Notes under the pieces: generated by a model
Told to the model about the DNA's origin: nothing
Seen by the model: the letters and a program-made list of their open reading frames with translations, nothing else
Databases searched by the model: none
Origin: Planctomycetota bacterium
Lineage (GTDB): Bacteria; Planctomycetota; UBA1135; GCA-002748355
Direction: 5' to 3'
NCBI GenBank assembly: GCA_020638795.1
Contig: JACKHW010000003.1
Location: forward strand, 338,027-402,026
Length of the DNA: 64,000 nt
Shown: positions 1-64,000 of the stretch, piece after piece
How the letters are laid out: each line of letters opens with the position of its first letter
How positions within the stretch are numbered: position 1 is the first letter of the stretch
Program-made: the position numbers and the translations under genes

Positions 1-668
1 ACATAGCCCCGCAAGAACGCCAGTACGTCCCGGGAAGACGGAACTGCATCGCGATGCTTCTGCCACCATCGAGCGCACCGCACGAGACTCGCAATCGCTG
101 CCGGCGACCCTGGCCGCAGGCCGAAACACCCGTTCGTCAAATCCAGAACGGCGACGGTAACTGCCGCGCCACGTTCGTGCCCGCTGCCTTTGTCGACTAC
201 TAGCAGATTGCCCGGGTGCAGATCCGTGTGCCGAAAACCCGCGACGTGCAACCGCCCGACGGCACGCCCCGCCGCGACGAGATAGCGGCGGCGTGCGTGA
301 TACGGAGCGACATCGAGCGCGGCATCGAGCGGAAGGCCTTCGAGGTATTCCGCGACGAGTCCCAGCTTCCAGAACGTCCCGCAGCGTTCGGCTCGACCGA
401 CGATCGGTCGCGGCACGCACACGCCCATCGCGCGCAGTCGGATCGCCGCGTCGATTTCCCGGCGCAGTCGACCGACCGAAACATATCGGTCGCGTAGGAG
501 CGAACCGAGCAGACCGCCGTGCCGCAATGGTCTGAAGAAGGCGCCCCCAGCGCCCCACTGAATCCTACGCGCGCCGCCTCGCCCGTGGCGGCTCGCGTCG
601 CCATCGGGTTCCCATCCCGGTTCGGCAAACCCGTCTGGCGCGTCGCGCACGAGGCTCTCGCGACTCAC
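1..668 (-). CDS. lipopolysaccharide kinase (Kdo/WaaP) family protein, partial (3' end lies beyond window start)
   Basis: The minus-strand frame is open from 668 to the window edge. It is absent from the track because no stop lies inside the window. Hand translation reads ...AFFRPLRHGGLLGSLLRDRY...CGTFWKLGLVAEYLEG...GRLHVAGFRHTDLHPGNLLVV..., matching the RxGG and HxDLHxxN kinase signatures. The start (GTG at 668 or 650) is a guess. The gene is divergent from a GT9 gene. Confidence 0.55.
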   Translation of the reverse strand, partial: MSRESLVRDAPDGFAEPGWEPDGDASRHGRGGARRIQWGAGGAFFRPLRHGGLLGSLLRDRYVSVGRLRREIDAAIRLRAMGVCVPRPIVGRAERCGTFWKLGLVAEYLEGLPLDAALDVAPYHARRRYLVAAGRAVGRLHVAGFRHTDLHPGNLLVVDKGSGHERGAAVTVAVLDLTNGCFGLRPGSPAAIASLVRCARWWQKHRDAVPSSRDVLAFLRGY

Positions 669-805
669 GACGACCTCCGATGGCTCGTCCGCGTGCGCAG
701 CCCCGCATGCAGGGCACACAGGCAACGCATCGGTTGACGACGACGTGTCGGATTGCGGAGGAAGAAGCAGTGCGACGGGCATTCGGGCCGTATCATGCCG
801 CTCCC

Positions 806-1894
806 ATGACCCCCGGTCGCTACCTGCTCGTGCGACTCTCGGCCATTGGGGACGTCGTCTTCGCTCTCGAGTCCGTTGCTGCCCTGCGTAACCTCGATCC
901 AGGCGCCCGAATCGATTGGCTCGTCGAAGACCGCATTCGCCCCTTGCTCGAGAGTCACCCCGATCTCGACCGGGTCCTCGTGTATCCGCGGCGCGAGTTC
1001 GCACGGTGTGCGGTCCGGCCGTGGCTGTGGCCATCGCTCGTCGTGCTCCTCGTGCGACATGCGTGCGCGCTCCGTCGAACGAGATACGACGCCGTGCTCG
1101 ACCTCCACGGCAACCTCAAGAGCGGGTTGCACGTCTTGTTGGCTCGAGCGAAGCGCAAGATCGGTTTCGACAAGACCCGCGCGAAGGAAGGTGCGTGGCT
1201 AGCGGTGAGGGAGCGTGTCACACTGCCGTCGCCGCGACCGCATCGTTCGGAAGAAGGGCTCTTGCTGCTCGAACGCCTCGTCGGCGCCACGGTCGCGCGT
1301 CCCCCGCATCCGGTCTTCCCGATCGACGAAGCCGCGAAGGCTCTCGCGAACGCGTGGCTCGACGCCACACGACCTACGTACGCGACACACAGGCCGGCAG
1401 GCATGGTCGTACTCGCACCCGGGACGAGCGCCTTCGCCGCATTCAAGCGATGGCCTGCGCGACGCTATGCCGAGCTCGCCGAGCGACTCTGCTTGCACGG
1501 CTTGACGGTCGTGGTGTCGACGGGACCAGGTGAACGCGAACTCGGGCGCAACGCCGTCGGCCAGTCGGGTGCCATCTGGTTCGACGGTGCAGAGCACGGC
1601 TTGGCGGTCGCCCTCGAGGTCATGCGCCAAGCATCCGTCTGCGTCGCGGCGGACTCGGGCCCGATGCACCTCGCCCAAGCCGTCGGCGTACCCGTCGTCG
1701 GCATCTTCGGACCGAAGGATCCCTTACGTTATGGACCGCGATTGCCTGGATCCATTGTCATGCGGTATGCAACCCCGTGCGCTCCGTGCGGTCGTCGCGC
1801 GTGCGAGTTGCCGACCTGCGTGCAAGCGGTGACGGTCGACGACATCCTGCGAGCGACGCTCGACGTCCTCTCGCGGCAGAATCGCGCGTCATGA
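806..1894 (+). CDS. glycosyltransferase family 9 (LPS heptosyltransferase-like)
   Basis: Track ORF 680..1894. From the ATG at 806 the protein starts MTPGRYLLVRLSAIGDVVFALESVAAL, a typical GT9 N-terminus. The C-terminal motif AADSGPMHLAQAVGVPVVGIFGP is also present. Confidence 0.8.
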   Translation: MTPGRYLLVRLSAIGDVVFALESVAALRNLDPGARIDWLVEDRIRPLLESHPDLDRVLVYPRREFARCAVRPWLWPSLVVLLVRHACALRRTRYDAVLDLHGNLKSGLHVLLARAKRKIGFDKTRAKEGAWLAVRERVTLPSPRPHRSEEGLLLLERLVGATVARPPHPVFPIDEAAKALANAWLDATRPTYATHRPAGMVVLAPGTSAFAAFKRWPARRYAELAERLCLHGLTVVVSTGPGERELGRNAVGQSGAIWFDGAEHGLAVALEVMRQASVCVAADSGPMHLAQAVGVPVVGIFGPKDPLRYGPRLPGSIVMRYATPCAPCGRRACELPTCVQAVTVDDILRATLDVLSRQNRAS

Positions 1895-2355
1895 AGGTCG
1901 ACGCGCCGGTCGCCTACCTGTGGCGCCACTACCGCGAGAACCTCAGGAAGTGCAGCCTCGAACCCCTCGTCGGGGACACGCGCTTCGTGTTCTCGGTGTG
2001 GAGGAGCGGTATCTCGATCGAGGCGACGGGCTGCATCGTGCTCGAGATCGATGCTCCGGTGCTCACGCGATCCGACGCCGGCAGCCCCTTCGTCCTGCTC
2101 GATTCGACGTGGCGCTACCTCACCAAGATGCGCGCGAGCGTCGTCGGCGATTGCATCCCACGTTCCTTGCCGGCGTCCCTCGGGACCGCCTATCCACGCA
2201 CCGCCAAGCTCAGCGAAAACCCGGCCCGCGGCCTCGCCTCGATCGAGGCACTGTACGCCGCACTGCGCATCGTCGGCGCCCGAGACGACGCCCTGCTCGC
2301 GTCCTACCATTGGGGTGCGGAGTTTCTCCACACCTGCGATCAGGAAGGCCTGTAG
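1891..2355 (+). CDS. DTW domain-containing protein (tRNA aminocarboxypropyltransferase-like)
   Basis: The ATG at 1891 overlaps the upstream stop (ATGA). The sequence LLDSTWRYL gives the D-x-T-W motif, and a YPRTAK...GLASIEALYAAL segment follows. Family assignment is by motif only. Confidence 0.5.
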   Translation: MKVDAPVAYLWRHYRENLRKCSLEPLVGDTRFVFSVWRSGISIEATGCIVLEIDAPVLTRSDAGSPFVLLDSTWRYLTKMRASVVGDCIPRSLPASLGTAYPRTAKLSENPARGLASIEALYAALRIVGARDDALLASYHWGAEFLHTCDQEGL

Positions 2356-2446
2356 CAGCGGGCAAGATTGTCCAGAAATATCCTTGGACACTTGGGCGCG
2401 GTTGGCCGATAATTCGGCTTCGCGAATCTTCTCGAAGTAGGCATGC

Positions 2447-3631
2447 ATGGCTCGAGCTCCCTCCAAGACCAAAGCTTCCTCGCGACCTCCTCGAGTGCGG
2501 CGCGATGCTCCCATCGTCCGGGGTCAGGCGTATTCGGCAACTCGGCTAGCCGCTCTGCTCGATGTCGACCCGTCGCAGTTCGACGCCGTGGTCGCGTCGA
2601 TGCTCGAACGCGACCCCGAGGCGAACCGCACGATGGTTCGGATCGCAGACTTCGAGCTACCGCGGAACGACGGTGAGGCGGACACCGCGTACGATCGTCG
2701 GCGCGAACAGGCTCTCGCGCGTATCTTCGAGTTCTTGACGCGTCGTGCTGTTCGCGCGCTCACTCGATGTGACCACGCGGTGCCATGCTCGAATCTGAGT
2801 TCGAGCCTCGATGACGGCGATCTGCTAGCGACCCAACTGATCCGACTGCGCCGCAACGCCCTTCCCGAGGGACGCACGGCGGACACGGCGTATGCAGCCA
2901 TCCAGGATCTCGCGGCTTGGCGGGATCGCTTCGCGCACGAGCAGACTTACCTCGTTCCGGTCCTCGTCGAGAAGTATCTTGCCATGGGCGTCGATCGCGA
3001 CGATCTCGTGCAGGAAGGCATGCTCGGACTCCTTCGAGCGATCGACGGATACGACTGGCGGCGAGGAGTTCGATTCTCGACGTATGCGAAGTACTGGATC
3101 CAGGATCGGGTGCTCAAGTCGCTCTACGACCAGAGTCGCACGGTTCGCCTTCCCGCGTGGATCCAAAAGCTATGGCAAAAGGCGTATCGCAAGGCGGCCC
3201 GCGAGGACGGAACGCAAAACGTTCTCGCGAGCGAGGCCCTCGCGAGCGAACTCGACGTGAGCAAGCGACGGCTCGAGCGCGTCGTGTCGTCGCGCCGACG
3301 TCAAATCAGCCTCGACGCACCGATGCCCGGCGACGACGACGCGTCCTTTGTGAGCACCTTGACGGATCCGTCGACGGTCGACTTCCACATGCCCAGCGAT
3401 ACCGAGAGCCTCGAGCGTACCGTGCATGACGTGCTCGCGAGTCTCGATGAACGTGAACGCCTCATCGTGAGTGAGCGATTCGGATTCGGTGGACGCGAAC
3501 CCCGCTCACTCAGGGAGATTGGCGACGAACTCGGGATCAGCGCGGAGCGTGTTCGTCAGATCCAAGCCGGGGCCCTCGATTCCCTACGCGAGAATCGTCG
3601 CGTCGCGGCACTGTTCGAAACGATTCACTGA
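2447..3631 (+). CDS. sigma-70 family RNA polymerase sigma factor with a long non-conserved N-terminal region
   Basis: Region 2 is DLVQEGMLGLLRAIDGYDWRRGVRFSTYAKYWIQDRVLK. The region 4 HTH is SLREIGDELGISAERVRQIQ. Confidence 0.85.
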   Translation: MARAPSKTKASSRPPRVRRDAPIVRGQAYSATRLAALLDVDPSQFDAVVASMLERDPEANRTMVRIADFELPRNDGEADTAYDRRREQALARIFEFLTRRAVRALTRCDHAVPCSNLSSSLDDGDLLATQLIRLRRNALPEGRTADTAYAAIQDLAAWRDRFAHEQTYLVPVLVEKYLAMGVDRDDLVQEGMLGLLRAIDGYDWRRGVRFSTYAKYWIQDRVLKSLYDQSRTVRLPAWIQKLWQKAYRKAAREDGTQNVLASEALASELDVSKRRLERVVSSRRRQISLDAPMPGDDDASFVSTLTDPSTVDFHMPSDTESLERTVHDVLASLDERERLIVSERFGFGGREPRSLREIGDELGISAERVRQIQAGALDSLRENRRVAALFETIH

Positions 3632-3638
3632 CACGATC

Positions 3639-4565
3639 TCAGCGCGCGCGTTTCGTCTGGGCCTGGGTACTCGAGTACTCGGCGAGTTCGCGCAGACCCG
3701 CTAGGTAGACGACTCCTTGCACACCGCGCCGGGATCGCCTCGCGCCCGAGCCACCGACCAGGATGCTCACGTCGTTCGGCAGAACGGCGCGGAGACGACG
3801 AACGGCGCGATCGGTCTGCAAGCCGCCCGAAGCCAGACTCACCGACAAGGCCAAGACCTGCGGACGCACCTCGAGCGCGGCCGCCTCGATCTCTTCGATC
3901 GGGAGTTCGGTACCGAAGCTCACGACTCGATAACCGGCGACCGAGAGCGTGAGTGCAGCCATCTGGAGTCCCAACCCGTGTCGCTCTCCCGGCAATGTCG
4001 CCATGACCGCTGTCCGCACATCACTCGTGTGGACCGCAACACGGTGCTCGTTCTCGACCGTCGTGCGCATCGTACGCAGCACATCGTCGACCGCCTCGGA
4101 CAAGAAGTGCTCATGGCGCACCGCGATCGACCCGTCCGCCCAGCGGCTGCCGAGGACATCCAGCAGCGGGCCGAGCACGTCATCGAGAAACGCTACGGGA
4201 TCCGTCGCATTGCGCTGGGCTGTCTGCAGTTCAACGCGCAGGGCTTCCCGACGAAACCGTCCGACCGCTTCGAAAATCGCTTCGAACTCGCTCGGACGAA
4301 CGTCACGTCCGCGTACAGCATTCGTCAGCAGATGGTCGAGTTCGCGTTCGGACAGCGTGAGCAGCTTCCCCGGACGATGCCCATGGGACATTGCCTCTGC
4401 GACCTTGCGAACCAAGCGGAGTTCCGCGGCGCCATAGCGACGATGACCGGACGGTAGTCGAACCGGAACCGGCAGGCCGTATCGCCGCTCCCACACCCGA
4501 ATCGTCTCCGGTGCGATTCCCGTGCGCTCCGCGAGTTCTCCGATCGAGTAGAGCTTGTCCGTCAT
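3639..4565 (-). CDS. carH: CarH/LitR-type MerR-family regulator with an adenosylcobalamin-binding (photoreceptor) domain
   Basis: Track ORF 3639..4868 was trimmed to the ATG at 4565. The MerR HTH is MTDKLYSIGELAERTGIAPETIRVWERRYGLP. WADGSIAVRHEH matches the Wx9EH motif, and PGERHGLG matches the E/DxHxxG B12 lower-ligand motif. Confidence 0.8.
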   Translation of the reverse strand: MTDKLYSIGELAERTGIAPETIRVWERRYGLPVPVRLPSGHRRYGAAELRLVRKVAEAMSHGHRPGKLLTLSERELDHLLTNAVRGRDVRPSEFEAIFEAVGRFRREALRVELQTAQRNATDPVAFLDDVLGPLLDVLGSRWADGSIAVRHEHFLSEAVDDVLRTMRTTVENEHRVAVHTSDVRTAVMATLPGERHGLGLQMAALTLSVAGYRVVSFGTELPIEEIEAAALEVRPQVLALSVSLASGGLQTDRAVRRLRAVLPNDVSILVGGSGARRSRRGVQGVVYLAGLRELAEYSSTQAQTKRAR

Positions 4566-4597
4566 CGAGTGTGAGTCTTGGGGCGACAGTGTCCACG

Positions 4598-5191
4598 TCA
4601 AGACTCCGCCTGACGTGACCCCACGGGTAGAACGCGACGTGCGATGCTGCCGAGGAGAGGCACGGCGATCGCCCAGATCACCGCGAGCGAGACCAAGGCC
4701 ATCGTACGGGATTCGCCGAGCCTGATCGCTCCGAGCTTCTCGCCTGCCACGAATGCGAGTGGACCACCGACGGCGCCGAACAGCAACCCGACAGCTTTGC
4801 GACGAGACAACCATGCGAGACTGAGCGGCAACGTCGTTGCGAACGCGGCCCAGAGGCATGCCATCCAAGCCAGATCGACGACCGCCACGCTGCGCGCCGC
4901 ATCCACAGAGGCGAAGGTGTACACACCTGATCGTGACCCGACGAACTCGAGGAGGGCACCCGCACAGGCGGTACCAAGCACGAAGAGGAGAGCGTTGCGA
5001 GCCCGGCGCGCCGATCGTTCACGCGTCGCGACGTTCGCGGGCGCAATACCGCGCCGCGACTCGGTGAGGACGAACAGTGCCACGACGATCGCAGTCACGA
5101 CGATGCCGAGCCACGGCATACCGCGAGCAGCACCCACGACGCATGCGAACCATGCGATCTGGAATGCCACCATGTTGATCACGTTGCTCAT
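4598..5191 (-). CDS. DUF2878-like integral membrane protein
   Basis: A 197-aa multi-TM protein (MVAFQIAWFACVVGAARGMPWLGIVV...). It abuts the stop of the CFA-family gene, the usual position of DUF2878. Confidence 0.55.
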   Translation of the reverse strand: MSNVINMVAFQIAWFACVVGAARGMPWLGIVVTAIVVALFVLTESRRGIAPANVATRERSARRARNALLFVLGTACAGALLEFVGSRSGVYTFASVDAARSVAVVDLAWMACLWAAFATTLPLSLAWLSRRKAVGLLFGAVGGPLAFVAGEKLGAIRLGESRTMALVSLAVIWAIAVPLLGSIARRVLPVGSRQAES

Positions 5192-6484
5192 TCAGGCGCC
5201 GCTGCGTGAGCCGGGAGCGAGCACCATCTGATGGAGTCCGAGTTGTCGCTCTCTGAAACCGGCCTCGCAGTAAGCCAGATAGAACTCCCACAGTCGTCGG
5301 AATCGCTCGTCGTATCCGAGCGCAGCGATCTTGGATCGCGCGGCCACGAAGCGCTCTCGCCAGATCCGCAATGTCGCCGCGTAGTGCTCCGCGAAGTCGT
5401 TGGTCTCGACGAGGCGGAAGTCGGTCGCGCGACTCATCGCGTTCACCATGGCCCCGACGGAAGGTATGGCCGATCCCGGGAAGACATGACTCTGAATGAA
5501 GTCGACCTGCTTCCGCGCTTGGTCGTAGTACTGATCCGCGATCGTGATCACTTGCAGTCCGACGCGGCCATCGTCCGCGACCAAGCGCCTGCAGGCCTCG
5601 AAGAACTTGGGTAGGAATCGATGCCCCACGGCCTCGATCATCTCGATCGAAACCACGGCATCGAATCCACGCGCGTTGGCGGCGTCGGAGCGCGCGAGAT
5701 CACGGTAGTCGCGTTCGAGGATGCGGATTCGATCCTCGAGCCCGGCCTCGCGCACGCGCTGGCGTGCGATGAGTGCTTGTTGCGCCGAGATCGTCGTCGT
5801 GGTCACACGGCAGCCGTATTCGCCCGCCATGTGGAGCGCCATCCCCCCCCAACCTGTGCCGATTTCACAGACTTCGTCACCCGGGCAGAGTGCGAGGTGG
5901 CGACAGAGGCGATCGTACTTCTCGCGTTGCGCAGCTTCGAGCACGTCGAACGTCGCCGTCTGCGGATGCTCGAAGAGCGCACTACTGTATGTCATCGTCG
6001 GGTCGAGCCACGCCGCGAAGAACTCGTTGCCGAGGTCGTAGTGCGCGGCGATGTTCCGCTTCGACCCGTTCTTGGTGTTCCGTCGCAGAGCGTGACCGAC
6101 GTGCAATACGGGCTGGATACAACGCGCAAGGCCGCGATCGAGCGCCTCGAGCACGTGTCGATTCCGAACGACGAGTGCTAGACAAGTCCCGAGGTCATCG
6201 ACGTCCCAATCTCCGCGGATGAAGCTCTCGGCAGCGCCGACCGTCCCGCCGAAAGCCATGGATGTCCAAAAGCGCGGGTCTCGCACGCGAACTTCGGGAG
6301 GTTGCTCCGCGCCATGCAACGGTGTTCCGAACGTGAACTCCGCCTCGCCCTCGACATCGCGGAGCTTCAGCGCTCCGAACTGCATTCGAGACAAGCGATC
6401 GACGACGCGGCTCCGCACGAGCGAACGAGCCTTGCGCGCGACGAACCCGGATCGAGTTTGGTGAACGGGAACGAACTCGGTCAT
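5192..6484 (-). CDS. cyclopropane-fatty-acyl-phospholipid synthase family SAM-dependent methyltransferase (CfaS/UfaM-like)
   Basis: Contains AHYDLGNEFFAAWLDPTMTYSSALF, the SAM motif VCEIGTGWGGMALHMA, and YLAYCEAGF at the C-terminus. It overlaps the upstream gene by 4 nt. Confidence 0.85.
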   Translation of the reverse strand: MTEFVPVHQTRSGFVARKARSLVRSRVVDRLSRMQFGALKLRDVEGEAEFTFGTPLHGAEQPPEVRVRDPRFWTSMAFGGTVGAAESFIRGDWDVDDLGTCLALVVRNRHVLEALDRGLARCIQPVLHVGHALRRNTKNGSKRNIAAHYDLGNEFFAAWLDPTMTYSSALFEHPQTATFDVLEAAQREKYDRLCRHLALCPGDEVCEIGTGWGGMALHMAGEYGCRVTTTTISAQQALIARQRVREAGLEDRIRILERDYRDLARSDAANARGFDAVVSIEMIEAVGHRFLPKFFEACRRLVADDGRVGLQVITIADQYYDQARKQVDFIQSHVFPGSAIPSVGAMVNAMSRATDFRLVETNDFAEHYAATLRIWRERFVAARSKIAALGYDERFRRLWEFYLAYCEAGFRERQLGLHQMVLAPGSRSGA

Positions 6485-7323
6485 CGGAAACTCTCGGTGC
6501 TCTCGTTGCTCGGGGCACGGATCTGGGCACGCCGCCCAGCGGCCTCTCTCGGATGGTCGAAGAAGGGCACGCGCTTCAAGCGCAGCCTGAGTGCTTGCCA
6601 GTAGATGCCCAGGACGACTTTCCCCGTCTGGAACGGATAGCGGACGAGCGTCGAAGCGATCCGCGACGTCGTGATCGGTCGACGAATGAGATCGAGGGTC
6701 GCATCGAAGACGAGTTGCCCTGCACGGAGATTCTGCATGTGCACGACGACAGTCTCGTCCGAAAGATGGAAGACCCAGTCATAGGTCATGTCCATGGGCA
6801 TGAAGGGCGAGACATGGAACTGCTTGTCGAAGCGGAATCGCTTCGTGCGTCGCCCCCGCTGGGCGCGCGCGTCCAGGACGTAACCATGCCGCTCACCCCA
6901 CGGTGTATTCGTGATCTCGGCCACGATGGCGACGATGCCGTCTCCAGTGCGATCGTCCGCTTGATCCCGGCAGATGTAGAAGCTCACCGGGTTTTGCCGG
7001 TACCCGAAGCTTCGCAGGTTGGTCACGAGTTCGATGCGCCCAGTCGGCGTGAAGCCGAGTTCATCGCGCACGCGATCGCGCACCGCGGTCTCGAGCGGCA
7101 CGTCGATCGGCGCGAGATAGTCGTCTCGTCGATAGCGAGCGATCGCGAAGCGCTTGTCGGAGAAGAACCAACGGCGCCGGAAGACCGCCTCGATCTCGTC
7201 GAGTGCGAGGAGCACCATCGATGCGCGGTACGAAAACGCATGCTGCACGGGGAGGCGACGTCGGTGACGCACGCGCCCCTCGAGGATCGAGCTTTGGATC
7301 GGCAAGGCCGCGGGCGCGCTCAA
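6481..7323 (-). CDS. DUF1365 family protein (UfaO-like)
   Basis: The C-terminal 280 aa of track ORF 6481..7992 read ILEGRVRHRRRLPVQHAFSYRASMVLLALDE...NPVSFYIC...HVSPFMPMDMTYDW. No ATG lies upstream of the domain. TTG at 7323 overlaps the upstream stop (TTGA), so the start is uncertain. Confidence 0.7.
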   Translation of the reverse strand: MSAPAALPIQSSILEGRVRHRRRLPVQHAFSYRASMVLLALDEIEAVFRRRWFFSDKRFAIARYRRDDYLAPIDVPLETAVRDRVRDELGFTPTGRIELVTNLRSFGYRQNPVSFYICRDQADDRTGDGIVAIVAEITNTPWGERHGYVLDARAQRGRRTKRFRFDKQFHVSPFMPMDMTYDWVFHLSDETVVVHMQNLRAGQLVFDATLDLIRRPITTSRIASTLVRYPFQTGKVVLGIYWQALRLRLKRVPFFDHPREAAGRRAQIRAPSNESTESFR

Positions 7324-8597
7324 AGCGACCTCCCGAGTTTCTCGCAAACGCGCAATGCACTCCAGACACCATCTTCGTGGAAGCCATTGCGCCAATATGC
7401 GCCGACGAAGTGCGTGCGGCGCCGACCGTCGATTTCGTCCCAACGCTCGACGGCCTCGGTGCTTCGCGGCGTGAACAGCGGATGCTCGTAGTTCCAGCGC
7501 CCGAGCACGCGCTTCTTCTGGTCCTTCGCCTCGAGCGCCCGAAGACGCTCGTACGAGCCCAGCGACACGCAGTAGTCGGTCGGTGCTTGCAGCGACTGCA
7601 GGGTGTTCATGTGGTAGGTGACCCTGGCGGGCTGCGAGCCTTCCCCGAAGGTCTTCGAATCGATCCGGTAGTTCCAGCTCGCGAGCGCTCGCTCGCGAAC
7701 CGGCAACAGGTCTCGCCCCTGGTGGAGCGTCGTTTCGTTGGCCGAATACGGGATCGCGCCCAGAACCTCGCTCTCGAGAGCGTCCGCGTCGGTCAGCATC
7801 GCGAGGCTCTGGTCTGCGTGACTCGCGAGGATCACCCGATCGAAGCGATCGACAGCCCCGCGGGCATGCACGCTCACACCGTCCGCATGACGTGTGATCG
7901 AGGTCACCGGAGTCTCGATGCGGATGCGATCGCGAAAGGCCACGGTCATCGCCTCGACATAGCGCCGACTGCCCCCATCGATCACGTACCACTGCGGTCG
8001 ATCGTCGATCTCGAGCATGCCGTGATTCTCGAAGAACCGCGCGAAGAAGCGCGCCGGGAAGTCGAGCATCGAAGCCGCATCCGTGCTCCAGATGGCGGAG
8101 CCCATCGGAATCAAGTAGCGCTCACGAAAGGCGCGTCCGTAACGCCCGCGATCGAGAAACTCCCCCAATGAGCATTCGGTCCCGTTCGAGGCCAACGCGC
8201 GCGCCTCGCGGTTGAAGCGCAGCACGTCCCACAGCATCCCAAAAAAGCTGGGACGAAGGAGATTCCGCTTCTGGACGAAGATCGACCCCAGATCCCGGCC
8301 GTTCCACTCGAGACCGTTGCGCTCGTCGTGGACCGAGAAACTCATCTCGCTGGCCCGCGTCGCGACGCCGAGCCGTTTCAGCAGCGCGAGAAAGGACGGG
8401 TAGGTCCGGTCGTTGAATACGATGAATCCCGTGTCGACGGGATGCACGCCAGCCTCATCGCACACGTCGACCGTGTGCGTGTGCCCGCCGATCCAATCCG
8501 ACGCCTCGTAGACGACGACATCGTGGCTCTCATGCAGGAGGTAGGCACAGACCAACCCGGAGATGCCCGCACCGATGATCGCGATGCGGTCGCTCAT
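7320..8597 (-). CDS. NAD(P)/FAD-dependent oxidoreductase, amine-oxidase fold (UfaD-like)
   Basis: N-terminal dinucleotide fold MSDRIAIIGAGISGLVCAYLL...VYEASDWIGGHTHTV. Confidence 0.8.
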   Translation of the reverse strand: MSDRIAIIGAGISGLVCAYLLHESHDVVVYEASDWIGGHTHTVDVCDEAGVHPVDTGFIVFNDRTYPSFLALLKRLGVATRASEMSFSVHDERNGLEWNGRDLGSIFVQKRNLLRPSFFGMLWDVLRFNREARALASNGTECSLGEFLDRGRYGRAFRERYLIPMGSAIWSTDAASMLDFPARFFARFFENHGMLEIDDRPQWYVIDGGSRRYVEAMTVAFRDRIRIETPVTSITRHADGVSVHARGAVDRFDRVILASHADQSLAMLTDADALESEVLGAIPYSANETTLHQGRDLLPVRERALASWNYRIDSKTFGEGSQPARVTYHMNTLQSLQAPTDYCVSLGSYERLRALEAKDQKKRVLGRWNYEHPLFTPRSTEAVERWDEIDGRRRTHFVGAYWRNGFHEDGVWSALRVCEKLGRSL

Positions 8598-8610
8598 GAC
8601 GCGCGACCGC

Positions 8611-9564
8611 TCAGGCTGCGCGGCGCGGCGGTCTCGTCTGACTCGCGTTGCGTCCCTGCTCGAGAATCCGCTCTGGGACCGGTTGCAAGTCCCAGACGAC
8701 TCCGAAGAACGCGAGGCCCCGCAGGACCCAGTAACACGGATCGTATTCCCACCAGTAGAACCCCTGCCGCGTGGACGCGGGATAATAATGATGGTTGTTG
8801 TGCCAACCTTCGCCGAGCGTCAAGAGCGCCAGGAACCAATGATTGCGACTCGTGTCCCGAGTTTCGAAGCGCCGCTTCCCGAGCAGATGGGCGAGGCTGT
8901 TGATCGAGAACGTCGCGTGGAAGAGCACGACGGTCGAGACGACGAAGCCCCACACGAAGAGCTGCCACGCAGTCGTGCCGAGGCTCGGAGCGAAGACCTC
9001 GAGGATCCAGCCGAGCGCGAAGATCGACACCCCGAGGAGCGTCGGCACGATCCAATCGAAGCGATCCAGGAACCGCAGCTCCGGGAACCGCGAGAGGTCA
9101 CGCACACGCTCGGTCTTCGTCAGGAACCCGTCCCCGGTCAGAAACCAGCCGACGTGACTGCGAAACAGCCCGTGCTGCATCGGCGAGTGCATGTCGACGG
9201 CCTTGTCCGAGTGTGCGTGGTGATGTCGGTGCCAGCCTGCCCACCAGAGCGGCCCTCGTTGCGCAGCCGAATTGCCGATCACGGCAAACGCGAACTGGGC
9301 AGCGCGGGACGTCTTGAACGTCTTGTGGCTGAAATACCGATGGTAGAAGCCCGTGATCGCGAACATGCGCACGAGGTACAGCACGACGGCAGTCGTGACT
9401 GCGAACCAGCTCCAACCGACCAGGAAGACGGCGAAACAGCCGGCATGCAGCAGGAAGAACGGCAAACAGCGCATCCACTCGATGCGGTGCCCGTTTTGCC
9501 GTCCCATGCGTCGCCGCGACCGAACGTCGCCGTCGAACCACTGTAAGATGTTGCGGATCGTCAT
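8611..9564 (-). CDS. acyl-CoA (delta-9 type) membrane fatty acid desaturase
   Basis: Three His boxes are present: HRYFSHKTF, WHRHHHAHSD and GEGWHNNHHYYP. Confidence 0.85.
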   Translation of the reverse strand: MTIRNILQWFDGDVRSRRRMGRQNGHRIEWMRCLPFFLLHAGCFAVFLVGWSWFAVTTAVVLYLVRMFAITGFYHRYFSHKTFKTSRAAQFAFAVIGNSAAQRGPLWWAGWHRHHHAHSDKAVDMHSPMQHGLFRSHVGWFLTGDGFLTKTERVRDLSRFPELRFLDRFDWIVPTLLGVSIFALGWILEVFAPSLGTTAWQLFVWGFVVSTVVLFHATFSINSLAHLLGKRRFETRDTSRNHWFLALLTLGEGWHNNHHYYPASTRQGFYWWEYDPCYWVLRGLAFFGVVWDLQPVPERILEQGRNASQTRPPRRAA

Positions 9565-9725
9565 CAGAAAGGGCGAGGAGCTTAGTAGCTGGGTCGCTCG
9601 ATCGGGATCAGGAATCCGAGAGCTTTGTGCGACTGTGACACCGGAGCGCAGGGGGTCGCTCAGAGGATCTGGAATGCCTTGTCTCTTGACAGTTCGGCGA
9701 ATCGCCCCCAGAGCCTGAGGAGATC

Positions 9726-10883
9726 ATGACTGCAGCTCCACAAACCGACCGTCCCCCGGTGGGTCGCATCGATGCCATGCGCGACGAGCCGTCGCCGGTG
9801 CCGGGCCGACCGGCATGGTATGAAGGTCTGCTCGATGATGGCCGGTTGCCGGATGCCGCAATCCGCTTCGGGATTCGAAAACTGTTGCGTGCGCGGCTTC
9901 GGCTCGAGGCGAAGGGCACGCTGGAAGAGCGGAGTGAACGGTTTCGCGAGTTCCTCGCGAGTCTCGACGAAAGCCCGATCGCCATCGAGACCGCGGCCGC
10001 CAACGACCAGCACTACGAGGTCCCGACGCGGTTCTTCGAGCTCGCACTCGGCCCACGGCTCAAGTATTCGAGCTGTCTGTTCCCGAGCGCGACGACGACT
10101 CTCGCCGAGGCCGAGGAACACATGCTCGACCTCGTGGCACGGCGCGCGCAGCTCGAAGACGGGCAGAGCGTGCTCGATCTCGGCTGCGGCTGGGGGTCGT
10201 TCTCGCTGTGGGCCGCGGAGCGTTTCCCGAAGTCACGCTTTCTGGCCATTTCCGGCAGCGCGTCCCAACGCAGCTTCATCGAGGAGCGCGCGGCACGACT
10301 CGGCTTGTCGAACCTCACCGTCCAAACGATGGACGCCAATCGCTTCGAGAGCGATCGCAGCTTCGATCGAGTCGTCACGATCGAGATGCTCGAGCACATG
10401 AAGAACTATCGGGAGCTCTTCCGGCGCATCGCGGCCCGGATGCGACCCGGTGCACTGTGCTTCGTGCACGTCTTCGTGCACCGCGAGTTCGCCTATCCGT
10501 TCGTTGCTGACGGCGATGACGACTGGATGGCTCGCCATTTCTTCACGGGTGGCAACATGCCGTCCGATTCGTTGCTCCTACGCTATCAGCGCGATTTGGA
10601 CGTGATCGACCACTGGCGCGTCTCGGGATCCCATTACGCGAGGACTGCCGAGGGGTGGCTGCAGAACCTCGACGCGAACCGCGACGCCGTCTTCGATTGC
10701 TTTCGCACCAGTTATGGTGCGGGCCTCGAGCCGCGCGCCGCGAAGGCCGAAGCGACTCGCTGGCTCCATCGTTGGCGCATCTTCTTCATGGCCTGTGCCG
10801 AACTGTGGGGCTTCCGCGGTGGCTCGGAGTGGTTCGTGTCTCATTACCTGTTCGAAAAACCGGCAAAGGGCGGTCTCGAGTGA
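9726..10883 (+). CDS. second CFA-synthase-family SAM-dependent methyltransferase
   Basis: Contains [28 protein letters not shown] and the SAM motif [20 protein letters not shown]. An alternative ATG lies at 9777. Confidence 0.8.
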
Positions 10884-11440
10884 TCTGGATCTATATCGCA
10901 GTTTGCGTGGTCTTCGTCCTCGTGCTCGCGGCGAAGCTCGACGACGTCCGGTCGACGACTCTCGATATCGGCGATCTCGCGCCGGACTTCGCATTGCGTG
11001 CCCAAACCGGTGAGAGCATTCGATTGCACGATCTCCTCGCGCGCGGACCCGTGGTGCTCTACTTCTACATCCAGGACGCGACTCCTGGCTGAACGGTTCA
11101 AGCACGCGGCTTCCGTCACGAGTTCGCACGATTCGAGCAACTCGGGGCAGCCGTCGTCGGGGTCAGTTCGGACTCCGTCCACTCACACGATGCCTGGGCT
11201 GATAAAGAATGCCTGCCCTTCCCGCTTCTCGCCGACGACGACGGTCGCGTGCGCAAGCTCTACGGCGTGCCACGCAGCCTGTTCGGTCTGCTGCCGGGAC
11301 GACTGACGTTCGTGATCGCGGCCGACGGGCGGATCCGCGCGATCGTGGGGCATCAATTCCGACTTCAGACGCACGTGCGGCGCGCTCGCGAAGGCGTCGA
11401 ATCCGTCGCTCGTGCGACTCCCCAACTCGCGCGTCATTGA
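10880..11440 (+). CDS. BCP/PrxQ-type peroxiredoxin with in-frame UGA (11090-11092) at the peroxidatic Cys position; predicted selenocysteine, or otherwise a pseudogene
   Basis: A single frame reads ...[56 protein letters not shown]...[39 protein letters not shown]...[16 protein letters not shown]. Compare E. coli BCP, TPGCTVQAC. The GTG start at 10880 overlaps the upstream stop, and the start is uncertain. Confidence 0.6.
11093..11144 (+). other. candidate SECIS-like hairpins just downstream of the in-frame UGA
   Basis: Hairpin 1: ACGG(11093-96) pairs with CCGU(11113-16) and AAGC(11100-03) with GCUU(11109-12), with loop ACGCG. Hairpin 2: CGAGUU(11119-24) pairs with AACUCG(11139-44). Folded by eye only. 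Confidence 0.3.
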
Positions 11441-11456
11441 TGGGGCGAGAACCGGA

Positions 11457-11843
11457 TCAACACGGCATTTCGAGGTGGTCCGGCGCACAAACTTCGACAC
11501 GGTTGTTCGAGGGGTCGGTGAGGTAGCACGAACGCGAGCCGTCGCGGTGCGTGACGAGTTCGCCGAACGAATCCGCGTCCTCACGGATGATCGCGTGATG
11601 CGGCGGATGCTGCCCAGGCATCACGAATGCGAGATCGCAATTCCGGAAGCGCAGCAAGGCCCAGGTCGAATCGCGATATGCGACCGAACATGAGAACTGC
11701 TCGAGATACCAATCGACGGTCGCATCCAAATCCTTCACTGGGATCGCGACGTGGTGCAGGACGTCGAGAAGTTCTCGATCCCTTTGGGGATCCGTGCTTC
11801 GGTGTTCCGTCGTTTCCATGGCTTCTTCCTCCATCGGTGACAT
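11457..11843 (-). CDS. VOC (glyoxalase/bleomycin-resistance/dioxygenase) family protein
   Basis: Contains LLDVLHHVAIPVKDLDATVDWYLEQF...CYLTDPSNNRVEV. The start is ATG 11843, 11834 or 11819. It is divergent from the photolyase gene. Confidence 0.55.
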   Translation of the reverse strand: MSPMEEEAMETTEHRSTDPQRDRELLDVLHHVAIPVKDLDATVDWYLEQFSCSVAYRDSTWALLRFRNCDLAFVMPGQHPPHHAIIREDADSFGELVTHRDGSRSCYLTDPSNNRVEVCAPDHLEMPC

Positions 11844-11912
11844 GCATTCGTCGCCTTCCATTCTCGAGATGCGCATGCTCCACACGTGGCAAGCGCGAAC
11901 CAGAGGAGTGAC

Positions 11913-13388
11913 ATGAGCGTACCAGGCGAGCGTATTCGTCGCTCGAACGACCACGAAGTGCGCAAGGACGGGCGTTATGTCCTCTACTGGATGACGAGCA
12001 ATCGTCGCTTGCGCTCGAACTTCGCCTTGGACCGGGCTGCCGAACATTGCAAGGCGATGGATCTTCCACTGGTCGTGCTCGAAGCCCTTCGACTCGACTA
12101 TCCGTGGGCGAGCGAACGCCTACATCGCTTCGTCATCGCCGGCATGCGGGACAACGCGCAGGCTGCCGCGACGATGCAGGGCACGTTCTACTACCCCTAC
12201 GTCGAGACGAAGCGCGGTGCGGGGAAAGGACTGCTCGCGGCTCTGGCACGCGATGCTGCCGTCGTCGTGGGCGACGATTTCCCGTGCTTCTTCTTGCCGA
12301 AGATGCAGCAGGCAGCTTCGAAACAGCTCGACGTGCGACTCGAGCTGGTCGACGCGAACGGCCTGTATCCGATGCACGCGACCGACCGCGTCTTTCCGTC
12401 GGCGCACACGTTTCGTCGCCATCTCCAGAAGACCCTGCCAGCCCACCTGCCGGCGACTCCGACGATCGAGCCGTTGCGCCATGTCCAAGACGCTCCGGCC
12501 GTGGCGATCGATCGAGAGATCTTGGAACGCTGGAGGGCCACGGACCCGGAGTCCCTGCTCGATAAGGGCATCGATGCACTCGAGTTCGATCTCGATGTCC
12601 CTGCCGGTGCGGCACGTGGCGGTTCCGTCGAGGCCGGAAAGCAGCTCGAGCGTTTCGTTCGCGCGCGGTTGTCGCGGTACGCCGACTCCCGCAACGCGGT
12701 CAGCGAGCCGGCGGCGAGCGGCCTGTCGCCGTATCTACACTTCGGCCACATCGGGATCCACGAGATCCTGCACGCACTCCTCGAACACGACGGCGTCGAC
12801 CGTGCTCGATGGATCGAAGAACGCGCCGCTGCGAATGTCACCGGGAGTCGAGAAGGCTGGTGGGGTCTCTCGAACAACGCGGAGGCCTTTCTCGACGAAG
12901 CCGTCACGTGGCGCGAGGTCGGATACAACTTCGCGTCCCATCGCGACGACTACGATCGCTACGACTCGCTTCCGGACTGGGCGAAGTCGACGCTCGCCGA
13001 TCATGCGAAGGACGCACGCCAGACGCTCTACGACCTCGAGCAACTCGATGCTGCCGAGACGCACGACCCCGTGTGGAACGCTGCACAGCGCGAGCTCGTG
13101 ACCGAAGGGCGCATGCACAACTATTTGCGCATGCTGTGGGGCAAGAAAGTCCTCGAATGGACGCGCTCCCCACGCGATGCCGCGGACATCCTGATCGAAC
13201 TCAACAACCGCTACGCTGTCGACGGTCGCAACCCCAACTCGTACTCGGGCATCTTCTGGGTCCTCGGTCGCTACGACCGCGCGTGGGGACCCGAGCGCCC
13301 GATCTTCGGCAAGATTCGCTACATGAGTTCGGACAGCACGCGCCGCAAACTCGACCTCGCGGACTACCTCGTGCGCTACGGGCGTTAG
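11913..13388 (+). CDS. phr: class II deoxyribodipyrimidine (CPD) photolyase
   Basis: Contains DGRYVLYWMTSNRRLRSNFALDRA and the C-terminal GRMHNYLRMLWGKKVLEWT...DGRNPNSYSGIFWVLGRYDRAWGPERPIFGKIRYMS. The ATG at 11913 is preceded by GAGGAG. The track start 11886 is a GTG. Confidence 0.9.
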   Translation: MSVPGERIRRSNDHEVRKDGRYVLYWMTSNRRLRSNFALDRAAEHCKAMDLPLVVLEALRLDYPWASERLHRFVIAGMRDNAQAAATMQGTFYYPYVETKRGAGKGLLAALARDAAVVVGDDFPCFFLPKMQQAASKQLDVRLELVDANGLYPMHATDRVFPSAHTFRRHLQKTLPAHLPATPTIEPLRHVQDAPAVAIDREILERWRATDPESLLDKGIDALEFDLDVPAGAARGGSVEAGKQLERFVRARLSRYADSRNAVSEPAASGLSPYLHFGHIGIHEILHALLEHDGVDRARWIEERAAANVTGSREGWWGLSNNAEAFLDEAVTWREVGYNFASHRDDYDRYDSLPDWAKSTLADHAKDARQTLYDLEQLDAAETHDPVWNAAQRELVTEGRMHNYLRMLWGKKVLEWTRSPRDAADILIELNNRYAVDGRNPNSYSGIFWVLGRYDRAWGPERPIFGKIRYMSSDSTRRKLDLADYLVRYGR

Positions 13389-13467
13389 ACGCCCGGCGGC
13401 GGTGCTTGTGTTCTGAGTCAGATTGCCGCGCGCTCGTGCAGCGGCATTCGCGCTGTCGCTTCCCGTG

Positions 13468-13527
13468 CTGTCCCTTCTCTCGCTGTCCCTTCTCTCGCTG
13501 TCCCTTCCCTCGCTGTCCCTTCCCTCG
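13468..13527. repeat. four tandem 15-bp units CTGTCCCTTC(T/C)CTCG
   Basis: Units lie at 13468-82, 13483-97, 13498-512 and 13513-27, with a degenerate copy just upstream. The other three copies of the flanking element carry a single unit. Confidence 0.85.
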
Positions 13528-13658
13528 GCTCGAGCTCCGAGAAGCGCGCGGGGGCGGACCTGCCGCCGGCTCTCGTCGCCCTCGCGCCGGTCGCCCAGGA
13601 AGGCGACCGACCGACGCGAGAGCGACGAGAGGCGCGGGGCAGGTGGGAGGGGCCGTCC
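13527..13658 (+). repeat. REP-like element copy A (imperfect long hairpin)
   Basis: GGCTCGAGCTCCGAGAAGCGCG...GGGAGGGGCCGTCC. The internal arms CTCTCGTCGCCCTCGCGCCGGTCGCC and GGCGACCGACCGACGCGAGAGCGACGAGAG are near-complementary around the loop CAGGAA. Confidence 0.8.
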
Positions 13659-13820
13659 ATAGTTGTCGTTGCAACGATCGAAATGCACATCCGACTAAGC
13701 GCATTCGATCGTTGCTTTCGCAGAAGTGTTCGGTAGCATGCTTCGAACAACATGTGCTGATTCAAAAGTCGCGTCTCTAACCGCGTCGACTCCGTGACGA
13801 CTCCACTCAGGGAACGCAGG

Positions 13821-14510
13821 ATGAGATCTCGAACGAAGAGGCGCGGAGTACAGGGAATGCTGTTCGGGCCGGGGCGCGGCGGGAAGCGACTCGGCGCCGG
13901 TCGCAAACCGAAGGGTGAACGCGCGGGAGTCTCCCACGCGACTCGCACGAAGCTCGCGAAGCGCTTCCCCGTTCATGTCACGATGCGCATCGCCTCAGGC
14001 CTGCCGTCGCTGCGGGATAATCACACCGAACAGTCCTTGCGCGCGGTCTTCTGCGCGATGAAGCCTCGCCGCGGCTTTCGAATCGTGCACTACTCGATCC
14101 AGACCAATCACGTGCATCTGATCGTCGAAGCGGAGAGCACGACCGCGCTCTCGCGTGGCATGCAATCCCTCGCGATCCGCATGGCGCAGACGCTCAATCA
14201 CGACTGGGGCCGCAAGGGCAAGGTCTTCGGTGATCGCTACCACGCGTCGATCCTCGATAGCCCGCGACGCGTGCGCAACGCGATCCTCTACGTGCTCAAG
14301 AACGCGTGGAAGCACGGGCGAGACGTGCGCGGCGTGCTCGACCGGTTCGCGTCGGGATGGTGTTTCACGGGATGGCGAGAGCGGGTCAAGGTGAACGGGG
14401 TCGACGACTTCGAAGTCCCGGTCGAGGATCCACGGACCTGGCTCCTGCGTGTCGGTTGGAAGAAGCACGGCCGCATCGGCATCCACGAGCTGCCGAAGTC
14501 GTCGCCGTGA
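13821..14510 (+). CDS. IS200-like / REP-associated tyrosine transposase (HUH Y1 family), copy 1
   Basis: The HUH motif is NHVHLIVEA and the catalytic Tyr region is ILYVLKNAWKHG. The ATG at 13821 follows GGAACGCAGG; the track start 13794 is a GTG. It is about 97 percent identical by eye to the copy at 57187..57876. Confidence 0.85.
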   Translation: MRSRTKRRGVQGMLFGPGRGGKRLGAGRKPKGERAGVSHATRTKLAKRFPVHVTMRIASGLPSLRDNHTEQSLRAVFCAMKPRRGFRIVHYSIQTNHVHLIVEAESTTALSRGMQSLAIRMAQTLNHDWGRKGKVFGDRYHASILDSPRRVRNAILYVLKNAWKHGRDVRGVLDRFASGWCFTGWRERVKVNGVDDFEVPVEDPRTWLLRVGWKKHGRIGIHELPKSSP

Positions 14511-14789
14511 ACGCGCGGCGATAGCACATCGAATCCCAGCGACGTCCGAACCGGCAGGCAAATCGAGGCTTCGGCGCGATGGCGCACGGCGCAGAGCGTG
14601 CGGGCGCACGATGCGTCACGCGGCTTTCTGGCCTCGCGCGCGTGGCTGCAGCCTAGCGTTCTCGGCCTGAGTCGAGCCTGGCGACGCACCAGGACGTGCT
14701 TCGTACCCGTTGGCGCTTCGAAACCGAGAGCGCTACGGATCCTGCCCGCGGATCCCAGGTCGTGGAAGCGCTGCAGCCCTGCTGGTCCT

Positions 14790-15284
14790 CCGAAATGAAG
14801 TCGGACAGCCCCGGGCAGTCAGCCTGAACTGACCGAGAGTGTTCATCCATCAACGTCAGGCGGATACACGACGATCCCATCTGCCGTCGAAAACGGACCT
14901 TTGATGTCCGTGCACCAAACGGCATTCGGATGCTGACCGCGTGGCTCCAAGCCCTCCTGGCTCATCGGCGTGTGTCGTCGACGATGGCGCGCCTTCGTCA
15001 TCCCGAACCGCTTCAGGATCGAACCGATCGTGCTCGCAGCCCCAAGTCGGACGCTGCTTGCGTACGCGAATCAGCAAGTCCACGACATCCTCTTGGGTCG
15101 TCCACGGATGGCAAAGTGCAGCTCGAGATCGATCTCGCAGCGGATCGATGTCCTGCTCGCCTTCCTTGTAGCGGCGAGTCCACTTGTGGCCCGTCTGACG
15201 ACTCACGCCGTACTTCCGATACAGGGCAGCCATCGACAACTCGCCGCTCTCCCATTCCGAGATGCACGGAACTCGCTCCTTCAT
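14790..15284 (-). pseudogene. IS481-family transposase, 5' fragment with frameshifts
   Basis: The N-terminal HTH part is intact: MKERVPCISEWESGELSMAALYRKYGVSRQTGHKWTRRYKEGEQDIDPLRDRSR...RKQRPTWG. The frame then breaks. Other frames read RGQHPNAVWCTDIKGPFSTADG and LTLMDEHSRS, and no complete DDE domain remains. Confidence 0.7.
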
Positions 15285-15602
15285 GGTGCACGTCTGATTC
15301 CATTGCATGCGACAACGCAAGTCGCCATGCCGGCCATGCGTGAACCATGAAGTCGGATAGTGTCAGCAGTGTAGTCGGTCTGAACTGTCAGCTATGTACC
15401 CGGTCTGCACTCCCATGTCGCGAGCCCGCGCCGCGATGCGCATCTGCCGAATCAGAAATCGAACGTCCACGCGACAGTCTCGAATCGAGGTCGCGAGTCG
15501 AAGACCGCTTCGATTCAGCGTAGTCAAACGCGGTCGTCTGTACATCTGCGCGCGCCATATTGCAGCACGCACGAAAGCCTGCGCGTAGGCACCAACCACA
15601 AA

Positions 15603-15730
15603 GACGGCCCCTCCCACCTGCCCCGCGCCTCTCGTCGCTCTCGCGTCGGTCGGTCGCCTTTCTGGGCGACCGGCGCGAGAGCGACGAGAGCCGGCGGCAG
15701 GTCCGCCCCCGCGCTTCTCGGAGCTCGAGC
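15603..15730 (-). repeat. REP-like element copy B (inverted relative to copy A)
   Basis: It is the reverse complement of copy A with a few substitutions: GACGGCCCCTCCCACCTGCCCCGCGCCTCTCGTCGCTCTCGCG...CTTCTCGGAGCTCGAGC. Confidence 0.8.
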
Positions 15731-15860
15731 AGAGGGAAGGCACAGCGCACAACGAGCACTCTGCACGATCAGGCCCGAGCGGAACGCGGGAACCGGCGAA
15801 AGCAGTGAGTTGCTCGGCCGAGCGGCCGCCGCGTGCGTGCCCGGTCTTCCCGCCGAGCTC

Positions 15861-16616
15861 TCAGTGCGAGAACTTCCGCAGCAAGCTCCGGATCTCGCGG
15901 TGGCCCTGTTCGCTCTGGCGCACGAAGAAGATCCCGCCGCTGCGCAGGATCGTCGCGCCGTTCTCCCAGCTGCCCGGTAGGACCGAGCTGCGCAGCAGCT
16001 CCTCGAAACGATCTTCGTCGAAGCCCGACGCCGTGCGTTCTTCGGAGTCTTCGACCTGGGGCTCGCGATCCGTCGGCACACCGACCTCGGGCGCAGGGTA
16101 GTCCCGCACCTTGCGCGTGAGCATGCGCAGATCGTAGGTCTCGAGGAAGAGCTCGGGCCGCACGGCGTCTTCGTGCACGACGAGCACGACGCCACTGCGG
16201 AACACGAAGCGGATCTTGGACACCGATGCGATGATCGACAGCGCTTGCACGAGCGGGCGCTTGTCGAGTTCGAGGTCGATCGTCTCCCAGTCCCGCGCGC
16301 CGTCGCGGCTGCGCACGAAGAACGCGCACGCATCCCCTACGTGCGATGCGAGATCGCGCGCGACACGTTCGGGCGTCGCCGCCTTCCAATTCACGCTCAC
16401 GCGCAGTTTCGAAAGCGCGAGCACGAGCCGATCGCGCTCTCTGGCATCTTCGCGACGCTCGGTGACGAGGGCTTCGCTGCCCTTGGCCAAGATGGCTTCG
16501 ACACGAGCCTTGCTCACGCTCTCGCGCACTGGCGTCTCATCGGTGCGGCGCGGCGCCTGCGCAGCCAGCGACACGCCGAGCGCCAAGGGCGCCATCAGGA
16601 ACAACACGTTCGACAT
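15861..16616 (-). CDS. hypothetical secreted protein
   Basis: The ATG at 16616 gives the signal peptide MSNVLFLMAPLALGVSLAAQA. The protein ends LPGSWENGATILRSGGIFFVRQSEQGHREIRSLLRKFSH. No family was recognised. Confidence 0.5.
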   Translation of the reverse strand: MSNVLFLMAPLALGVSLAAQAPRRTDETPVRESVSKARVEAILAKGSEALVTERREDARERDRLVLALSKLRVSVNWKAATPERVARDLASHVGDACAFFVRSRDGARDWETIDLELDKRPLVQALSIIASVSKIRFVFRSGVVLVVHEDAVRPELFLETYDLRMLTRKVRDYPAPEVGVPTDREPQVEDSEERTASGFDEDRFEELLRSSVLPGSWENGATILRSGGIFFVRQSEQGHREIRSLLRKFSH

Positions 16617-16669
16617 CGAGTTCTCTCCGATCACGGACGTGGGGCGCGTCCAGCCTAACCGATGCGCAC

Positions 16670-18043
16670 CTACTTGCCCACGAACCGCGCCTTGGCCTCG
16701 GGGTGCTTCGCGAGTTCGGCTTCGAACTTCGCCTTGCACTTGCCACAGCAGAAACCGATCGCGGCATCGCCGACTCGAATGCTGTGCTCGGCGTTCGCGG
16801 GCTCGCCCGAGACCGGACACTTCGCGTTGAGGAGTACGGGCGTCGCCTCGGGTTCCGCCGTCGCCGCGCTGTTCGCGTCCCGGAAGACGACCTTGGGGAA
16901 CCAGGTTTTCGGATCCTTCGCGAACTTCTGCAGACAGTCACTGCAACAAAGAGCGATGGTCTTGCCCTCGTAGGCGAACGTCTTCTTCGGATCGACCTTC
17001 TTGCCCGTGATCGGGCAGAGGTCGTTGACCGGCCGACTCGCTTCCTCGATGCGTTTGGCCACGGCTGCGAGATCGTTCGCCGAAGCTCCGAGATCGATCT
17101 TCAGACCGGGAATCGCCCCTGCGAACGCTCGAGCGCCGGCTTCCGTCACCTTGGTCTGCCAAACGAAGAGCCGCGTCAACGCCATCAGACCTTCGAGATG
17201 CTCGAGACCGGCGTCGGTGATCGACGTGTCGTAGAGGTTGAGGTATTCGAGCTTCGCGAGCTTGCCGACGGCAACGAGCGCGCGGTCCGTGATCGCCGTG
17301 CCTTGAAGCTGGAGGCGACGAAGCTCGCCAAAGTCCGCGAGACGCGACGCGCCCTCGTCGGACACTGCCGTGCGTCCGAGATTGAGCCACACCAGCGCCG
17401 GCTCGAGCCCCGCGAGCAACTCACCGAGTCGCGTGTCGTCGAGCTTCTTTCCGAGCAGCCCGATGTTGACGTACCACGCATTGCTCGTTGCCGCGACCTT
17501 CGTCGCGGTGCCACCCGCGGCGCGCACTCGCTTGACGGCGTCCTCGACGAGAGCCGTGCGCTCGTCGTCGAGTTCGGGGACGCGCAGGATCTCGGGCGGC
17601 TTCTTCGCCTCGACTGGTTGCACCGCGCCGTCGGGCCACGAAGCGCCTTCGCGAATCCACCGCTCGATGATCGCGATCTGCGCCTTCGTCAGCGGATCCC
17701 CCTCCGCCGGCATGATGTCCGAATCGTCCGCAGGGAGCACGATGCGGCGATAGATCGAACTCTCCTTCGGCGCACCGGGCTTGATGGCCGGATCGCTTCG
17801 CTCATCGTCGAAAACGTTCGTCTTGAGGTCGAGCCGCAGGTCGCCTTCGTCCGAGTCCCCACTGTGACATTCGAAACAACGCGCGCGGAAGATCGGCAGG
17901 ACGTCCTTGACGAAGTCGACCTTCGCGGAAGCATCGCTCGCTGCGTCATCCTGCGCGATTGCCGATGCATCCGGAACGGGACAGGCCACCGCGCCCGGGG
18001 ACAGCAGTGCCAACAAGACGGCCATGGATGCGAGTCGAATCAT
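16670..18043 (-). CDS. PSCyt1 (planctomycete cytochrome c) domain protein with leucine-rich repeats and two C-terminal YHS/TRASH-like Cys motifs
   Basis: Contains VLPIFRARCFECHSGDSDEGDLRLDL (CxxCH), then LRR-like L..L.L repeats. The tail has CPITGKKV...IALCCSDCLQKFAKDP and CPVSGEPA...IGFCCGKCKAKFEAE. The start is the ATG at 18043, giving signal peptide MIRLASMAVLLALL. Confidence 0.75.
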   Translation of the reverse strand: MIRLASMAVLLALLSPGAVACPVPDASAIAQDDAASDASAKVDFVKDVLPIFRARCFECHSGDSDEGDLRLDLKTNVFDDERSDPAIKPGAPKESSIYRRIVLPADDSDIMPAEGDPLTKAQIAIIERWIREGASWPDGAVQPVEAKKPPEILRVPELDDERTALVEDAVKRVRAAGGTATKVAATSNAWYVNIGLLGKKLDDTRLGELLAGLEPALVWLNLGRTAVSDEGASRLADFGELRRLQLQGTAITDRALVAVGKLAKLEYLNLYDTSITDAGLEHLEGLMALTRLFVWQTKVTEAGARAFAGAIPGLKIDLGASANDLAAVAKRIEEASRPVNDLCPITGKKVDPKKTFAYEGKTIALCCSDCLQKFAKDPKTWFPKVVFRDANSAATAEPEATPVLLNAKCPVSGEPANAEHSIRVGDAAIGFCCGKCKAKFEAELAKHPEAKARFVGK

Positions 18044-18089
18044 GTGCGCGTGCCCTGAAGCGGGAAAGCGATGACCATAGCAAGGAACG

Positions 18090-19847
18090 ATGCCCGTTGT
18101 GGTACGTTCGTTCGCGATGCGCAGCACCTACTTCGTACCCGTCCCCTTCGGCGTCGAGACCGCGACCGAGAACGAGATCGCCGCGCTCGGAGGCCGTGAG
18201 ATCGAGACGCGTCCGGGTGGCGTACGCTGCACGGGCGATCGACGCTTCGGGTATGCGGCCAATCTCTGGCTGCGATCGGCGATCCGCGTCCAGGAGTGGA
18301 TGGCGGAGGACCGGGTCCGCGATGCGCGCGACCTCTACGACGCGCTGCGCGAAATCGACTGGCGCGACTACATGGACGTCGATCAGACGCTCGCCGTCGA
18401 CGCGACGGTGTCGAATTCGGAGATCCGCCATTCCAAGTACGCGGCACTCGTCGTCAAAGACGCGATCGTGGATCAATTCCGAGATCGTGAAGGCCGTCGA
18501 CCCGACGTCGATCGCGATCGTCCCGATCTCCCGCTCAAAGTCGTCGTCGACGGGCAGTCGATGAGCCTATGGCGGAACATGTCGGGACCGAGCCTCCACA
18601 AGCGCGGATATCGAGACGTCCAGGTCAAGAGTCCGCTCAACGAAGCGCTCGCCGCCGGTCTGCTGCTGATGACAGGGTGGGACCCGACAACGAGCCTCGT
18701 TGACCCGATGTGCGGTTCGGGCACGTTCGTCATCGAGGCCGCGCTCCTCGCCATGGACCGCGCTCCCGGCCTATTGCGACGTCGGTTCGCGTTCGAGTCG
18801 TGGCCCGACTTCGATCGGGATCTCATGGATCGACTGCGCACCGAAGCTCGCGAGCGGGCGCGCACGTCGATCGCTGCGCCGATCGTCGGCGCCGATCGGC
18901 ACGGCGGAGCTCTGTCGATCGCGAATCGCAGTGCTCGCCAGGCCGGAGTCGAAACCGTGGTGCGCTTCGTGCGGAAGGACGCAAAGCACTTCGTACCCGA
19001 AGTCCCGCCTTCGATCGTCGTCACGAATCCGCCCTATGGCGAACGCCTCGGGGACGGCACCGAACTCGTGTTGTCGTGGCAGGACCTCGGAACGTTCCTG
19101 CACCGTTGCAACGGTGCGCGCTGTTGGATCCTGTCCGGGAATCCCCAACTCACGAAGTACCTCGGCCTGAAGGCGAGTTCCAAGTGGACCGTGCGCAACA
19201 GCGGGATCGAATGCCGCTGGCTCGAGTACGAGATCGGTGGCGTGGCCGTCCGCAACCCGGGCCTCGCGCTCACCACCGACCCCGAGCTTCCGGCCAGCTC
19301 CGAGAGTTCGGTGCGGGACACGGAAGGCGCGTCGGATTTCGTGCTGCGGCAGATGGTCCGACTCGAGCCCGAGTGCGAGGTCCTCGACCTGGCCTGCGGT
19401 GAGGGTCGACACACCAAGGCTCTCCTCGGCCGTGGTCACCGCGTCGTCGCGATCGATCGGGATCTGTCGTCGCTCGGCCTGCTCGCCAAGCACCGACAGG
19501 TCGAAGCCATCGAGCACGATCTCGAAGAGCATGGCTGGCCGCTGGCTGCAGAGCGCCGGTTCGCGGGAATCGTCGTCACCAACTACCTCTGGCGCCCGCT
19601 CCTCCCGACGATTGTCGCCGCACTCGCGCCTGGAGGCGTCCTGATCTACGAGACCTTCCAGGTCGGCCAAGAAGCGCTCGGTCGCCCGACGAATCCGGAC
19701 TACCTGCTGCGTCCCAACGAACTCCTCGAAGTCTGCTTGCCCGAGCTCGAGGTCCTGGCGTTCGAGTCCGGTCGATTCGAAGAGGGCGGCCGAATCGTCG
19801 TCCGGCAGCGGATCTGCGCGCGTCGCCCCGTCGCGGTGTCTGGGTGA
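18090..19847 (+). CDS. THUMP-domain RNA (guanine-N2) methyltransferase fused to a second class I SAM methyltransferase domain
   Basis: A THUMP-like N-terminus is followed by DPMCGSGTFVIEA and VVTNPPYGERLG. The C-terminal domain has VLDLACGEGRHTKALLGRGHRVVAIDRD. The ATG at 18090 follows AAGGAA; an alternative ATG lies at 18117. Confidence 0.75.
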   Translation: MPVVVRSFAMRSTYFVPVPFGVETATENEIAALGGREIETRPGGVRCTGDRRFGYAANLWLRSAIRVQEWMAEDRVRDARDLYDALREIDWRDYMDVDQTLAVDATVSNSEIRHSKYAALVVKDAIVDQFRDREGRRPDVDRDRPDLPLKVVVDGQSMSLWRNMSGPSLHKRGYRDVQVKSPLNEALAAGLLLMTGWDPTTSLVDPMCGSGTFVIEAALLAMDRAPGLLRRRFAFESWPDFDRDLMDRLRTEARERARTSIAAPIVGADRHGGALSIANRSARQAGVETVVRFVRKDAKHFVPEVPPSIVVTNPPYGERLGDGTELVLSWQDLGTFLHRCNGARCWILSGNPQLTKYLGLKASSKWTVRNSGIECRWLEYEIGGVAVRNPGLALTTDPELPASSESSVRDTEGASDFVLRQMVRLEPECEVLDLACGEGRHTKALLGRGHRVVAIDRDLSSLGLLAKHRQVEAIEHDLEEHGWPLAAERRFAGIVVTNYLWRPLLPTIVAALAPGGVLIYETFQVGQEALGRPTNPDYLLRPNELLEVCLPELEVLAFESGRFEEGGRIVVRQRICARRPVAVSG

Positions 19848-19906
19848 GTTTTTCGACACGCCGATGGCACGACGGCACCTCTCCCGGCATACTTTCCGGC
19901 CGCTTT

Positions 19907-19952
19907 GCGTAGGCCTACGCGCAACTGGTCATTGATTCGATCGATCCGATGA
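19907..19952. promoter_or_regulatory. two palindromes in the rpmE2 leader (candidate operator sites)
   Basis: GCGTAGGCCTACGC (19907-20) is a perfect 14-bp palindrome. TCATTGATTCGA/TCGATCCGATGA (19929-52) is an imperfect 24-bp palindrome overlapping the ATG. Confidence 0.3.
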
Positions 19953-20191
19953 AGAAAGAAATCCATCCCGACTACCACCCGGTGGTCTTCGTCGACGGCG
20001 CCGCCAACTACGAACTCATCTCGCGCTCCACCATGCGAAGCAAGGAAACGCGCGAGATCGACGGCGTGGAGCACTTCGTCATCCGGCTCGACATCTCAGC
20101 CGCGTCGCATCCGTACTACACCGGCAAGCAGGTCTTCGTCGACTCGGCAGGTCGCGTCGAGAAGTTCCTCAAGAAGTACAAGAAGAAGTGA
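19949..20191 (+). CDS. rpmE2: 50S ribosomal protein L31, type B (no zinc-ribbon cysteines)
   Basis: The sequence MKKEIHPDYHPVVFVDGAANYELISRSTM...ASHPYYTGKQ contains no Cys at all, so it is the C-minus paralogue type. Confidence 0.9.
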   Translation: MKKEIHPDYHPVVFVDGAANYELISRSTMRSKETREIDGVEHFVIRLDISAASHPYYTGKQVFVDSAGRVEKFLKKYKKK

Positions 20192-20199
20192 CGTTCGTG

Positions 20200-20228
20200 A
20201 CGCGTGCCCGAGGAGCCAGCGCACGCGT
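20200..20228. terminator. hairpin between convergent rpmE2 and znuA
   Basis: ACGCGTGC (20200-07) is complementary to GCACGCGT (20221-28), with a 13-nt loop. There is no clear U-tract. Confidence 0.4.
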
Positions 20229-20239
20229 TGTCGTAGCAA

Positions 20240-21169
20240 TCAGTTCTTCAGGGCTGCGTCGACCACGTCGAGGTTCTTGCCCTGCACTTCGAAGTAGTCC
20301 ACGTCGCTGCCCTCGATCCCGGCGGACTCACCCGAGTCGAGCACGATGTGCCGGAAGTCGAGTGCATCCGTGAGCGCCTTCTTCACGTCGTCCGACGGCT
20401 CGGTCTCCCACCAGAGGTATTTGGGTCCGGCAGCCACGTCCTTTCCGAGTTGTTCGATCACGGCGGCATCGGGCACGGCGCGCGGGGCGAGATGCAACTC
20501 GTCCGCGAAGGTGAAGCCGTAGCGCTTCGCGAGATACGCGAAGTTGTGGCTCGCGTTGTAGTGCTTCGCCGCGGCCAGTTTCGGTGCGAGGGCCTTCCAT
20601 CGCTTGTCGAGCGTGTCGAACTCGGCGGCGAGTCCGGCATACCGCCCTCGCGCAGCTGGTTGCAAGTCGGGCCAACGAGCGCCCACAGCTTCGAGGATCG
20701 CGAACGCCTGTCGCTTGGCGAGCGTCGGATCCATCCACACGTGCGAGTCGACGTGAGAGTGCGAACCCTCACCGCCGGCGCCGTGCGCGTGGCCCGGGTG
20801 CACGACCTGCGCGAACTCGTTCTCGAGCCCCGCACTGACGTCGACGACCCGGCTCGCGGGAAGACTCGCCTTGTCGACCCAATTCTCGAGCTCGGCTCCG
20901 TGGACGAGCACGAGCGGTGCCGTCTGGAAGAGCGCGATCTCGTCGCGCGACGGTTTCCAAGCCGCCGGATCCACGCCCATGGGCACCGGGCAGTGGACGG
21001 CCACCGTGTCGCCGACGATGCGCCTAGCGAACTGCGCGAGCGGCGGGAAGCTCACGTAGATCTCCTTCTTGTTGCCGGTCTTGCCGACAACGCCGTTGTC
21101 ACCACATCCGGCGAACGGAAGGAAAAGAGCGAATAAAACAAGCCGGGCTATGGAAACGTGTCGCCTCAT
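20240..21169 (-). CDS. znuA: zinc ABC transporter substrate-binding lipoprotein (ZnuA/TroA family)
   Basis: The ATG at 21169 gives MRRHVSIARLVLFALFLPFAGC (lipobox). The His-rich loop HPGHAHGAGGEGSHSHVDSHVWMDP is typical of zinc-specific ZnuA. Confidence 0.8.
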   Translation of the reverse strand: MRRHVSIARLVLFALFLPFAGCGDNGVVGKTGNKKEIYVSFPPLAQFARRIVGDTVAVHCPVPMGVDPAAWKPSRDEIALFQTAPLVLVHGAELENWVDKASLPASRVVDVSAGLENEFAQVVHPGHAHGAGGEGSHSHVDSHVWMDPTLAKRQAFAILEAVGARWPDLQPAARGRYAGLAAEFDTLDKRWKALAPKLAAAKHYNASHNFAYLAKRYGFTFADELHLAPRAVPDAAVIEQLGKDVAAGPKYLWWETEPSDDVKKALTDALDFRHIVLDSGESAGIEGSDVDYFEVQGKNLDVVDAALKN

Positions 21170-21196
21170 GAGTCTCGTGCGAGTGTTCGTCGGACG

Positions 21197-21206
21197 TGAG
21201 ATCTCA
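21197..21206. promoter_or_regulatory. perfect 10-bp palindrome TGAGATCTCA 28-37 nt upstream of the znuA start
   Basis: It was read directly from the sequence, and its function is unknown. Confidence 0.25.
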
Positions 21207-21298
21207 TGCGACACGACGGACTTTGACAAGACCCCACTTCGGCAAGCCCCCATGGAAGAGCCCTCCACCTGGGCGAGTAGGACGTCCAGGCGACACCA

Positions 21299-22390
21299 TC
21301 ACTGGAACACGGTTCGCAGCGACGTACTCACTTCGCCGATTCCACTCATCGCCGAGTTGTCGAGCGTGAAGAACGCGGTTTGGACGATCAGCCCCTTCAG
21401 CGTCATGTCGTTGGGGATTCCGAGTTGTCCCGGATTCGTGCTGCGAACCGAAGGCAGGGGTTGTGCCGACCGGACCGCGCGCAGAATCACGCCGGCCGTG
21501 GTGCACGTCCAGTAGACGGTCGATCCGTCGGGCGACACCGCGATGTCTCGCGGCTCGGGCTCACCGAATCCGAGGAGCGTGAAGTTGCGCGTCGCAGGGT
21601 CGTACTCCCAAACGCGATTGCGACCACCGTTTGCGCCATTCATGCCCGGAGTCGGAACCTCGGTGAAATAGACACGCCCCTTGGCGTCGATCGCGATGCC
21701 CGATGGCTTTTCGAGGCCGGTCAAGAGCGGCGCGATGTTCCCCATCGGATCGCGGCGCAGGATCACACCTGCCGAACGACAGGTCCAGTAGAGCGAACCA
21801 TCGTCTGCAGCCGCGATGTCGAAGGGCTCGGGCTCACCCATGCTCAGGATCATCGGAGTGCCATTGACGAGGCGGGCAACGTTGTTGCCCTTTCCTTGCA
21901 TGCCCGGGTCGGGCACCTGCGTGAAGAAGACGTTCGCGTTCTTGTCGACTGCGATGCCCATGGGCGTCTTCAGTCCCGGCGCGATCGCCTGCTGCACGTT
22001 GCCCTTCCGGCTCATCAGGACGCCCGCCGTGCTGCAGGTCCAGTAGAACGTTCCCTGAGGGTCGAACGCCAGATTCGTCGGACCGGGCTCGCCCGGTACG
22101 ATGACGACGTGATTGCCGCTCCCATCGAGGCGCGACACCGTGTTGTTCTGGCTGAACTTCCCGGGCTCCGGCAACTCCGTGAAGTAGACCTCCCCCGCCG
22201 GCGAAAGGGCGATTCCGGTTGGCGCTTTGAGCCCGTTCTTGAGCACGCTGCGCGTGAACCCTTGGGCCTGCGAAACACCGGAGGTGAGTGCGATGCCGAA
22301 TGCGAGGAAGCAACCGACGAGTGAGCAGGACACCAACGAAGTTGCAAGGGGCGGGACTGGACGCGAAGGACGCTCGCGATGGGCTCGCAC
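21299..22390 (-). CDS. six-bladed NHL/SMP-30-like beta-propeller protein, secreted or lipoprotein
   Basis: Six blades alternate between two types: GIALSPAGEVYFTE, NLAFDPQGTFYWTC, GIAVDKNANVFFTQ, DIAAADDGSLYWTC, GIAIDAKGRVYFTE and DIAVSPDGSTVYWTC. The track start at 22390 is a GTG, so the start is uncertain. Confidence 0.65.
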   Translation of the reverse strand: MRAHRERPSRPVPPLATSLVSCSLVGCFLAFGIALTSGVSQAQGFTRSVLKNGLKAPTGIALSPAGEVYFTELPEPGKFSQNNTVSRLDGSGNHVVIVPGEPGPTNLAFDPQGTFYWTCSTAGVLMSRKGNVQQAIAPGLKTPMGIAVDKNANVFFTQVPDPGMQGKGNNVARLVNGTPMILSMGEPEPFDIAAADDGSLYWTCRSAGVILRRDPMGNIAPLLTGLEKPSGIAIDAKGRVYFTEVPTPGMNGANGGRNRVWEYDPATRNFTLLGFGEPEPRDIAVSPDGSTVYWTCTTAGVILRAVRSAQPLPSVRSTNPGQLGIPNDMTLKGLIVQTAFFTLDNSAMSGIGEVSTSLRTVFQ

Positions 22391-22406
22391 GCGTGCCGAG
22401 TCACGC

Positions 22407-23570
22407 TCATAACGCCCATACGGTCGGTATCCACGAGAGCACGGACCAGGTGGCTAGCACAGCCAGTGCCAATGCGGCGACGACCAAGGCGCCATGCTCG
22501 AGGCACCAGAGTCGAACGATCGTCCCTCGAGCGACTCCGATGCGCTGCAGACTCCGCGTTTCGGAAGCGCGCAGCCGCAGAGTAAGAGACAGAACGAGAC
22601 CGACGAGGAGGACCGTCGAAATGCCGATCAAGAGCGCGAGCCCGTCGACGAGCGCCTTGATGCCGAACACGTAGTCGAGCAGCTCTTCGATCACGTCCGC
22701 GGGCTTCAGGAGCTGCAGCGTGCGCGATGTCTGCAACCGCGCTTCGAGGATCGTGCGTTGCTTGTCGTCCTTCGGAACGACGATCGCCGCGCTGATCGGC
22801 AGCTTGCTCGGATCGCCGTGGATGTGGAACGCGTCGCGATTGTCGTCCGTGACCTTCTGGTACTCGAGGACGGCTTTGCTCAGGACACGCTCGCCGTCCT
22901 GCTCGGACATGACGAGCTTCTCGTCGATGGCTCGAGCATCTTCGTGACCGTGGAACAGTCCCGCTAGCAGCCAGTCGGTCTTGATGTCGACGAAGACCGC
23001 GTCGTCATCCGCGGTCCCGTTCTCGCGCAACACACCGGTCACGAGCATCTCGAGCGCCGGCGGCTTCGAGAGATCGTAGAGTTCGGTCGGATCCGAGAAG
23101 ACCCTTGCTCCGACATCGAGCGCGAGTCGAGACGCGACATGCGCACCGAGCACACAGTCGCCGAGTTGGATCGGCAGCGTGCCGCGCGCGACGCTCGAAC
23201 CCATGACTTCGAAATAGTCGGGGGTCGTCGCGACGATCGGCGTGCCCCTCGCACGAAAGCGACGACCGACCGGGATCACGTAGGCGCGACCGTCCTTTGC
23301 AAGTTCGTCGGCCTCGTGACGTTCGAGCGGAGGCAACGCGAGATCACGATGGCTCAACACGGCGAGCGTCAGGTCGAAGCGATTGCCCCGCGCACCGAGC
23401 ACGAGCGGCACGCGCTCCGACCGCGTGCGTAGCTTCGTCTCGAATCCCTTCGAGACGAGCGTCGACGCGAGCGGCACGAAGAACGCGAGCGCGAGCGCGA
23501 AGCAGAGGATCAGGTTCTGCTTCCATGCGTGGACGAGACGGCGCGACGCGAGCCTGAGGACTCCCCTCAT
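22407..23570 (-). CDS. ABC transporter permease, FtsX/MacB type
   Basis: An N-terminal TM is followed by a large extracytoplasmic domain and three C-terminal TMs (LALLIGISTVLLVGLVLSLTLRLRASE...). The ATG at 23570 overlaps the ATPase stop (ATGA). Confidence 0.75.
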   Translation of the reverse strand: MRGVLRLASRRLVHAWKQNLILCFALALAFFVPLASTLVSKGFETKLRTRSERVPLVLGARGNRFDLTLAVLSHRDLALPPLERHEADELAKDGRAYVIPVGRRFRARGTPIVATTPDYFEVMGSSVARGTLPIQLGDCVLGAHVASRLALDVGARVFSDPTELYDLSKPPALEMLVTGVLRENGTADDDAVFVDIKTDWLLAGLFHGHEDARAIDEKLVMSEQDGERVLSKAVLEYQKVTDDNRDAFHIHGDPSKLPISAAIVVPKDDKQRTILEARLQTSRTLQLLKPADVIEELLDYVFGIKALVDGLALLIGISTVLLVGLVLSLTLRLRASETRSLQRIGVARGTIVRLWCLEHGALVVAALALAVLATWSVLSWIPTVWAL

Positions 23571-24286
23571 CGCGCTGCACCGCCATTCGCAGGGACGGCT
23601 CCCATGTCGAGGACATCGTCGAAGCGTTCGCACACCGCCGGGTCGTGCGTGATACAGAAGAGCGCGATCCCTCGCGCACGCACTTCGTCGCACAGGAGAT
23701 CGACGACGGCGTGGCCGCGTTCCATGTCGAGATTGCCGGTCGGTTCGTCGAGGACCAGCACGTCCGGCTCGGTCACGAGCGCGCGACAGATCGCGACGCG
23801 CTGGCGCTCACCTTGAGACAGTCGTTCGGGCTTGCGCGCGAGCACGTCCTGGATGCCCGTTCGTTCGGCGAGGCGAACCGCACGTTGTCGTGCGTTCGCA
23901 TCGGGCTTCGCTCCGGGCGTGACATCGAACGGTAGCAAGATGTTCTCGAGAGCATCGAGCCACGGCACGAGTTCGAGTTCTTGGAACACGAGACCGAAGC
24001 GACGCAGCCGCAACGCACGCCTCGCCGCATCGTGCAAGGCGTACAGGTTTGCGCCTTCGAACGTCACGAGACCTCGCGTCGGCTCGAGGATGCCGGAGAG
24101 GACCATCGCGAGCGTCGTCTTCCCACAACCCGACGGCCCGACGCATGCCACCGAACGCCCCCAGGCGAGTTCGAAACGCGCGAGTTCGAGCCTAAAACCC
24201 TGGCCGGACGCATCGATACGGTAGGCATGATCGAGCGCTTCGATCTCGAGACACGACCCATGGCGGGCCAAACTACACGCCCCCAC
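23567..24286 (-). CDS. ABC transporter ATP-binding protein (LolD/MacB-like)
   Basis: Walker A is GPSGCGKTT, the signature is LSQGERQRVAICRAL, and Walker B is VLVLDEPT. The putative GTG start at 24286 lies 2 nt after the upstream stop. The track ORF extends far upstream as a shadow. Confidence 0.8.
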   Translation of the reverse strand: MGACSLARHGSCLEIEALDHAYRIDASGQGFRLELARFELAWGRSVACVGPSGCGKTTLAMVLSGILEPTRGLVTFEGANLYALHDAARRALRLRRFGLVFQELELVPWLDALENILLPFDVTPGAKPDANARQRAVRLAERTGIQDVLARKPERLSQGERQRVAICRALVTEPDVLVLDEPTGNLDMERGHAVVDLLCDEVRARGIALFCITHDPAVCERFDDVLDMGAVPANGGAAR

Positions 24287-24288
24287 GC

Positions 24289-25617
24289 TCAACGCCCCTG
24301 ACCACGTGAAGAGTCGGTCGGCTGCTCGACCGGAGCGGTCTGCGAGCCGAAGGTCCGCAGATCGGTCTTCTCGAGCGTGCGCGACGATTTCGGCACGTAG
24401 CTGACGATGCGCCATGCATCGCCGGTGTTCGCGACGCGGAATCGGGCCTCGTACTCGTTGGTCTGGTTGTGGCCATGGCCCCAGTGATAGACCTCGCCAT
24501 AGACGCTCCAAGACGCGTCGACATCGAAGGCCGCGTGTCCGTCGTCCATCGTCGACGGTGCGATCGAAACGGCCTTCAGGTCGACGTTCTTGACGCGGCT
24601 GACGGCGCCACCCTCTTCTCGCATCACGAGCCCGTTGTAGATCGACGCGTAGAGTTCCTCGAGCAACTTGCCGTGGACGCTGCGCGCGAGCGCATCGTAG
24701 ATCTCGTCCTCGGTTCCGAAGTCGAACGCGCGATACACGTTGGTGTGTAGCGCTTCGAAAATCTTGCGCTCCTGCGCTTCGTCGGGAAGCTCCTCGTGAG
24801 TGAACGGAACCGCGACATCGATCGATCGCAGCGGAAAGCACGCCGCGCCGACGATCACGGCAACGATGCCGCCGCGCACCAGGACGCGCTTCCCTGCACG
24901 GCTTCCCGCGAACAGCAACGTCAAGAGCGCGATCGCGCCCCATGCTGCGACGACGAGCACGGTCACGACGGGGACCCGCATCGTCGGCCGCGCCGCAGGC
25001 AGGGGCACGCCCGCGAATTCGGCACGCCCGGCACGCGAGCGATTCCACTCGTAGACAGGTTCGTCGACGCGAAAGGTCACTCTGTCCTCCTTGCCCTCCG
25101 CGAGCGTGCTCGCCGCGACGCTGACGGGTGGTGCTTGTCCGTCCTCGGGATCGAGCGCGAGATCGGGCGGAAACGACGCCCACCGTACCGTCAAGTCTTC
25201 GAACGACGCGTCGGCAGCGTAGGCGAGCTGGAGACGAACCTTCGTCATCGCGCGCATGCCGAAGAGCGGAAAGAGAGGCAGGAGCCGCTGATCGGGCGGC
25301 TCGACGCCGAACCCTTCGTCGACCGGACTGACGACCTTGCCGTCGATCGAGACTTCGTGCTTCGTATTGAAGTGTTCGAACAGCGCCTCGTGCAGCGTGT
25401 CGTGCTCGACCGGGTCGAGGCGATCGCGGTTCTCGCGCAAGACTCCGACGACCAGGTCCGCGAAGAGCAAGTTGACGGTGATCGTGATCTTGACGTCGCT
25501 GCGGCCGATCGTGATCCGGACATCCGCGTCCGGACCGTCCTGCGGATGGAGGTCTCTCCCTCGATCTCCGGGCAGAAGTCCCCCGAGCACGGACGCCACG
25601 AGCGCAAGCAAACGCAT
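24289..25617 (-). CDS. hypothetical membrane protein (signal peptide, extracytoplasmic domain, 2 TM, cytoplasmic C-domain)
   Basis: The ATG at 25617 gives MRLLALVASVLGGLL. Two TM segments follow (VPVVTVLVVAAWGAIALLTLLF and GGIVAVIVGAACF). The N-domain ...LHPQDGPDADVRITIGRSDVKITITVNLL resembles the N-terminal region I associate with HupE/UreJ_2-type proteins. That resemblance is from memory and is weak. Confidence 0.45.
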   Translation of the reverse strand: MRLLALVASVLGGLLPGDRGRDLHPQDGPDADVRITIGRSDVKITITVNLLFADLVVGVLRENRDRLDPVEHDTLHEALFEHFNTKHEVSIDGKVVSPVDEGFGVEPPDQRLLPLFPLFGMRAMTKVRLQLAYAADASFEDLTVRWASFPPDLALDPEDGQAPPVSVAASTLAEGKEDRVTFRVDEPVYEWNRSRAGRAEFAGVPLPAARPTMRVPVVTVLVVAAWGAIALLTLLFAGSRAGKRVLVRGGIVAVIVGAACFPLRSIDVAVPFTHEELPDEAQERKIFEALHTNVYRAFDFGTEDEIYDALARSVHGKLLEELYASIYNGLVMREEGGAVSRVKNVDLKAVSIAPSTMDDGHAAFDVDASWSVYGEVYHWGHGHNQTNEYEARFRVANTGDAWRIVSYVPKSSRTLEKTDLRTFGSQTAPVEQPTDSSRGQGR

Positions 25618-25725
25618 CGACGCAGGATAGCAGCGTGAGCAACGCGTCCCGCCTGGCGCTATCTTGTTTCGCCTACGACTTTCAAGATGCACGGCGCATC
25701 GCGCCGCTACTCGGCAACGGATCCA

Positions 25726-27636
25726 ATGACCACGAGCCTACGAACGATCCCTATCCTCCTCGCGGCAATCTGTCCTCAGGTCGTCGCCCAGGCACCATCG
25801 AAGGCGCCACGCATCCACGAGATGCTCGAGTCCTCGGGCGAGGACGTCCGGACGTACGACAGCCACGTGACGACGCTCGCCAACCCGTTTCTCGAGGGAC
25901 GGTTGCCCGGCACCCGCGGCATGGAGATCGCCAAGGAGTACGTCGAGTACTGGCTTCGGCGCGCGGGTGTCGAGCCGGCGTTCGAGGTCGATGGCAAAGC
26001 GAGCTGGCGTCAGCCGTTCTTGCTCGGGCAGAAGAGCACGATCATCAAGAGCGCGGGGCTCGCCGCTGGTGACGCACGGCTCGCGGACGGCAAGGACTTC
26101 GTGCTGACGGGACTCGGCGCCGCTTCGGGCGTCGAGCTCGACGCCGAACTCGTCTTCTGCGGCTATGGCATCGAGAGTGGCAACGACGGATACACGAGCT
26201 TTGCCGAAGACACGGATCTGAACGGCAAGATCGCGGTCGTCCTGCGCTTCGAACCGATGGACGAGCAGGGCAAGAGCAAGTGGTCGGCGCGCGGCTGGTC
26301 GGCGAGCGCCGGTTTGCAACAGAAGCTCGAAGCCTGCAACAAGCGCGGCGCGGCAGCGATCCTGCTCGTCAACACGGCGGGCGCCGATGATCCGCGAAGC
26401 AACCAACTCTACGAGCCTGGAGGCGGCGGAAGCCGTGCGGCTTCGGTTCCGGTGTTTCAACTGACGCCGGATGCGGCCGCGCGCTTCGTCGCTGCGGCAT
26501 CGGGTGACGGCCAGTCACTCGCAGCTTGGACCGCAAAGGCCAACGCGGGCACCGCAGTAGGAAGTATGGGCAAGGCGCACGTCGAAGCGGATCTCGTGCG
26601 TGAGCGCCTTCCGGGTGAGAACGTCGGCGGCGTCGTTCGTGGACGCGGTGGTCTCGCGAGCGAATGGGTCGTGCTCGGCGCACACCTCGACCACCTCGGC
26701 TACGGTAGCTTCGGCTCGCGTCGCGGCGCCGGTCAGCTCCACCCGGGTGCCGACGACAACGCTTCTGGCGCTGCCGGGATGCTGATGATCGCCGACGCCT
26801 ACCGCCGCTGGGCGAGCCTGCTTCCTCAGGACGTCCCACTGCGTAACGTGCTCTTCATCGCGTTCAGCGGTGAGGAGTCGGGACTCGTCGGTTCGCGCCA
26901 CTACGTCAAAGAGCCGATCGCGCCGCTCGACAAGCATGCGCTGATGATCAACTTCGACATGATCGGGCGCATGAAGGACGAGCGCTTGTCCGTCTCCGGA
27001 ACGCGGAGTGCGGCGGGCATGGAGGAATGGCTCGACCCGATCCTCGAGGCGAGCGACCTGACGATCGTCGAGAACGCACTCGGTTTCGGCGGTAGCGATC
27101 ACCAGGCGTTCCTCGCGAAGCGCGTCCCGTATCTCTTCTCGATCATCGCCGACTTCCACGACGACTATCACACGCCCGACGACGTCTCCTGGAAGATCGA
27201 CCGGGAGGGAGCCGTCAAGGCCGTGCACCTCTACACCAAGATCGTCGAAGCCGCGGCGATGCGCAGCGAGCCGTTCGTGTGGCAGGATCGTCAACCGCGT
27301 CGCACGAAGCCGGCCGGTGATACGGAGAGCAGTGCGCCGGCCCCGTCGCGCGCGTCGATGAAGGTGCGCTTCGGCATCAAGCCCGGCAACTACGCGGATG
27401 ACGAGGACGGCGTCCAGGTCGACGGCGTGACGCCGGACACCCCCGCCGCCAAGGGCGGAGTTCAGGAAGGCGATCGTATCGTCACGTGGAACGGCGAGAA
27501 GGTCGGCGACATCCGCGACTGGATGACGAAGCTGATGAAGCACGACCCGGGAGACAAGGTCAAAGTCGGCGTCCTGCGTGACGGCAAGAAGGTCGAACTC
27601 GTCGTCGAACTCGAAGCGCCGAACACGGGCCGCTGA
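25726..27636 (+). CDS. M28 family metallopeptidase with PA domain and C-terminal PDZ domain
   Basis: Contains HLDHLGYG, GADDNASGAAGMLMIA, FSGEESGLVGSRHY and GGSDHQAF. The PDZ-like tail is GVQVDGVTPDTPAAKGGVQEGDRIVTWNGEKV. The start is the ATG at 25726. Confidence 0.8.
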   Translation: MTTSLRTIPILLAAICPQVVAQAPSKAPRIHEMLESSGEDVRTYDSHVTTLANPFLEGRLPGTRGMEIAKEYVEYWLRRAGVEPAFEVDGKASWRQPFLLGQKSTIIKSAGLAAGDARLADGKDFVLTGLGAASGVELDAELVFCGYGIESGNDGYTSFAEDTDLNGKIAVVLRFEPMDEQGKSKWSARGWSASAGLQQKLEACNKRGAAAILLVNTAGADDPRSNQLYEPGGGGSRAASVPVFQLTPDAAARFVAAASGDGQSLAAWTAKANAGTAVGSMGKAHVEADLVRERLPGENVGGVVRGRGGLASEWVVLGAHLDHLGYGSFGSRRGAGQLHPGADDNASGAAGMLMIADAYRRWASLLPQDVPLRNVLFIAFSGEESGLVGSRHYVKEPIAPLDKHALMINFDMIGRMKDERLSVSGTRSAAGMEEWLDPILEASDLTIVENALGFGGSDHQAFLAKRVPYLFSIIADFHDDYHTPDDVSWKIDREGAVKAVHLYTKIVEAAAMRSEPFVWQDRQPRRTKPAGDTESSAPAPSRASMKVRFGIKPGNYADDEDGVQVDGVTPDTPAAKGGVQEGDRIVTWNGEKVGDIRDWMTKLMKHDPGDKVKVGVLRDGKKVELVVELEAPNTGR

Positions 27637-27654
27637 ATTCGACGCGCTGATCGT

Positions 27655-28875
27655 TCACTTCAGGATCGTGAACTTGACGGCGTTGGACCCGGAAGCGGCG
27701 ATGACCGAGCAGCGATCCGCCCAGAGGAATTGCGCGTAGAGCGTGAGTCCGACGAGCCCTCCGTCGTTCGGAATCGGCAATCTCGTACGCGTTCCTCCAC
27801 CACTGTCGGAGGCGACAGGGAGCCACAACGTCGCCGGATCGAACGGATCGATGTTGAGGTTCAGCACGCCGAGGAACAACACGGGAGGCTCCGCACTCTT
27901 GATCCCGAGCACGAGACGCCCGAACGTTGACGGCAAGGTGTTGGCCTCCGTGATCGCGAAGCTCGCATTGCCGAGCGTCGGACTGCCCGTCACACCGACG
28001 CGCGGGTTGCCGAGGCAACCCGGTGTTGCGACACCATAGAACATGACGCCGGGCATCGTGACCGCGCTGAAGCCCGTCACGGGGGCCTGCACAGGCAGGA
28101 TCGACAAGAAGGTCGTCCTGCCGTTGGTCAGGTCCACTTCGAACAGCGCGCTGCTCGACACGTTCTGGCCAGGCGACGTCACGACCAAGTAGCCCTTGTC
28201 GTCGGTTCCGGCGATGTCGAACGACACGTTCTCGCCAACGTTGATGCCGAGTGAACCGACGGTGTTGAGGACGCCCGCGTTCGGTGGATCTTGGCGAACG
28301 AGCGTGTCGAAGTTGCTGTCGATCCCGTACAGCACGGTCGTCGTGACGTTCGCCCGCGAGTTCGTGTATGCGCTGGCGACAATGTTGGGGTTCAAGCCGA
28401 ACTTCGCATCGTTCGCGGCATACGAGAGCGTTCCGTCGACCGCGACGACCGCGCCGGTGTCCGGATGGGCTCGCAGATCTTGATCCGCATTGGACGTGAT
28501 GCGGATGCGATCGACGGTCGGATTGAAATCGAAACCGAAGCTCGAGCCATTGAGCGCCGGCGAGAGCGTCGCGCCTACCGGCGTGGCGGCGCCGTTCGTC
28601 ACGTCGATCGTGTAGATGCGATGGCTGCTGCCGAGTGCGTACAGCGCCGGCTGATTCGCGGCGGATGCCGGTCGGAAGTCGATGCCGAGGATCTGTTCGT
28701 CCTTGGCGAGACCGGTGATCTGCGAGTCGCTGACGACACGTCCCGGCAAACCGATGTTGACGCGCACGAGGTGCATGTCCTCGGTCGTCATGAAGAAGTC
28801 TTGTGCGAACAAGCAAGGCGACGCAATCGACACCAATGCTGTGAGGGAACGGGCGAGAGTCTTGGAAGTCTTCAT
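27655..28875 (-). CDS. DUF4394 domain-containing secreted protein
   Basis: Contains GIDFRPASAANQPALYALG...FGFDFNPTVDRIRITSNADQDLRAHPDTGA. The ATG at 28875 overlaps the upstream stop (ATGA). Confidence 0.8.
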   Translation of the reverse strand: MKTSKTLARSLTALVSIASPCLFAQDFFMTTEDMHLVRVNIGLPGRVVSDSQITGLAKDEQILGIDFRPASAANQPALYALGSSHRIYTIDVTNGAATPVGATLSPALNGSSFGFDFNPTVDRIRITSNADQDLRAHPDTGAVVAVDGTLSYAANDAKFGLNPNIVASAYTNSRANVTTTVLYGIDSNFDTLVRQDPPNAGVLNTVGSLGINVGENVSFDIAGTDDKGYLVVTSPGQNVSSSALFEVDLTNGRTTFLSILPVQAPVTGFSAVTMPGVMFYGVATPGCLGNPRVGVTGSPTLGNASFAITEANTLPSTFGRLVLGIKSAEPPVLFLGVLNLNIDPFDPATLWLPVASDSGGGTRTRLPIPNDGGLVGLTLYAQFLWADRCSVIAASGSNAVKFTILK

Positions 28876-29570
28876 GTGCGTTCGTGGAAGAAAGGGAGTG
28901 TGGGGTCGAAGGGCCGAGGCACACCGCGGGCGGTGCGTTGGGCGAAGAGGAATCGGTAGATGAACAGGGTGAGAACGACACCCAGCGACGCGCCGAGGTA
29001 GGTCCACCGGCACGTGGATGTCGACGCTGAAGACGATGCCGTGATGGGTCCGAGCGCAAGCTCGCACGTCGGGTGTTCGGCATCGAGCAGGCAGCCCCGG
29101 TGCTCTCGACCAGCCGCCACGTCGGACACGATCACTCGATGCCCTCGAGGTAGCGAATCGAAGATCCGCGCTTCGATCGACACGCGATCGACATTCGTGG
29201 CAAGCGCGAACCGACCGACGAGCACGAAGGCCGAATCACTTGGCTCGAACCGCATCGACCAGGACTCGGCGATCTTTCGATCGATCTCGAGGGATCGCGC
29301 CGTCATCGAGCGAAGGCACTCGAGACGGAGCGCGCGATCCTCGTTCGTGAGCGTCCCGGCGGGCGACGAGGCAAGGCTCTCATCGTGCACGGACCACGAA
29401 ACGTCGAGGAACGCCGGCGTAGTGGCGTTGCGTCGGACATCGAGCGTACTGAGCCCCGGGTCGTGTGGTGGCACCGCTCGCGCTGTGACGCTGAGCAAGG
29501 TTCCGGACAGCAAGGGCAAGAGCGCTGCCGTACGTGAAATCGAGCGTGGCATCGAGCGAAGGAGGACCAT
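28872..29570 (-). CDS. hypothetical protein with signal peptide and a single C-terminal TM
   Basis: Starts MVLLRSMPRSISRTAALLPLLSGTLLSVTARA and then reads VPPHDPGLSTLDVRR.... The C-terminal TM is YLGASLGVVLTLFIYRFLF. No family was recognised with confidence. Confidence 0.45.
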   Translation of the reverse strand: MVLLRSMPRSISRTAALLPLLSGTLLSVTARAVPPHDPGLSTLDVRRNATTPAFLDVSWSVHDESLASSPAGTLTNEDRALRLECLRSMTARSLEIDRKIAESWSMRFEPSDSAFVLVGRFALATNVDRVSIEARIFDSLPRGHRVIVSDVAAGREHRGCLLDAEHPTCELALGPITASSSASTSTCRWTYLGASLGVVLTLFIYRFLFAQRTARGVPRPFDPTLPFFHERT

Positions 29571-29591
29571 GGTGCGACTCGCTCGAGAACC

Positions 29592-31040
29592 TCAATCGTG
29601 ACGGTGATTGCGGCCGTTGTGCGGTACCCCGCCGTACGGGAACACCTTGTTGTAGACCGCATCGTTTGCGTCCACGTTGTCGCCCGCCAAGCGGATGACT
29701 GGAGGACTCGTACGCAAGTCGCTGATGACGGCCGAGACTCCGATGTCGATGACGTCGTCACCGAACCTCCTGCCGTTGGGCCACCCACTCGGCACTTGAC
29801 CCTGAGCGAGCGGGCTATAGCTCGTGTCACCACCGAAAATCGAGAGGCGTGAATAGCCAGGATCGTCGGGGGTCGCGACGTGGTTGGGTCCACCACCGGC
29901 GAGCGGCACCGGATTCGTCGAGAGGTCGACCTTGATCAGGTCGGGAATGAAGATGCCCACGAGATCCGAACGGTTCGTTTCGATTCCGGGGATCGGGTTG
30001 CCCTTGAAAACGATGGCGTTGAGTAGTTTCGCGAGCTCGGGGCTATCCGCGTACTTCTTGAAGACGAGAGGATCGTCACTCGGCGGGCAGCGGTTGTAGA
30101 GATCCTTGTCGGCGATCGCGACGAACGCCTCACAGAACAGCGGATTGCCCTGACGACCGATCTGGACCCAATCACCGACTTCGATATCGCCGAGCGACTT
30201 GATTCGAACCGTGAACGTCTTGCGATACGTCGTTGCCCACACTCCGACCTGTTGCCTGTCACCGCCGAGCTGTGCCATCGGGACCGACAGGTTGATCGTG
30301 TGGACATTGAAGCCGCGTTGAGAGTCCCGAGCCGCTCCCTTGCCCCGCAGCTGGAGCAGGTCGAACACGGCTTGAATGTCGCCGTAGAACCCGTCTTCGC
30401 GTTGGCCACACCAGCTGTAATGGCCCGTCGCGAGCGCAGCCACGGTCTGGCGTGTGTATTTGTCGAGCTTCGTGACGCTATCGACGCCGATCTTGGCGAG
30501 GCCTTCACCCTGTGCCGTGTTGTACTCGGGAGTCGCAATGCCTTGATTGTTGGGTGGGACCACGCCCGACCCGAGCCTCACGACACCACTCGAGGACACA
30601 CGCGTCACCGCGTACCGCTGCGTGCGGTTCTGATCCGCGTCGTCGACGTCGTTGATGACACCGAGGTACGACTGGAGGATCGTGCCCTGCGTCTTGTACG
30701 AAGTCTTGAACTCGAAGAAGTAACTGATCGTCGGCAGGCCGCGTGCCACGTCCTTGCCGGTAGCGACGTGCAACGCGTAGAGCACGCGATCGTCGAAGTC
30801 GTATTTGTTCGGGCCGATTCCCGGATCCTCGAACGGATAGACCGATACCGCCATCTGCAGGGCTTTCTGGCCGGAGGGATCCTTGCCGACGAACGCATAC
30901 ACGTCCGTCGTATTCGCGGCGTCGTCGAGCGTGATCAACGGCGCGTCCATGTGGCTCGACGCCATGGCCGGAGCGGCCAGTGCCGCGAGTGACGCCATCA
31001 GACCTGAATACTTGATTGAGTGCCTCGAGAGCATCGTCAT
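29592..31040 (-). CDS. DUF4331 domain-containing secreted protein
   Basis: The mature N-terminus ASSHMDAPLITLDDAANTTDVYAFV matches the SSHREAP...D.TD.YAF hallmark. The start is the ATG at 31040 or 31034. Confidence 0.85.
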   Translation of the reverse strand: MTMLSRHSIKYSGLMASLAALAAPAMASSHMDAPLITLDDAANTTDVYAFVGKDPSGQKALQMAVSVYPFEDPGIGPNKYDFDDRVLYALHVATGKDVARGLPTISYFFEFKTSYKTQGTILQSYLGVINDVDDADQNRTQRYAVTRVSSSGVVRLGSGVVPPNNQGIATPEYNTAQGEGLAKIGVDSVTKLDKYTRQTVAALATGHYSWCGQREDGFYGDIQAVFDLLQLRGKGAARDSQRGFNVHTINLSVPMAQLGGDRQQVGVWATTYRKTFTVRIKSLGDIEVGDWVQIGRQGNPLFCEAFVAIADKDLYNRCPPSDDPLVFKKYADSPELAKLLNAIVFKGNPIPGIETNRSDLVGIFIPDLIKVDLSTNPVPLAGGGPNHVATPDDPGYSRLSIFGGDTSYSPLAQGQVPSGWPNGRRFGDDVIDIGVSAVISDLRTSPPVIRLAGDNVDANDAVYNKVFPYGGVPHNGRNHRHD

Positions 31041-31048
31041 CTCCTGGA

Positions 31049-32359
31049 TCAAGAGTCGCCGAACGACTTCCGCAGAAGCGTCCGTTCGGAAGGGAACAAC
31101 ACGTGCTGCACCGCACGTACCCGCTTCACGAGGTCTTGGACCTCGTCCGGAGATGCGTTGGCAGCACGAGCCACGAGTGCACCGTGCAGCAGAAGTCGGG
31201 CGTCCGGATTTCCCGTCGCGAGTACCTCCTGCGACATGGTCCATGCCTCCGCATAGTTGCCGCGACGACTGAGCGCGAACGCCATCGCACTCTTCGTCAT
31301 CGCGTCACACCGTTGTTCGAGTTCGCGCTCGAGCAGGCCATGTGCATCGTCGAGTCGCCGATTGCGAGTCGTCAGGTACAGCGCGAATGTGCGCGGGTCG
31401 TCTCTCGACCCGCTCGCCTCGAGGGATGACTCGACGCTGCGAGCTCTCGATTCGTCGCCCGATGCTCGGAGCGTATCGGCGAGCGCCCATCGGTACTCGG
31501 GAAGCGGCGCGTACTCGACAGCTCGTTCCAAGTCGACGATCGCGTCGCGCGTGCGGCCCAGTTCGTTCGCGATCGCGGCACGTACGAGAAGAGCGCCAGG
31601 GGAAGCCTCGAACGTGGACAGCGCTTCGGAGGCCCATTTGCGCGCTCGCTCGAGATCGTGACGATGAAACGCGAGGCGTGCGAGTCCGGTCAACGCCCAC
31701 GCGAGCGCCTCGGGTGCCCGTCGACTACCGGCGGCGACGGCATTCTCGAACAATTCGAGGGCGCCGTCGATATCGCCGGCGAGCCATCGCACATGGCCCG
31801 CTCGCACATACGACTGAAGGCATGGACGCAAGTCGAGCATGCGTTGATACGCCTCCGACGCTTCGACGACGGCGCCGCGATCCACGAGCACATCGCCGAG
31901 AAGCCCCCAGTCGAACGGGTTGCCTCGCATTCCGATGAGCTCACGAGCGATACGCTCGGCATCCACGAACTCGTGCATGCTTTGTGCTGCGTGTCCACGG
32001 ATCAGTAGCCCGGAGGGACGAGACTCGCCAGCTAGGCACAACGCGTTGCCGCACGCGCGAGCGATGCGATAGAAGCCGTCGTCGTGCGCTTCACGCGCCT
32101 TGGCGACGAACATCCAAGCGAGCTTCTCGACAAGGACGTCGGCACGCCCCGAAGACGCGATATCCGATTCGATGCGAGTTTGTACATCGCGAATGTCGGC
32201 ATCGAGAGCGGATTCGCCACGATGCTCGATCAGTGCAAGGCTCAGTGCTTCGCGCATGCGGGACGGCTTGTTCGAGTTCGCCGCACCCACCGCATCGAAG
32301 TCGCACGCAACGAGCGAGAGCGTGCACGTCAGAAAGGCGATCCGGTTGCGTGTCTGCAT
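31049..32359 (-). CDS. TPR-repeat lipoprotein
   Basis: The ATG at 32359 gives MQTRNRIAFLTCTLSLVAC (lipobox), followed by multiple TPR-like helices. The track start 32371 is a GTG that lies inside the predicted -10 box, so 32359 is preferred. Confidence 0.65.
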   Translation of the reverse strand: MQTRNRIAFLTCTLSLVACDFDAVGAANSNKPSRMREALSLALIEHRGESALDADIRDVQTRIESDIASSGRADVLVEKLAWMFVAKAREAHDDGFYRIARACGNALCLAGESRPSGLLIRGHAAQSMHEFVDAERIARELIGMRGNPFDWGLLGDVLVDRGAVVEASEAYQRMLDLRPCLQSYVRAGHVRWLAGDIDGALELFENAVAAGSRRAPEALAWALTGLARLAFHRHDLERARKWASEALSTFEASPGALLVRAAIANELGRTRDAIVDLERAVEYAPLPEYRWALADTLRASGDESRARSVESSLEASGSRDDPRTFALYLTTRNRRLDDAHGLLERELEQRCDAMTKSAMAFALSRRGNYAEAWTMSQEVLATGNPDARLLLHGALVARAANASPDEVQDLVKRVRAVQHVLFPSERTLLRKSFGDS

Positions 32360-32366
32360 CACGCAA

Positions 32367-32399
32367 AGCACTACGTTCCGAGCCGCAATGCGGATTCAA
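32367..32399 (-). promoter_or_regulatory. ECF-type promoter candidate P-tpr: TTGAATCCGC-N13-ACGTAGTGCT
   Basis: On the minus strand, TTGAATCCGC is at 32399-32390 and ACGTAGTGCT at 32376-32367. Both 10-mers and the spacing are identical to the box upstream of the ECF sigma gene. Confidence 0.6.
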
Positions 32400-32437
32400 G
32401 TTCGCATCGAGCAGCGTGACATCACGCTGCGATGAAT

Positions 32438-33067
32438 TCAGGCAGCGAACTCGTCGTAGAGGGACGTTCGAATCAACAACAAGCAACCGTTGCGCGTGAA
32501 CTGTTCCTCGTGCCTCGTCCCAGCAGGTGCGTGTTCGTAGTCGCCGCTCCGCATCTCGCTGACCGTCGTACAGAGATCGCCTTCGAGCACGAAGCACTCC
32601 TCACGACCGGCATGGACATGTGCGGGAAAGCGCGCACCGGGATCCATTTGCACGAGACAAGTCATGCGGCCTTCACGCTCGTCGACGAGCAATCGCCGCA
32701 TTCGTATGCCGACGATCGCCGTGGTCTCCCACGCAGTCGATTCTTCGGGTACGCGCGGTGCGATGAAGTACTCGTCGACCGAGCGTCGAGCCGACGACGC
32801 GACCTTGGCAAGAAGCGGGCTGTTGCCGGTAGTGCGCCGCGCGCGTGCCAGGACCCAGGAACGCACGGAATCTGGCACCGAGCGTACTTCGAGCCGCCGG
32901 ACGACTTCGTCGTAGAGAATTGACAGTTTTTTGACGAGCCTCCTGCACGACGAACACTCGCGTTGATGTCGGTCGTAGCTCGCCGCAGATTCGTGGTCGA
33001 ACTCACCGAGTACGAACACGATCGCGTCGTCGCGATGGCTGCATTCGTTCTCCACGAAATCGTTCAT
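32438..33067 (-). CDS. chrR: ChrR-like anti-sigma factor (zinc-binding ASD plus C-terminal cupin)
   Basis: The ATG at 33067 overlaps the sigma stop (ATGA). The HQRECSSC segment gives the Hx3Cx2C ZAS motif. The cupin tail is FPAHVHAGREECFVLEGDL...YEHAPAGTRH. Confidence 0.8.
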   Translation of the reverse strand: MNDFVENECSHRDDAIVFVLGEFDHESAASYDRHQRECSSCRRLVKKLSILYDEVVRRLEVRSVPDSVRSWVLARARRTTGNSPLLAKVASSARRSVDEYFIAPRVPEESTAWETTAIVGIRMRRLLVDEREGRMTCLVQMDPGARFPAHVHAGREECFVLEGDLCTTVSEMRSGDYEHAPAGTRHEEQFTRNGCLLLIRTSLYDEFAA

Positions 33068-33666
33068 GCGTCGTGCGCCTCGTTCTCGAGCAAACTTCTC
33101 AATTCCATTAGGCCTCGCCGGATCCACGTCTTCACGGTACCGATCGGCAAGTGGCTTCGCCGTGCGATCTCTTGATGCGTCAATCCATCGAGAAACGCGG
33201 CCAGGATCACGGATCGACGCTTCTCCGGAAGACGACCGATCGCGCGATGCAGGCGTTTTGCCTCTTCTGCGTGTTCGTATTCCAGTGCGGGATCGGCCCC
33301 TTCCGCGCGTAGGTCACGATCGTCGACATCGCAAGTCGAGACGGACTGTCGGCCACGCGACCGCAACACGTCGAGGCTCCGACTCTTCGTGAGCAACCAG
33401 AGCCAGTTGGTGACGGTCCCGCGAGCCCGATCGAACGTCGACGCGCGTTCCCAGACCGATTCGTAGACAAGGGCTGTCACCTCCTCGGCAAGTTGGCGAT
33501 CGCGTACGACACGGAGCGCGAGTCCGAAGACAGATCGGCTAGTCGCATCGAAGAGACGCTCGAACGCATGAGACGAACCAACCACGACCCCGTCGAGAAG
33601 CTGGCAGAGCAGGGCGTTGTCGAATCGCGCGGATCCGTTCTCGTGCACGCTCACGCGATCCATCAT
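33064..33666 (-). CDS. ECF RNA polymerase sigma factor (RpoE/ChrR-partner type)
   Basis: Region 2 is FERLFDATSRSVFGLALRVVRDRQLAEEVTALVYESVWERA. Region 4 is LDGLTHQEIARRSHLPIGTVKTWIRRGL. The start is the ATG at 33666. Confidence 0.85.
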   Translation of the reverse strand: MMDRVSVHENGSARFDNALLCQLLDGVVVGSSHAFERLFDATSRSVFGLALRVVRDRQLAEEVTALVYESVWERASTFDRARGTVTNWLWLLTKSRSLDVLRSRGRQSVSTCDVDDRDLRAEGADPALEYEHAEEAKRLHRAIGRLPEKRRSVILAAFLDGLTHQEIARRSHLPIGTVKTWIRRGLMELRSLLENEAHDA

Positions 33667-33702
33667 GAGTTTCGAGTTCGCTTCCCGGGCCGGGTCATCC
33701 TG

Positions 33703-33735
33703 AGCACTACGTCGTGCCGACCCGGGCGGATTCAA
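33703..33735 (-). promoter_or_regulatory. ECF-type promoter candidate P-sig (autoregulatory): TTGAATCCGC-N13-ACGTAGTGCT
   Basis: On the minus strand, TTGAATCCGC is at 33735-33726 and ACGTAGTGCT at 33712-33703. The -10 box ends about 37 nt upstream of the sigma ATG. Confidence 0.6.
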
Positions 33736-33755
33736 AAAACTCGAAATGGGACTCC

Positions 33756-35921
33756 TCAGCGGAACGTCACGTATTTCCCGCCCGAATCGAGGGCCAGATG
33801 CTCGAGGATCTGCAGCGATCCGCCGACCGCGACCGTGTGGATCACGATCTTCCGGTGCTCGTTCCATCGCTTGACGTCGTCGCGGATCTGGGCCGGATCC
33901 GTGACTTCACCCGCGGTCGGCTCGCCGTCGGACAGCAAGTAGATCGTGTCGACATCGGGATCGTCGAACGCTTCCTTGACGGCGTCGTACAGATTGGTGC
34001 CACCACCGGCGCCGAGGCGATCGATCCAGACCTTCGCCTGCTCGCGAGTCTTCTTGGTCATACCGCCGATGTCCTCCTTGGCCCAACGCTCGACACCGGA
34101 CGAGAAGACGAAGATGTTGAACAGCGCATTCCCGGCGAGACTCTCGATGGCCGCGAGTAGTTCGCGCTTGGCGACTTCGAGCCGCGTCGCTTCGCGCTTG
34201 CCTTCGTAGCGGCCGAGAACCGGTTCGACCATCGAACCCGAGACGTCGAGGATGAAGATCACGCGCTGCGACGTGATCTCGACACCGAAGAACTTCGCGA
34301 CGACGGTCGTTTCCTTGAGGCGCTTCAGTTCTCGCTCGGTCGCGGCCTTTTCCAACTCCGCAGCGGTCGGTACCTCGAAGCTCTTGCCTTCCTTGTCCCA
34401 CCAGGCACGCCACGCCTTCGCGTCCTGCTCGAAGGTCTGCGCCGTCAAACTCCATAGCGCGTCGGCGACTGCGATTCCGAGGCGACCCGATTCGCGACCG
34501 AGAGCATCGATCAGGAGTGGGACCGCCTCCTTGTTGCGCGAATCCCTCAGCGCGTCGATGGCCACGTAACGCGTCGACCAGTCCTTGTGGATGAGTCCCT
34601 GCTTGAGATATTCGAGAAGGCCCTTCGCGTCCGCCTTCGAGAGTTGTTCGAGTGCCGCATTGCGAATGTCACGATCCGGATCCGTGACGAACGCCTCGAG
34701 GCGTTTGACCCATGCGGCCGAACGCCCTTCGAGCTTGCTGATCGCTTCGATGACGAAGCGAACATCCGCCGGCTCCTTCGGCTTGTCGAGCATCTTGTAG
34801 AGCTCTTCGAGCGAGTCCTTGTCACCGCGTTCGGCGAGTACGAGCGCCGTCTCGCGACGCACCTCGGCATCCTTGTCGGCGAGGCCCTTGCGGATCTTCT
34901 CGACGAGTTTCGGATCGTCGATGTGCATCGTCGCCCAGAGCGCGAAGACCTTTTCGTAGGGCGCGCCACGACCGATCAGCTTCACCAGCTTCTGGTCGAC
35001 GGACTTGTCCTTCATGTCCCCGAGTAGGCTGGCCATCGTGCGTCGGAGGTCTTCGGGCGTGACCGCTTTCTTCTTCGCGAGCTTGAGGAACGCGTTCGCG
35101 AGCTTCGCGCCTTGCAGCTCGGCGAGGATCTTCGCGGCCTCGGATCGCGTCATGCCGGGCACGTCGACGCGTTCGAACATCTTGGTCGCGAGTTCGGCGA
35201 CGCGTTTCGATCCCTTCCGATGCAATGCCTTGAGGGCAACGTTGCGCATCTTCTGACTGGTGTCCTTCTCGAGGATGTCGATCAGATCCTTCTCCTCGAC
35301 CTTCTCGGCAACGGCTTCGAACGCAACGACACGGATGTCCTCGAGTTCGGGACGATCGGGCGGGTCGTCCTTACCACGCTTCGCGCCCTTCTTGCTGCGC
35401 CCCTTGGCCTCGAATGGCTTCCAGAGTTCTTTGTAGAACGGCAGGTCCTCGTCACTCAGGTTGCGCACGTGCGCCGAAAGCGCCGCCTTGCGCACCGTAT
35501 CATCGGCTTCCGACTGCACGATCGTCGCGAGGAAGTGTTTTCCGAGTGACGGGCTGTTCGCGAGCGCATCCACGGCCGCCTGGCGCAGCTCCGGCTGCGT
35601 CGCCGTCGTTGCGACGTTGGTGATCTTCTCGAGCGCCGGCTGCTGCGCTTCTTGGATCCCGTCGAACTTTGCGAGCGCGAAGACGACTTCGCGCTTCAAA
35701 TAGACACTGCCGGCCTTGTCATAGAACTCGACGAGTCCCTGCATCGCGTCGCGCGTGCCGATCTCCGCGATCTTGTACAGGTCTTCGGGCTTCGCATCGC
35801 TTCCGGCGGCCTTGACCTTGTCGAGGAGCGACGCGAGTTCTTTGGCTTGGGCGAGACACGTCCCGCTGACGCACGAAACGAGCGTGCACAGCAACAGAGT
35901 GGCGTTTCGGAACGGATTCAT
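33756..35921 (-). CDS. HEAT-repeat protein with C-terminal von Willebrand factor A domain, secreted
   Basis: The ATG at 35921 gives signal peptide MNPFRNATLLLCTLVSCVSGTCLAQA. Repeated HEAT-like helices follow. The vWA start is VIFILDVSGSM, and the tail is LLSDGEPT...IHTVAVGG. Confidence 0.7.
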   Translation of the reverse strand: MNPFRNATLLLCTLVSCVSGTCLAQAKELASLLDKVKAAGSDAKPEDLYKIAEIGTRDAMQGLVEFYDKAGSVYLKREVVFALAKFDGIQEAQQPALEKITNVATTATQPELRQAAVDALANSPSLGKHFLATIVQSEADDTVRKAALSAHVRNLSDEDLPFYKELWKPFEAKGRSKKGAKRGKDDPPDRPELEDIRVVAFEAVAEKVEEKDLIDILEKDTSQKMRNVALKALHRKGSKRVAELATKMFERVDVPGMTRSEAAKILAELQGAKLANAFLKLAKKKAVTPEDLRRTMASLLGDMKDKSVDQKLVKLIGRGAPYEKVFALWATMHIDDPKLVEKIRKGLADKDAEVRRETALVLAERGDKDSLEELYKMLDKPKEPADVRFVIEAISKLEGRSAAWVKRLEAFVTDPDRDIRNAALEQLSKADAKGLLEYLKQGLIHKDWSTRYVAIDALRDSRNKEAVPLLIDALGRESGRLGIAVADALWSLTAQTFEQDAKAWRAWWDKEGKSFEVPTAAELEKAATERELKRLKETTVVAKFFGVEITSQRVIFILDVSGSMVEPVLGRYEGKREATRLEVAKRELLAAIESLAGNALFNIFVFSSGVERWAKEDIGGMTKKTREQAKVWIDRLGAGGGTNLYDAVKEAFDDPDVDTIYLLSDGEPTAGEVTDPAQIRDDVKRWNEHRKIVIHTVAVGGSLQILEHLALDSGGKYVTFR

Positions 35922-35978
35922 ACAGCGATCGTCGGGGCCCCGGTGGTCACTGTCAAATGGCCAGGCGAGTTGCAGCAC

Positions 35979-37154
35979 TCAGCCCTGCTTCTTGCCTCCC
36001 ACCCGGGCAGCACGATCGAGGTCGTTCGCCTTGCGTTCGAAGTGGTCACGGATCTTCGCGTCCAACTCGTCCGCCGCTCCGATGTCGTCATCCTTGTCGA
36101 CCCATCCGCGGCGCCGCGCGACGAAGAGCGCGTCCGCGAAGTGTGGGTCGTCGACGAAGCCGGGGATCCAATGCACGGGTCGCAGCGCGCTCGCAGGCGC
36201 GAGGACGACCCAGCCCTCCGCGAGCTTGTCGAACGAATCGACGAAGCGAAAAGCCATCTGCGTCGAGTCGGTCCAATGCGCGAACGGCGACTCGACAACA
36301 TCGAAGCCGATCGCACGTCCGTCGCCAGCGAGCGTTTCGATCGTCTTCGACAGACTACCGAACTCGTGGTGCAGAACCACCTGCCGGACGCGACTCCCGT
36401 ACCGCTTGCGCAGCACGGTCCCGAGTCGCACACCTTGCGCCGTCACCGTGTGCGCGAAGCCGCAGTGCACGAGCACTTTCGGCGCATCATCGCCGGCGGG
36501 AGCAATGTGCTTCGCGACCGAAGCGATCATCGTCTGCTCACGCGCGAGAAACGCTTCTGCGCGCTTCGCTGCGGACGTTTCGTTCCAGAGCGCGACTTGC
36601 TTCCAGTCGCTGTCGATGCCGACGAAGCGCAAGAGACGCGGCTCTGCGGTGCGGGCACGCTCCTCGTGGTTGGCCTTCCACACCGCCTCGACGATCGCGA
36701 GATATTCGACATAGCCCCAGGTGGGCCAGGCGACTTCGCGAGAGATCGCAATCGCACGATCGCGGTCGAACCGCTCACCACGGCCATCGGCGATCGCATC
36801 GAGGTCATCCTGGCGACTCGATGGATAGAACTCCGACGCGAGCACGCGGACGCCGGCCTTCACGAGCCGCGGCACGAGCGCGGTGACGAACGCACAGTTC
36901 TGCCGCACCTCATGATGCTCGCCAAGCAGTACGACATCGTGGTGCTCGAACGTCGCGAGCACGTAGTCGAGAGGAGCACGCCCCTTGCTCTCGAGCCAAT
37001 CGGTGTAGGTACGCTTGATCTCCGCATCGTCGAGATCGATCGCACCGATGTCGATCTTGGTCGACTGCGCCGGCACGACGCCACACGTGGCGAGCGCCAA
37101 CAAGGAAGAGAGACAGTGCCTTGCGACATCCACACGAACTCGGCTTGGCGTCAT
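35979..37154 (-). CDS. hypothetical secreted protein (possible ChaN/Tiki-like fold)
   Basis: A signal peptide is present. HHDVVLLGEHHEVRQN resembles the GEHH motif of ChaN-type proteins. The assignment is weak. Confidence 0.4.
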   Translation of the reverse strand: MTPSRVRVDVARHCLSSLLALATCGVVPAQSTKIDIGAIDLDDAEIKRTYTDWLESKGRAPLDYVLATFEHHDVVLLGEHHEVRQNCAFVTALVPRLVKAGVRVLASEFYPSSRQDDLDAIADGRGERFDRDRAIAISREVAWPTWGYVEYLAIVEAVWKANHEERARTAEPRLLRFVGIDSDWKQVALWNETSAAKRAEAFLAREQTMIASVAKHIAPAGDDAPKVLVHCGFAHTVTAQGVRLGTVLRKRYGSRVRQVVLHHEFGSLSKTIETLAGDGRAIGFDVVESPFAHWTDSTQMAFRFVDSFDKLAEGWVVLAPASALRPVHWIPGFVDDPHFADALFVARRRGWVDKDDDIGAADELDAKIRDHFERKANDLDRAARVGGKKQG

Positions 37155-37181
37155 TCGATGTCCTCGAGTCGTTTCATGGAA

Positions 37182-37421
37182 TCATTCCGAGTCGCCGACA
37201 TCCCGCTCGAGGGTCGCCCCGCTCTCGAGAAAGCCGGTGCTTCCGTCGTACGACTCGAGCAGCGCGAGAACCGCGGCTCCGAGCGAAACATCGCCTTCTC
37301 GAATCCTAGCGACGAAGGCAGCGCGCGCCGGTGGCTCGAGTTCGAGTGCATCCCCGACGATCTGCTTGACGTGGTCCCAGCTCCATGGGCGATTCGCCCG
37401 ATCTCGATGGATCTCCTTCAT
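37182..37421 (-). CDS. 79-aa protein matching only the N-terminal sigma-partner module of ECF-associated Ser/Thr kinases
   Basis: From the ATG at 37421: MKEIHRDRANRPWSWDHVKQIVGDALELEPPARAAFVARIREGDVSLGAAVLALLESYDGSTGFLE.... This matches the W..v..l...AlEl.p..R.afl......D..L...v..LL pattern, and no kinase domain follows. Confidence 0.4.
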   Translation of the reverse strand: MKEIHRDRANRPWSWDHVKQIVGDALELEPPARAAFVARIREGDVSLGAAVLALLESYDGSTGFLESGATLERDVGDSE

Positions 37422-37585
37422 CGCTCTGCGCACCTCGTGGCTCGTGGTGCTTCCCCATGCGCAGGGCGCCCTCGGTGCGGGCCACGGAAAAAGGAGTTCG
37501 CTATGGATCGTCGCCAACGCGCCCGTCACATCACGCAGGCGGCGCATGCCCGACTTCTCCGACGCGCTGGTATGCTCGACCGAGT

Positions 37586-38203
37586 ATGAACTCGGATTCG
37601 GAACAACCGTCCGACGCGGGGCAAGGGCACAGCGCCGAAGTCACGCTCTTGTTGCAGGCCATCCGCAACGACGAGGACGGAGCGAGCGATCGCCTGCTCG
37701 AACTCGTCTATGACCAGCTGCATCGACTCGCCGACGCCAAGATGCAGAACGAGCGGCCCGACCACACGCTTCAGGCCACGGCGCTCGTGCACGAGGCCTA
37801 CATGCGCCTACTCGGCACGGATGGCGGCTTCGAGAACCGTCGACACTTCTTCGGCGCCGCGGCGCAGGCGATGCGACGCATCCTGATCGACCGCTACCGC
37901 CGAAACCACAGCGAAAAGCGCGGAGGTTCGCGCGAACGAGTGGACCAGGACCTCGGCGGCATCGTGCAGCAGGGAGACGGCGTCGAAGCGCTCGACCTCC
38001 TCGCGCTCGACGAGGCCCTGAAGGACCTCGAAGTCCAAGATCCACGCATGGCCCAGATCGTCATGCTGCGTTTCTTCGCCGGGCTCGACGTCGAGCAAAC
38101 GGCCGAAGCGCTCGAGATCTCGCCCCGCACCGTCAAGCGCGACTGGGCCGTCGCAAGGGCATGGCTGTTTCAGCGCCTCGGTGGTAACGACGCGGCGGAA
38201 TAA
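37586..38203 (+). CDS. ECF sigma factor, TIGR02999/Sigma70_ECF (kinase-associated) type
   Basis: Contains EVTLLLQAIRNDEDGASDRLLELVYDQLHRLADAKMQNERPDHTLQATALVHEAYMRL...RHFFGAAAQAMRRILID. The start is the ATG at 37586. Confidence 0.85.
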   Translation: MNSDSEQPSDAGQGHSAEVTLLLQAIRNDEDGASDRLLELVYDQLHRLADAKMQNERPDHTLQATALVHEAYMRLLGTDGGFENRRHFFGAAAQAMRRILIDRYRRNHSEKRGGSRERVDQDLGGIVQQGDGVEALDLLALDEALKDLEVQDPRMAQIVMLRFFAGLDVEQTAEALEISPRTVKRDWAVARAWLFQRLGGNDAAE

Positions 38204-38204
38204 C

Positions 38205-38227
38205 GCGTCTCGAAGCCGACGAGACGC
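38205..38227 (+). terminator. hairpin immediately after the ECF sigma stop codon
   Basis: GCGTCTCG (38205-12) is perfectly complementary to CGAGACGC (38220-27), with a 7-nt loop. There is no strong U-tract. Confidence 0.4.
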
Positions 38228-38315
38228 ACTTCGGCGGGGTCAGCGCTCAGTCGACCTGCGTCGTGGTCGCAGCGACCCGGCAACGTGCGGGAAAGCCGGT
38301 GGGCGCGCCGCAGAC

Positions 38316-39197
38316 TCACCCGAGCATCCGCTCGAGTGCGGCCGCGAAGCGCTCGCCGAGTTGCGGTCCCTGCTCGGGATAGAGATAGGGTTCGACGACT
38401 TCGAGTTCGATGAGGGCGAGTTCGCCTGCGTGGCGGACCATGTCGACACGCGCATACAGCAAGCGTTCGCGCGCGGCTCCGAGCACTCGCTTGCACGCGG
38501 CGATCTCATGTTCGGTCGGTTCGTGGACCGCCTCGCGACCACCGTAGAGCGACTGCACGCGGTAGTCGCCCGCTGCCGGGCGTTTGAGCGCGCAGTGCGA
38601 GAACTCGCCATCGAAGAAGAGGAATGAATACTCGCCCTCGATCGTCACCGACTCGAGGAATGGCTGCACCATCGCCGCCGCAGGCGGCCTCTGCTCTGTT
38701 GGTGGCAACGGACTACCACGCGTGACCAGCACCTGCCGCCATGCGCCGGCACCGACGACCGGCTTGACGACGAGACGATCGGTTTCGAAATGATCGAAGG
38801 CACGCCCGATCGTCGTGTCGCTCGCATCGTCCGCGAAGAGCGTCGGAACGATCGCGACTCCGCGAGACTCGAGATCCTGCAGGTAGCGCTTGTCGAGGTT
38901 CCAACGCACGACATCGAGGGAGTTGAAGAGCGGTTTCGTCTCGGCAACGCGTCCGAGCATCGCCAGGAACTCGGCGACACGCTCTTGGTAGTCCCAAGTC
39001 GTGCCGACGACGAAGGCGTCGAAGTCGTCGATGACGAGCTCCGGGTCATCCCAGATCCTCGTGACGAGTTCGATGCCACGCTTCGCGCACGCACGCTGCA
39101 TCGGTTCGAATTCGAGATCGTGCTCCCACGCATCCTCACGCCGCGACGCCCCCTGCAAAACCATGCAGGCAGCACTCAAGAACGCGACACGACGCAT
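38316..39197 (-). CDS. ATP-grasp domain protein (RimK/GshB-like ligase)
   Basis: The ATG at 39197 overlaps the EgtB stop (ATGA). Contains LDKRYLQDLESRGVAIVPT, LVVKPVVGAGAW, VQPFLESVTIEGEYSFLFFDG and ARVDMV...LALIELEVVEP. Confidence 0.65.
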   Translation of the reverse strand: MRRVAFLSAACMVLQGASRREDAWEHDLEFEPMQRACAKRGIELVTRIWDDPELVIDDFDAFVVGTTWDYQERVAEFLAMLGRVAETKPLFNSLDVVRWNLDKRYLQDLESRGVAIVPTLFADDASDTTIGRAFDHFETDRLVVKPVVGAGAWRQVLVTRGSPLPPTEQRPPAAAMVQPFLESVTIEGEYSFLFFDGEFSHCALKRPAAGDYRVQSLYGGREAVHEPTEHEIAACKRVLGAARERLLYARVDMVRHAGELALIELEVVEPYLYPEQGPQLGERFAAALERMLG

Positions 39198-40513
39198 CAG
39201 GCTCTCGCGCCGAGAAGCGCGACGCGCGACGCGTCGGGCGCAACCGTCTTTGCCAACCGGAACCCCGCGAACATCCAACGCTGGTGCGGGTAGTAGAAGT
39301 TGCGATACGAGCGCCGCAAGTGACCTTTGGGTGTCGCGAAGCAGCCGCCACGCAAGACGAACTGGTTGACCATGAACTTGCCGTTGTATTCGCCGAGCAA
39401 GCCTTCGAACGGCACGAAGCCGGGGTATGCCGCGTAGGGACTCGACGTCCACTCCCACACGTCCCCGAACCACGAAGGTCCGGAAGGCAACGGGTGCAAG
39501 ACACCCGACTCGAACAGGTTGCCGTCGACAGGCACGTCGCGGGACGCGCATTCCCATTCGAACTCGGTCGGTAGCCGACAACCCGCCCATCGTGCGTATG
39601 CATCGGCCTCGTAGTAGCTCACGTGGCACACGGGCTCGTCGTCGTCGAGCTCACGCACACCTGCGAGCGACATCGCTTGCACAGGAGTCCCGGTCGTTCG
39701 CCAGTACTCGGGTGCGCGCCAGCCGTTGCGTTGAACGACGTCCCAGCCGTCCGCGAGCCAGAACTCGGGTCGCGCATACCCGCCATCCTCGACGAACGCG
39801 CGATAGTCGGCAACGCTGACAGGGCGATCCGCGATCTCGAACGCCTCGACACGCGCCACGTGCCGCGGCCGCTCGTTGTCGTACGCGAAGCCGTCCGTCT
39901 CGGCGCCGATCTCGTGGAAGTCGCCCTCGAAGGCGAGGAAGCGACTCTTCTCGGCGGCACGCTCGAGCTTCGCTGCCGACTCGACGGATGTACGACGCCG
40001 ATAGACCGGGTCGAACGGGCTGTGCGCGAGCACGTGGAGCACGTCCATCAGGAGGAGTTCCTGATGCTGCTCTTCGTGCGACATCCCGATCTCGAGGAGC
40101 GACGCGACCTCGTTCAGCAGCGCTTCGTCGGAGTCCTCGATCAACCGCCGCACTGCACTGTCGACAGTCTCTCGGTACGCGATCACATCGCGTACCGTCG
40201 GGCGCGAAACGAGTCCGCGCTTGTCCCTCGGATAGGGTGCACCGAGCGCTTGGTAGTACGAGTTGAAGAGTTCGTGATAGGCCGGATCGACGGGTTCGTA
40301 GCCTGGCACGAAGCGAGACAGAACGACCGCCTCGAAGAACCACGAAACGTGCGCGAGATGCCACTTGGTCGGGCTCACGTCGGGCATCGTCTGCACGACC
40401 ATGTCCTCGATCTCGAGAGGGTCGCACAGGGCCATCGTGCGCATGCGCACCAGCGCATAGTCCTCGAGCAGTCGCTCACGCGAAACCCGCGCCCCGGTCG
40501 GTAACGTCGTCAT
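39197..40513 (-). CDS. egtB: EgtB-type sulfoxide synthase (DinB_2 plus FGE-sulfatase domains)
   Basis: Contains WHLAHVSWFFE and the three-His iron site MSHEEQHQELLL. The C-terminal part reads PVCHVSYYEADAYARWAG, GDVWEWTSSPY, VLRGGCFATP and NFYYPHQRWMFAGFRLAK. Confidence 0.8.
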   Translation of the reverse strand: MTTLPTGARVSRERLLEDYALVRMRTMALCDPLEIEDMVVQTMPDVSPTKWHLAHVSWFFEAVVLSRFVPGYEPVDPAYHELFNSYYQALGAPYPRDKRGLVSRPTVRDVIAYRETVDSAVRRLIEDSDEALLNEVASLLEIGMSHEEQHQELLLMDVLHVLAHSPFDPVYRRRTSVESAAKLERAAEKSRFLAFEGDFHEIGAETDGFAYDNERPRHVARVEAFEIADRPVSVADYRAFVEDGGYARPEFWLADGWDVVQRNGWRAPEYWRTTGTPVQAMSLAGVRELDDDEPVCHVSYYEADAYARWAGCRLPTEFEWECASRDVPVDGNLFESGVLHPLPSGPSWFGDVWEWTSSPYAAYPGFVPFEGLLGEYNGKFMVNQFVLRGGCFATPKGHLRRSYRNFYYPHQRWMFAGFRLAKTVAPDASRVALLGARA

Positions 40514-40556
40514 GAGTCGTTCTTCGTGATGCTTTGGATGTGTGGCTGCGTGGCGA

Positions 40557-41399
40557 TCAGGAGCCCTGCTCGGGCAGGGCATTCCTAGAATCCGAGGACG
40601 GCAAGCTGCCGAGGCGCGTCAACGCGCAGCGTTCGGCCTCATAGTCCGACTCCGCGACCGCCGCGAAGCCTCGAACACCGCATTCCGCGAACTGGTCACG
40701 CGTGCCTGGATGGCTGCAAAGCGTGTCGAGCGCATCCGCGATTTCGACCGCGGTCGGCAGGTCGGGCGCTCGCCGCACGATGATCGGCTGGATCGGGAAG
40801 GGTCCGAGGGACACGATGCATCGCAGCCGCGTCCCCCACGTCGGATCCTCTCGACGCGCGAGCGCGAGGACGTTGGAGTCGATCGCGGCACAGTCGATGG
40901 CTCCGGTACGGATTGCTTCGAGTGACGCGGCATGCGATCCGGTGCACACCTGTCGCGCGAACAACGCCTCGAGTCCGCGCTCCTGGAGGTGTTGTTTGGT
41001 CGCGAAGTACCCGGACAACGAACACTCGTCGTTGTATCCCCAAACCGCACCATGCAGATCCTCGAGCGCATGTGCATCGCTCTCCGCGCGCACGACGAGC
41101 TCGGAGTAGTAGCGCGGACGGCCATCGATCCGCACGTCGTCGAACACGAACCCGCGAGGAACGAGGTCGACGGACGGCTCGAAGGCCGAACTCAGATAGA
41201 GATACGAGGGCGCACAGACGAAACCGAGGTCCATCGAGGCGCCGCGGAACGGATCGTCGTGCTCGTGCATCGGCCCCGACGATTGCGTCAGAGACGTCAG
41301 GTTCCATGCGCGACCGAGGGTGCGCGCGAGTGCTTCGGTGACGAGTTCGAAGAGGCGCTTCGGAAGGCCTGGCGCCAAGTACGTCACCGCTCGCAGCAT
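40557..41399 (-). CDS. PhnD/SsuA-like substrate-binding-fold protein without an obvious signal peptide
   Basis: Starts MLRAVTYLAPGLPKRLFELVTEAL and contains LGFVCAPSYLYL and GAIDCAAIDSNVL. It is recognised at fold level only. Confidence 0.5.
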   Translation of the reverse strand: MLRAVTYLAPGLPKRLFELVTEALARTLGRAWNLTSLTQSSGPMHEHDDPFRGASMDLGFVCAPSYLYLSSAFEPSVDLVPRGFVFDDVRIDGRPRYYSELVVRAESDAHALEDLHGAVWGYNDECSLSGYFATKQHLQERGLEALFARQVCTGSHAASLEAIRTGAIDCAAIDSNVLALARREDPTWGTRLRCIVSLGPFPIQPIIVRRAPDLPTAVEIADALDTLCSHPGTRDQFAECGVRGFAAVAESDYEAERCALTRLGSLPSSDSRNALPEQGS

Positions 41400-41470
41400 G
41401 GGTTCGGGCGGATGGCGTATCGAGCGGTTGGTAGCGGATCGGCGGGACAAGGCGGCGTCGGCGCAGCGGC

Positions 41471-41494
41471 GGCAACAAAGGCTACATCGTAGCC
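41471..41494 (-). terminator. short hairpin plus T-rich tract after the gene ending at 41502
   Basis: The minus strand reads GGCTAC-GAT-GTAGCC followed by TTTGTTG. Confidence 0.4.
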
Positions 41495-41501
41495 GCGCCC
41501 G

Positions 41502-42170
41502 TCACGGCGTCACGAGGGTTCCGTGCGCCGGAAGCTGCGAGTCGGTCCCCTTCGCCGCCAGAGCGGCCTCGTACATCCGTAGACGGCGCCGATAATCATC
41601 GCGGTCTTCGCTCGCGATCGCGCGTTGCTGGAGGGACACGGCTTCCTCGACCTGGCCGTCGAAGAACTTCGCCATCGCGAGGACGTCGCACGCGCGCGCC
41701 GAGGGCTCTTCGTCGTCCTGCACCGCGTGCTCCGCCAATCGAAGCGCCGCGCGATCGAACTCGCGCATCGTCTCCCGACTCGTCATCAGCGACCACGCTT
41801 GCTCGAGCACCTGTCGGTCGTTGCGTCCGTGACGCTCGATCCACGAGGCGAGCGAACGCGTCGCGCGCTCTTCGTGACCGTTCTTGTCGCACCACTGGAA
41901 GTACACGAGCGAATTGCGAGCCGGGGTGCAGTTGTGACGGCGCTCTTGCGTGTCCTGCGCCTCGAGCATGTCGAGGCTCTCGTTCAGTTGGCGACGAATC
42001 TCGACGTTTTCCCCCTCCTGGACCGCGAGCGCGGCTTGCAGGCGTTCGATCTCGCGCTGCTGCTCACAGCGCAGTTGTCCTTGTTCGCTCGATTCGCCCC
42101 ACCGGATGGCTCCGAGGGACAGGGTCGCGGCGACGAGAACGGAACCGATGATCACGATCTTTCCTGGCAT
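41502..42170 (-). CDS. hypothetical membrane-anchored protein
   Basis: The ATG at 42170 gives MPGKIVIIGSVLVAATLSLGAI (TM anchor), followed by a coiled, charged region. The track ORF extends upstream as a shadow of the Kelch gene region. Confidence 0.45.
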   Translation of the reverse strand: MPGKIVIIGSVLVAATLSLGAIRWGESSEQGQLRCEQQREIERLQAALAVQEGENVEIRRQLNESLDMLEAQDTQERRHNCTPARNSLVYFQWCDKNGHEERATRSLASWIERHGRNDRQVLEQAWSLMTSRETMREFDRAALRLAEHAVQDDEEPSARACDVLAMAKFFDGQVEEAVSLQQRAIASEDRDDYRRRLRMYEAALAAKGTDSQLPAHGTLVTP

Positions 42171-42243
42171 TGCTTCCTCCGCGGCGCAGTGTGCCAGATC
42201 GTCGCAGCACTGTCGCGTGCGCGAACCGGGAAGTACGCCTCTG

Positions 42244-44472
42244 TCAGCGTCCGATGCCGACGTCCACTGCCGAGCTGAACGCGAGGCCGATCCCCGACGC
42301 ACCCGCGGGGTCCAGCACGAAGGCCTGGATCCAGGCGTGCTGCCCGAGGAGCGCTGCACTGCGAGGTATGGCGAACGCCGCACGCACGAAGCCATCGGCG
42401 TTCGTCCCTGCGGGCAGGAACGTGATCGAACCCGCGAGCCGTAGGCGACAACCCCCAACCGGGAGGTCTTGGGACGCCGTCGCGATCCCGAAGACGACCG
42501 GAGCCATCGCACGCCCACGCACGAGTTCGACGCGCAACGGAGTTCCGAGCGTCGCCTCAGTCGCGCCGAGCGCTGGGGTACCGCCCGAGCCGTTGCATCC
42601 GGTTCCGACTTCGATCGTGCGCGCCTCGTGCGCGGGACCGAAGAACCACGTATCGATCTCGCGCACGACCAGTCGACTCGAGACGAGGAGTGCCTGGCCA
42701 TGATCCGCGAGGGATTCGAGCAGCGCTTCGCCACTCGGTGGGCTGACTCGCGGGGTGCGCCCAATCCAATCGGTCCCGCTCCACTCCCATGTGTCGGACA
42801 GCGGGCCATCACCACCGAACAGCAACAGCCTCCCGGCAAATCCGCGCGTCATTGCGTGGTTGCTGCGCGCGGCGGGACTCCGGGTCGGGGCGAGCTGCGT
42901 CCAGTCCTTGCCATCCCAACTCCACGTGTCGCCAAAGTCCTTCGTCGCACCGTCCGTGCCCCCGAAGAGGATCGCGCGCTTCGACACCTCATCGAAGGCG
43001 ATGCCGTGCGCGAAGCGCGCTGGCGGACGATGCGCCGGAACTTCGTGCGTCCAGGTTCCGCTGTTGTGGTCCCAGGTCCATGTATCCGAGAGCAAGCCGT
43101 TCGCATCCTTGCCACCGAACAGGACGAACCGCTGTCCACTCGCGTCGCTCGCCGACATCGCGTGCTCGCTCCGCGCGGGCGGAAGCACGCTCGGCACGAG
43201 TGGAAACCACGATTGCGCTAGTGGACTGAACGCCCACATGTCGTTCGTGTACGCACTGCCGTTCTCACCACCGAACAGCACGACGTTCCACCCGAAACCG
43301 ACCATCGAGTGACCGCGGCGCGCACTCGGTGCGAGGGTCGTGAGCGCACGGTACCAGCGATGCTCACCCCAAACCCACGTGTCGCCGAGCAACCGACCGA
43401 ACAGGTCTGCACCGCCGAACAGCACGGCGATCTGCGGGATCGAGCACACTGCCATGGCTGCCCCGTTGCGCGGTGGCGGAATCGTGCCTTCGTCCAGAAG
43501 TCGCCATCGCGAACTTCGAAACTCCCACAGATCGGCAGTCTCGCGAAACGCGGAGAAATCGGCCCCACCGAACAGCACCGCGCGCTGCCGCGTGTCATCG
43601 TACGCGAGCGACGCGCCGCGACGCATCGACGGCTTCACACCGGCCGGGCTCAGTTCCGTCCAGTTCGCGCCGTCCCACGTGAATGTGCGCACGCTACTCG
43701 GAGAAACCAAGAGGCACACACCGAGCGAACGATCGAACACCATCGACATGTCGCTCAGCAGCGGCAACGACGTACTGCGCTTCGACCAACTCGTGCCGTC
43801 CCACTCGTGGGTCTCGGGCCCGATTTGCAGCACCGTTCGCCCGCGCCGCGCGTCGTAGGCCATCGCATGCGTCGCACTCGCGGGTGGCCCGGTCACCATG
43901 CGCTGCACCCAAGTCGTACCGTCCCATTCCCACGTGTCGCCGAGCAGACCGGTCGGACCGGCACCGCCATACAGCACGCACACACCGCGTGCTTCGTCGT
44001 AGACCGTGCCCGCATGACTACGGGCAGACGGGCGCGCCGGGGGATTCTTCGTCACCCATTGCACGCCGTCCCATTCGCTCGTCACGTCGGACGGTACCGG
44101 ACTTCCATCCGTACCACCGAAGCGCACGACGACGTTGCGCCGCGCGTCGTACGTCATGGCTGCGCCCTCCAGGGCATAGGTCGTCGACCGCGCCGCCCAC
44201 CGCGTGCCATCGTGTTCCCAGTGATCGCCGAGGGCGGCACCACCCTGGCGTCCCCCGACGAGAACGAGGCAATCGCGAGCGCCGTCGTACGTGAGCGAAG
44301 CACCCGAACGCGGCGCCAACTCCTCGATGAGACCCCAGTCGTCCGCGACCTGCATCGCGGGCAGAGCGGACGCTGGTGCGAGGACACACGCAAGGACGAC
44401 GGCACGGGGAGAATGCACGCCTTGACGATAGCGCACGCTCTCTCCTGTGGGCCAAGGGCGGAATGACGTCAT
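42244..44472 (-). CDS. Kelch-repeat (galactose-oxidase-like) beta-propeller protein, secreted
   Basis: There are more than 10 repeats of the type W...P.AR..HAM.YD..R.R.VLFGG....LGDTWEWDG..W. The start is uncertain: the ATG at 44472 lies only 11 nt from the divergent lysR ATG, and an alternative GTG at 44418 gives MHSPRAVVLACVLAPASALPA. Confidence 0.7.
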   Translation of the reverse strand: MTSFRPWPTGESVRYRQGVHSPRAVVLACVLAPASALPAMQVADDWGLIEELAPRSGASLTYDGARDCLVLVGGRQGGAALGDHWEHDGTRWAARSTTYALEGAAMTYDARRNVVVRFGGTDGSPVPSDVTSEWDGVQWVTKNPPARPSARSHAGTVYDEARGVCVLYGGAGPTGLLGDTWEWDGTTWVQRMVTGPPASATHAMAYDARRGRTVLQIGPETHEWDGTSWSKRSTSLPLLSDMSMVFDRSLGVCLLVSPSSVRTFTWDGANWTELSPAGVKPSMRRGASLAYDDTRQRAVLFGGADFSAFRETADLWEFRSSRWRLLDEGTIPPPRNGAAMAVCSIPQIAVLFGGADLFGRLLGDTWVWGEHRWYRALTTLAPSARRGHSMVGFGWNVVLFGGENGSAYTNDMWAFSPLAQSWFPLVPSVLPPARSEHAMSASDASGQRFVLFGGKDANGLLSDTWTWDHNSGTWTHEVPAHRPPARFAHGIAFDEVSKRAILFGGTDGATKDFGDTWSWDGKDWTQLAPTRSPAARSNHAMTRGFAGRLLLFGGDGPLSDTWEWSGTDWIGRTPRVSPPSGEALLESLADHGQALLVSSRLVVREIDTWFFGPAHEARTIEVGTGCNGSGGTPALGATEATLGTPLRVELVRGRAMAPVVFGIATASQDLPVGGCRLRLAGSITFLPAGTNADGFVRAAFAIPRSAALLGQHAWIQAFVLDPAGASGIGLAFSSAVDVGIGR

Positions 44473-44483
44473 GATGTGCGGCA

Positions 44484-45389
44484 ATGGATCGCCTCGCGGA
44501 CCTCGCCGAATTCTGGAATCAGCTACCGGCCTTTCGTGCCGTTGCCGAGACCGAGCACCTCAAGGACGCTGCCCGAAAGCTCGGTGTCGGTGCGCCGGCG
44601 TTGTCGCGGTCGGTGCGCCTTCTCGAAGAACGGCTCGGCACGCAGCTCTTCGTGCGCGAGGGGCGTGGACTCCGTCTCAACGAAGCGGGGCGTAGGCTCC
44701 TCGAGTCGGCTCGCATAGCGATGAACCACCTCGACGAGGCCCAACTCGCGCTCCGTGGCGAGACGCTGTCCGGCCCCGTCCACATCGCGAGCTCGGGAGT
44801 CGTGACGACGAGCTATCTGCTCCCCGCGATCATTGAACTGCGGGCGGACCACGCAGGGCTCATCCCCGTTCTGAGCGGCCCACCGCCCCACGACGTCGTG
44901 TTGCGGTTGCAACGTGGGTTGCTCGACGTCGCGTTCACGAGTGATGCGATCGATGCGCCCGGACTCGTGCGCACGCACCTCGGCACCGAAACCAGTGGCC
45001 TGTATTGCGGACCGGGGCATGACCTCCACGGTCGTAGCGACATCTCGATCGACGAGGCGTGCGAACACGACTTCGTCGGCCCTCCACAGGTGAGCGGACG
45101 TGCGAGTGAAGGATGGCCACGGGACAAGCCGAGGCGCCTCGGTGCGATCGTCGATCAGATGCGCATCGGTCTCGAGTTCTGTGCGAGCGGACACTTCCTC
45201 GCGGTGCTGCCCGATGCACTCGCACGAAGCTACGGTCATGACCTTTGGCGCCTGCGGGTCGATTTGGACGCACGGGTCGAGCTGTTCGCACTGCTCCGCG
45301 AATCGACGGGCACCCGAGGTCGCGCCGAAGTCGTCGTCGACGCGGTACGCCGGAAGATCGAAAGCAGCGCAGTCACCGAAACTCGGTGA
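44484..45389 (+). CDS. LysR family transcriptional regulator
   Basis: The N-terminal wHTH is FRAVAETEHLKDAARKLGVGAPALSRSVRLLEERLGTQLFVREGRGLRLNEAG. Confidence 0.85.
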   Translation: MDRLADLAEFWNQLPAFRAVAETEHLKDAARKLGVGAPALSRSVRLLEERLGTQLFVREGRGLRLNEAGRRLLESARIAMNHLDEAQLALRGETLSGPVHIASSGVVTTSYLLPAIIELRADHAGLIPVLSGPPPHDVVLRLQRGLLDVAFTSDAIDAPGLVRTHLGTETSGLYCGPGHDLHGRSDISIDEACEHDFVGPPQVSGRASEGWPRDKPRRLGAIVDQMRIGLEFCASGHFLAVLPDALARSYGHDLWRLRVDLDARVELFALLRESTGTRGRAEVVVDAVRRKIESSAVTETR

Positions 45390-46350
45390 CGATCATCGTG
45401 TGTCGTTCGATGTAACCGCGTTCGGTGCCGTTTCGGTACCCGTTGGCTTGAATGAGCCACGCATCGAGTGGGCCGTGGCGCGTCTCGAGTGCGATCCCGG
45501 GAGACCACGTCGTCGGGAAGAACTGCAGGCACTGCACGCGGATGTTCGTGAACGGAACGAAAGGAAACTCGATCGTGATGCTTCCCGTCGCGCGCGTGAC
45601 ACCGGTGACGACGAAGATCGGATTCACCCAGAGCATCGGTCCCGCGAGTGGATCGGCGCCGAGGATCCACATCGCCGGCACCTGAGGTTGGCCCCCGAAG
45701 ACGTGCACGCCCACGAGGTCGCCCACGGTCGGTGCGAGATGCAACGTCCCGTGTCCGTAGTAATGCGGGATGACGAGTCCGTGCTCGCGGCGCTCGGCAT
45801 CGAGTGCGTACGGAGTCCAGTCGTTCCACTTCGGGTGATCGACGAGAACGTCGATCATCAATCCGTCGGTCGTCGTGATGTACGGCGTATCGAGCTTGAA
45901 CCGCACGAGGAACGGCTGCGTCGCGCTGCGAACCCAAGGCAGATCGGGAAGCACGAGTCGCTGCCGGGCGAAGACCGTCACGAGCTCCGGCGACTTGGGG
46001 AAGAGCCCCGTGTTCTGGGACTCGACATCGAGTGGCGCGAACGCGATGCGGAAGTCGTGCGCGTTCTCGCCGTGCCACCACGAGTAGGGAATCGTCGCCT
46101 CCTGCAAATACTGTCCATCGCGCCGCCACGCGAACTCGTGGATCGTCGTGTGCGCAGGGACATACGATGCGGTGTAGGCCTGGACGAAGCGCACCTTGTC
46201 GAACCCGACGTGGGTCGAGATCGCGTTCCCTTCGGCCTGCCTCGCTTCGGGCGGCACCACGTGCACGGTTGCAGCCCCTTGGGCCATCGCGGAGATGGGG
46301 ACGGCAAGCGCCACGAGCAAAGAAACCGCGCAAACATTCCTGAGTCGCAT
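45373..46350 (-). CDS. hypothetical secreted protein
   Basis: The signal peptide is MRLRNVCAVSLLVALAVPISAMAQG. No family was recognised. Its 3' end overlaps the lysR 3' end by 17 nt (convergent). Confidence 0.5.
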   Translation of the reverse strand: MRLRNVCAVSLLVALAVPISAMAQGAATVHVVPPEARQAEGNAISTHVGFDKVRFVQAYTASYVPAHTTIHEFAWRRDGQYLQEATIPYSWWHGENAHDFRIAFAPLDVESQNTGLFPKSPELVTVFARQRLVLPDLPWVRSATQPFLVRFKLDTPYITTTDGLMIDVLVDHPKWNDWTPYALDAERREHGLVIPHYYGHGTLHLAPTVGDLVGVHVFGGQPQVPAMWILGADPLAGPMLWVNPIFVVTGVTRATGSITIEFPFVPFTNIRVQCLQFFPTTWSPGIALETRHGPLDAWLIQANGYRNGTERGYIERHTMIVTEFR

Positions 46351-46450
46351 GACCGAGCCGCCTCCCGAACCGTTCGTTCTCAGGCTCTACGCGACCACCC
46401 TTCGTCGTGGCCGTGTTTTTCCGGTGACTTCATACGATTCGCACCAATCC

Positions 46451-47500
46451 TCACTCGATCTCCCAATCGAGCAGGTGGCGCAGACTCGCTTCGATCCCCT
46501 CCCGCTCGACGCCTACGGTGATGAAGACGATGCGCGTGCGCCGGTCGGCGTCGGGCCAGGCGTCGAGGACGATCGGATCGTGGAACGCGTGCTGGACGAT
46601 GTGGAGCACCGTCGGCTTCTCGACCTCGCGCACGTTCACGATTCCCTTGACGCGCAGGAGTCTCGGACCTTGGAAGTGCAGAAGGGACGTGACCCACGCT
46701 TCGAAGACGCGCAGCGGAATCGGTTCGTCGTACGTGAGGCAGAAGCTCCGGATCTCGTGGCCATGCGCGTGTCCGGGCGCATGATCGTGGTCACTATCGT
46801 CCTCGTCCGTGACTTCGAACGCGTCATCGCGTAGCCATGCATCGACGTGCTCGCCTCGCTCGAGTGCGACACCGAACAGATCCTGGGGTGCGATCGCACC
46901 GTTTTGGGCAACGACGTGCGGCGCCGATGGATTGAGGTCCCACAGCTTCCGCTCGAGTTCGACGAGACAGGCGTGCGCGGGTTCGCTCCCGAGTTCGCGC
47001 TCGAGCAGATCGAACTTGGTCAGGAGCAAGCGATCGGCGACCGCGACCTGCTTGCGGGACTCGAACCGCGCTTCGAGCGTTTCTTCGAGGTTGAACAGAT
47101 CGACCGCGCAGAGCACGGAATCGAGGAAGAAGTGTTCGCTGATGTCGATCTCGTGAATCAGCGTGCGGAGGATCGGTGCCGGGTCCGCGAGGCCAGTGGT
47201 CTCGATCAACAGTCGATCGAAGCGTGGGATCTCCCCCCGCTCGCGCTTCTCCCACAGATCGCGCATCGTCTCGAGCAAGTCGTTGCGCACGCTGCAACAC
47301 ACACAACCGGACTCGAGCACGATCATCTCCTCGGATGCGTTCTCGACGAGCAGGTGATCGAGCGAGATCTCTCCGAACTCGTTGACGATGACCGCGGTCT
47401 CGCCGGTGCCCGGATCGCGGAGCAAAGCGTTGAGGATCGTCGTCTTGCCGCTGCCGAGGAAGCCCGTCAACAGCGACGTGCTGATGCGGTTGTCCGGCAT
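46451..47500 (-). CDS. COG0523 (CobW/ZigA/YeiR-type) G3E GTPase metallochaperone
   Basis: The P-loop is GFLGSGKTT, the CxCC motif is GCVCCS, and the His-rich stretch is [15 protein letters not shown]. The ATG at 47500 overlaps the pyrC stop (ATGA). Confidence 0.85.
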
Positions 47501-48834
47501 CAGGCGGACGTTTTGCGATAGCGCAACGGACGACCGCGTGGCGCGCCGTGGGTCACGTGCTTTCCGTACGTCTCGGCACCGCGCACGAACGTGCGCGTCG
47601 GCATGCCATGCAGCTTCGTGCCTTCGTACGGGGACCAGCCTGCACGGGACCGGAGCCACGCGAGTGGTAGCGCATCCTCGATGCGCGGATCGACGAGCAC
47701 GAAGTCTCCATCGAAGCCCGGTGCGAGTCGGCCCTTGCCTTCGATTCCGTACACACGCGACGGCCCTGCTCCGAGTAGTCGCACGATGTCCTCGAGGCGA
47801 AGCCAACCATCGTGCACCGCCGTCAATAGCAGAGGCAGGATCGTCTGCGTGCCCGGGATTCCCGACGGGCTCTCGGGCCAAGGCTTGGCCTTCTCCTCGA
47901 GCGTGTGGGGCGCGTGATCACTTCCGATGACGTCGATCGTGCCGTCGACGAGTGCTTCGCGGAGCGCATCGCGATGGCGACGGTCGCGCACCGGCGGGTT
48001 CATCTGCGCACGCGCACCGAAGCGCTCGTAGCACTCGGGCGCACACAGGAAGAGGTGATTGGGAGTGGCTTCCTTGGTGACGAGGTCGCCGAGGTCGCGT
48101 TCGCGCAGCAGGTCCAGCTCTTCGGCCGTCGAGATGTGGAGCAAGTGCACTTTGCGGCCGGTCTTCTCGACGAGATCGAGGAGACGCGTCGTCGAACGCA
48201 CCGCGGTCTCGATACTGCGCACCTTCGGATGGATCGCGTAGGGTGCGCCCTTCGGTGCCGCAGCGTAGTTCTGCTGCAACAACAGTTCGTCTTCGGAGTG
48301 CACCGCAACGCGGCGTTCGCCCGAGCGCAGAATGCGTTCGAGGGTTTCATCGTCGGGAACCAGCAGCGAGCCGGTCGACGACCCCATGAAGATCTTGACG
48401 CCCGCACAACCAGGAGCGGTCTCCCACTCCCCAAGAGAGTCCGCGTTGTCCTTCGACGCCCCGAGGAAGAACGCGTAGTCCGCCCACGAACGACCCGCAG
48501 CACGCTCGAGTTTGTCCGCGAGCGCTTTCGGATCGGTCGTCGGTGGCTTGGTGTTGGGCATCTCGCAGAATGCCGTCACCCCACCCGCGACGCAGCAGAG
48601 CGATCCGGTCGCGAGATCTTCCTTGTGCTCGAGACCGGGCTCGCGGAAGTGCACTTGCGAATCGATCAGTCCGGGAAACACCAGCAGACCCGTTGCATCG
48701 ATCCGCTGCGCATCCGCCGCAGGCTCGATGGCATCACCGACCGCAGTGATGAGTCCGTTCTCGATCAGGAGATCTTCGTGGCGCACACCGTCTTCGTGCA
48801 CGAGCGAACCACCATGCACGAACAGTTGCGTCAT
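47500..48834 (-). CDS. pyrC: dihydroorotase (cyclic amidohydrolase)
   Basis: Contains [24 protein letters not shown]...[15 protein letters not shown] and VIGSDHAPH. The sequence has QVH where most DHOases have HxH. Confidence 0.75.
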
Positions 48835-49901
48835 CGGTCGTCCTTGCGTCTTCGCGGATGGTCGTCACCCGCGTCTTCGTAACGGGCGCGAACTTCGGGA
48901 ATCAGGTATTCGTCGAGCGCGCGGTCGAGATCGTACTCGGGCTTCCAACCCCACTGCTCGCGCGCAGGCGTGTCGTCGACATCGGCCGGCCACGTCGCGA
49001 CGATGCCGTTGCGTGCGGTATCCGGCTCGAACGTGATCTGGGCATCGGGGAAGGCAGCGAGCACACGAGCGCGGAAGTCGTCGGCACGGAACGAGAACGA
49101 ACCGACGTTGTAGACACGTTGGCGCAGCGCTTCGACCGGTGCAGACGCGAGCATCGTGAGCGACCGGATCGCGTCGGGCATCGCCATGAACGGCAGTCGT
49201 GCGCCTTCGTCGACGAAGCACGGATACGGCGTGCCCTGCGCCGCGTGGTGCAGCATCTCCGGTGCGTAGTCACTCGTGCCGCCCGTCGGCACCGTCTTCG
49301 CACTGATCAGCCCGGGGAAGCGCAGCGACCTGAAGTCGACGCCGCTCTTGCCGCGTTCGGCCGTCAGTTGCTGGAAGTGCTCCGAGTAATACCTGCCGAG
49401 GTGTTCGCAGTACAGCTTGTTGCAGCCGTACATCGTGGTCGGAAAGTTGTGGTCGATCTCACGAACGCGCCCGGCTCGCTCTTTCGTTGCACGGTCCGGC
49501 AAGCCGTAGGCCGCGATCGAACTCGGGAAGAGAAACGGGATCGATCGCGCTTGGTAGCGCGCTTCGGTGACCGCCAACTCGAGCAGGATCAGCGTGCCAT
49601 CGACGTTGACGCGATGCCCCTGCTCGGGCGAGTACTCGGCCCGCGTGCTGAGGAGCGCCGCGAGATGGTAGATCGCGCGAATCTCGTATTCCGTGACGAG
49701 GCGCGCCCACAGCTCCTTGTCGAGAATGTTGCCGGCGACGCCGTGCACGCCGTCCTTCTCGAACTCGGGTCCGAGCGGACGCAGGTCGAGACAGAGAAGC
49801 TCGTGGTCTCCGTGCTCGAGCAGATGCTCGACGAGACCGTGACCGATTTCACCACCAGCACCCGTGATCAGGGTGACCGGCTTGCGAAGAGGAAGCGCCA
49901 C
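48831..49901 (-). CDS. NAD-dependent epimerase/dehydratase family protein (SDR-type L-threonine 3-dehydrogenase-like)
   Basis: Contains LITGAGGEIGHGL, YHLAALLS, PSSIAAYG, TMYGCNKLYCEHLGRYY and FRSLRFPGLIS. The start at 49901 is a GTG. Confidence 0.7.
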   Translation of the reverse strand: MALPLRKPVTLITGAGGEIGHGLVEHLLEHGDHELLCLDLRPLGPEFEKDGVHGVAGNILDKELWARLVTEYEIRAIYHLAALLSTRAEYSPEQGHRVNVDGTLILLELAVTEARYQARSIPFLFPSSIAAYGLPDRATKERAGRVREIDHNFPTTMYGCNKLYCEHLGRYYSEHFQQLTAERGKSGVDFRSLRFPGLISAKTVPTGGTSDYAPEMLHHAAQGTPYPCFVDEGARLPFMAMPDAIRSLTMLASAPVEALRQRVYNVGSFSFRADDFRARVLAAFPDAQITFEPDTARNGIVATWPADVDDTPAREQWGWKPEYDLDRALDEYLIPEVRARYEDAGDDHPRRRKDDR

Positions 49902-49925
49902 GTCGAACGCCAGCCTGGATGAAGA

Positions 49926-50249
49926 TCAGGCCGAAGCGTCGCTCTGGATCGATTCGAGCGCGCGACGGTTGCGGCCGCGAACGGCTTTGACGAGCGGAAA
50001 GGAGACCGTCTTGTCGCCCTTCTGCAGGGTTATCACTCCCGACTTGATCACCTTCGTCGAGACCTTGAGTCGCAGCACACGCCCATCGGGATCGATCACT
50101 CGGATCGACTGCAGGTTGGGCTTGAACGTGCGCTTGGTCCGGCTCGTGATGCGGAGACCGACGCCGCCCTTCTTCTTCGGCAGTCCGCGACGGGACACGT
50201 TGTTGCCGACTCGGGTGCGCTTGCCGGTGACTTGACAGACTCGGGCCAT
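49926..50249 (-). CDS. rpmB: 50S ribosomal protein L28 (with C-terminal extension)
   Basis: MARVCQVTGKRTRVGNNVSRRG...KRTFKPNLQ. The start is the ATG at 50249. Confidence 0.9.
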   Translation of the reverse strand: MARVCQVTGKRTRVGNNVSRRGLPKKKGGVGLRITSRTKRTFKPNLQSIRVIDPDGRVLRLKVSTKVIKSGVITLQKGDKTVSFPLVKAVRGRNRRALESIQSDASA

Positions 50250-50317
50250 GGTTCGTTCTACTGTTCTTGCTGTCCGAACCCACGTGCCGGGCTCGGGTTG
50301 AAGGCGACGCCTACCCC

Positions 50318-50359
50318 CGTCGAGACCAGGACGTCGAGACCGTGACGTCGAGACCGGGA
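50318..50359. repeat. three in-phase tandem 14-mers CGTCGAGACCNNGA between lgt and rpmB
   Basis: cgtcgagaccagga (50318-31), cgtcgagaccgtga (50332-45) and cgtcgagaccggga (50346-59). Confidence 0.85.
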
Positions 50360-50430
50360 TGCGCGTCGCGAATTGCGAGCCCGAAGAGTCTAGCGACCCG
50401 TCCCGCTGGTGCAACAGCTCGCGTGCCGAG

Positions 50431-51438
50431 TCAAGAAGTCGTGCCGGACGGGTTCTCGACCCGCGGATCCCCGTGCCGCGTCTTCCGGAAGAGCAGCCAC
50501 AGCCCGCCGAGGATCATCAGGGTGCAGAGCACCTGTCCCATGCTCATGAATCCGAGCACCGTCCCGAGGTCGCCGGGCTTCTCCGCGAATTGGGAATCGG
50601 GTTGACGGAAGAACTCGAGAATCCAGCGCAGCACGCCGTACCCCACGACGAAGGTGCCTGCATACCGGCCGAAGCCGAGCGGCGCGTTCCTGGTCCGACG
50701 CCAGACCACGAACAGGATCAATCCCAGCAACAATCCCTCGCACAGGGCCTCGTACGCCTGGCTCGGGTGTCGAAGCGGTACGGCATGCGCGATCTTGTCC
50801 CAGTCACCGTTCTCGAACGCCTGGAGGATCCTGAGCTCGCGTGCACGCGTCGCAAGCCCGTCGAGACGGAGCCCCGTCCACGCAACGGGGTCCGTCGGGA
50901 AGCGCATGGCCCAGGGCACCGAGGAGTCCGTGATACGACCGTAGAGTTCGCCGTTGATGAAGTTGGCGACCCGAACGGCGAAGATCCCGGGCGTGACCGC
51001 GAGTGCAAGGCCGTCCATGATGCGGAGCGGCGCGACTCCTCGCCGCTTGCAGAAGAGCAGCGTCGCGAAGATCACGCCCAGCAGCCCGCCGTGGAACGAC
51101 ATGCCGCCCTCCCAGACCGCGAAGATCGACATCGGGTCGCGAAAGGTCTCGGGCTTGTAGAACAAGATGAATCCGAGCCGACCGCCGAGAACGACGCCGC
51201 CGATGAGCCACAGCATGAGATCCTGCGGCCCTTCGGGCGGTAGGCCGAGGAAGCCTCTCTTGTTGAGCCGTTCGAGGATCCAGGCACCGGCGACGAACCC
51301 GACGACGTACATGAGTCCGTACCACCGCAGGTCGAGCGGACCCGGGAAATCGACGAGCACGGGATCGAAGCCGTGGTACGGGATCTCCAGCAAGCTCTGG
51401 ATTGCCGGCAACGAAATAGCAAGGCCCCACGCAGTCAT
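50431..51438 (-). CDS. lgt: prolipoprotein diacylglyceryl transferase
   Basis: Contains LRWYGLMYVVGFVAG, GGRLGFILFY, FAVWEGGMSFHGGLLG and ANFINGELYGR. The start is the ATG at 51438; the track ORF is over-extended. Confidence 0.9.
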   Translation of the reverse strand: MTAWGLAISLPAIQSLLEIPYHGFDPVLVDFPGPLDLRWYGLMYVVGFVAGAWILERLNKRGFLGLPPEGPQDLMLWLIGGVVLGGRLGFILFYKPETFRDPMSIFAVWEGGMSFHGGLLGVIFATLLFCKRRGVAPLRIMDGLALAVTPGIFAVRVANFINGELYGRITDSSVPWAMRFPTDPVAWTGLRLDGLATRARELRILQAFENGDWDKIAHAVPLRHPSQAYEALCEGLLLGLILFVVWRRTRNAPLGFGRYAGTFVVGYGVLRWILEFFRQPDSQFAEKPGDLGTVLGFMSMGQVLCTLMILGGLWLLFRKTRHGDPRVENPSGTTS

Positions 51439-51516
51439 GCGAACGGACGCTAGCCGTCCGCTTCCCGAGTCGCCACCGCGGATCGGATCGGGATCGAGGC
51501 TCGACCCGCAATTGCC

Positions 51517-52170
51517 ATGTCCGCGCTGACCGAGCGACCGTCGACCTTCGACTGGTCGGAAACGCCAGTGCGCTTGCGTGACTTTGCCGCCGACCGAGGC
51601 GCGACACTCGCTCCGGACGAACGCGCGTTCGTGAGCGACGACGGCGCGTGGCGCTTCGAGCCGCCGCTCGTGCAGTCGATCGCACCGGGGATCACGACGC
51701 CCGAGTCGTACGAAATCGACATCGGAACCTCGCTCGGTCTCCAGCTCGTCGTGCTCGTGCGCGCCGGCGCCTTCGCCTTCGGACTGTGGCGTGACGACGA
51801 GTTGTTGACGCACAAAGCGCAAAAGCGCTACGTCGTGCGCGGCAACGGCCGCGCCCAACCGTCGCATCTCGCACGCAAGGGAAAGTCGCGATACGGCTCG
51901 CGTTTGCGGCTTCGCAACGCGGCCGCACAGCACGAGGATCTCGTTTCGCGCCTCCGGACGATCGACGAGGAGCACGGCCGCCCCCGCGGCCTATGGCTCG
52001 CCTGCCCCACCCGGCTCGCGTCCGATCTCCACGCAGCCTCGTCCGGCATGCCGTGGCCACGAGGCGCCTGGCTGCGCATTCCGTACCACGTCCACCAACC
52101 CGACTTCGGTGAAGTGCTTCGGGTGCGCGCCCTGCTCGTGCGCGGACGCATCCTGCCCGTGACCTCGTGA
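51517..52170 (+). CDS. hypothetical protein; possible Vms1/VLRF1-like (eRF1-fold) peptidyl-tRNA hydrolase family member
   Basis: The segment LQLVVLVRAGAFAFGLWRDDELLTHKAQKRYVVRGNGRAQPSHLARKGKSRYGSRLRLRN resembles the core I recall for bacterial VLRF1 proteins (...vRrGg.avGv...l..sKv...YV.gRt.aGG.SQ.RFaRRR). The GG-SQ loop is divergent here. The comparison rests on memory only. Confidence 0.3.
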   Translation: MSALTERPSTFDWSETPVRLRDFAADRGATLAPDERAFVSDDGAWRFEPPLVQSIAPGITTPESYEIDIGTSLGLQLVVLVRAGAFAFGLWRDDELLTHKAQKRYVVRGNGRAQPSHLARKGKSRYGSRLRLRNAAAQHEDLVSRLRTIDEEHGRPRGLWLACPTRLASDLHAASSGMPWPRGAWLRIPYHVHQPDFGEVLRVRALLVRGRILPVTS

Positions 52171-52264
52171 ACGATCGCCGCGACGAATTCGCGTGATCCG
52201 CACGCACTCGACTGCTTCACCGTGCCGCTATGCTGCGAACTCCCTCCTCCTGACCTCGGAGAGC

Positions 52265-53644
52265 ATGCCGATGAAAACCCTCTCTCTCGCCGCCGCCGCG
52301 TTCGCCTGCTTCGCGCCCGTCGCTGCCGCGCAGACGGCCCATCTCTGGGTGGATCCGTCGGCCGGTAACGACACCAACACCGGTACTCGCACCGCCCCCC
52401 TCAAGACGCTCGAGAAGGCCCTGACGGGTCGCAACTTCGATCTCGTCGTGCACGCGCTTCCCGGCACGTACGGCCCGAAGACCAACGGCGACTTCTGGGA
52501 TACCGCCAACAACAAGAGCAAGAAGATCAGCCTCAACGGCTTCAAGAACCTCAAGATCGTCGGTGAAGATCGAGCGACGTCCATCATCGACTTCAACGGC
52601 ATCGACGATGTGTGGTACGGCCTGTTCGGCATCGGTGGTGTCGGAACCGACAACATCGAGATCACGAACCTCACGTTCCAGAACGTCGGCATCGCGACGG
52701 TCTGGGGTTGTAGCCCCGTCAACACGACCGCCGGCTGCAAGAACATCGACATCCACGGCAACCTCTTCATCGACGCCGGCAGCGCGTTCATCTGCTGGGG
52801 TGGCTTCGACGTCGCGTTCCACGACAACGTCATCACGTCGACGACGGCGACTCCGACCTTCGTAGCGATCCGTCTGCGCACGCAGTATTTCAACGCAGCC
52901 GATGGCGATCGCACATACTGCTACAACAACGTGATCATCAACCATCACCACGGCATCAGCTACGCGAGCCGCAATCTCGCGCTGCAATGGATCTGCAACA
53001 ACGTGATCCTCAACGGGAACATAGGTTTCCCGGGCAGTGCACCGCCGGCACACGTCGTGCTCGAGAGCAACATCGCGTGGAACTGCACGACGCCTTACAG
53101 CTACACCGTGTCCGCGAGCAACCGCGTGGTCGACCCACTGCTCGTCGATGTCGCCAAGAACGACTTCCACCAGAAAGCGGGGTCCCCGTGCTTCGAAAAG
53201 GGCTACCCGGTGCCGACGGCGCTCTCGATGCGGAACGACTACTACGGCAACGCACGATGCAGCGATGGCGACGACGACCGTACCGCGCTTCCTGACATCG
53301 GCGTGCACGAAGTCACGGATGTCGATCTCAACGTGACCAACTGGGGCATCGGCAAGAGCGGCATCTTCACGAACAAGAGTTCGACGAGCTTCGCCGGCCC
53401 CGCGGTCTTCTTCTTCGCGTTCGGCAAGGCCGGCATCATGGCTCCGTCGGTCGGAAGCATCGGATTCGACCCTGCCACATTGCTCTTCTCGCTCGGGACT
53501 TCAGTGCCGGGCAGCGTGCCGCTGACCGTCCCCAACGACCCGACGCTCGCGGGCCTGCTGCTCTACGCGCAGTCGTGCGGACTCAAGAGCGTCTCGGGCG
53601 GCTTCTCGTGGAAGCCGTCCGCCGTTCTCGATCTCGAACTCTGA
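52265..53644 (+). CDS. secreted right-handed parallel beta-helix repeat protein
   Basis: The signal peptide is MPMKTLSLAAAAFACFAPVAAAQ. Repeated N.(I/V) beta-helix rungs follow (IEITNLTFQNVG, IDIHGNLFID, FHDNVITS, CYNNVIIN, ICNNVILNGN). Confidence 0.6.
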   Translation: MPMKTLSLAAAAFACFAPVAAAQTAHLWVDPSAGNDTNTGTRTAPLKTLEKALTGRNFDLVVHALPGTYGPKTNGDFWDTANNKSKKISLNGFKNLKIVGEDRATSIIDFNGIDDVWYGLFGIGGVGTDNIEITNLTFQNVGIATVWGCSPVNTTAGCKNIDIHGNLFIDAGSAFICWGGFDVAFHDNVITSTTATPTFVAIRLRTQYFNAADGDRTYCYNNVIINHHHGISYASRNLALQWICNNVILNGNIGFPGSAPPAHVVLESNIAWNCTTPYSYTVSASNRVVDPLLVDVAKNDFHQKAGSPCFEKGYPVPTALSMRNDYYGNARCSDGDDDRTALPDIGVHEVTDVDLNVTNWGIGKSGIFTNKSSTSFAGPAVFFFAFGKAGIMAPSVGSIGFDPATLLFSLGTSVPGSVPLTVPNDPTLAGLLLYAQSCGLKSVSGGFSWKPSAVLDLEL

Positions 53645-53671
53645 GCAAAGCATTTTCGACACCCGGGAAGC

Positions 53672-54421
53672 ATGGTGATTCTCCAACGCACGATGCATCC
53701 CGGTTGGTTGTCGAATTCATGGCTCGTCGGTGATCACGACGGCGGCCATGCTGTGCTGATCGACAGCGGCGGACCGATGGAACCGTTGATCGCCGCGCTC
53801 GAGGCACATCGCCTCACGTTGACGCATGTCCTCTGTACGCATCACCATCCGGACCACGTCGCACACAACGCCGACTGGAAGGCAAGGACGGGATGCGCGA
53901 TCTGCGGCGGTCGACACGAGCGGGACTTGTTCGCGGATCTCGACGTCGAACTCGAGGACGGACAGGAGCTACGCAGCGGCGACCTGCGCGTACGCGCTGT
54001 GTTCACACCAGGACACACGAAGGGGCAGATCGCCTTCTCGATCGACGATTCGTTGCTCGCGACGGGCGACACACTCTTTCGTGGCAGCATCGGAGGCACG
54101 CGTGGACATGGTCACGGCACGTACGAGCAGATTCGTCATTCGATCCTCGATACGCTGCTGTGCTTCCCGAAGGAGACGCGCATCTTGCCCGGACACTGCG
54201 ACACGACGAGCGTCGGACGCGAGCTCGAAGAGAACCCGTTCGTCCGGTTCTGGACCGGGCGCGATCGTGCGACCGAGACGCGTTGCACGGCTCTCGGACA
54301 GCCAGCGACCCTGCTCGTACGAGCCCGTGATTACGATGGCGGATCGAAGTGCCTCGTGCGCTTCGACGACGGCACGACCGATGTGGTGCCCGGATCCCGA
54401 GTCGTATCGGCCGAGGCGTGA
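53672..54421 (+). CDS. MBL-fold metallo-hydrolase (glyoxalase II-like) with a short C-terminal extension
   Basis: The metal motif is LCTHHHPDHVAHN (HxHxDH); later segments read FTPGHTKG and ILPGH. Confidence 0.8.
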   Translation: MVILQRTMHPGWLSNSWLVGDHDGGHAVLIDSGGPMEPLIAALEAHRLTLTHVLCTHHHPDHVAHNADWKARTGCAICGGRHERDLFADLDVELEDGQELRSGDLRVRAVFTPGHTKGQIAFSIDDSLLATGDTLFRGSIGGTRGHGHGTYEQIRHSILDTLLCFPKETRILPGHCDTTSVGRELEENPFVRFWTGRDRATETRCTALGQPATLLVRARDYDGGSKCLVRFDDGTTDVVPGSRVVSAEA

Positions 54422-54429
54422 CCACCGAG

Positions 54430-56754
54430 ATGTCGCTGGATTCACGACAAGCCGAAGAGGACGCCCCCCCGCGCTCGGGCATCGTGCGCACGGCGCTCTT
54501 CCTCGTGTTCGTCGCGGCGATCGAACTCGTCTATGCGCTCTACAATCCTCCGCTTCACAACCCCGACGAACTCTCCCACCTACAGAACGCAGCGTGGTGG
54601 CGTGACGAAGGAACGTGGTCGGACCCGTACGCGGAGACCGAACGCATCCAACAGGACCACCACCCACCGTATGCGGGAATCGTCGGGGGACTCGTCCTGA
54701 AGCTGACCGAAGGCCTCTTCGACGACGCCGAGCCTTTGGCGCTCCCCGGCCCCTACGACATCACGCTCGAACCCGGGCGCCGCGAACGCGTGCGCATGAG
54801 CGACGCGCTCGCCCCTGCTCGACTCGGTCAGCTGTACGTGTTGCGCGGCATCATCGCGTTGCATCAAGTGCTGCTCGCGTTCTTCCTGCTGCGCATCGCG
54901 GACTTCGTGTGGCGCGATCGGCGACGCTTTGCATTCGCGATGGCGCTCGCGTGCTGTGCGATTCCCCAGGTCGCGATGAACGGCGCCGCGCTCACACCGG
55001 ACACACCGCTCGCGGCGTTCTCGACGGCAGCGTTGTGGTTCGCGCTTCGCGCTGCCGCAGGTGGCGGTTCGAATCTGCGTCTCGGGATCTGGACCGGATC
55101 GTTCTTCGGACTCGCGCTGTGGTGCAAGTCCGGTGCGATCTTCTTGATTCCGACTCTGGGAGTCGTCGCCCTGCTACGTGCGCACTCGATGCGCAGCCTG
55201 CGGGCGGGTCTCGCGTATCTCGGAATCGCAGGTGTGGTCACGTTGATCGTCGGCGGCTTCTGGTACGTGAGGAACGTCTGGCTGCACGGCGATCCATTCC
55301 ACATGCACGTACTCGTCGAGACGTACGCGTTCGCGATGCGACGCGAACCCGCGACCGCGACATTCGTCGAAGTCACGCTGTGGGACATCTTCCGAACGTT
55401 CTTCGGCTTCTGGAATCGCGAGATCCTACTGCCGCGTCCAGGCATCCTCGCGCTCGCCGGCGTCTGCGGTGCCGCGGCACTCGGTATTGCGCTCCTCGTG
55501 CGTCGCAGCGTTCGTTGCGAAGTGCCGCGACAAGCGCTCGTCGCGATTCCGGTCGCGCTCACCGCGCTCGCGACGCTCTTGACGCTGACCTTGATGGGCA
55601 ACTTCGTCTTCCCGTCGGCCCAAGGACGCTACCTCTACCCGGCACTCGGCGGTTTTCTCGTCCTACTCGGAACCGGTCTGCGCGTGGCCGGAAGAATGCG
55701 CACCGACGGGCGCATGTCGTACGTCGTCGCTGCCGGCTGGATCGCGTGCACGTTCTGGGGGTTCTCGTACTCGGTGTTGTCCAAGTACTACTCGTTGCAC
55801 AGCCGTGCGAAGGGCGAAGGACAGGTGCTCTTCTACGACGATTGCGGCTCGCCGAACAGGCAGCCACACCTCGTACCGGGGTCCGGTTTGACCCCACCCG
55901 ACGAAGGCATGCTCGGAAGGGTCGTGCCATGGCGCACGATCAACGGACATCCTGTCGCCGTCGTGTATCGCTTCGAGCTCCCCCAAGATGCACCGAAGGA
56001 CGACCTGCAGGTGCGTGTCACGTACTACAACCCCGATCCGACGACACCCTTCGTTGCGCACGAGCGCGGACAGTTCGTCTACACGACACAACGGCTTCGG
56101 GCGAACGGAACGCTGCTGCACGACGAAATCGAGATCACGAGCGAGCCGAAGGAGTTCGTCTTCCCGATTCCGAAGTCGGCACTCGACAAGCGGGCCGAAC
56201 TCGAACTGAAGTTCGAGAAGGTCGCAGGGATCGCCGCGTGCGTCGCCGAGATTTGGATCGAACGTCGCTGGCTCACCGTGCGCGAAGCAGGCAAAGCTCG
56301 CATCGTCACGAATCGCACGAACCGCATGTTGCCCGCGATCTGCGTCGCCGGCGAAGGCGCTGCGCAGGAAGAACTCCATCAAGACTTGGGTCCCGGCGAC
56401 GAGGTCCGCATCGACCAACCAGGGTTCCGCGTCGCATTGCTCGAACTCGCATCGCCGTGGATGCTGCGCGAAGCCGAAGCCCACAAGACGAAGTCCTCGC
56501 GTTGGTTCGGCCATCAAGCCGCGAGTGGCGGCTACTTCTTGCGCGGCGAGGGAAGCGTCGCCACGCTGCCGTTCAGAACCGATCTCGAGGGCGGAGAGTT
56601 CCGGGCACGCATCATCGAAGGCGATGAACGCGAGTGGAAGTGGATCCAACCGCCCGGAAAGCGTGACGCTGAAGGCAATCTCGACATCACGTTCGAAAGC
56701 CGCTTCGACCTCGACTACGTCGAACTCATTGGCGGACTGCGGCCGGGGTTCTAG
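54430..56754 (+). CDS. GT39/ArnT-like (phospholipid-carrier-dependent) glycosyltransferase with a large C-terminal soluble domain
   Basis: A multi-TM N-terminal half carries an early-loop DE motif (LHNPDELSHLQNAAWW). About 330 aa of C-terminal domain have unknown function. The start is the ATG at 54430. Confidence 0.55.
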   Translation: MSLDSRQAEEDAPPRSGIVRTALFLVFVAAIELVYALYNPPLHNPDELSHLQNAAWWRDEGTWSDPYAETERIQQDHHPPYAGIVGGLVLKLTEGLFDDAEPLALPGPYDITLEPGRRERVRMSDALAPARLGQLYVLRGIIALHQVLLAFFLLRIADFVWRDRRRFAFAMALACCAIPQVAMNGAALTPDTPLAAFSTAALWFALRAAAGGGSNLRLGIWTGSFFGLALWCKSGAIFLIPTLGVVALLRAHSMRSLRAGLAYLGIAGVVTLIVGGFWYVRNVWLHGDPFHMHVLVETYAFAMRREPATATFVEVTLWDIFRTFFGFWNREILLPRPGILALAGVCGAAALGIALLVRRSVRCEVPRQALVAIPVALTALATLLTLTLMGNFVFPSAQGRYLYPALGGFLVLLGTGLRVAGRMRTDGRMSYVVAAGWIACTFWGFSYSVLSKYYSLHSRAKGEGQVLFYDDCGSPNRQPHLVPGSGLTPPDEGMLGRVVPWRTINGHPVAVVYRFELPQDAPKDDLQVRVTYYNPDPTTPFVAHERGQFVYTTQRLRANGTLLHDEIEITSEPKEFVFPIPKSALDKRAELELKFEKVAGIAACVAEIWIERRWLTVREAGKARIVTNRTNRMLPAICVAGEGAAQEELHQDLGPGDEVRIDQPGFRVALLELASPWMLREAEAHKTKSSRWFGHQAASGGYFLRGEGSVATLPFRTDLEGGEFRARIIEGDEREWKWIQPPGKRDAEGNLDITFESRFDLDYVELIGGLRPGF

Positions 56755-56880
56755 CGAGCGCTAGCGCTGCTTCGTCGGGTTCCCGCGCGTCGCGCGTGAT
56801 TGGATCTGCTGGACCGCTCGTGCTGCGGCGTCCGTGCTGGTCGTGGCAGTGGTGTCCGTTGCAGTGCTGTCCCTTCCCTC

Positions 56881-57027
56881 GGCTCGAGCTCCGAGAAGCG
56901 CGGGGGCGGGCCTGCCGCCGGCTCTCGTCGCCCTCGCGCCGGTCGCCCCCCTCGATACTGATGTCACGTGGCGACCGACCGACGCGAGAGCTTTGGAGAG
57001 GCGCGGGGCAGGCGGGAGGGGCCGTCC
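56881..57027 (+). repeat. REP-like element copy D
   Basis: It has the same arms as copy A. The hairpin loop is replaced by a longer insert, CCCCTCGATACTGATGTCACGTG. Confidence 0.8.
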
Positions 57028-57186
57028 AAAGTTGACGTAGCGATCGAAGAGCACATCCAACTTCGCGTATTCGATCGTTGCTTTCATGGAAGTGTGCGGT
57101 AGCATGCTTCGAACAACATATGCTGAATCAAAAGACACGTCGGTAGCCGCTTCCAATCTGTGGTGGCTCCACGCTGGGAACGCAGG

Positions 57187-57876
57187 ATGAAATCTCGAAC
57201 GAAGAAGCGCGGCGTGCAGGGAATGCTGTTCGGGCCTGGGCGCGGCGGCAAGCGACTCGGCGCCGGTCGCAAACCGAAGGGCGAACGTGCGGGAGTCTCC
57301 CACGCGGCTCGCACGAAACTCGCGAAGCGCTTCCCCGTTCACGTCACGATGCGCATCGCTGCAGGTCTACCATCGCTGCGGAATCCGCACACCGAACAGT
57401 CCTTGCGTGCGGTCTTCTGCGCGATGAAGCCTCGCCGCGGCTTTCGCATCGTGCACTACTCGATTCAGACCAATCATGTGCACCTGATCATCGAAGCGGA
57501 GAGCACGACTGCGCTCTCGCGTGGCATGCAATCCCTCGCGATCCGCATGGCGCAGACGCTCAATCACGACTGGGGCCGCAAGGGAAAGGTCTTCGGCGAT
57601 CGCTACCACGCCTCGATCCTCGATAGTCCGCGACGCGTCCGGAACGCGATCCTCTATGTGCTCAAGAACGCGTGGAGGCATGGGCGAGACGTGCGCGGCG
57701 TGCTCGACCGGTTCGCATCGGGATGGTGTTTCACGGGTTGGCGCGAGAAGGTCAAGGTGAACGGGGTCGACGATTTCGAAGTCCCGGTCGAGGATCCACG
57801 GACCTGGCTCCTGCGCGTCGGTTGGAAGAAGCACGGCCGCATCGGCATCCACGAGCTACCGAAGTCGTCGCCATGA
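57187..57876 (+). CDS. IS200-like / REP-associated tyrosine transposase (HUH Y1 family), copy 2
   Basis: It has NHVHLIIEA and ILYVLKNAWRHG, with only a handful of substitutions versus copy 1. About 300 bp upstream is also conserved between the two copies. Confidence 0.85.
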   Translation: MKSRTKKRGVQGMLFGPGRGGKRLGAGRKPKGERAGVSHAARTKLAKRFPVHVTMRIAAGLPSLRNPHTEQSLRAVFCAMKPRRGFRIVHYSIQTNHVHLIIEAESTTALSRGMQSLAIRMAQTLNHDWGRKGKVFGDRYHASILDSPRRVRNAILYVLKNAWRHGRDVRGVLDRFASGWCFTGWREKVKVNGVDDFEVPVEDPRTWLLRVGWKKHGRIGIHELPKSSP

Positions 57877-58049
57877 AAGCGCCGCGGTAGCACATCGGAT
57901 CCTAGCGACATCCGAACCCGCAGGGCAAATCGAGGTTTCGACGCGATGGCGCAGGTCGCAATACGTGGAGGCACAAGATACGTCGCGCCGCTCTCAGGCC
58001 TCGCGCGTTCGGCCCCTTCAGGCGCACGTTCCCGTCGCGGCCCTGCCGG

Positions 58050-58250
58050 TCCTCCAAAATGATGTCGGACGGCGGACGCTGCTTGCGCACGCGCATCAGC
58101 AAGTCCACGACATCCCCCAGCGGAGTCGTCCCTGTGCAGCACAGTGCAGCTCGAGATCGATCTCGCAGCGGATCGATGTCCTGCTCGCCTTCCTTGTAGC
58201 GGCGAGTCCACTTGTAGCCCGCAACCCAAGTCGCCATGCCGGCCATGCGT
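58050..58250 (-). pseudogene. IS481-family transposase fragment
   Basis: Reads ...KWTRRYKEGEQDIDPLRDRSRAALC...DVVDLLMRVRKQRP and lacks both the start and the catalytic domain. Confidence 0.6.
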
Positions 58251-58299
58251 CAACCATGGAGTCGGTCCGAACTTTCAGCTATGCAACCGGTCTGCACCC

Positions 58300-58767
58300 G
58301 GTCCCATCTGCCGTCGAAGACTGACCTTTGAAGTCCGTGCACCACACCGCATTCGGATGCTGACCGCGTGGCTCCAAGTCCTCCTGACTCATCGGCGTGC
58401 GTCGTCGACGATGGCGCGCCTTCGTCATCCCGAACCGCTTCAGGATCGAACCGATCGTGCTCGCAGCGGGTACCCCCTATTGCGGGCACTCGTGCAGCAG
58501 GTACGCACGGATCTTCTTGGGACCCCAAGTCGGACGCTGCTTGCCTATGCGAATCAGCAAGTCCACGACATCCTCCATGGTCGTCCACGGATGGCAAAGT
58601 GGAGCTCGAGATCGATCTCGAAGTGAATCAATGTCCTGGTTGCCTTCCTTGTGGCGACGGGTCCACTTGTGGCCCGTCTGACGACTCACGCCGTACCTCC
58701 GACACAGGTCAGCCATCGACAACTCGCCGCTCACCCATTCCGAGATGAACTGAACTCGCTCTTTCAT
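58300..58767 (-). pseudogene. IS481-family transposase 5' fragment with frameshift
   Basis: MKERVQFISEWVSGELSMADLCRRYGVSRQTGHKWTRRHKEGNQDIDSLRDRSR...RPTWGPKKIRAYLL, then a frame break. Another frame reads ...GMTKARHRRRTPMSQEDLEPRGQHPNAVWCTDFKGQ. Confidence 0.7.
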
Positions 58768-59083
58768 GGTGCACGTCTGATTCCATGGCATGCGACAACG
58801 CAAGTCGCCATGCCGGCCATGCGTCAACCATGAAGTCAGACAGTGTCAGCCATGTAGTCGGTCTGAACTGTCAGCTATGTAACCGGTCTGCCCCCCCACC
58901 CCGCGACCCGGCCCGCAACAGCACATCTGCCGAATCAGAAATCGAACGTCCACGCGACGATGTCGATCGAGGCGGCGAATCGAAGCGCGCGTCGATCCAG
59001 CGTCGACAAACGCGGTCGGCAGTTCCGCTGCGCGCGCCATGTTGCAGCACGCACCAAGGCTTGCGAACAAGCACCCACCACCA

Positions 59084-59126
59084 GGACGGCCCCTCCCACC
59101 TGCCCCGCGCTTCTCGGAGCTCGAGC
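59084..59126 (-). repeat. REP-like element copy E (inverted, central hairpin deleted)
   Basis: GGACGGCCCCTCCCACCTGCCCCGCG is joined directly to CTTCTCGGAGCTCGAGC. About 85 bp of hairpin core present in copy B is missing. Confidence 0.75.
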
Positions 59127-59223
59127 TGAGGGAAGGGGCAGCTCACACCTCGCACGACGAGCAGGCAGCACGATCAGGACCGATCGCGGCGACGAGAGCA
59201 CCGCACTGCCGTGCAAGCACGAC

Positions 59224-61506
59224 TCACTCGCCGCGATGTCGCTGCTCGACGCCCGCGAGCATCGAAATCGCCGTCGCTTCCTGGATGACGTCGCCGACGC
59301 TCGCGTAGCGCGTGACGAGACCGATCGGACTCGTGAGGCCGACGAGCAGTGGTCCGATCACCGCCGAAGCACCGAAGTGCTGCGCGATCTTGTAGCTGAT
59401 GTTGCCGGCGGCGAGATTCGGAAACACGAGCACATTCGCCTTGCCTTCGAGGTGCGAGAACGGGAAGTGCTCTTGGCGGAACTCCGGCATCAATGCCGTG
59501 TCGGCCTGCATCTCACCATCGACGATCAAATCGTCACCACATCGTTCGCGAATGATCTCGGACGCGCGCGCCATCTTGCGTGCTTCGCCATCCTCGACCG
59601 ATCCGAAGTTGGAGAAGCTCAACAGCGCGACCTTCGGAGCGACACCGAATTGACGCGCGAGCCGCGCAGTCGAAATCGCGATCTCCGCGATGCCCTCGGC
59701 TGACGGGGAGATCTGCGCGGTCGTGTCGGCGAAGAAATACGGCTCGTTGCGATGGACGACCAGGTGCACACCCGCTGCCCGCGCACATCCCTCGCGCAAC
59801 CCGACGATCCTCAGCAACGGTCCGAGCATGTTGGGGAAGCTGTCGGCGAGCCCGGCGACCATGCCATCCGCGTCGTTCATCGCGAGCATCATCGACGCGA
59901 ACGGGAGGCGCCACTTCATCGCGCGTTGCGCGAGGAATCGACTGACGCCCTTCCGCTGCCGTCGCTCGAAGAGAGCTTTCCAATAGCGCTCGTAGTGCGC
60001 CGAACGCGCGGGGTCGATGATCTCGATCCGTCCATCGCTCAAGTGATCGGCGAGTTCGAGTCGCTCGATCTCACGGCGGATCGCGCTCGGATCTCCGATC
60101 AGCACCGGCTTCGCGAGGCGATCTTCGACGAGCGTGACGGCTGCTTTCAGGACCTTCTCGTGATCCCCTTCCGGGAAGACGATGCGCTTGCAATGCGCCC
60201 GCGCTTCGTGACTCATGAAGCGCAACAGCTGGCTGTGCTGTCCGAGCCGAGCACCGAGTCCTTGGACGTATTCGTCCCAGTCCTCGATCACGTGGCGCGC
60301 GATGCCGGATGCGCATGCCGCTCGTGCCACGGCCGGCGCGACGCGCGTCAGCACGCGCGGGTCCATCGGCTTCGGAATCAAGTATTCGGGTCCGAACTCG
60401 AACTGCGAACCGCCGTAGGCATGACTCACGGTACTCGGCACGGGCTCTCGCGCGAGTTCGGCGATCGCATGCACTGCCGCGAGTTTCATGCCTTCGTCGA
60501 TCGCGCGCGCGCGCACGTCGAGCGCGCCACGGAACAGGTACGGGAAGCCGAGGACGTTGTTGACTTGGTTCGGGTGGTCGGATCGACCCGTGCACACGAT
60601 CGCGTCCGGGCGCACGCGCCGAGCTTCCTCGTACGGGATCTCGGGATCGGGGTTGGAGAGTGCCATCACGAGCGGCCGGTCGGCCATCTTCTCGATCATC
60701 GCCCCGGTCATGATTCCGCCGCGCGACAAACCGACGAAGACGTCGGCACCGACGAGCGCCTCTTCGAGACTCTCGAGCTCGGTCTCGCGAACGAATGGCC
60801 GCTTGTATTCGTTGGGTTCGTCACCGCGTCCCGTGCGGAGCACGCCTTGCGAGTCGCAGACGATCAGGTTCGATCGTTCGACGCCGAGCAGCAGCATCAT
60901 GTTGGCGCAAGCGAGCGCCGATGCACCGGCGCCCGAAAAGACCACGCGCACATCCGATGCGCTGCGATCGCAGAGTTCGAGCCAATTGAGGAACGCCGCT
61001 CCGGAAATGATCGCTGTCCCATGCTGATCGTCGTGGAACACCGGAATGTCCATTTCTGCCGAAAGACGGCGTTCGATCTCGAAACACTCGGGCGCCTTGA
61101 TGTCTTCGAGATTCACCCCACCGAACGTCGGCTCGAGGGCCTTGACGGTCTTACAGAACGCGTCGACGTCCTTGCAATCGAGTTCGATGTCGAATACGTC
61201 GATGTCGGCGAAGCGCTTGAACAAGATTGCCTTCCCTTCCATCACCGGCTTTGCCGCCAACGGTCCGATGTCTCCGAGCCCGAGGACGGCCGTTCCGTTG
61301 GACACGACCGCGACGAGGTTGCCACGGGCCGTGTAGAGGAAGCTGTCCTCCGGGCGCTTCGCGATTTCACGACAGGGCTCGGCGACTCCAGGGCTGTAGG
61401 CCAGCGAGAGATCCTGTTGGGAATACGAAGGCTTCGTCGGGTGAATCTCCAGCTTCCCGGGCCTTCCCTCGCTGTGATACGCGAGGGCATCTTGCGGTCG
61501 TACCAT
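59224..61506 (-). CDS. maeB: NADP-dependent malic enzyme (malic enzyme plus phosphotransacetylase-like domain)
   Basis: Starts [26 protein letters not shown]...[16 protein letters not shown] and contains [10 protein letters not shown]. The C-terminal PTA-like domain is about 330 aa. Confidence 0.9.
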
Positions 61507-61594
61507 GCGTCGTTCGTCTCCTACTCGGCATGTTCGCGTGCGAAGCGCCCTACGTAAACGAGTAGAATCCACGCCGTTCATCGGGGACCCGCAG

Positions 61595-62806
61595 ATGACG
61601 ATCCTCAATCACCGCCTGACGCACATCGTGCTCGTCAGCCTGTTCGCGACGCCGATCTCTGCGCAACGGACCTACATCGTCGATGCAGCGAACGGACCGG
61701 GCACCGACTTCACGGCGCTGCAGGCCGCCTGCGATGCCGCGAATCACGGGGACACGCTCCTCGTCAGGCCCGGGATCTATACAGATACCATCGTTCGCAA
61801 GGGCATCGCGATCGTCGGCCAACCGGGCGTGCGCATCTACGGCTTCAACAGCCCGGGGCTCACGATCACGTCCATGCCGGCCGGCAGAACGTGCACGGTC
61901 GCACGCGTCGAGTCCTACCGCTTCACCTATGGTGGCCCGATCACGCTCGTGACGGACTGCGCCGGGGCGGTGCACCTCGAGGGCCTGCAAAGCCAGCCGT
62001 TGATCACGCCGGGGATCCAGGAGAGCGGCCTCGCGATTCGCCGTTCGGTCCAAGTGACCGTAAACGGCGCCACGATCGAGTGCGGCCTCGTGGGTGAGAA
62101 GAGCACGTTCGCGATCACTGATTCGTTGCTGATCGGCCGATCGACCCTCGCGGTCGATATCCGTGTCCCGAGCACGCCAGGATTGAAGGCAATGGACAGC
62201 GACCTCGAAGTCGCCGGCACCTCGATCCGAGGCGGTGATTCGGGGTGGACGCTCTGGGGGATCGAACTCGCGTCGCCCGCAGTCTTCCTCGAAGGATCAC
62301 GCGCGAGCATCGCGGGCGACTCGGTGTCGCTGCGTGCCGGAAACGAACAGTACGCGGCTCCGGGCATGACCGCGATGTGGGTCGATCGGGGTGTCGCGCA
62401 CGTTGCTCCGACCGTGAATCTCGTCCCTTCGGGCAAAGCACTACCGTACTGGACCTCGGGGACAGGACGCGTCGTCTCGGTCGATCAGCCGAGCCTCTCG
62501 GCCACTTCGACGGCGCCCGGCGGCGCGATCGCGACCGACGTCTTCGGTCGGGCCTCGTCCGTCGGGGCGCTCGTCATCGGCGTGCCCGCCCCTCGACAGA
62601 TCGTCCTGAACGGCGGCCTCTGGATCGACCCGAGCTCGTTGACCTACGACGCGATCTTCGCGTTGGCGCCCTCCCGGCATCGAATCGGGGCGATCCCGAT
62701 CCCGATGGACGCAAAACTGCACGGCGTCGCGGTCGCGATGCAGGCGATCGAACTGTACGCTTCGACTCTGTCGATCTCGGCCCCCGCGACGATCGTCCTC
62801 TACTGA
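61595..62806 (+). CDS. hypothetical secreted protein (beta-helix-like)
   Basis: The signal peptide is MTILNHRLTHIVLVSLFATPISAQ, followed by YIVDAANGPGTDFTALQAACDAANHGDTLLVRPGIY. Confidence 0.5.
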   Translation: MTILNHRLTHIVLVSLFATPISAQRTYIVDAANGPGTDFTALQAACDAANHGDTLLVRPGIYTDTIVRKGIAIVGQPGVRIYGFNSPGLTITSMPAGRTCTVARVESYRFTYGGPITLVTDCAGAVHLEGLQSQPLITPGIQESGLAIRRSVQVTVNGATIECGLVGEKSTFAITDSLLIGRSTLAVDIRVPSTPGLKAMDSDLEVAGTSIRGGDSGWTLWGIELASPAVFLEGSRASIAGDSVSLRAGNEQYAAPGMTAMWVDRGVAHVAPTVNLVPSGKALPYWTSGTGRVVSVDQPSLSATSTAPGGAIATDVFGRASSVGALVIGVPAPRQIVLNGGLWIDPSSLTYDAIFALAPSRHRIGAIPIPMDAKLHGVAVAMQAIELYASTLSISAPATIVLY

Positions 62807-62834
62807 CCGTCGATATCCCGTCGTTCGATCTGCC

Positions 62835-63377
62835 GTGCACTCCGATTCCAAACTCCGCGCCACGCGCTTATTCGTCGTTCCAGCCTTCTTCGTGCTCGCA
62901 CTCGTCGCCGGATCGTGTTCGAAGTCCCCGACCAAGCCGAAGCCGTCGGGGAACACCATCACCATCGAACAGCCCGCGAGTTCTGGAGCTGCCGAGAAGT
63001 CCGCGAACACCGTCCCAGGCAAGGCCCACGGGTCGAAGGCTCCGACACGACCACTACCGCGTCTCTCGGATGCGACGATCGCCTCGATCCGCAAGCACGT
63101 CGCCGACGCGAAGACCGCCTACAACGAGGCGATCAAGGTCCACGAAGACGCACCCTCCGACAAGGGCACGTTCTTTGCCGCGCTGAACCGCTGCAAGAAC
63201 GAACTCGACGCTGCGGACACCGAACTCCAACCAGTCACCTTGTGGGAAGAGGAGAGCAGCATGGAGGATTGGAAGGTCAGCGCCGACGAGGACGGCTACC
63301 TCCGCACGCTGATGCCGATTCTCGGGCAGATCGACAAGATGCGGGCCGCCGCGGAAAAGATCTCCCGCCCCCGCTGA
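62835..63377 (+). CDS. hypothetical lipoprotein
   Basis: The lipobox is FFVLALVAGSC. The start at 62835 is a GTG. No family was recognised. Confidence 0.45.
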   Translation: MHSDSKLRATRLFVVPAFFVLALVAGSCSKSPTKPKPSGNTITIEQPASSGAAEKSANTVPGKAHGSKAPTRPLPRLSDATIASIRKHVADAKTAYNEAIKVHEDAPSDKGTFFAALNRCKNELDAADTELQPVTLWEEESSMEDWKVSADEDGYLRTLMPILGQIDKMRAAAEKISRPR

Positions 63378-63448
63378 CGCGCGTTCTTGCAAAACTCGGG
63401 ACGTGATCCCGCACTTCGTGCGTCGTTCGTCCCCCTGAACCCGGTCCG

Positions 63449-64000
63449 ATGATGCAGATTCGACGCATGCTCCCCTCTACGGCTCTCTTGGCGATGTTCG
63501 CCCTGCCGTCGCCGGCCCTACCAGCGCTGCCCCAGGATGCGTCGCGGTTCGCGGCGACGTTCGAGGGCGGATCGGTGACGTGGAACGAGTTCCACGAAGA
63601 ACTCGCCCGTCGCCATCGCGGCAAGCAACTCGGCAAGGACAGCCTCGAGCATCTCGTCGAGAAGGCGATCGTCGAACGCGAGGCCGAGCGACGAGGCGAG
63701 AAGGTCTCCAAGGAAGAGATCGACCGCTACCTCGAGATGCTCGAAAAGCAGCTCGCTGCAGCCGATCGATCGCTTCGCGAGCACCTCGCATCCCGTGCGA
63801 CGAGCCTTGCGTCGTTTCGCGACTACATCGCGTTGAGCCGTCTCTACGAGCGTCTCGCCCGTGCGGACCTGGGCCTCGACGAGAACACGCCGCTCGACTC
63901 GGGCCGTCGCAAGCTCTGGATCACCGAGCAGAAACGCAAGCACACCGTGGAGACGGACGTCGGAAAGCTCCCACAGGACGCTGCGGCCCTCGTCGGCGAG
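63449..64000 (+). CDS. SurA-N/PpiD-like periplasmic chaperone, partial (runs off window end)
   Basis: The frame is open from ATG 63449 to the window end and is not in the track. It reads MMQIRRMLPSTALLAMFALPSPALPALPQD...VTWNEFHEELARRHRGKQLGKDSLEHLVEKAIVEREAERRG. Confidence 0.45.
   Translation, partial: MMQIRRMLPSTALLAMFALPSPALPALPQDASRFAATFEGGSVTWNEFHEELARRHRGKQLGKDSLEHLVEKAIVEREAERRGEKVSKEEIDRYLEMLEKQLAAADRSLREHLASRATSLASFRDYIALSRLYERLARADLGLDENTPLDSGRRKLWITEQKRKHTVETDVGKLPQDAAALVGE

Follow-up and report, generated by a model that had tools for sequence, protein, structure and literature searches.

A BCP/PrxQ peroxiredoxin gene with a conserved in-frame UGA at the catalytic cysteine position is very probably a selenoprotein gene

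A peroxiredoxin gene of the BCP/PrxQ type in a Planctomycetota bacterium is interrupted by an in-frame UGA, which raises the question whether this codon ends the protein or is read as selenocysteine (Sec). We analysed the gene within a 64-kb stretch of DNA, which is referred to as the window in the following (Table 1). When 10880-11440 was translated again, the peptide given in a preliminary description was recovered exactly, with the TGA as its single internal stop. The two pieces reported there, 10655..11092 and 11249..11440, were both found in the ORF list, which breaks the gene in this way, and the public annotation likewise consists of a "redoxin domain-containing protein" of 61-70 aa and a "peroxiredoxin" of 114 aa. 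The described 4-nt overlap with an upstream lipid methylase gene was confirmed as GTGA, the start codon (10880-10882) overlapping the stop codon TGA (10881-10883) of this 385-aa gene. A promoter and terminator scan of 9400-12100 gave nothing informative, and no Rfam match was obtained in the window at gathering thresholds. Judging from the sequence analyses presented here, 10880-11440 is with high probability a genuine selenoprotein gene that encodes a BCP/PrxQ with UGA-encoded Sec in place of the catalytic Cys.

Table 1. Positions of the peroxiredoxin gene, its internal features and the neighbouring genes in the window
Feature	Position	Strand	Remarks
CarH-like MerR/B12-binding regulator	3639..4565	-	Pfam MerR and B12-binding; end coordinate borrowed from a 308-aa homologue in L100
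DUF2878 gene	4598-5191	-	Pfam; divergent operon
CMAS gene	5192-6484	-	Pfam; divergent operon
DUF1365 gene	6481-7320	-	Pfam E=1.2e-76; divergent operon
Amine-oxidase-like flavoprotein	7320-8597	-	Pfam Amino_oxidase; divergent operon
FA desaturase	8611-9564	-	Pfam; divergent operon
CMAS-family SAM-dependent lipid methyltransferase	9726..10883	+	Pfam CMAS E=1.7e-38; stop overlaps the peroxiredoxin start
Sec-PrxQ gene (predicted)	10880..11440	+	186 codons, GTG start, UGA at codon 71, TGA stop 11438-11440
N-terminal hydrophobic segment, predicted single membrane anchor	10880..10933	+	basic residues after the segment
In-frame UGA, predicted Sec codon	11090..11092	+	peroxidatic-Cys position; matches CP in alignments to E. 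coli BCP and PDB PrxQ/BCP chains
Hairpin H1, candidate bSECIS	11106..11154	+	starts 13 nt after the UGA; RNAalifold
Hairpin H2	11159..11176	+	6-7 bp stem, loop AGUUCG (11165-11170); RNAalifold
Small glyoxalase-fold gene	about 11457-11819	-	between the peroxiredoxin and photolyase genes
Class 2 photolyase-like gene	11886..13388	+	NCBIfam phr2 E=2.6e-108 (below cut-off); Pfam DNA_photolyase

With Cys put in for the stop, the product matched Pfam AhpC-TSA (PF00578; E=6.6e-34) over residues 30-154 of 186, corresponding to profile positions 1-123 of 124. The best PDB match was 3drn (S. solfataricus Bcp1, 4.7e-28), followed by 5epf, 5enu and then BCP chains, and AhpC-type chains were weaker (1e-11 to 1e-13). 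Of the characterised peroxiredoxins, BCP/PrxQ proteins are thus nearer to the window protein than AhpC, Tpx or Prx6. The 5epf chain, presumably M. tuberculosis PrxQ B, is deposited under the bare name 'Peroxiredoxin'. Among the NCBIfam models, BCP (NF006960) ranked first with 94 bits, under its equivalog cut-off of 140.

E. coli K-12 BCP, which reads YFYPKAMTPGCTVQACGLRD, shares 38% identity with the window protein over 143 residues. The BLASTP alignment pairs the UGA with the first Cys (CP) and an Arg with the second (CR); the PDB chains also place the stop codon on CP, in agreement with the earlier claim that the UGA replaces the catalytic Cys. Both proteins share the TPG-C/U-TVQA context and the catalytic Thr and Arg. 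The Arg, which is conserved throughout the clade of TGA-containing relatives, lies in G-R-LTFVI, opposite H-R-ISFLI in the E. coli protein. The PxxxTxxC motif is only partly kept: the Thr is present, the CP position is the UGA codon, and the Pro, found in E. coli BCP as YFY-P-KAMTPG-C, is Ile, Val or Leu in 10/10 clade members. Common to all of them is [I/V/L]-x-D-A-T-P-G-U, with T-x-Q-x-R next in most. The resolving Cys, five residues after CP, is replaced by Arg not only in the window, as was described before, but also in all nine relatives, and no other Cys is conserved. Because of this, a 1-Cys-type (1-Sec) mechanism is expected, and the intramolecular disulfide mechanism of E. coli-type BCP would not be available to the window protein.

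The window gene and nine relatives with the same architecture, 10 lineages in all with 50-94% pairwise protein identity, carry this TGA at one and the same codon. When scanning genomes and metagenomes with the C-terminal part as query, about 90 loci were obtained, all of which except HKST-UBA76 are distant Cys homologues; the informative relatives were recovered by searching proteins with the truncated N-terminal fragment and with its profile. In the alignment of orthologues, UGA and not Cys occupies the position in 10/10 clade members, while about 50 more distant homologues carry TGC or TGT. The identical TGA also appears in L002, which comes from an independent Logan assembly of SRR12358676, and in L001/L003 and L100, which are other NCBI MAGs. 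Its presence at the same codon in 10 diverged lineages indicates a feature beyond chance. A rough neighbour-joining tree, which took in five Sec forms of the later ten-lineage set, separates these five from the 59 best Cys homologues.

Purifying selection acts on the codons after the TGA about as strongly as on those before it. Between the window and L001, dN/dS after the UGA is 0.067 (23 synonymous and 5 non-synonymous changes), and most deeper pairs give 0.10-0.17; the half of the gene before the UGA has similar values. Ratios above 5 were obtained in the two other frames. In 10/10 lineages the downstream frame is intact to a normal stop and holds no further stop or frameshift; decay of the locus among relatives, which had been named as a sign against a selenoprotein, was thus not seen.

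Two RNA hairpins, H1 and H2, are predicted after the UGA in 9 of the 10 lineages. The sequence of H2 is nearly invariant across the clade at the nucleotide level, and in L104 an H2 pair is kept via a V to I change together with a synonymous GAC to GAU change. For H1 and H2 together, 89.5% of the cells were paired compared to 83.6% in shuffles (0/500), double-change cells numbered 10 compared to 3.3 (0/500) and the covariation score was 0.243 compared to 0.153 (0/500), the scored structure being derived from these very sequences, which are related to each other. In slid controls at most 52.5% was paired. The 56-nt H1 segment has a z of -2.7, against a mean of -0.65 across 46 Cys homologues, and an H2-like fold was found in only 1/39 Cys homologues (L027), with a different shape. 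Both hairpins are thus absent from nearly all Cys homologues. Single-sequence folds of the 71-77 nt after the UGA were no stabler than shuffles (z -0.16 to -0.32). The synonymous-site conservation measure was 0.38 for the H1 codons, compared to 0.45-0.48 elsewhere, which is not significant (n=8), and 0.13 for the H2 codons (n=5), clearly below the values elsewhere.

The published bSECIS model specifies a loop of 3-9 nt that has a G in its first two positions, an upper stem of 4-16 bp, a distance of 16-37 nt to the UGA and an MFE of at most -7.5 kcal/mol (quoted in PMC13188914). H1 has a 7-nt apical loop (11127-11133) located 34 nt after the UGA and a 5-bp apical stem, its MFE being about -23 kcal/mol. 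The G rule is satisfied in 6/10 lineages, and in the window only if the top G-C pair is opened. The loop of H2 begins A-G-U and lies 72 nt from the UGA, beyond the 16-37 nt range. H1 therefore fits the published model only loosely.

Pfam scans of about 40 ORFs in the 64-kb window gave no selA, selB or selD, and ARAGORN found no tRNA and no tRNA-Sec in it. Nor was a second selenoprotein found: the other TGA-interrupted frames of the window, L096, L097, L098 and L100 are ordinary gene boundaries. Some Planctomycetes are reported to have selA, selB, selC and selD together with predicted Sec-peroxiredoxins (PMC4807772).

Selection downstream of the UGA shows translation past this codon, not the identity of the inserted residue. 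The UGA might be read through by a near-cognate or other recoding event that puts in Trp, Cys or Gly, the protein then using this residue or being non-catalytic; the lack of Sec machinery in the 64-kb window and the departure of the window hairpin from the strict bSECIS loop rule would fit. We nevertheless consider this improbable. The UGA lies exactly on the redox-active residue, which is the hallmark of Sec/Cys pairs. With Trp or Gly there, peroxidase activity would be lost, yet purifying selection extends over the whole domain, the catalytic Thr and Arg included, and Cys is one base change away, yet the TGA was kept in 10 lineages. Moreover, RNA structure downstream of this codon is a specific trait of the TGA forms, and since TGA is the ordinary stop of the gene and its neighbours, the genetic code is not reassigned.

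The two pieces in the gene calls and in the NCBI annotation could also reflect a truly split or truncated gene, with a 70-residue membrane peptide and a C-terminal part that is untranslated or made by re-initiation. L001 indeed carries a GTG two codons after the TGA. However, no restart codon is conserved, the second codon after the TGA being GTT in the window, ATT in L096, CTG in L097 and TGG in L098, and the next in-frame start in the window, at 11249, would remove a third of the fold. As purifying selection acts in the same frame on the codons that directly follow the UGA, and neither piece alone would hold a catalytic residue, a split gene is very unlikely. Even less do we expect a TGC-to-TGA substitution that marks a pseudogene or stems from faulty sequencing or assembly. 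Both codons are one base apart and the locus is annotated as fragments, and the preliminary description had accordingly kept a nonsense mutation or sequencing error as a caveat. This caveat is removed by the same base in independent assemblies and samples, by the intact frames and purifying selection, and by a TGA that is kept at identities as low as about 50%, across lineages with synonymous sites near saturation (dS about 1 or more).

The Sec-peroxiredoxin class itself is not new and has been described since 2001-2005. PrxU of Eubacterium acidaminophilum is said to have been described as a Sec-peroxiredoxin in 2001, with genomic surveys following in 2005-2006, and the Sargasso Sea selenoproteome reportedly lists Sec-peroxiredoxin (PF00578) under COG1225. 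Sec-peroxiredoxins with a TxxU motif are an established family (PMC13188914, PMC1088965). The window gene resembles this family in its AhpC/TSA fold, the predicted Sec for the peroxidatic Cys in T-x-x-U, the widespread Cys homologues and the stem-loop after the UGA (PMC13188914; PMC1088965; PMC1794560). In contrast to the family, the window clade has lost the Pro of PxxxTxxU, carries Arg at CR, has a predicted N-terminal membrane anchor in some lineages and shows two conserved hairpins instead of one obvious bSECIS. The window protein is not a PrxU equivalog, as it scored 58 bits against the cut-off of 270 for NF040737. From E. coli-type BCP/PrxQ it differs by the predicted Sec, the missing resolving Cys and the predicted membrane anchor. 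Similar by description are the Planctomycetes P1 and P2 from Porphyra (Kim et al. 2016, PMC4807772, Table S9), which belong to the same phylum and have predicted Sec-peroxiredoxins with split gene calls, a UGA aligned to the Cys of relatives and a positive bSECISearch result. In the P1 and P2 genomes selABCD was demonstrated; our search for these genes covered the 64-kb window.

The preliminary description had connected the enzyme with lipid peroxide chemistry through the upstream lipid methylase gene. This neighbour recurs, as a CMAS-family gene precedes the peroxiredoxin gene in six lineages (window, L001, L096, L097, L100 and L104); NCBIfam CFA-synthase models match the window product below cut-off. 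The content of the divergent operon (4598..9564) is the same in L097 and L100 and partial in L104. A CarH-like gene also adjoins the Sec-peroxiredoxin gene in L105 and L106, and the window regulator matched NCBIfam TransRegCarH (E=1.6e-26, below cut-off). The neighbours on the photolyase side are the same in L001, L002 and L096. By Pfam, the window holds an Ufa-type set in which the Amino_oxidase flavoprotein lies next to DUF1365, plus a CMAS-family methylase. In R. sphaeroides, the furan fatty acid operon RSP1091-1087 encodes UfaD, which is amine-oxidase-like, and UfaO, a DUF1365 protein (PMC7380195). The singlet-oxygen-induced genes of this organism (UfaM, UfaD/UfaO) are similar to the window in that an amine-oxidase-like flavoprotein, DUF1365, CMAS and DUF2878 share an operon and a separate CMAS-family methyltransferase exists besides it (PMC7380195). 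The regulator in the window looks CarH-like (B12/light) rather than of the sigmaE-ChrR kind, and the word peroxiredoxin has 0 occurrences in the text of the furan fatty acid paper (PMC7380195). Judged by gene neighbourhood alone, the recurring neighbours suggest a role in light-induced lipid-peroxide defence.

The hydrophobic N-terminus, which was taken before as a hint of a membrane-anchored form, is conserved in five lineages: equivalent segments occur in L001, L096, L097 and L103, whereas they are missing in L098 and L104-L107. The 17-residue Kyte-Doolittle mean, computed for four of the five, is about 3.0, with 2.98 in the window. In the window lineage this helix probably serves as a membrane tether, and given the basic residues after it, the catalytic domain would face the cytoplasm.

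As a whole, we consider it highly likely that the gene encodes a 186-residue 1-Sec BCP/PrxQ whose UGA is decoded as Sec via the downstream hairpins and which may act on membrane lipid peroxides. Sec would be inserted at the peroxidatic position of T-P-G-U by the ordinary bacterial route, in which an mRNA structure just 3' of the UGA recruits SelB loaded with Sec-tRNA(Sec). The recruiting structure would be H1, possibly jointly with the mini-hairpin H2. As a 1-Sec peroxidase, the enzyme would attack the hydroperoxide with its selenolate, and the resulting selenenic acid may be reduced directly by an external thiol, e.g. a thioredoxin-type reductant. Its substrates would be membrane lipid hydroperoxides, reduced within a response to light or photo-oxidative stress.

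A more far-reaching version of this explanation, which we regard as doubtful but worth stating, is that the DATPG-U clade forms a distinct, unannotated 1-Sec PrxQ type with a bipartite Sec signal. In such a signal H1 might act as a spacer that places the distal H2 beside the ribosome, H2 being the real SelB-binding site. The enzyme might then be a light-induced lipid hydroperoxide reductase under CarH control, membrane-tethered in some lineages and acting alongside furan fatty acid synthesis.

Since the public annotation splits the gene into fragments, the clade is probably invisible as selenoproteins in Planctomycetota-like and other environmental genomes. Its recognition would add one more Sec user, from a setting exposed to oxygen and light. 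With the clade, a naturally occurring Sec/Cys pair would also become available in the simplest peroxiredoxin scaffold, one that has neither the motif proline nor a resolving cysteine, and H1 and H2 would be a compact test case of how far a bacterial SECIS may depart from the consensus model. Finally, a selenoenzyme linked to furan/cyclopropane fatty-acid and photolyase genes would provide a model, open to testing, of how membrane peroxides are repaired during photo-oxidative stress.

Read in one frame with Cys substituted at the internal stop, the protein of the predicted Sec-PrxQ gene (hereafter the Prx gene) matches the full AhpC-TSA domain of Pfam (E=6.6e-34), and its closest solved structures are BCP/PrxQ proteins (3drn, 4.7e-28, followed by 5epf). 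The internal stop aligns to the peroxidatic residue of these solved relatives. E. coli K-12 bcp, as fetched, reads YFYPKAMTPGCTVQACGLRD, which confirms the quotation of this motif in the preliminary description. In this comparison the UGA corresponds to the first Cys (peroxidatic position, CP), as had been claimed, and an Arg of the window to the second (resolving position, CR), while the catalytic Arg is retained (GRLTFVI vs HRISFLI in E. coli BCP). The gene layout described from the sequence was also recovered: translation gives a single frame with the UGA inside, the mechanical ORF list holds it as two pieces (10655..11092 and 11249..11440), and its GTG start and the TGA that ends the 385-aa gene upstream share the four nucleotides GTGA.

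Features of the window, with the predicted Sec-PrxQ gene, its hairpins and its neighbours
Feature	Position	Strand	Remarks
CarH-like MerR/B12 regulator	3639-4565	-	domain matches
Operon of DUF2878, CMAS, DUF1365, amine-oxidase-like flavoprotein and fatty acid desaturase	4598-9564	-	domain matches
CMAS-family methyltransferase	9726-10883	+	divergent from the lipid operon; stop overlaps Prx start
Prx gene (predicted Sec-PrxQ)	10880-11440	+	GTG start; in-frame TGA 11090-11092; ends ...QLARH and terminal TGA 11438-11440
Hairpin H1 (predicted)	11106-11154	+	starts 13 nt past UGA; 7-nt apical loop 11127-11133, 34 nt past UGA
Hairpin H2 (predicted)	11159-11176	+	6-7 bp stem, loop AGUUCG; nucleotides nearly invariant in 9/10 lineages
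Small glyoxalase-fold gene	between Prx gene and photolyase-like gene	-	domain matches
Class 2 photolyase-like gene	after glyoxalase-fold gene; gene island extends to 13388		domain matches
15-nt tandem repeat	13451-13527		5.1 copies, 90% matches
238-aa paralogues	13794-14510 and 57160-57876	+	95% identical
Smaller repeat arrays	15361-15411, 50318-50359, 56834-56872		
DUF4394 and DUF4331 genes	27655-31244	-	E=1e-74 and E=1e-75; beside TPR protein

When genomes and metagenomes were searched with a C-terminal query, only distant homologues were found, all with TGC or TGT at CP. TGA relatives were retrieved at the protein level, where the query was first the truncated N-terminal fragment and next a profile built from fragments of this kind. 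The protein collection contained many AhpC-TSA "proteins" of 40-80 residues that stop exactly at ...TPG. Contigs were fetched for nine cluster representatives (loci L096, L097, L098, L100 and L103-L107; L099 is identical to L098). In each of them a TGA at the CP position ends the fragment, and the same frame runs on through the Prx domain to a normal stop. With the window and the related locus L001 counted, there are ten distinct TGA lineages, here called the DATPG-U clade (U, selenocysteine predicted at UGA). The orthologue alignment proposed in the preliminary description gave UGA at CP with intact frames in this clade.

All ten lineages share [I/V/L]-x-D-A-T-P-G/A-U, in which Ile, Val or Leu replaces the Pro of PxxxTxxC, and the Arg at CR noted earlier for the window. 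No further Cys is conserved across the ten. T-x-Q-x-R-x-F-R follows U in eight of them, the Thr after U being absent in L104 (S-R-Q) and L107 (R-R-Q). Pairwise identity, computed for five of the ten, is 50-94%, and in a neighbour-joining tree covering only the five TGA forms available at that point, these form a cluster that excludes the 59 best Cys homologues. The divergent member L107 (1236-1763, Logan SRR24270832) reads DATPA-TGA-RRQAREFRR, with Ala replacing Gly before the UGA and Arg replacing Thr after it. It has no H2 and no clear H1, and may use a different signal or be decaying.

A sequencing error, or a nonsense mutation turning TGC into TGA, had been raised as a caveat, which did not hold. 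A Logan assembly (L002, run SRR12358676) is identical to the window, TGA included, and the split gene is also present in the NCBI MAG GCA_020638775.1 (L100; N-terminal fragment ~98% identical) and in GCA_020426005.1 (isolate HKST-UBA76, L001/L003; ~94-95% identical). About 9% of bases differ between L001 and the window, with the TGA retained. Downstream of the TGA these two differ by 23 synonymous and 5 non-synonymous changes (dN/dS 0.067), and the ratios exceed 5 in both other frames. The identical TGA in other assemblies, together with this low ratio, rules out a sequencing error or a recent nonsense mutation. For the more diverged pairs, whose synonymous sites approach saturation (dS about 1 or more), dN/dS is mostly 0.10-0.17 3' of the UGA vs 0.17-0.22 5' of it; the close pair L105 and L106 is an exception with a higher value of 0.42. 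The low ratios on both sides indicate that both halves are translated in one frame. No conserved restart codon was found 3' of the UGA, the second codon being GTT, GTG, ATT, CTG or TGG across lineages. A reassigned genetic code is contradicted by the use of TGA as the ordinary stop of the Prx gene and its neighbours.

Two hairpins, H1 and H2, were predicted by RNAalifold after the UGA (100 nt, ten lineages). Because the structure was derived from the same related sequences, its pairing and covariation figures are supportive and not proof: 89.5% of cells are paired (column shuffles 83.6%), 10 are changed on both sides (3.3) and the covariation score is 0.243 (0.153), with 0/500 shuffles reaching any of these values, and slid controls are at most 52.5% paired. 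In H2 of L104, Val is replaced by Ile (GUC to AUC), and a synonymous substitution of GAC by GAU restores the pair. The z-score of the 56-nt H1 segment is -1.5 to -2.7 in TGA forms, compared to a mean of -0.65 in 46 Cys homologues and, as read from the table, about -0.1 at similar G+C. A counterpart of H2 is missing from 38 of 39 Cys homologues.

The model of the bSECIS, the bacterial signal for Sec insertion, has a loop of 3-9 nt, a stem of 4-16 bp, a distance of 16-37 nt from the UGA and an MFE <= -7.5 kcal/mol, and also needs a G within the first two nucleotides of the loop; some bacterial SECIS elements depart from it (reviewed in PMC13188914). H1 fits in spacing, loop size, stem and energy, and the loop G is present in 6/10 lineages and absent from the window H1 as drawn. 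H2 has an A-G-U loop start, but lies 72 nt from the UGA in sequence; with H1 folded, it would be only ~16 nt of single strand away. Overall, the comparison leans towards a SECIS after the UGA. The G-V-S-S-D-S codons that form H2 (GGR GUC AGU UCG GAC UCC) are identical in the window and L096-L106, including the rare Ser codon AGU in a genome of 64% G+C, and the codon difference per pair is 0.13 at H2 vs about 0.46 elsewhere. Since these codons are fixed while other synonymous sites are near saturation, selection acts on the RNA as well as on the protein.

The window belongs to a Planctomycetota MAG, as do, by their labels, its close relatives, and it carries PSCyt1 domains and ECF sigma domains of planctomycete type. 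The 64-kb window yielded no tRNA and no Rfam family at gathering thresholds, and neither selA, selB nor selD was found among the about 40 window ORFs scanned. No other TGA-interrupted gene was seen within the window or the syntenic contigs. Gemmata obscuriglobus, Isosphaera pallida and two Porphyra-associated planctomycetes possess selA, selB, selC and selD, and Sec-peroxiredoxins were predicted in one Porphyra-associated planctomycete (PMC4807772, Tables S8 and S9). The Sec trait is thus patchy yet present in the phylum. We consider it very probable that the Prx gene of the window is a genuine Sec-decoded PrxQ.

The amine-oxidase/DUF1365/CMAS/DUF2878 set of the window resembles, in gene content, the RSP1091-1087 operon of R. 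sphaeroides. That operon is induced by singlet oxygen, and its UfaD (amine-oxidase-like) and UfaO (DUF1365) convert what the SAM methylase UfaM makes into furan fatty acids (PMC7380195). The upstream lipid methylase gene of the preliminary description recurs: a methyltransferase also lies directly upstream of the Prx gene in L001, L096, L097, L100 and L104. L097 and L100 have the whole lipid operon and L104 most of it, and a CarH-like regulator (light/B12) lies near the Prx gene in L097, L100, L105 and L106. A photolyase-like gene was called adjoining it in L001 and L096 and, judged by the position of contig-end genes without a Pfam record, probably in L002 and L103. A glyoxalase gene is a neighbour in L002, L096 and L103. 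In L107, the Prx start is overlapped by a DUF1722/2-thiouracil-desulfurase gene. The genes at 3639-13388 would form a coherent photo-oxidative-stress island; L097 and L100 keep its layout, L096 and L104 part of it.

Beyond this region, both 238-aa paralogues match part of the IS200-like Y1 transposase domain (PF01797, E about 1e-9) and resemble tyrosine transposases that are domesticated or REP-associated. The 15-nt repeat (CGCTGTCCCTTCCCT) lies in the gap separating the photolyase gene from the first paralogue. The neighbouring DUF4394 and DUF4331 genes are a conserved pair.

The hydrophobic N-terminus noted earlier proved to be a conserved segment, a helix in five lineages (Kyte-Doolittle mean about 3.0 where computed) that is absent from the remaining clade members. 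Basic residues are located after and not before this helix, so that, by the positive-inside rule, the catalytic domain would lie in the cytoplasm at the inner membrane face. A role in lipid peroxide removal would fit, because E. coli BCP prefers fatty-acid hydroperoxides. It is the gene neighbourhood alone that points to a lipid substrate and light regulation, and we give this function of the predicted Sec-PrxQ about an even chance.

Many further AhpC-TSA fragments ending in ...TPG keep the canonical Pro (P0146, P0150, P0152, P0154, P0155, P0161; e.g. FFYPKDATPG). These metagenomic fragments of 43-58 residues, known as protein records, probably represent more unannotated Sec-PrxQ lineages outside the DATPG-U clade. 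Truncated Prx-like fragments of another, separate family stop at ...AFYVFDFG-x-x (P0126-P0132, P0149, P0153, P0167, P0202). In L101 (3535-4080, JGI 3300062812) the TGA stop is at 3727-3729 and the frame runs on into the AhpC-TSA domain (…GHA-TGA-TSELSQLG…). From its sequences, this is likely a further Sec-containing Prx-like family, likewise annotated as fragments.

A Sec-containing BCP/PrxQ is in itself expected biology, because Sec peroxiredoxins with a TxxU motif are established, with members listed under COG1225, the Bcp group. The founding member of this bacterial selenoprotein family is PrxU of Eubacterium acidaminophilum; the Sargasso Sea survey listed 43 sequences, under COG1225, and a genome survey of 2006 had 12 (PMC13188914, PMC1088965, PMC1794560). 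What seems particular to the DATPG-U clade is the loss of both the motif Pro and the resolving Cys, the membrane anchor predicted for the planctomycete branch, the two hairpins with an almost invariant distal one, the consistent lipid-modification and light-response gene neighbours, and the mis-annotation of every member as fragments.

Follow-up and report, generated by a model that had tools for sequence, protein, structure and literature searches.

The stretch of DNA analysed here (64 kb, hereafter the window) carries on its minus strand an ECF sigma factor gene and an anti-sigma factor gene followed by four genes for exported proteins, raising the questions of whether the four are controlled by the pair and what they do. 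The sigma factor (200 aa, 33064..33666; Pfam Sigma70_r2 and r4_2) shares an ATGA stop/start overlap with a soluble anti-sigma factor (209 aa, 32438..33067; Cupin_7 plus ZAS motif). After a 78-nt gap, the putative output operon begins with a TPR lipoprotein (436 aa, 31049..32359; lipobox LVAC; Pfam TPR_2, TPR_12, TPR_1 and others), followed by a secreted DUF4331 protein (480 aa, 29592..31034; Pfam PF14224, 1e-75). The gap between these two genes is 8 or 14 nt, depending on whether the DUF4331 start ATG is set at 31040, which adds two residues, or at 31034. A membrane-anchored periplasmic protein of 232 aa (28872..29570) follows 21 nt later, and overlaps by ATGA the last gene of the operon, encoding a secreted DUF4394 protein (406 aa, 27655..28875; Pfam PF14339, 1e-74). 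The order, gaps and overlaps of all six genes are those described in the original prediction.

The pattern TTGAATCCGC-N13-ACGTAGTGCT was found exactly twice in the window, each time on the minus strand (33735-33703 and 32399-32367), with no third copy in the window even at up to three mismatches. Over 100 shuffles the pattern averaged 0.01 matches and never reached two, bearing out the claim of two identical boxes. Box 1 (33703..33735, minus strand, exact match), the candidate autoregulatory promoter, lies 5' of the sigma gene and starts 20 nt past the stop codon that ends an upstream HEAT/vWA-like gene; it consists of a -35 element TGAATCC (33734-33728), a 16-nt spacer and a -10 element CGTA (33711-33708) with the extension GTGCT. 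Box 2 (32367..32399, minus strand, exact match) falls inside the 78-nt gap, with TGAATCC at 32398-32392 and CGTA at 32375-32372. The ATG of the TPR gene stands 12 nt past this CGTA, which predicts a nearly leaderless transcript. In the relative L001 (95-96% identical) the two boxes differ in the -10 flanks (GCGTAGTGGT versus ACGTAGTGCT). The identity of the boxes is thus exact in the window, but the full 10-mers are not kept in L001; judging from this comparison, their complete identity is in part incidental, the selected core being TGAATCC-N16-CGTA(G/A)TGC.

The window motif equals the published ECF18-type promoter consensus, given as GCATCC / CGTAT (PMC13492112) and as TGCATCTT / CGTA (ECF classification supplement, Casas-Pastor et al., NAR 2021), apart from a -35 TGAATCC where the ECF19s19/ECF18 clade (SigK-RskA, RpoT, RpoP) has TGCATCC. 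With that clade the locus shares the (T)GCATC(C) type of -35, the CGTA at -10, the apparent autoregulation and an anti-sigma gene immediately 3' of the sigma gene. ECF18 is described as confined to proteobacteria, its members having two region-4 cysteines and single-pass anti-sigma factors of the RskA type, whereas the window sigma factor has no region-4 cysteine and its anti-sigma factor is soluble. Soluble ChrR-like anti-sigma factors are described for ECF19s19, and ECF19 members include planctomycete, verrucomicrobial and acidobacterial proteins (Casas-Pastor et al., NAR 2021 supplement). The best NCBIfam matches of the sigma factor were PRK12534 and SigK PRK09646, both under their cut-offs, and it groups with the SigK/RpoT clade (ECF18/ECF19-like) and not with Rhodobacter sigmaE (ECF11).

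Conservation of the motif was screened across 80 related loci, spanning four phyla, 72 of which were used for the count of boxes upstream of the TPR gene. The core (TG[C/A])ATCC-N16-CGTA occurred just 5' of the TPR-DUF4331 pair in 41/72 loci, with a density of 2.23 per kb there versus 0.024 per kb elsewhere (~93-fold enrichment), and also 5' of 15/33 neighbouring homologous sigma genes. The box-bearing loci belong to Planctomycetota, Verrucomicrobiota, Acidobacteriota and one gammaproteobacterium. Among them the 16-nt spacing is fixed and the spacer sequence free, and the extended -10 reads CGTA(A/G)TGC(C/T)T. The motif pair is therefore conserved in relatives, and the box before TPR-DUF4331 supports the proposal that the four downstream genes would be the output of the ECF system. 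Since boxes stand before both the operon and the sigma genes, the best reading is autoregulation plus a separate promoter dedicated to the operon. The link between regulator and operon is not obligatory, because the operon also occurs, in twelve Planctomycetota loci, with a different motif and with neither the box nor a neighbouring sigma factor of the family; in one of these loci, L004, the only ECF match is 26% identical and lies about 6 kb off. Both DUF4331 and DUF4394 had already been listed as conserved neighbours of the ECF18 subgroups s12, s13 and s15 (Casas-Pastor et al., NAR 2021 supplement), and their association with ECF18 is not new. The switch is of an ordinary kind, and the operon under its very probable control is widespread among relatives.

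A TPR homologue lies directly 5' of DUF4331 in 75/80 loci, and the family of the 232-aa protein is encoded 3' of DUF4331 in 57/71 loci (65/80 in another count); the conserved output consists of the TPR lipoprotein, DUF4331 and this third protein. In the window, the third protein comprises a signal/anchor, a domain like those of ZrgA and PA4063, and one C-terminal transmembrane helix, and has no Pfam or NCBIfam match. H36-D-P-G and G143-H144-R145 are strictly or almost strictly conserved, H144 being invariant and H36 present in at least 90% of the sequences. In the window protein a Pro immediately precedes the conserved His, which makes it unlikely that the mature chain begins with this residue. 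Most relatives have long forms, in which the periplasmic domain is fused to a C-terminal HupE_UreJ_2 domain (2e-44) that sits behind the signal peptide and the N-terminal His motif. The window protein is a short, permease-less form of this family. HupE/UreJ is a permease family known for uptake. Compared with the HupE/UreJ nickel/cobalt permeases, the long forms share HupE_UreJ_2 but have an extra periplasmic domain of ~150 aa, and their neighbours are DUF4331 and TPR genes, not hydrogenase or urease genes; the window form, having lost the permease, retains a single transmembrane helix.

An AF2 model of the 232-aa protein (pLDDT 80) matched ZrgA and PA4063 in Foldseek with probability 1.00 and E = 4e-7 to 2e-4, a likeness at the level of the fold only (7-14% identity, target-normalised TM 0.57-0.69), no sequence or Pfam signal linking the protein to ZrgA. 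ZrgA, from Vibrio cholerae ZrgABCDE, and PA4063, from P. aeruginosa PA4063-PA4066, are periplasmic zinc-binding proteins (PMC9820375). Common to them and the window family are the fold of the periplasmic domain, His ligands both close to the N-terminus and beyond the central region and, in the relatives of the window locus, a physical tie to a membrane transporter. The 232-aa protein differs in lacking sequence similarity and a His-rich loop and in having a membrane-anchored domain; the transporter is an ABC transporter in those systems, but in the relatives a HupE/UreJ secondary permease, absent from the window; and Zur control is reported there, versus an ECF-type promoter here.

Taken with two further features of the relatives and the regulator, namely TonB-dependent receptors and a conserved cupin site in the anti-sigma factor, the fusion to HupE_UreJ_2, a fold like that of ZrgA, two conserved histidines and an A-S-S-H motif in DUF4331 point to a metal function. 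We consider it fairly probable that the locus is an autoregulated ECF18/19-like switch with a ChrR-type anti-sigma factor driving a divalent-metal envelope operon. Upon the postulated inducing signal, the anti-sigma factor, with its zinc-finger anti-sigma domain and metal-binding cupin, would release the sigma factor, and RNA polymerase would then initiate at two near-identical promoters, TGAATCC-N16-CGTAGTGC. The one before the sigma/anti-sigma pair would provide positive feedback, and the one in the 78-nt gap would yield a short-leader or leaderless mRNA for the four genes. The products, a TPR lipoprotein, DUF4331, a membrane-anchored domain with the ZrgA-like metal-binding fold and a DUF4394 surface protein, would most likely capture a divalent transition metal (Ni, Co, Zn or Cu) in the envelope and pass it on, in uptake or in buffering.

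Import could not be inferred from the locus alone, given that the third protein lacks the permease and that no HupE gene was found anywhere in the 64 kb. The same presence of binding domains without a permease would suit a response to metal excess, in which secreted binders buffer toxic periplasmic metal and the sigma factor is released at excess, and the ECF18 factor RpoP of C. metallidurans is a reported contributor to Ni/Co resistance (Casas-Pastor et al., NAR 2021 supplement). We regard this as unlikely, because most relatives have the binding domain fused to the HupE/UreJ-type permease and some carry a TonB-dependent receptor in the operon, both hallmarks of import. The receptor gene lies directly 3' of the permease gene in L008 and L013, the two loci whose proteins were checked against Pfam; in L047 a shorter ORF of the same homology cluster occupies the position 3' of the permease gene.

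The parallel with Rhodobacter sigmaE-ChrR drawn in the original prediction leads to another reading: a canonical oxidative or singlet-oxygen response, in which the cupin would sense reactive oxygen species and the operon would serve envelope repair or protection, metal binding being incidental. The anti-sigma factor does have the ChrR architecture, including an N-terminal ZAS motif (H34-x3-C38-x2-C41, read directly from the sequence), a C-terminal Cupin_7 (the ChrR cupin-like domain, E = 7e-23) with the ChrR-type metal site H-x-H-x3-E...H, and no transmembrane segment. It matched PDB 3o14, annotated as 'anti-ECF sigma factor ChrR', at 1e-10, with HxHxxxE and the distal His aligned, and among solved structures RpoE of R. 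sphaeroides (2e-21) comes closest to the sigma factor, by a narrow margin over SigK (6e-20). The 4-nt overlap, the autoregulation (predicted here) and CGTA at -10 are likewise shared with RpoE-ChrR. Nevertheless, the match to the NCBIfam ChrR-family anti-sigma subfamily (3e-15) is under its cut-off, scores against the ChrR equivalog models are far under theirs, and R. sphaeroides ChrR (2q1z) gave no match at E <= 0.01. ECF11 is reported as exclusively proteobacterial, has GTGATC at -35 (CGTA at -10), and is conserved next to cyclopropane-fatty-acid synthase, SnoaL, SDR and DUF1365 genes (Casas-Pastor et al., NAR 2021 supplement), and the regulon of RpoE-ChrR consists of singlet-oxygen defence genes. 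In the relatives, moreover, the same sigma factor, promoter and operon are paired in some cases with a soluble ChrR-like anti-sigma factor and in others with a membrane-bound RskA-like one, so the output is not tied to a ChrR-specific signal; with a sigma factor of the SigK/RpoT clade and a promoter of the ECF18/ECF19 type, the singlet-oxygen analogy is not transferable, and this reading appears quite improbable. ChrR-type partners from three phyla keep the cupin H-x-H-x3-E...H, but not the ZAS cysteines.

Returning to the putative metal-handling operon, DUF4331 carries directly behind its signal peptide the motif A-S-S-H-M-D-A-P, invariant in alignment A1. A-S-S-H is family-wide, being present in 87/87 DUF4331 N-termini having H-x-[DE]-[AGS]-P, a preselection by which the count shows the constancy of the flanking A/S-S residues only. 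With cleavage placed by the -3/-1 rule, the mature protein is predicted to begin with S-S-H, a potential ATCUN-type Cu/Ni site, or alternatively with the His itself. Neither sequence nor fold searches detected a solved homologue, the structure model being poor (pLDDT 58) and devoid of structural matches. This absence of a structural relative would be compatible with a non-metal role for secreted or surface proteins, for instance in adhesion or in remodelling of the cell surface, comparable to that of the SigK regulon's fasciclin-domain antigens. The PEP-CTERM sorting signals on relatives' DUF4394 proteins would also be compatible with it, as would the typical content of ECF18/19 regulons: secreted proteins, fasciclin, DUF4394 and MPT70/83 among them, whose role is unclear (Casas-Pastor et al., NAR 2021 supplement). 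This reading would require four independent metal-type signals (permease fusion, ZrgA-like fold, histidine pair and A-S-S-H) to be coincidental, and is judged highly unlikely.

That box 2 does not work, being a chance or recently duplicated copy, and that the operon is transcribed only through box 1 would agree with the loss of 10-mer identity in the closest relative and with the finding of no terminator-like structure between the anti-sigma and TPR genes, but is extremely improbable given two copies against 0.01 expected and a box at the homologous position in the 41 loci, some of which have a sigma gene that is divergent or far off, or none on the contig.

The DUF4394 protein of the window carries an additional domain of ~135 aa at its C-terminus. 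Among relatives only the closest ones (L001, L002 and L007) have the DUF4394 gene inside the operon, of which it is an accessory member. In L038 and L055, DUF4394 is encoded separately, in a PEP-CTERM form with its own box; the relatives' box was also found 5' of genes for a ~465-aa protein and a small secreted protein.

On the minus strand of the window, the ECF sigma gene (33666-33064; Sigma70_r2 and Sigma70_r4_2) shares an ATGA overlap with the anti-sigma gene (33067-32438; Cupin_7, the ChrR cupin-like family, 7e-23), which is separated by a 78-nt gap from a TPR lipoprotein gene (32359-31049; several TPR families in Pfam, lipobox LVAC). The DUF4331 gene, ending at 29592 (1e-75), begins 8 or 14 nt further on, depending on the ATG chosen, and is followed after 21 nt by the gene for a 232-aa protein (29570-28872), which in turn shares an ATGA overlap with the DUF4394 gene (28875-27655; 1e-74). 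All the spacings of the six-gene order described in the original prediction were reproduced from the minus strand, and Pfam and NCBIfam confirmed its labels for the sigma factor, the ChrR-like anti-sigma and the TPR, DUF4331 (PF14224; 255.7 bits, cut-off 27, profile positions 1-420 of 421) and DUF4394 (PF14339; 251.1 bits, cut-off 29.6, profile positions 2-229 of 230) proteins, the 232-aa protein being without a match in either collection. No paralogues of the six genes were found elsewhere in the 64-kb window, and no credible sigma-70-type promoters or intrinsic terminators in 27400-34000. The genes on either side look unrelated to the module: one encodes a 740-aa protein that by eye resembles HEAT-repeat/vWA proteins (33756-35978, minus strand), its stop codon lying 20 nt upstream of the motif preceding the sigma gene, and the other, convergent with DUF4394 and leaving 18 nt between the two gene ends, a 649-aa secreted protein that by eye resembles M28-peptidase/PDZ proteins (25687-27636, plus strand).

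The 33-nt pattern TTGAATCCGC-N13-ACGTAGTGCT was present in exactly two copies in the window, both on the minus strand, one upstream of the sigma gene (box 1, 33735-33703) and the other within the 78-nt gap (box 2, 32399-32367), as had been predicted. A third copy was absent from the window even at up to three mismatches, and shuffled sequence gave a mean of 0.01 matches. The identity of both 10-mers, also part of the prediction, holds in the window but is partly incidental, since the boxes of a 95-96% identical relative (L001) differ around the -10 element. Three one-mismatch matches (20363, 26819 and 37347) were rejected as further regulon members in the window, all of them lying within ORFs, with 1.06 matches expected in total. 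An 11-codon upstream ORF (MTRPGKRTRNS; 33698-33663, minus strand) begins 9 nt past the CGTA of box 1 and its TGA overlaps the sigma ATG (tcATGAtg); its frame and stop are preserved in L001 with two amino-acid changes, and it is a candidate for leaderless translation coupled to that of the sigma gene.

A one-genome-per-species scan with a DUF4331 alignment yielded at least 569 loci, and the module would extend to at least 569 species-level genomes, which belong to Planctomycetota, Verrucomicrobiota and Acidobacteriota and to some Proteobacteria. The best 80 loci (L001-L080), which come from the first three phyla and one Arenicellales gammaproteobacterium, were taken with 10-kb flanks. The strict pattern G[AC]ATCC-N16-CGT[AC], counted over these 80 loci and 22 kb of the window, gave 77 matches, of which 30 were directly upstream of TPR homologues (one from the window), at least nine upstream of sigma homologues (one from the window), eight upstream of a divergent gene of ~465 aa, three upstream of a small secreted protein and two upstream of DUF4394. 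The relaxed core ATCC-N16-CGTA had 42 matches across the 18.8 kb examined upstream of TPR genes, in 41 of 72 loci among the best 80, versus 57 in the 2.38 Mb outside these regions (2.23 versus 0.024 matches per kb, a ~93-fold difference), and the same core preceded 15 of 33 neighbouring sigma genes in these loci. The spacer was constant in length (16 nt) and free in sequence, and the bases after CGTA were biased to (A/G)-T-G-C-(C/T)-T, as expected of a promoter and not of a mobile repeat. The conservation of this ECF-type core upstream of both TPR and sigma genes supports the claim that the sigma system drives the downstream operon. Start codons were found 7-27 nt past CGTA in most loci (12 nt for the TPR gene of the window), so that transcripts with a short leader or none are to be expected, and that from box 2 of the window would be near-leaderless.

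Two other genes carry this type of box in the relatives. A 456-472-aa protein without Pfam match is encoded between the anti-sigma and TPR genes, divergently from the latter, in twelve Verrucomicrobiota loci (L029, L032, L035, L037, L038, L041, L043, L044, L055, L056, L073 and L079; e.g. L032 6981-8399, minus strand) and in L027; eight loci show a dedicated ECF-type box for this gene, arranged back-to-back with that of the TPR gene, indicating a probable additional regulon member. In Candidatus Udaeobacter, a box (L057 5081, L069 2301 and L071 8073, all on the plus strand) lies 11 nt before the start of a 97-142-aa secreted protein, also without Pfam match, the gene of which is just upstream of the TPR operon.

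The window sigma factor is an ECF (group 4 sigma-70) protein of ~200 aa comprising regions 2 and 4 only (Sigma70_r2, 3.5e-9; Sigma70_r4_2, 3.6e-16; TIGR02937, 71.7 bits, cut-off 42.9), with cysteines at residues 21 and 111 only and none in region 4 (138-190). NCBIfam did not separate the clades (SigK PRK09646, 8e-37, versus PRK12534, 6e-38), and the PDB matches to Rhodobacter sphaeroides RpoE (2e-21) and Mycobacterium tuberculosis SigK (6e-20) were nearly equal. The anti-sigma protein has the zinc-binding anti-sigma (ZAS) motif H34-x3-C38-x2-C41, has no hydrophobic segment and scored below the ChrR-family cut-offs (TIGR02451, 56.7 bits versus 124.5; NF051881, 37.3 versus 300); by its predicted architecture it is ChrR-like, not a ChrR equivalog. 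ChrR-type partners from three phyla keep the cupin residues H-x-H-x3-E...H, and the ZAS cysteines are not always kept. The gene following the homologous sigma gene encodes an RskA_C protein in L030, L033, L042, L057 and L077 and a Cupin_7 protein in L003 and L019, and loci of the two types have the same promoter and the same target operon.

Taking together the promoter type, the published ECF group descriptions and these interchangeable RskA and cupin partners, the module is probably best placed in the ECF18/19 clade, as an ECF19s19-like system with a ChrR-type partner. According to the group entries in bioRxiv 10.1101/2019.12.11.873521, ECF19 has Planctomycete, Verrucomicrobial and Acidobacterial members and includes a subgroup, s19, with a soluble ChrR-like anti-sigma; the window resembles s19 in its soluble ChrR-like cupin anti-sigma, its Planctomycete membership and its promoter, with ATC at -35 and CG/TG at -10. 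ECF18 is described in file 4 of the same source as proteobacterial, with an RskA-like single-pass anti-sigma, two region-4 cysteines and the promoter TGCATCTT/CGTA. The relatives' TGCATCC-N16-CGTA matches the ECF18 form TGCATC(TT)/CGTA, and the window's TGAATCC-N16-CGTA is one base off. The ECF18 entries also list DUF4394 directly upstream of the sigma gene (s12, s15) and DUF4331 two genes downstream (s13) as conserved neighbours (bioRxiv 10.1101/2019.12.11.873521), and both families are found in the downstream operon of the window; their association with ECF18 is already on record there, as a simple item in a list. In contrast to ECF18, the window anti-sigma is of the soluble cupin type instead of RskA-like and single-pass, and the sigma factor is without the two region-4 cysteines.

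With ECF11, the RpoE-ChrR group, the window shares the Cupin_7 anti-sigma with HxxxCxxC and no hydrophobic segment and the ATGA overlap with the sigma gene. Of the ECF11 promoter GTGATC-Xn-CGTA, the -10 CGTA agrees; the -35 element, TGAATCC in the window and TGCATCC in the relatives, fits the ECF18 consensus (GCATCC / CGTAT) better than that of ECF11 (GTGATC / CGTATA; PMC13492112). ECF11 is moreover given as 100% proteobacterial in its entry (bioRxiv 10.1101/2019.12.11.873521), whereas the host here is a Planctomycetota MAG, and the neighbours in ECF11 are cfa synthase, SnoaL, SDR and DUF1365 instead of TPR, DUF4331, a ZrgA-like protein and DUF4394. Given an ECF18-type promoter and RskA partners in relatives, the comparison with the singlet-oxygen sigmaE-ChrR system of Rhodobacter, proposed initially, should not be applied to this module.

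The composition of the output had to be revised in one respect. Of the four genes originally taken as the output, three are conserved: the TPR gene was directly upstream of DUF4331 in 75 of the best 80 loci (tblastn and all-against-all ORF clustering), and the next gene after DUF4331 belonged to a single family, that of the 232-aa protein, in 57 of 71 loci, or in 65 of 80 when judged by clustering. Sigma homologues were located within 10 kb in 42 of these 80 loci and ChrR-like anti-sigma genes in 32. DUF4394, on the other hand, was inside the operon in L001, L002 and L007 only; L038 and L055 instead have it as a separate protein of the PEP-CTERM type. Past the DUF4394 match, the window protein ends in an extra domain of ~135 aa (27655-28060, minus strand) without family match, which is also present in L007; in Verrucomicrobia a PEP-CTERM sorting signal occupies the same position. 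Directly after the third gene (4-16 nt), L008 (12602-14626, plus strand) and L013 (12550-14562, plus strand) carry a TonB-dependent receptor gene (Plug and beta-barrel in Pfam), which would add an outer-membrane importer to the operon. L047 has a ~235-aa ORF of the same homology cluster (12503-13210, plus strand) ~40 nt after its third gene, the Pfam check having covered L008 and L013.

Proteins of the third family are usually 350-380 aa long. Their signal peptide is followed by a periplasmic domain, which opens with (A/P)-H-D-P-G-(L/I)-S and includes a G-H-R, and then by a HupE_UreJ_2 permease (Pfam 2e-44). Most relatives have this permease domain (PF13795, six-transmembrane) in their orthologue, and neither it nor any HupE-like sequence was detected anywhere in the 64-kb window. 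The 232-aa protein, which NCBI lists as hypothetical, from a 559,648-bp contig of a Planctomycetes MAG, is a short form with the periplasmic domain and one transmembrane helix, common to the window, L001, L002, L031 and L033 among the best 80 loci. A single-sequence homology search with it recovered only itself and one relative; retrieving the family required a profile made from the translated loci. In an alignment of the family (A2), many of the long HupE fusions show an EF-hand-like loop, D-x-D-x-D-G-x-l-D-x-x-E, at columns ~52-87 (e.g. L004 11491-12060), which is absent from the short form of the window; weak Pfam EF-hand matches were obtained for 10 of 31 members, and the A2 profile weakly matched calmodulin in the PDB.

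A structural model of the 232-aa protein from a 90-sequence alignment (pLDDT 80 overall, ~90 in the domain) was matched by Foldseek to zinc-bound ZrgA of Vibrio cholerae and PA4063 of Pseudomonas aeruginosa (8f1b, 8ezw, 7bgo and 7aly; probability 1.00, E 4e-7 to 2e-4, target-normalised TM-score 0.57-0.69), the modelled domain sharing their non-canonical ferredoxin-like fold. Sequence searches of the PDB and Pfam gave no link to ZrgA, PA4063 or any Pfam family. Both proteins are periplasmic zinc-binding components of zinc-import operons, with a conserved site formed by His residues near the N-terminus, Glu66 and a later His (PMC9820375). In the third family, every sequence has H144, and at least 90% have H36 and the neighbouring D-P-G and G-x-R residues. 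Unlike ZrgA and PA4063, the 232-aa protein has no His-rich stretch, and the window operon has no ABC genes equivalent to the ZrgBC partner transporter.

DUF4331 is a large family, with a 96% identical homologue of the window protein in a Planctomycetes MAG, thousands of further homologues and 2935 cluster representatives at 50% identity. In close homologues and in 50%-identity representatives with as little as 33% identity, a hydrophobic signal sequence precedes the motif [A/G/S]-[S/A]-S-H-x-[D/E]-A-P. The motif occurred in 87 of 87 N-termini, which, having been preselected by H-x-[DE]-[AGS]-P, demonstrate only the constancy of the flanking A/S-S. At about residue 25, after the signal sequence, [A/L/V]-x-A-S-S-H is conserved; cleavage at A|SSH, predicted by the -3/-1 rule, would leave a mature S-S-H terminus, an ATCUN-type Cu(II)/Ni(II) motif, and the alternative predicted cleavage, ASS|H, an N-terminal His. 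A profile search of PDB sequences gave no match, and an AF2 model from a 22-sequence alignment (pLDDT 58, pTM 0.67) yielded only meaningless Ig-like Foldseek matches in the PDB (TM < 0.2). No searchable paper mentions DUF4331 or DUF4394 in its main text, and literature searches for HupE with anti-sigma and cupin, or HupE with Zur, returned no relevant work.

Gene order, motifs, domains and the conservation of promoter and operon across phyla can be read directly from the sequences, and the regulatory design is a textbook one, an autoregulated ECF pair with a second promoter on the adjacent operon. Following established ECF biology, the sigma factor would be bound by the anti-sigma domain and would activate its own gene. 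This adjacent sigma factor probably reads both boxes, with the cupin and ZAS metal sites of the anti-sigma as putative sensor, possibly for the same metal as the operon. The ZrgA-like fold, the HupE/UreJ fusion, the conserved histidines, the A-S-S-H motif, the TonB receptors and the anti-sigma cupin site point to divalent transition metal handling in the envelope as the operon output. Uptake is the most likely direction in the permease-carrying relatives; the window organism is without the permease domain, so that only binding, hand-over or buffering can be proposed for it. A more specific scheme, in which DUF4331 is the primary metal-capture protein through its processed N-terminus and the ChrR-type cupin/zinc finger is a metal sensor that releases the sigma factor at metal shortage, is conceivable, if rather doubtful as a whole; such a metal-sensing anti-sigma, if true, would constitute an ECF-based alternative to Zur- or NikR-type control. 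With the ECF family and the conserved output corrected, the overall interpretation is supported, and its interest rests in the output: two large unstudied families tied to a conserved promoter, and a three-gene core over four phyla. The operon is a widespread, unstudied module with a testable metal hypothesis, in which convergent hints turn "function unknown" into specific experiments, and one sigma/promoter/operon unit, wired to a cytoplasmic anti-sigma (ChrR-type) in some loci and to a membrane one (RskA-type) in others, offers a clean natural sensor swap.

Twelve Planctomycetota loci (within L004-L017) harbored the TPR-DUF4331-HupE operon with neither an ECF18/19-type box nor a neighbouring sigma gene of the family, L004 having just a 26%-identical ECF match ~6 kb away. 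All twelve share the motif GACAT-N17-ACCT(G/C)A, which ends ~8 nt before the TPR start codon (e.g. L013 8581, plus strand), and several have a second copy nearby on the opposite strand (plus/minus positions L008 8507/8377, L015 8584/8534, L016 8555/8498 and L017 8609/8553). A match to this motif inside the 232-aa gene of the window (29022, minus strand) was attributed to chance, with four window matches versus ~2.4 expected from the locus rate. Several of the twelve loci have a gene for a 1000-1300-aa Ser/Thr kinase-TPR protein just ahead of the TPR gene, divergent from it in five loci and co-directional in two. Evidently a second regulatory system, which may be a kinase-linked sigma factor, controls the operon in these lineages, and the different motif of the twelve loci suggests that the operon is a portable output unit whose control differs between lineages.
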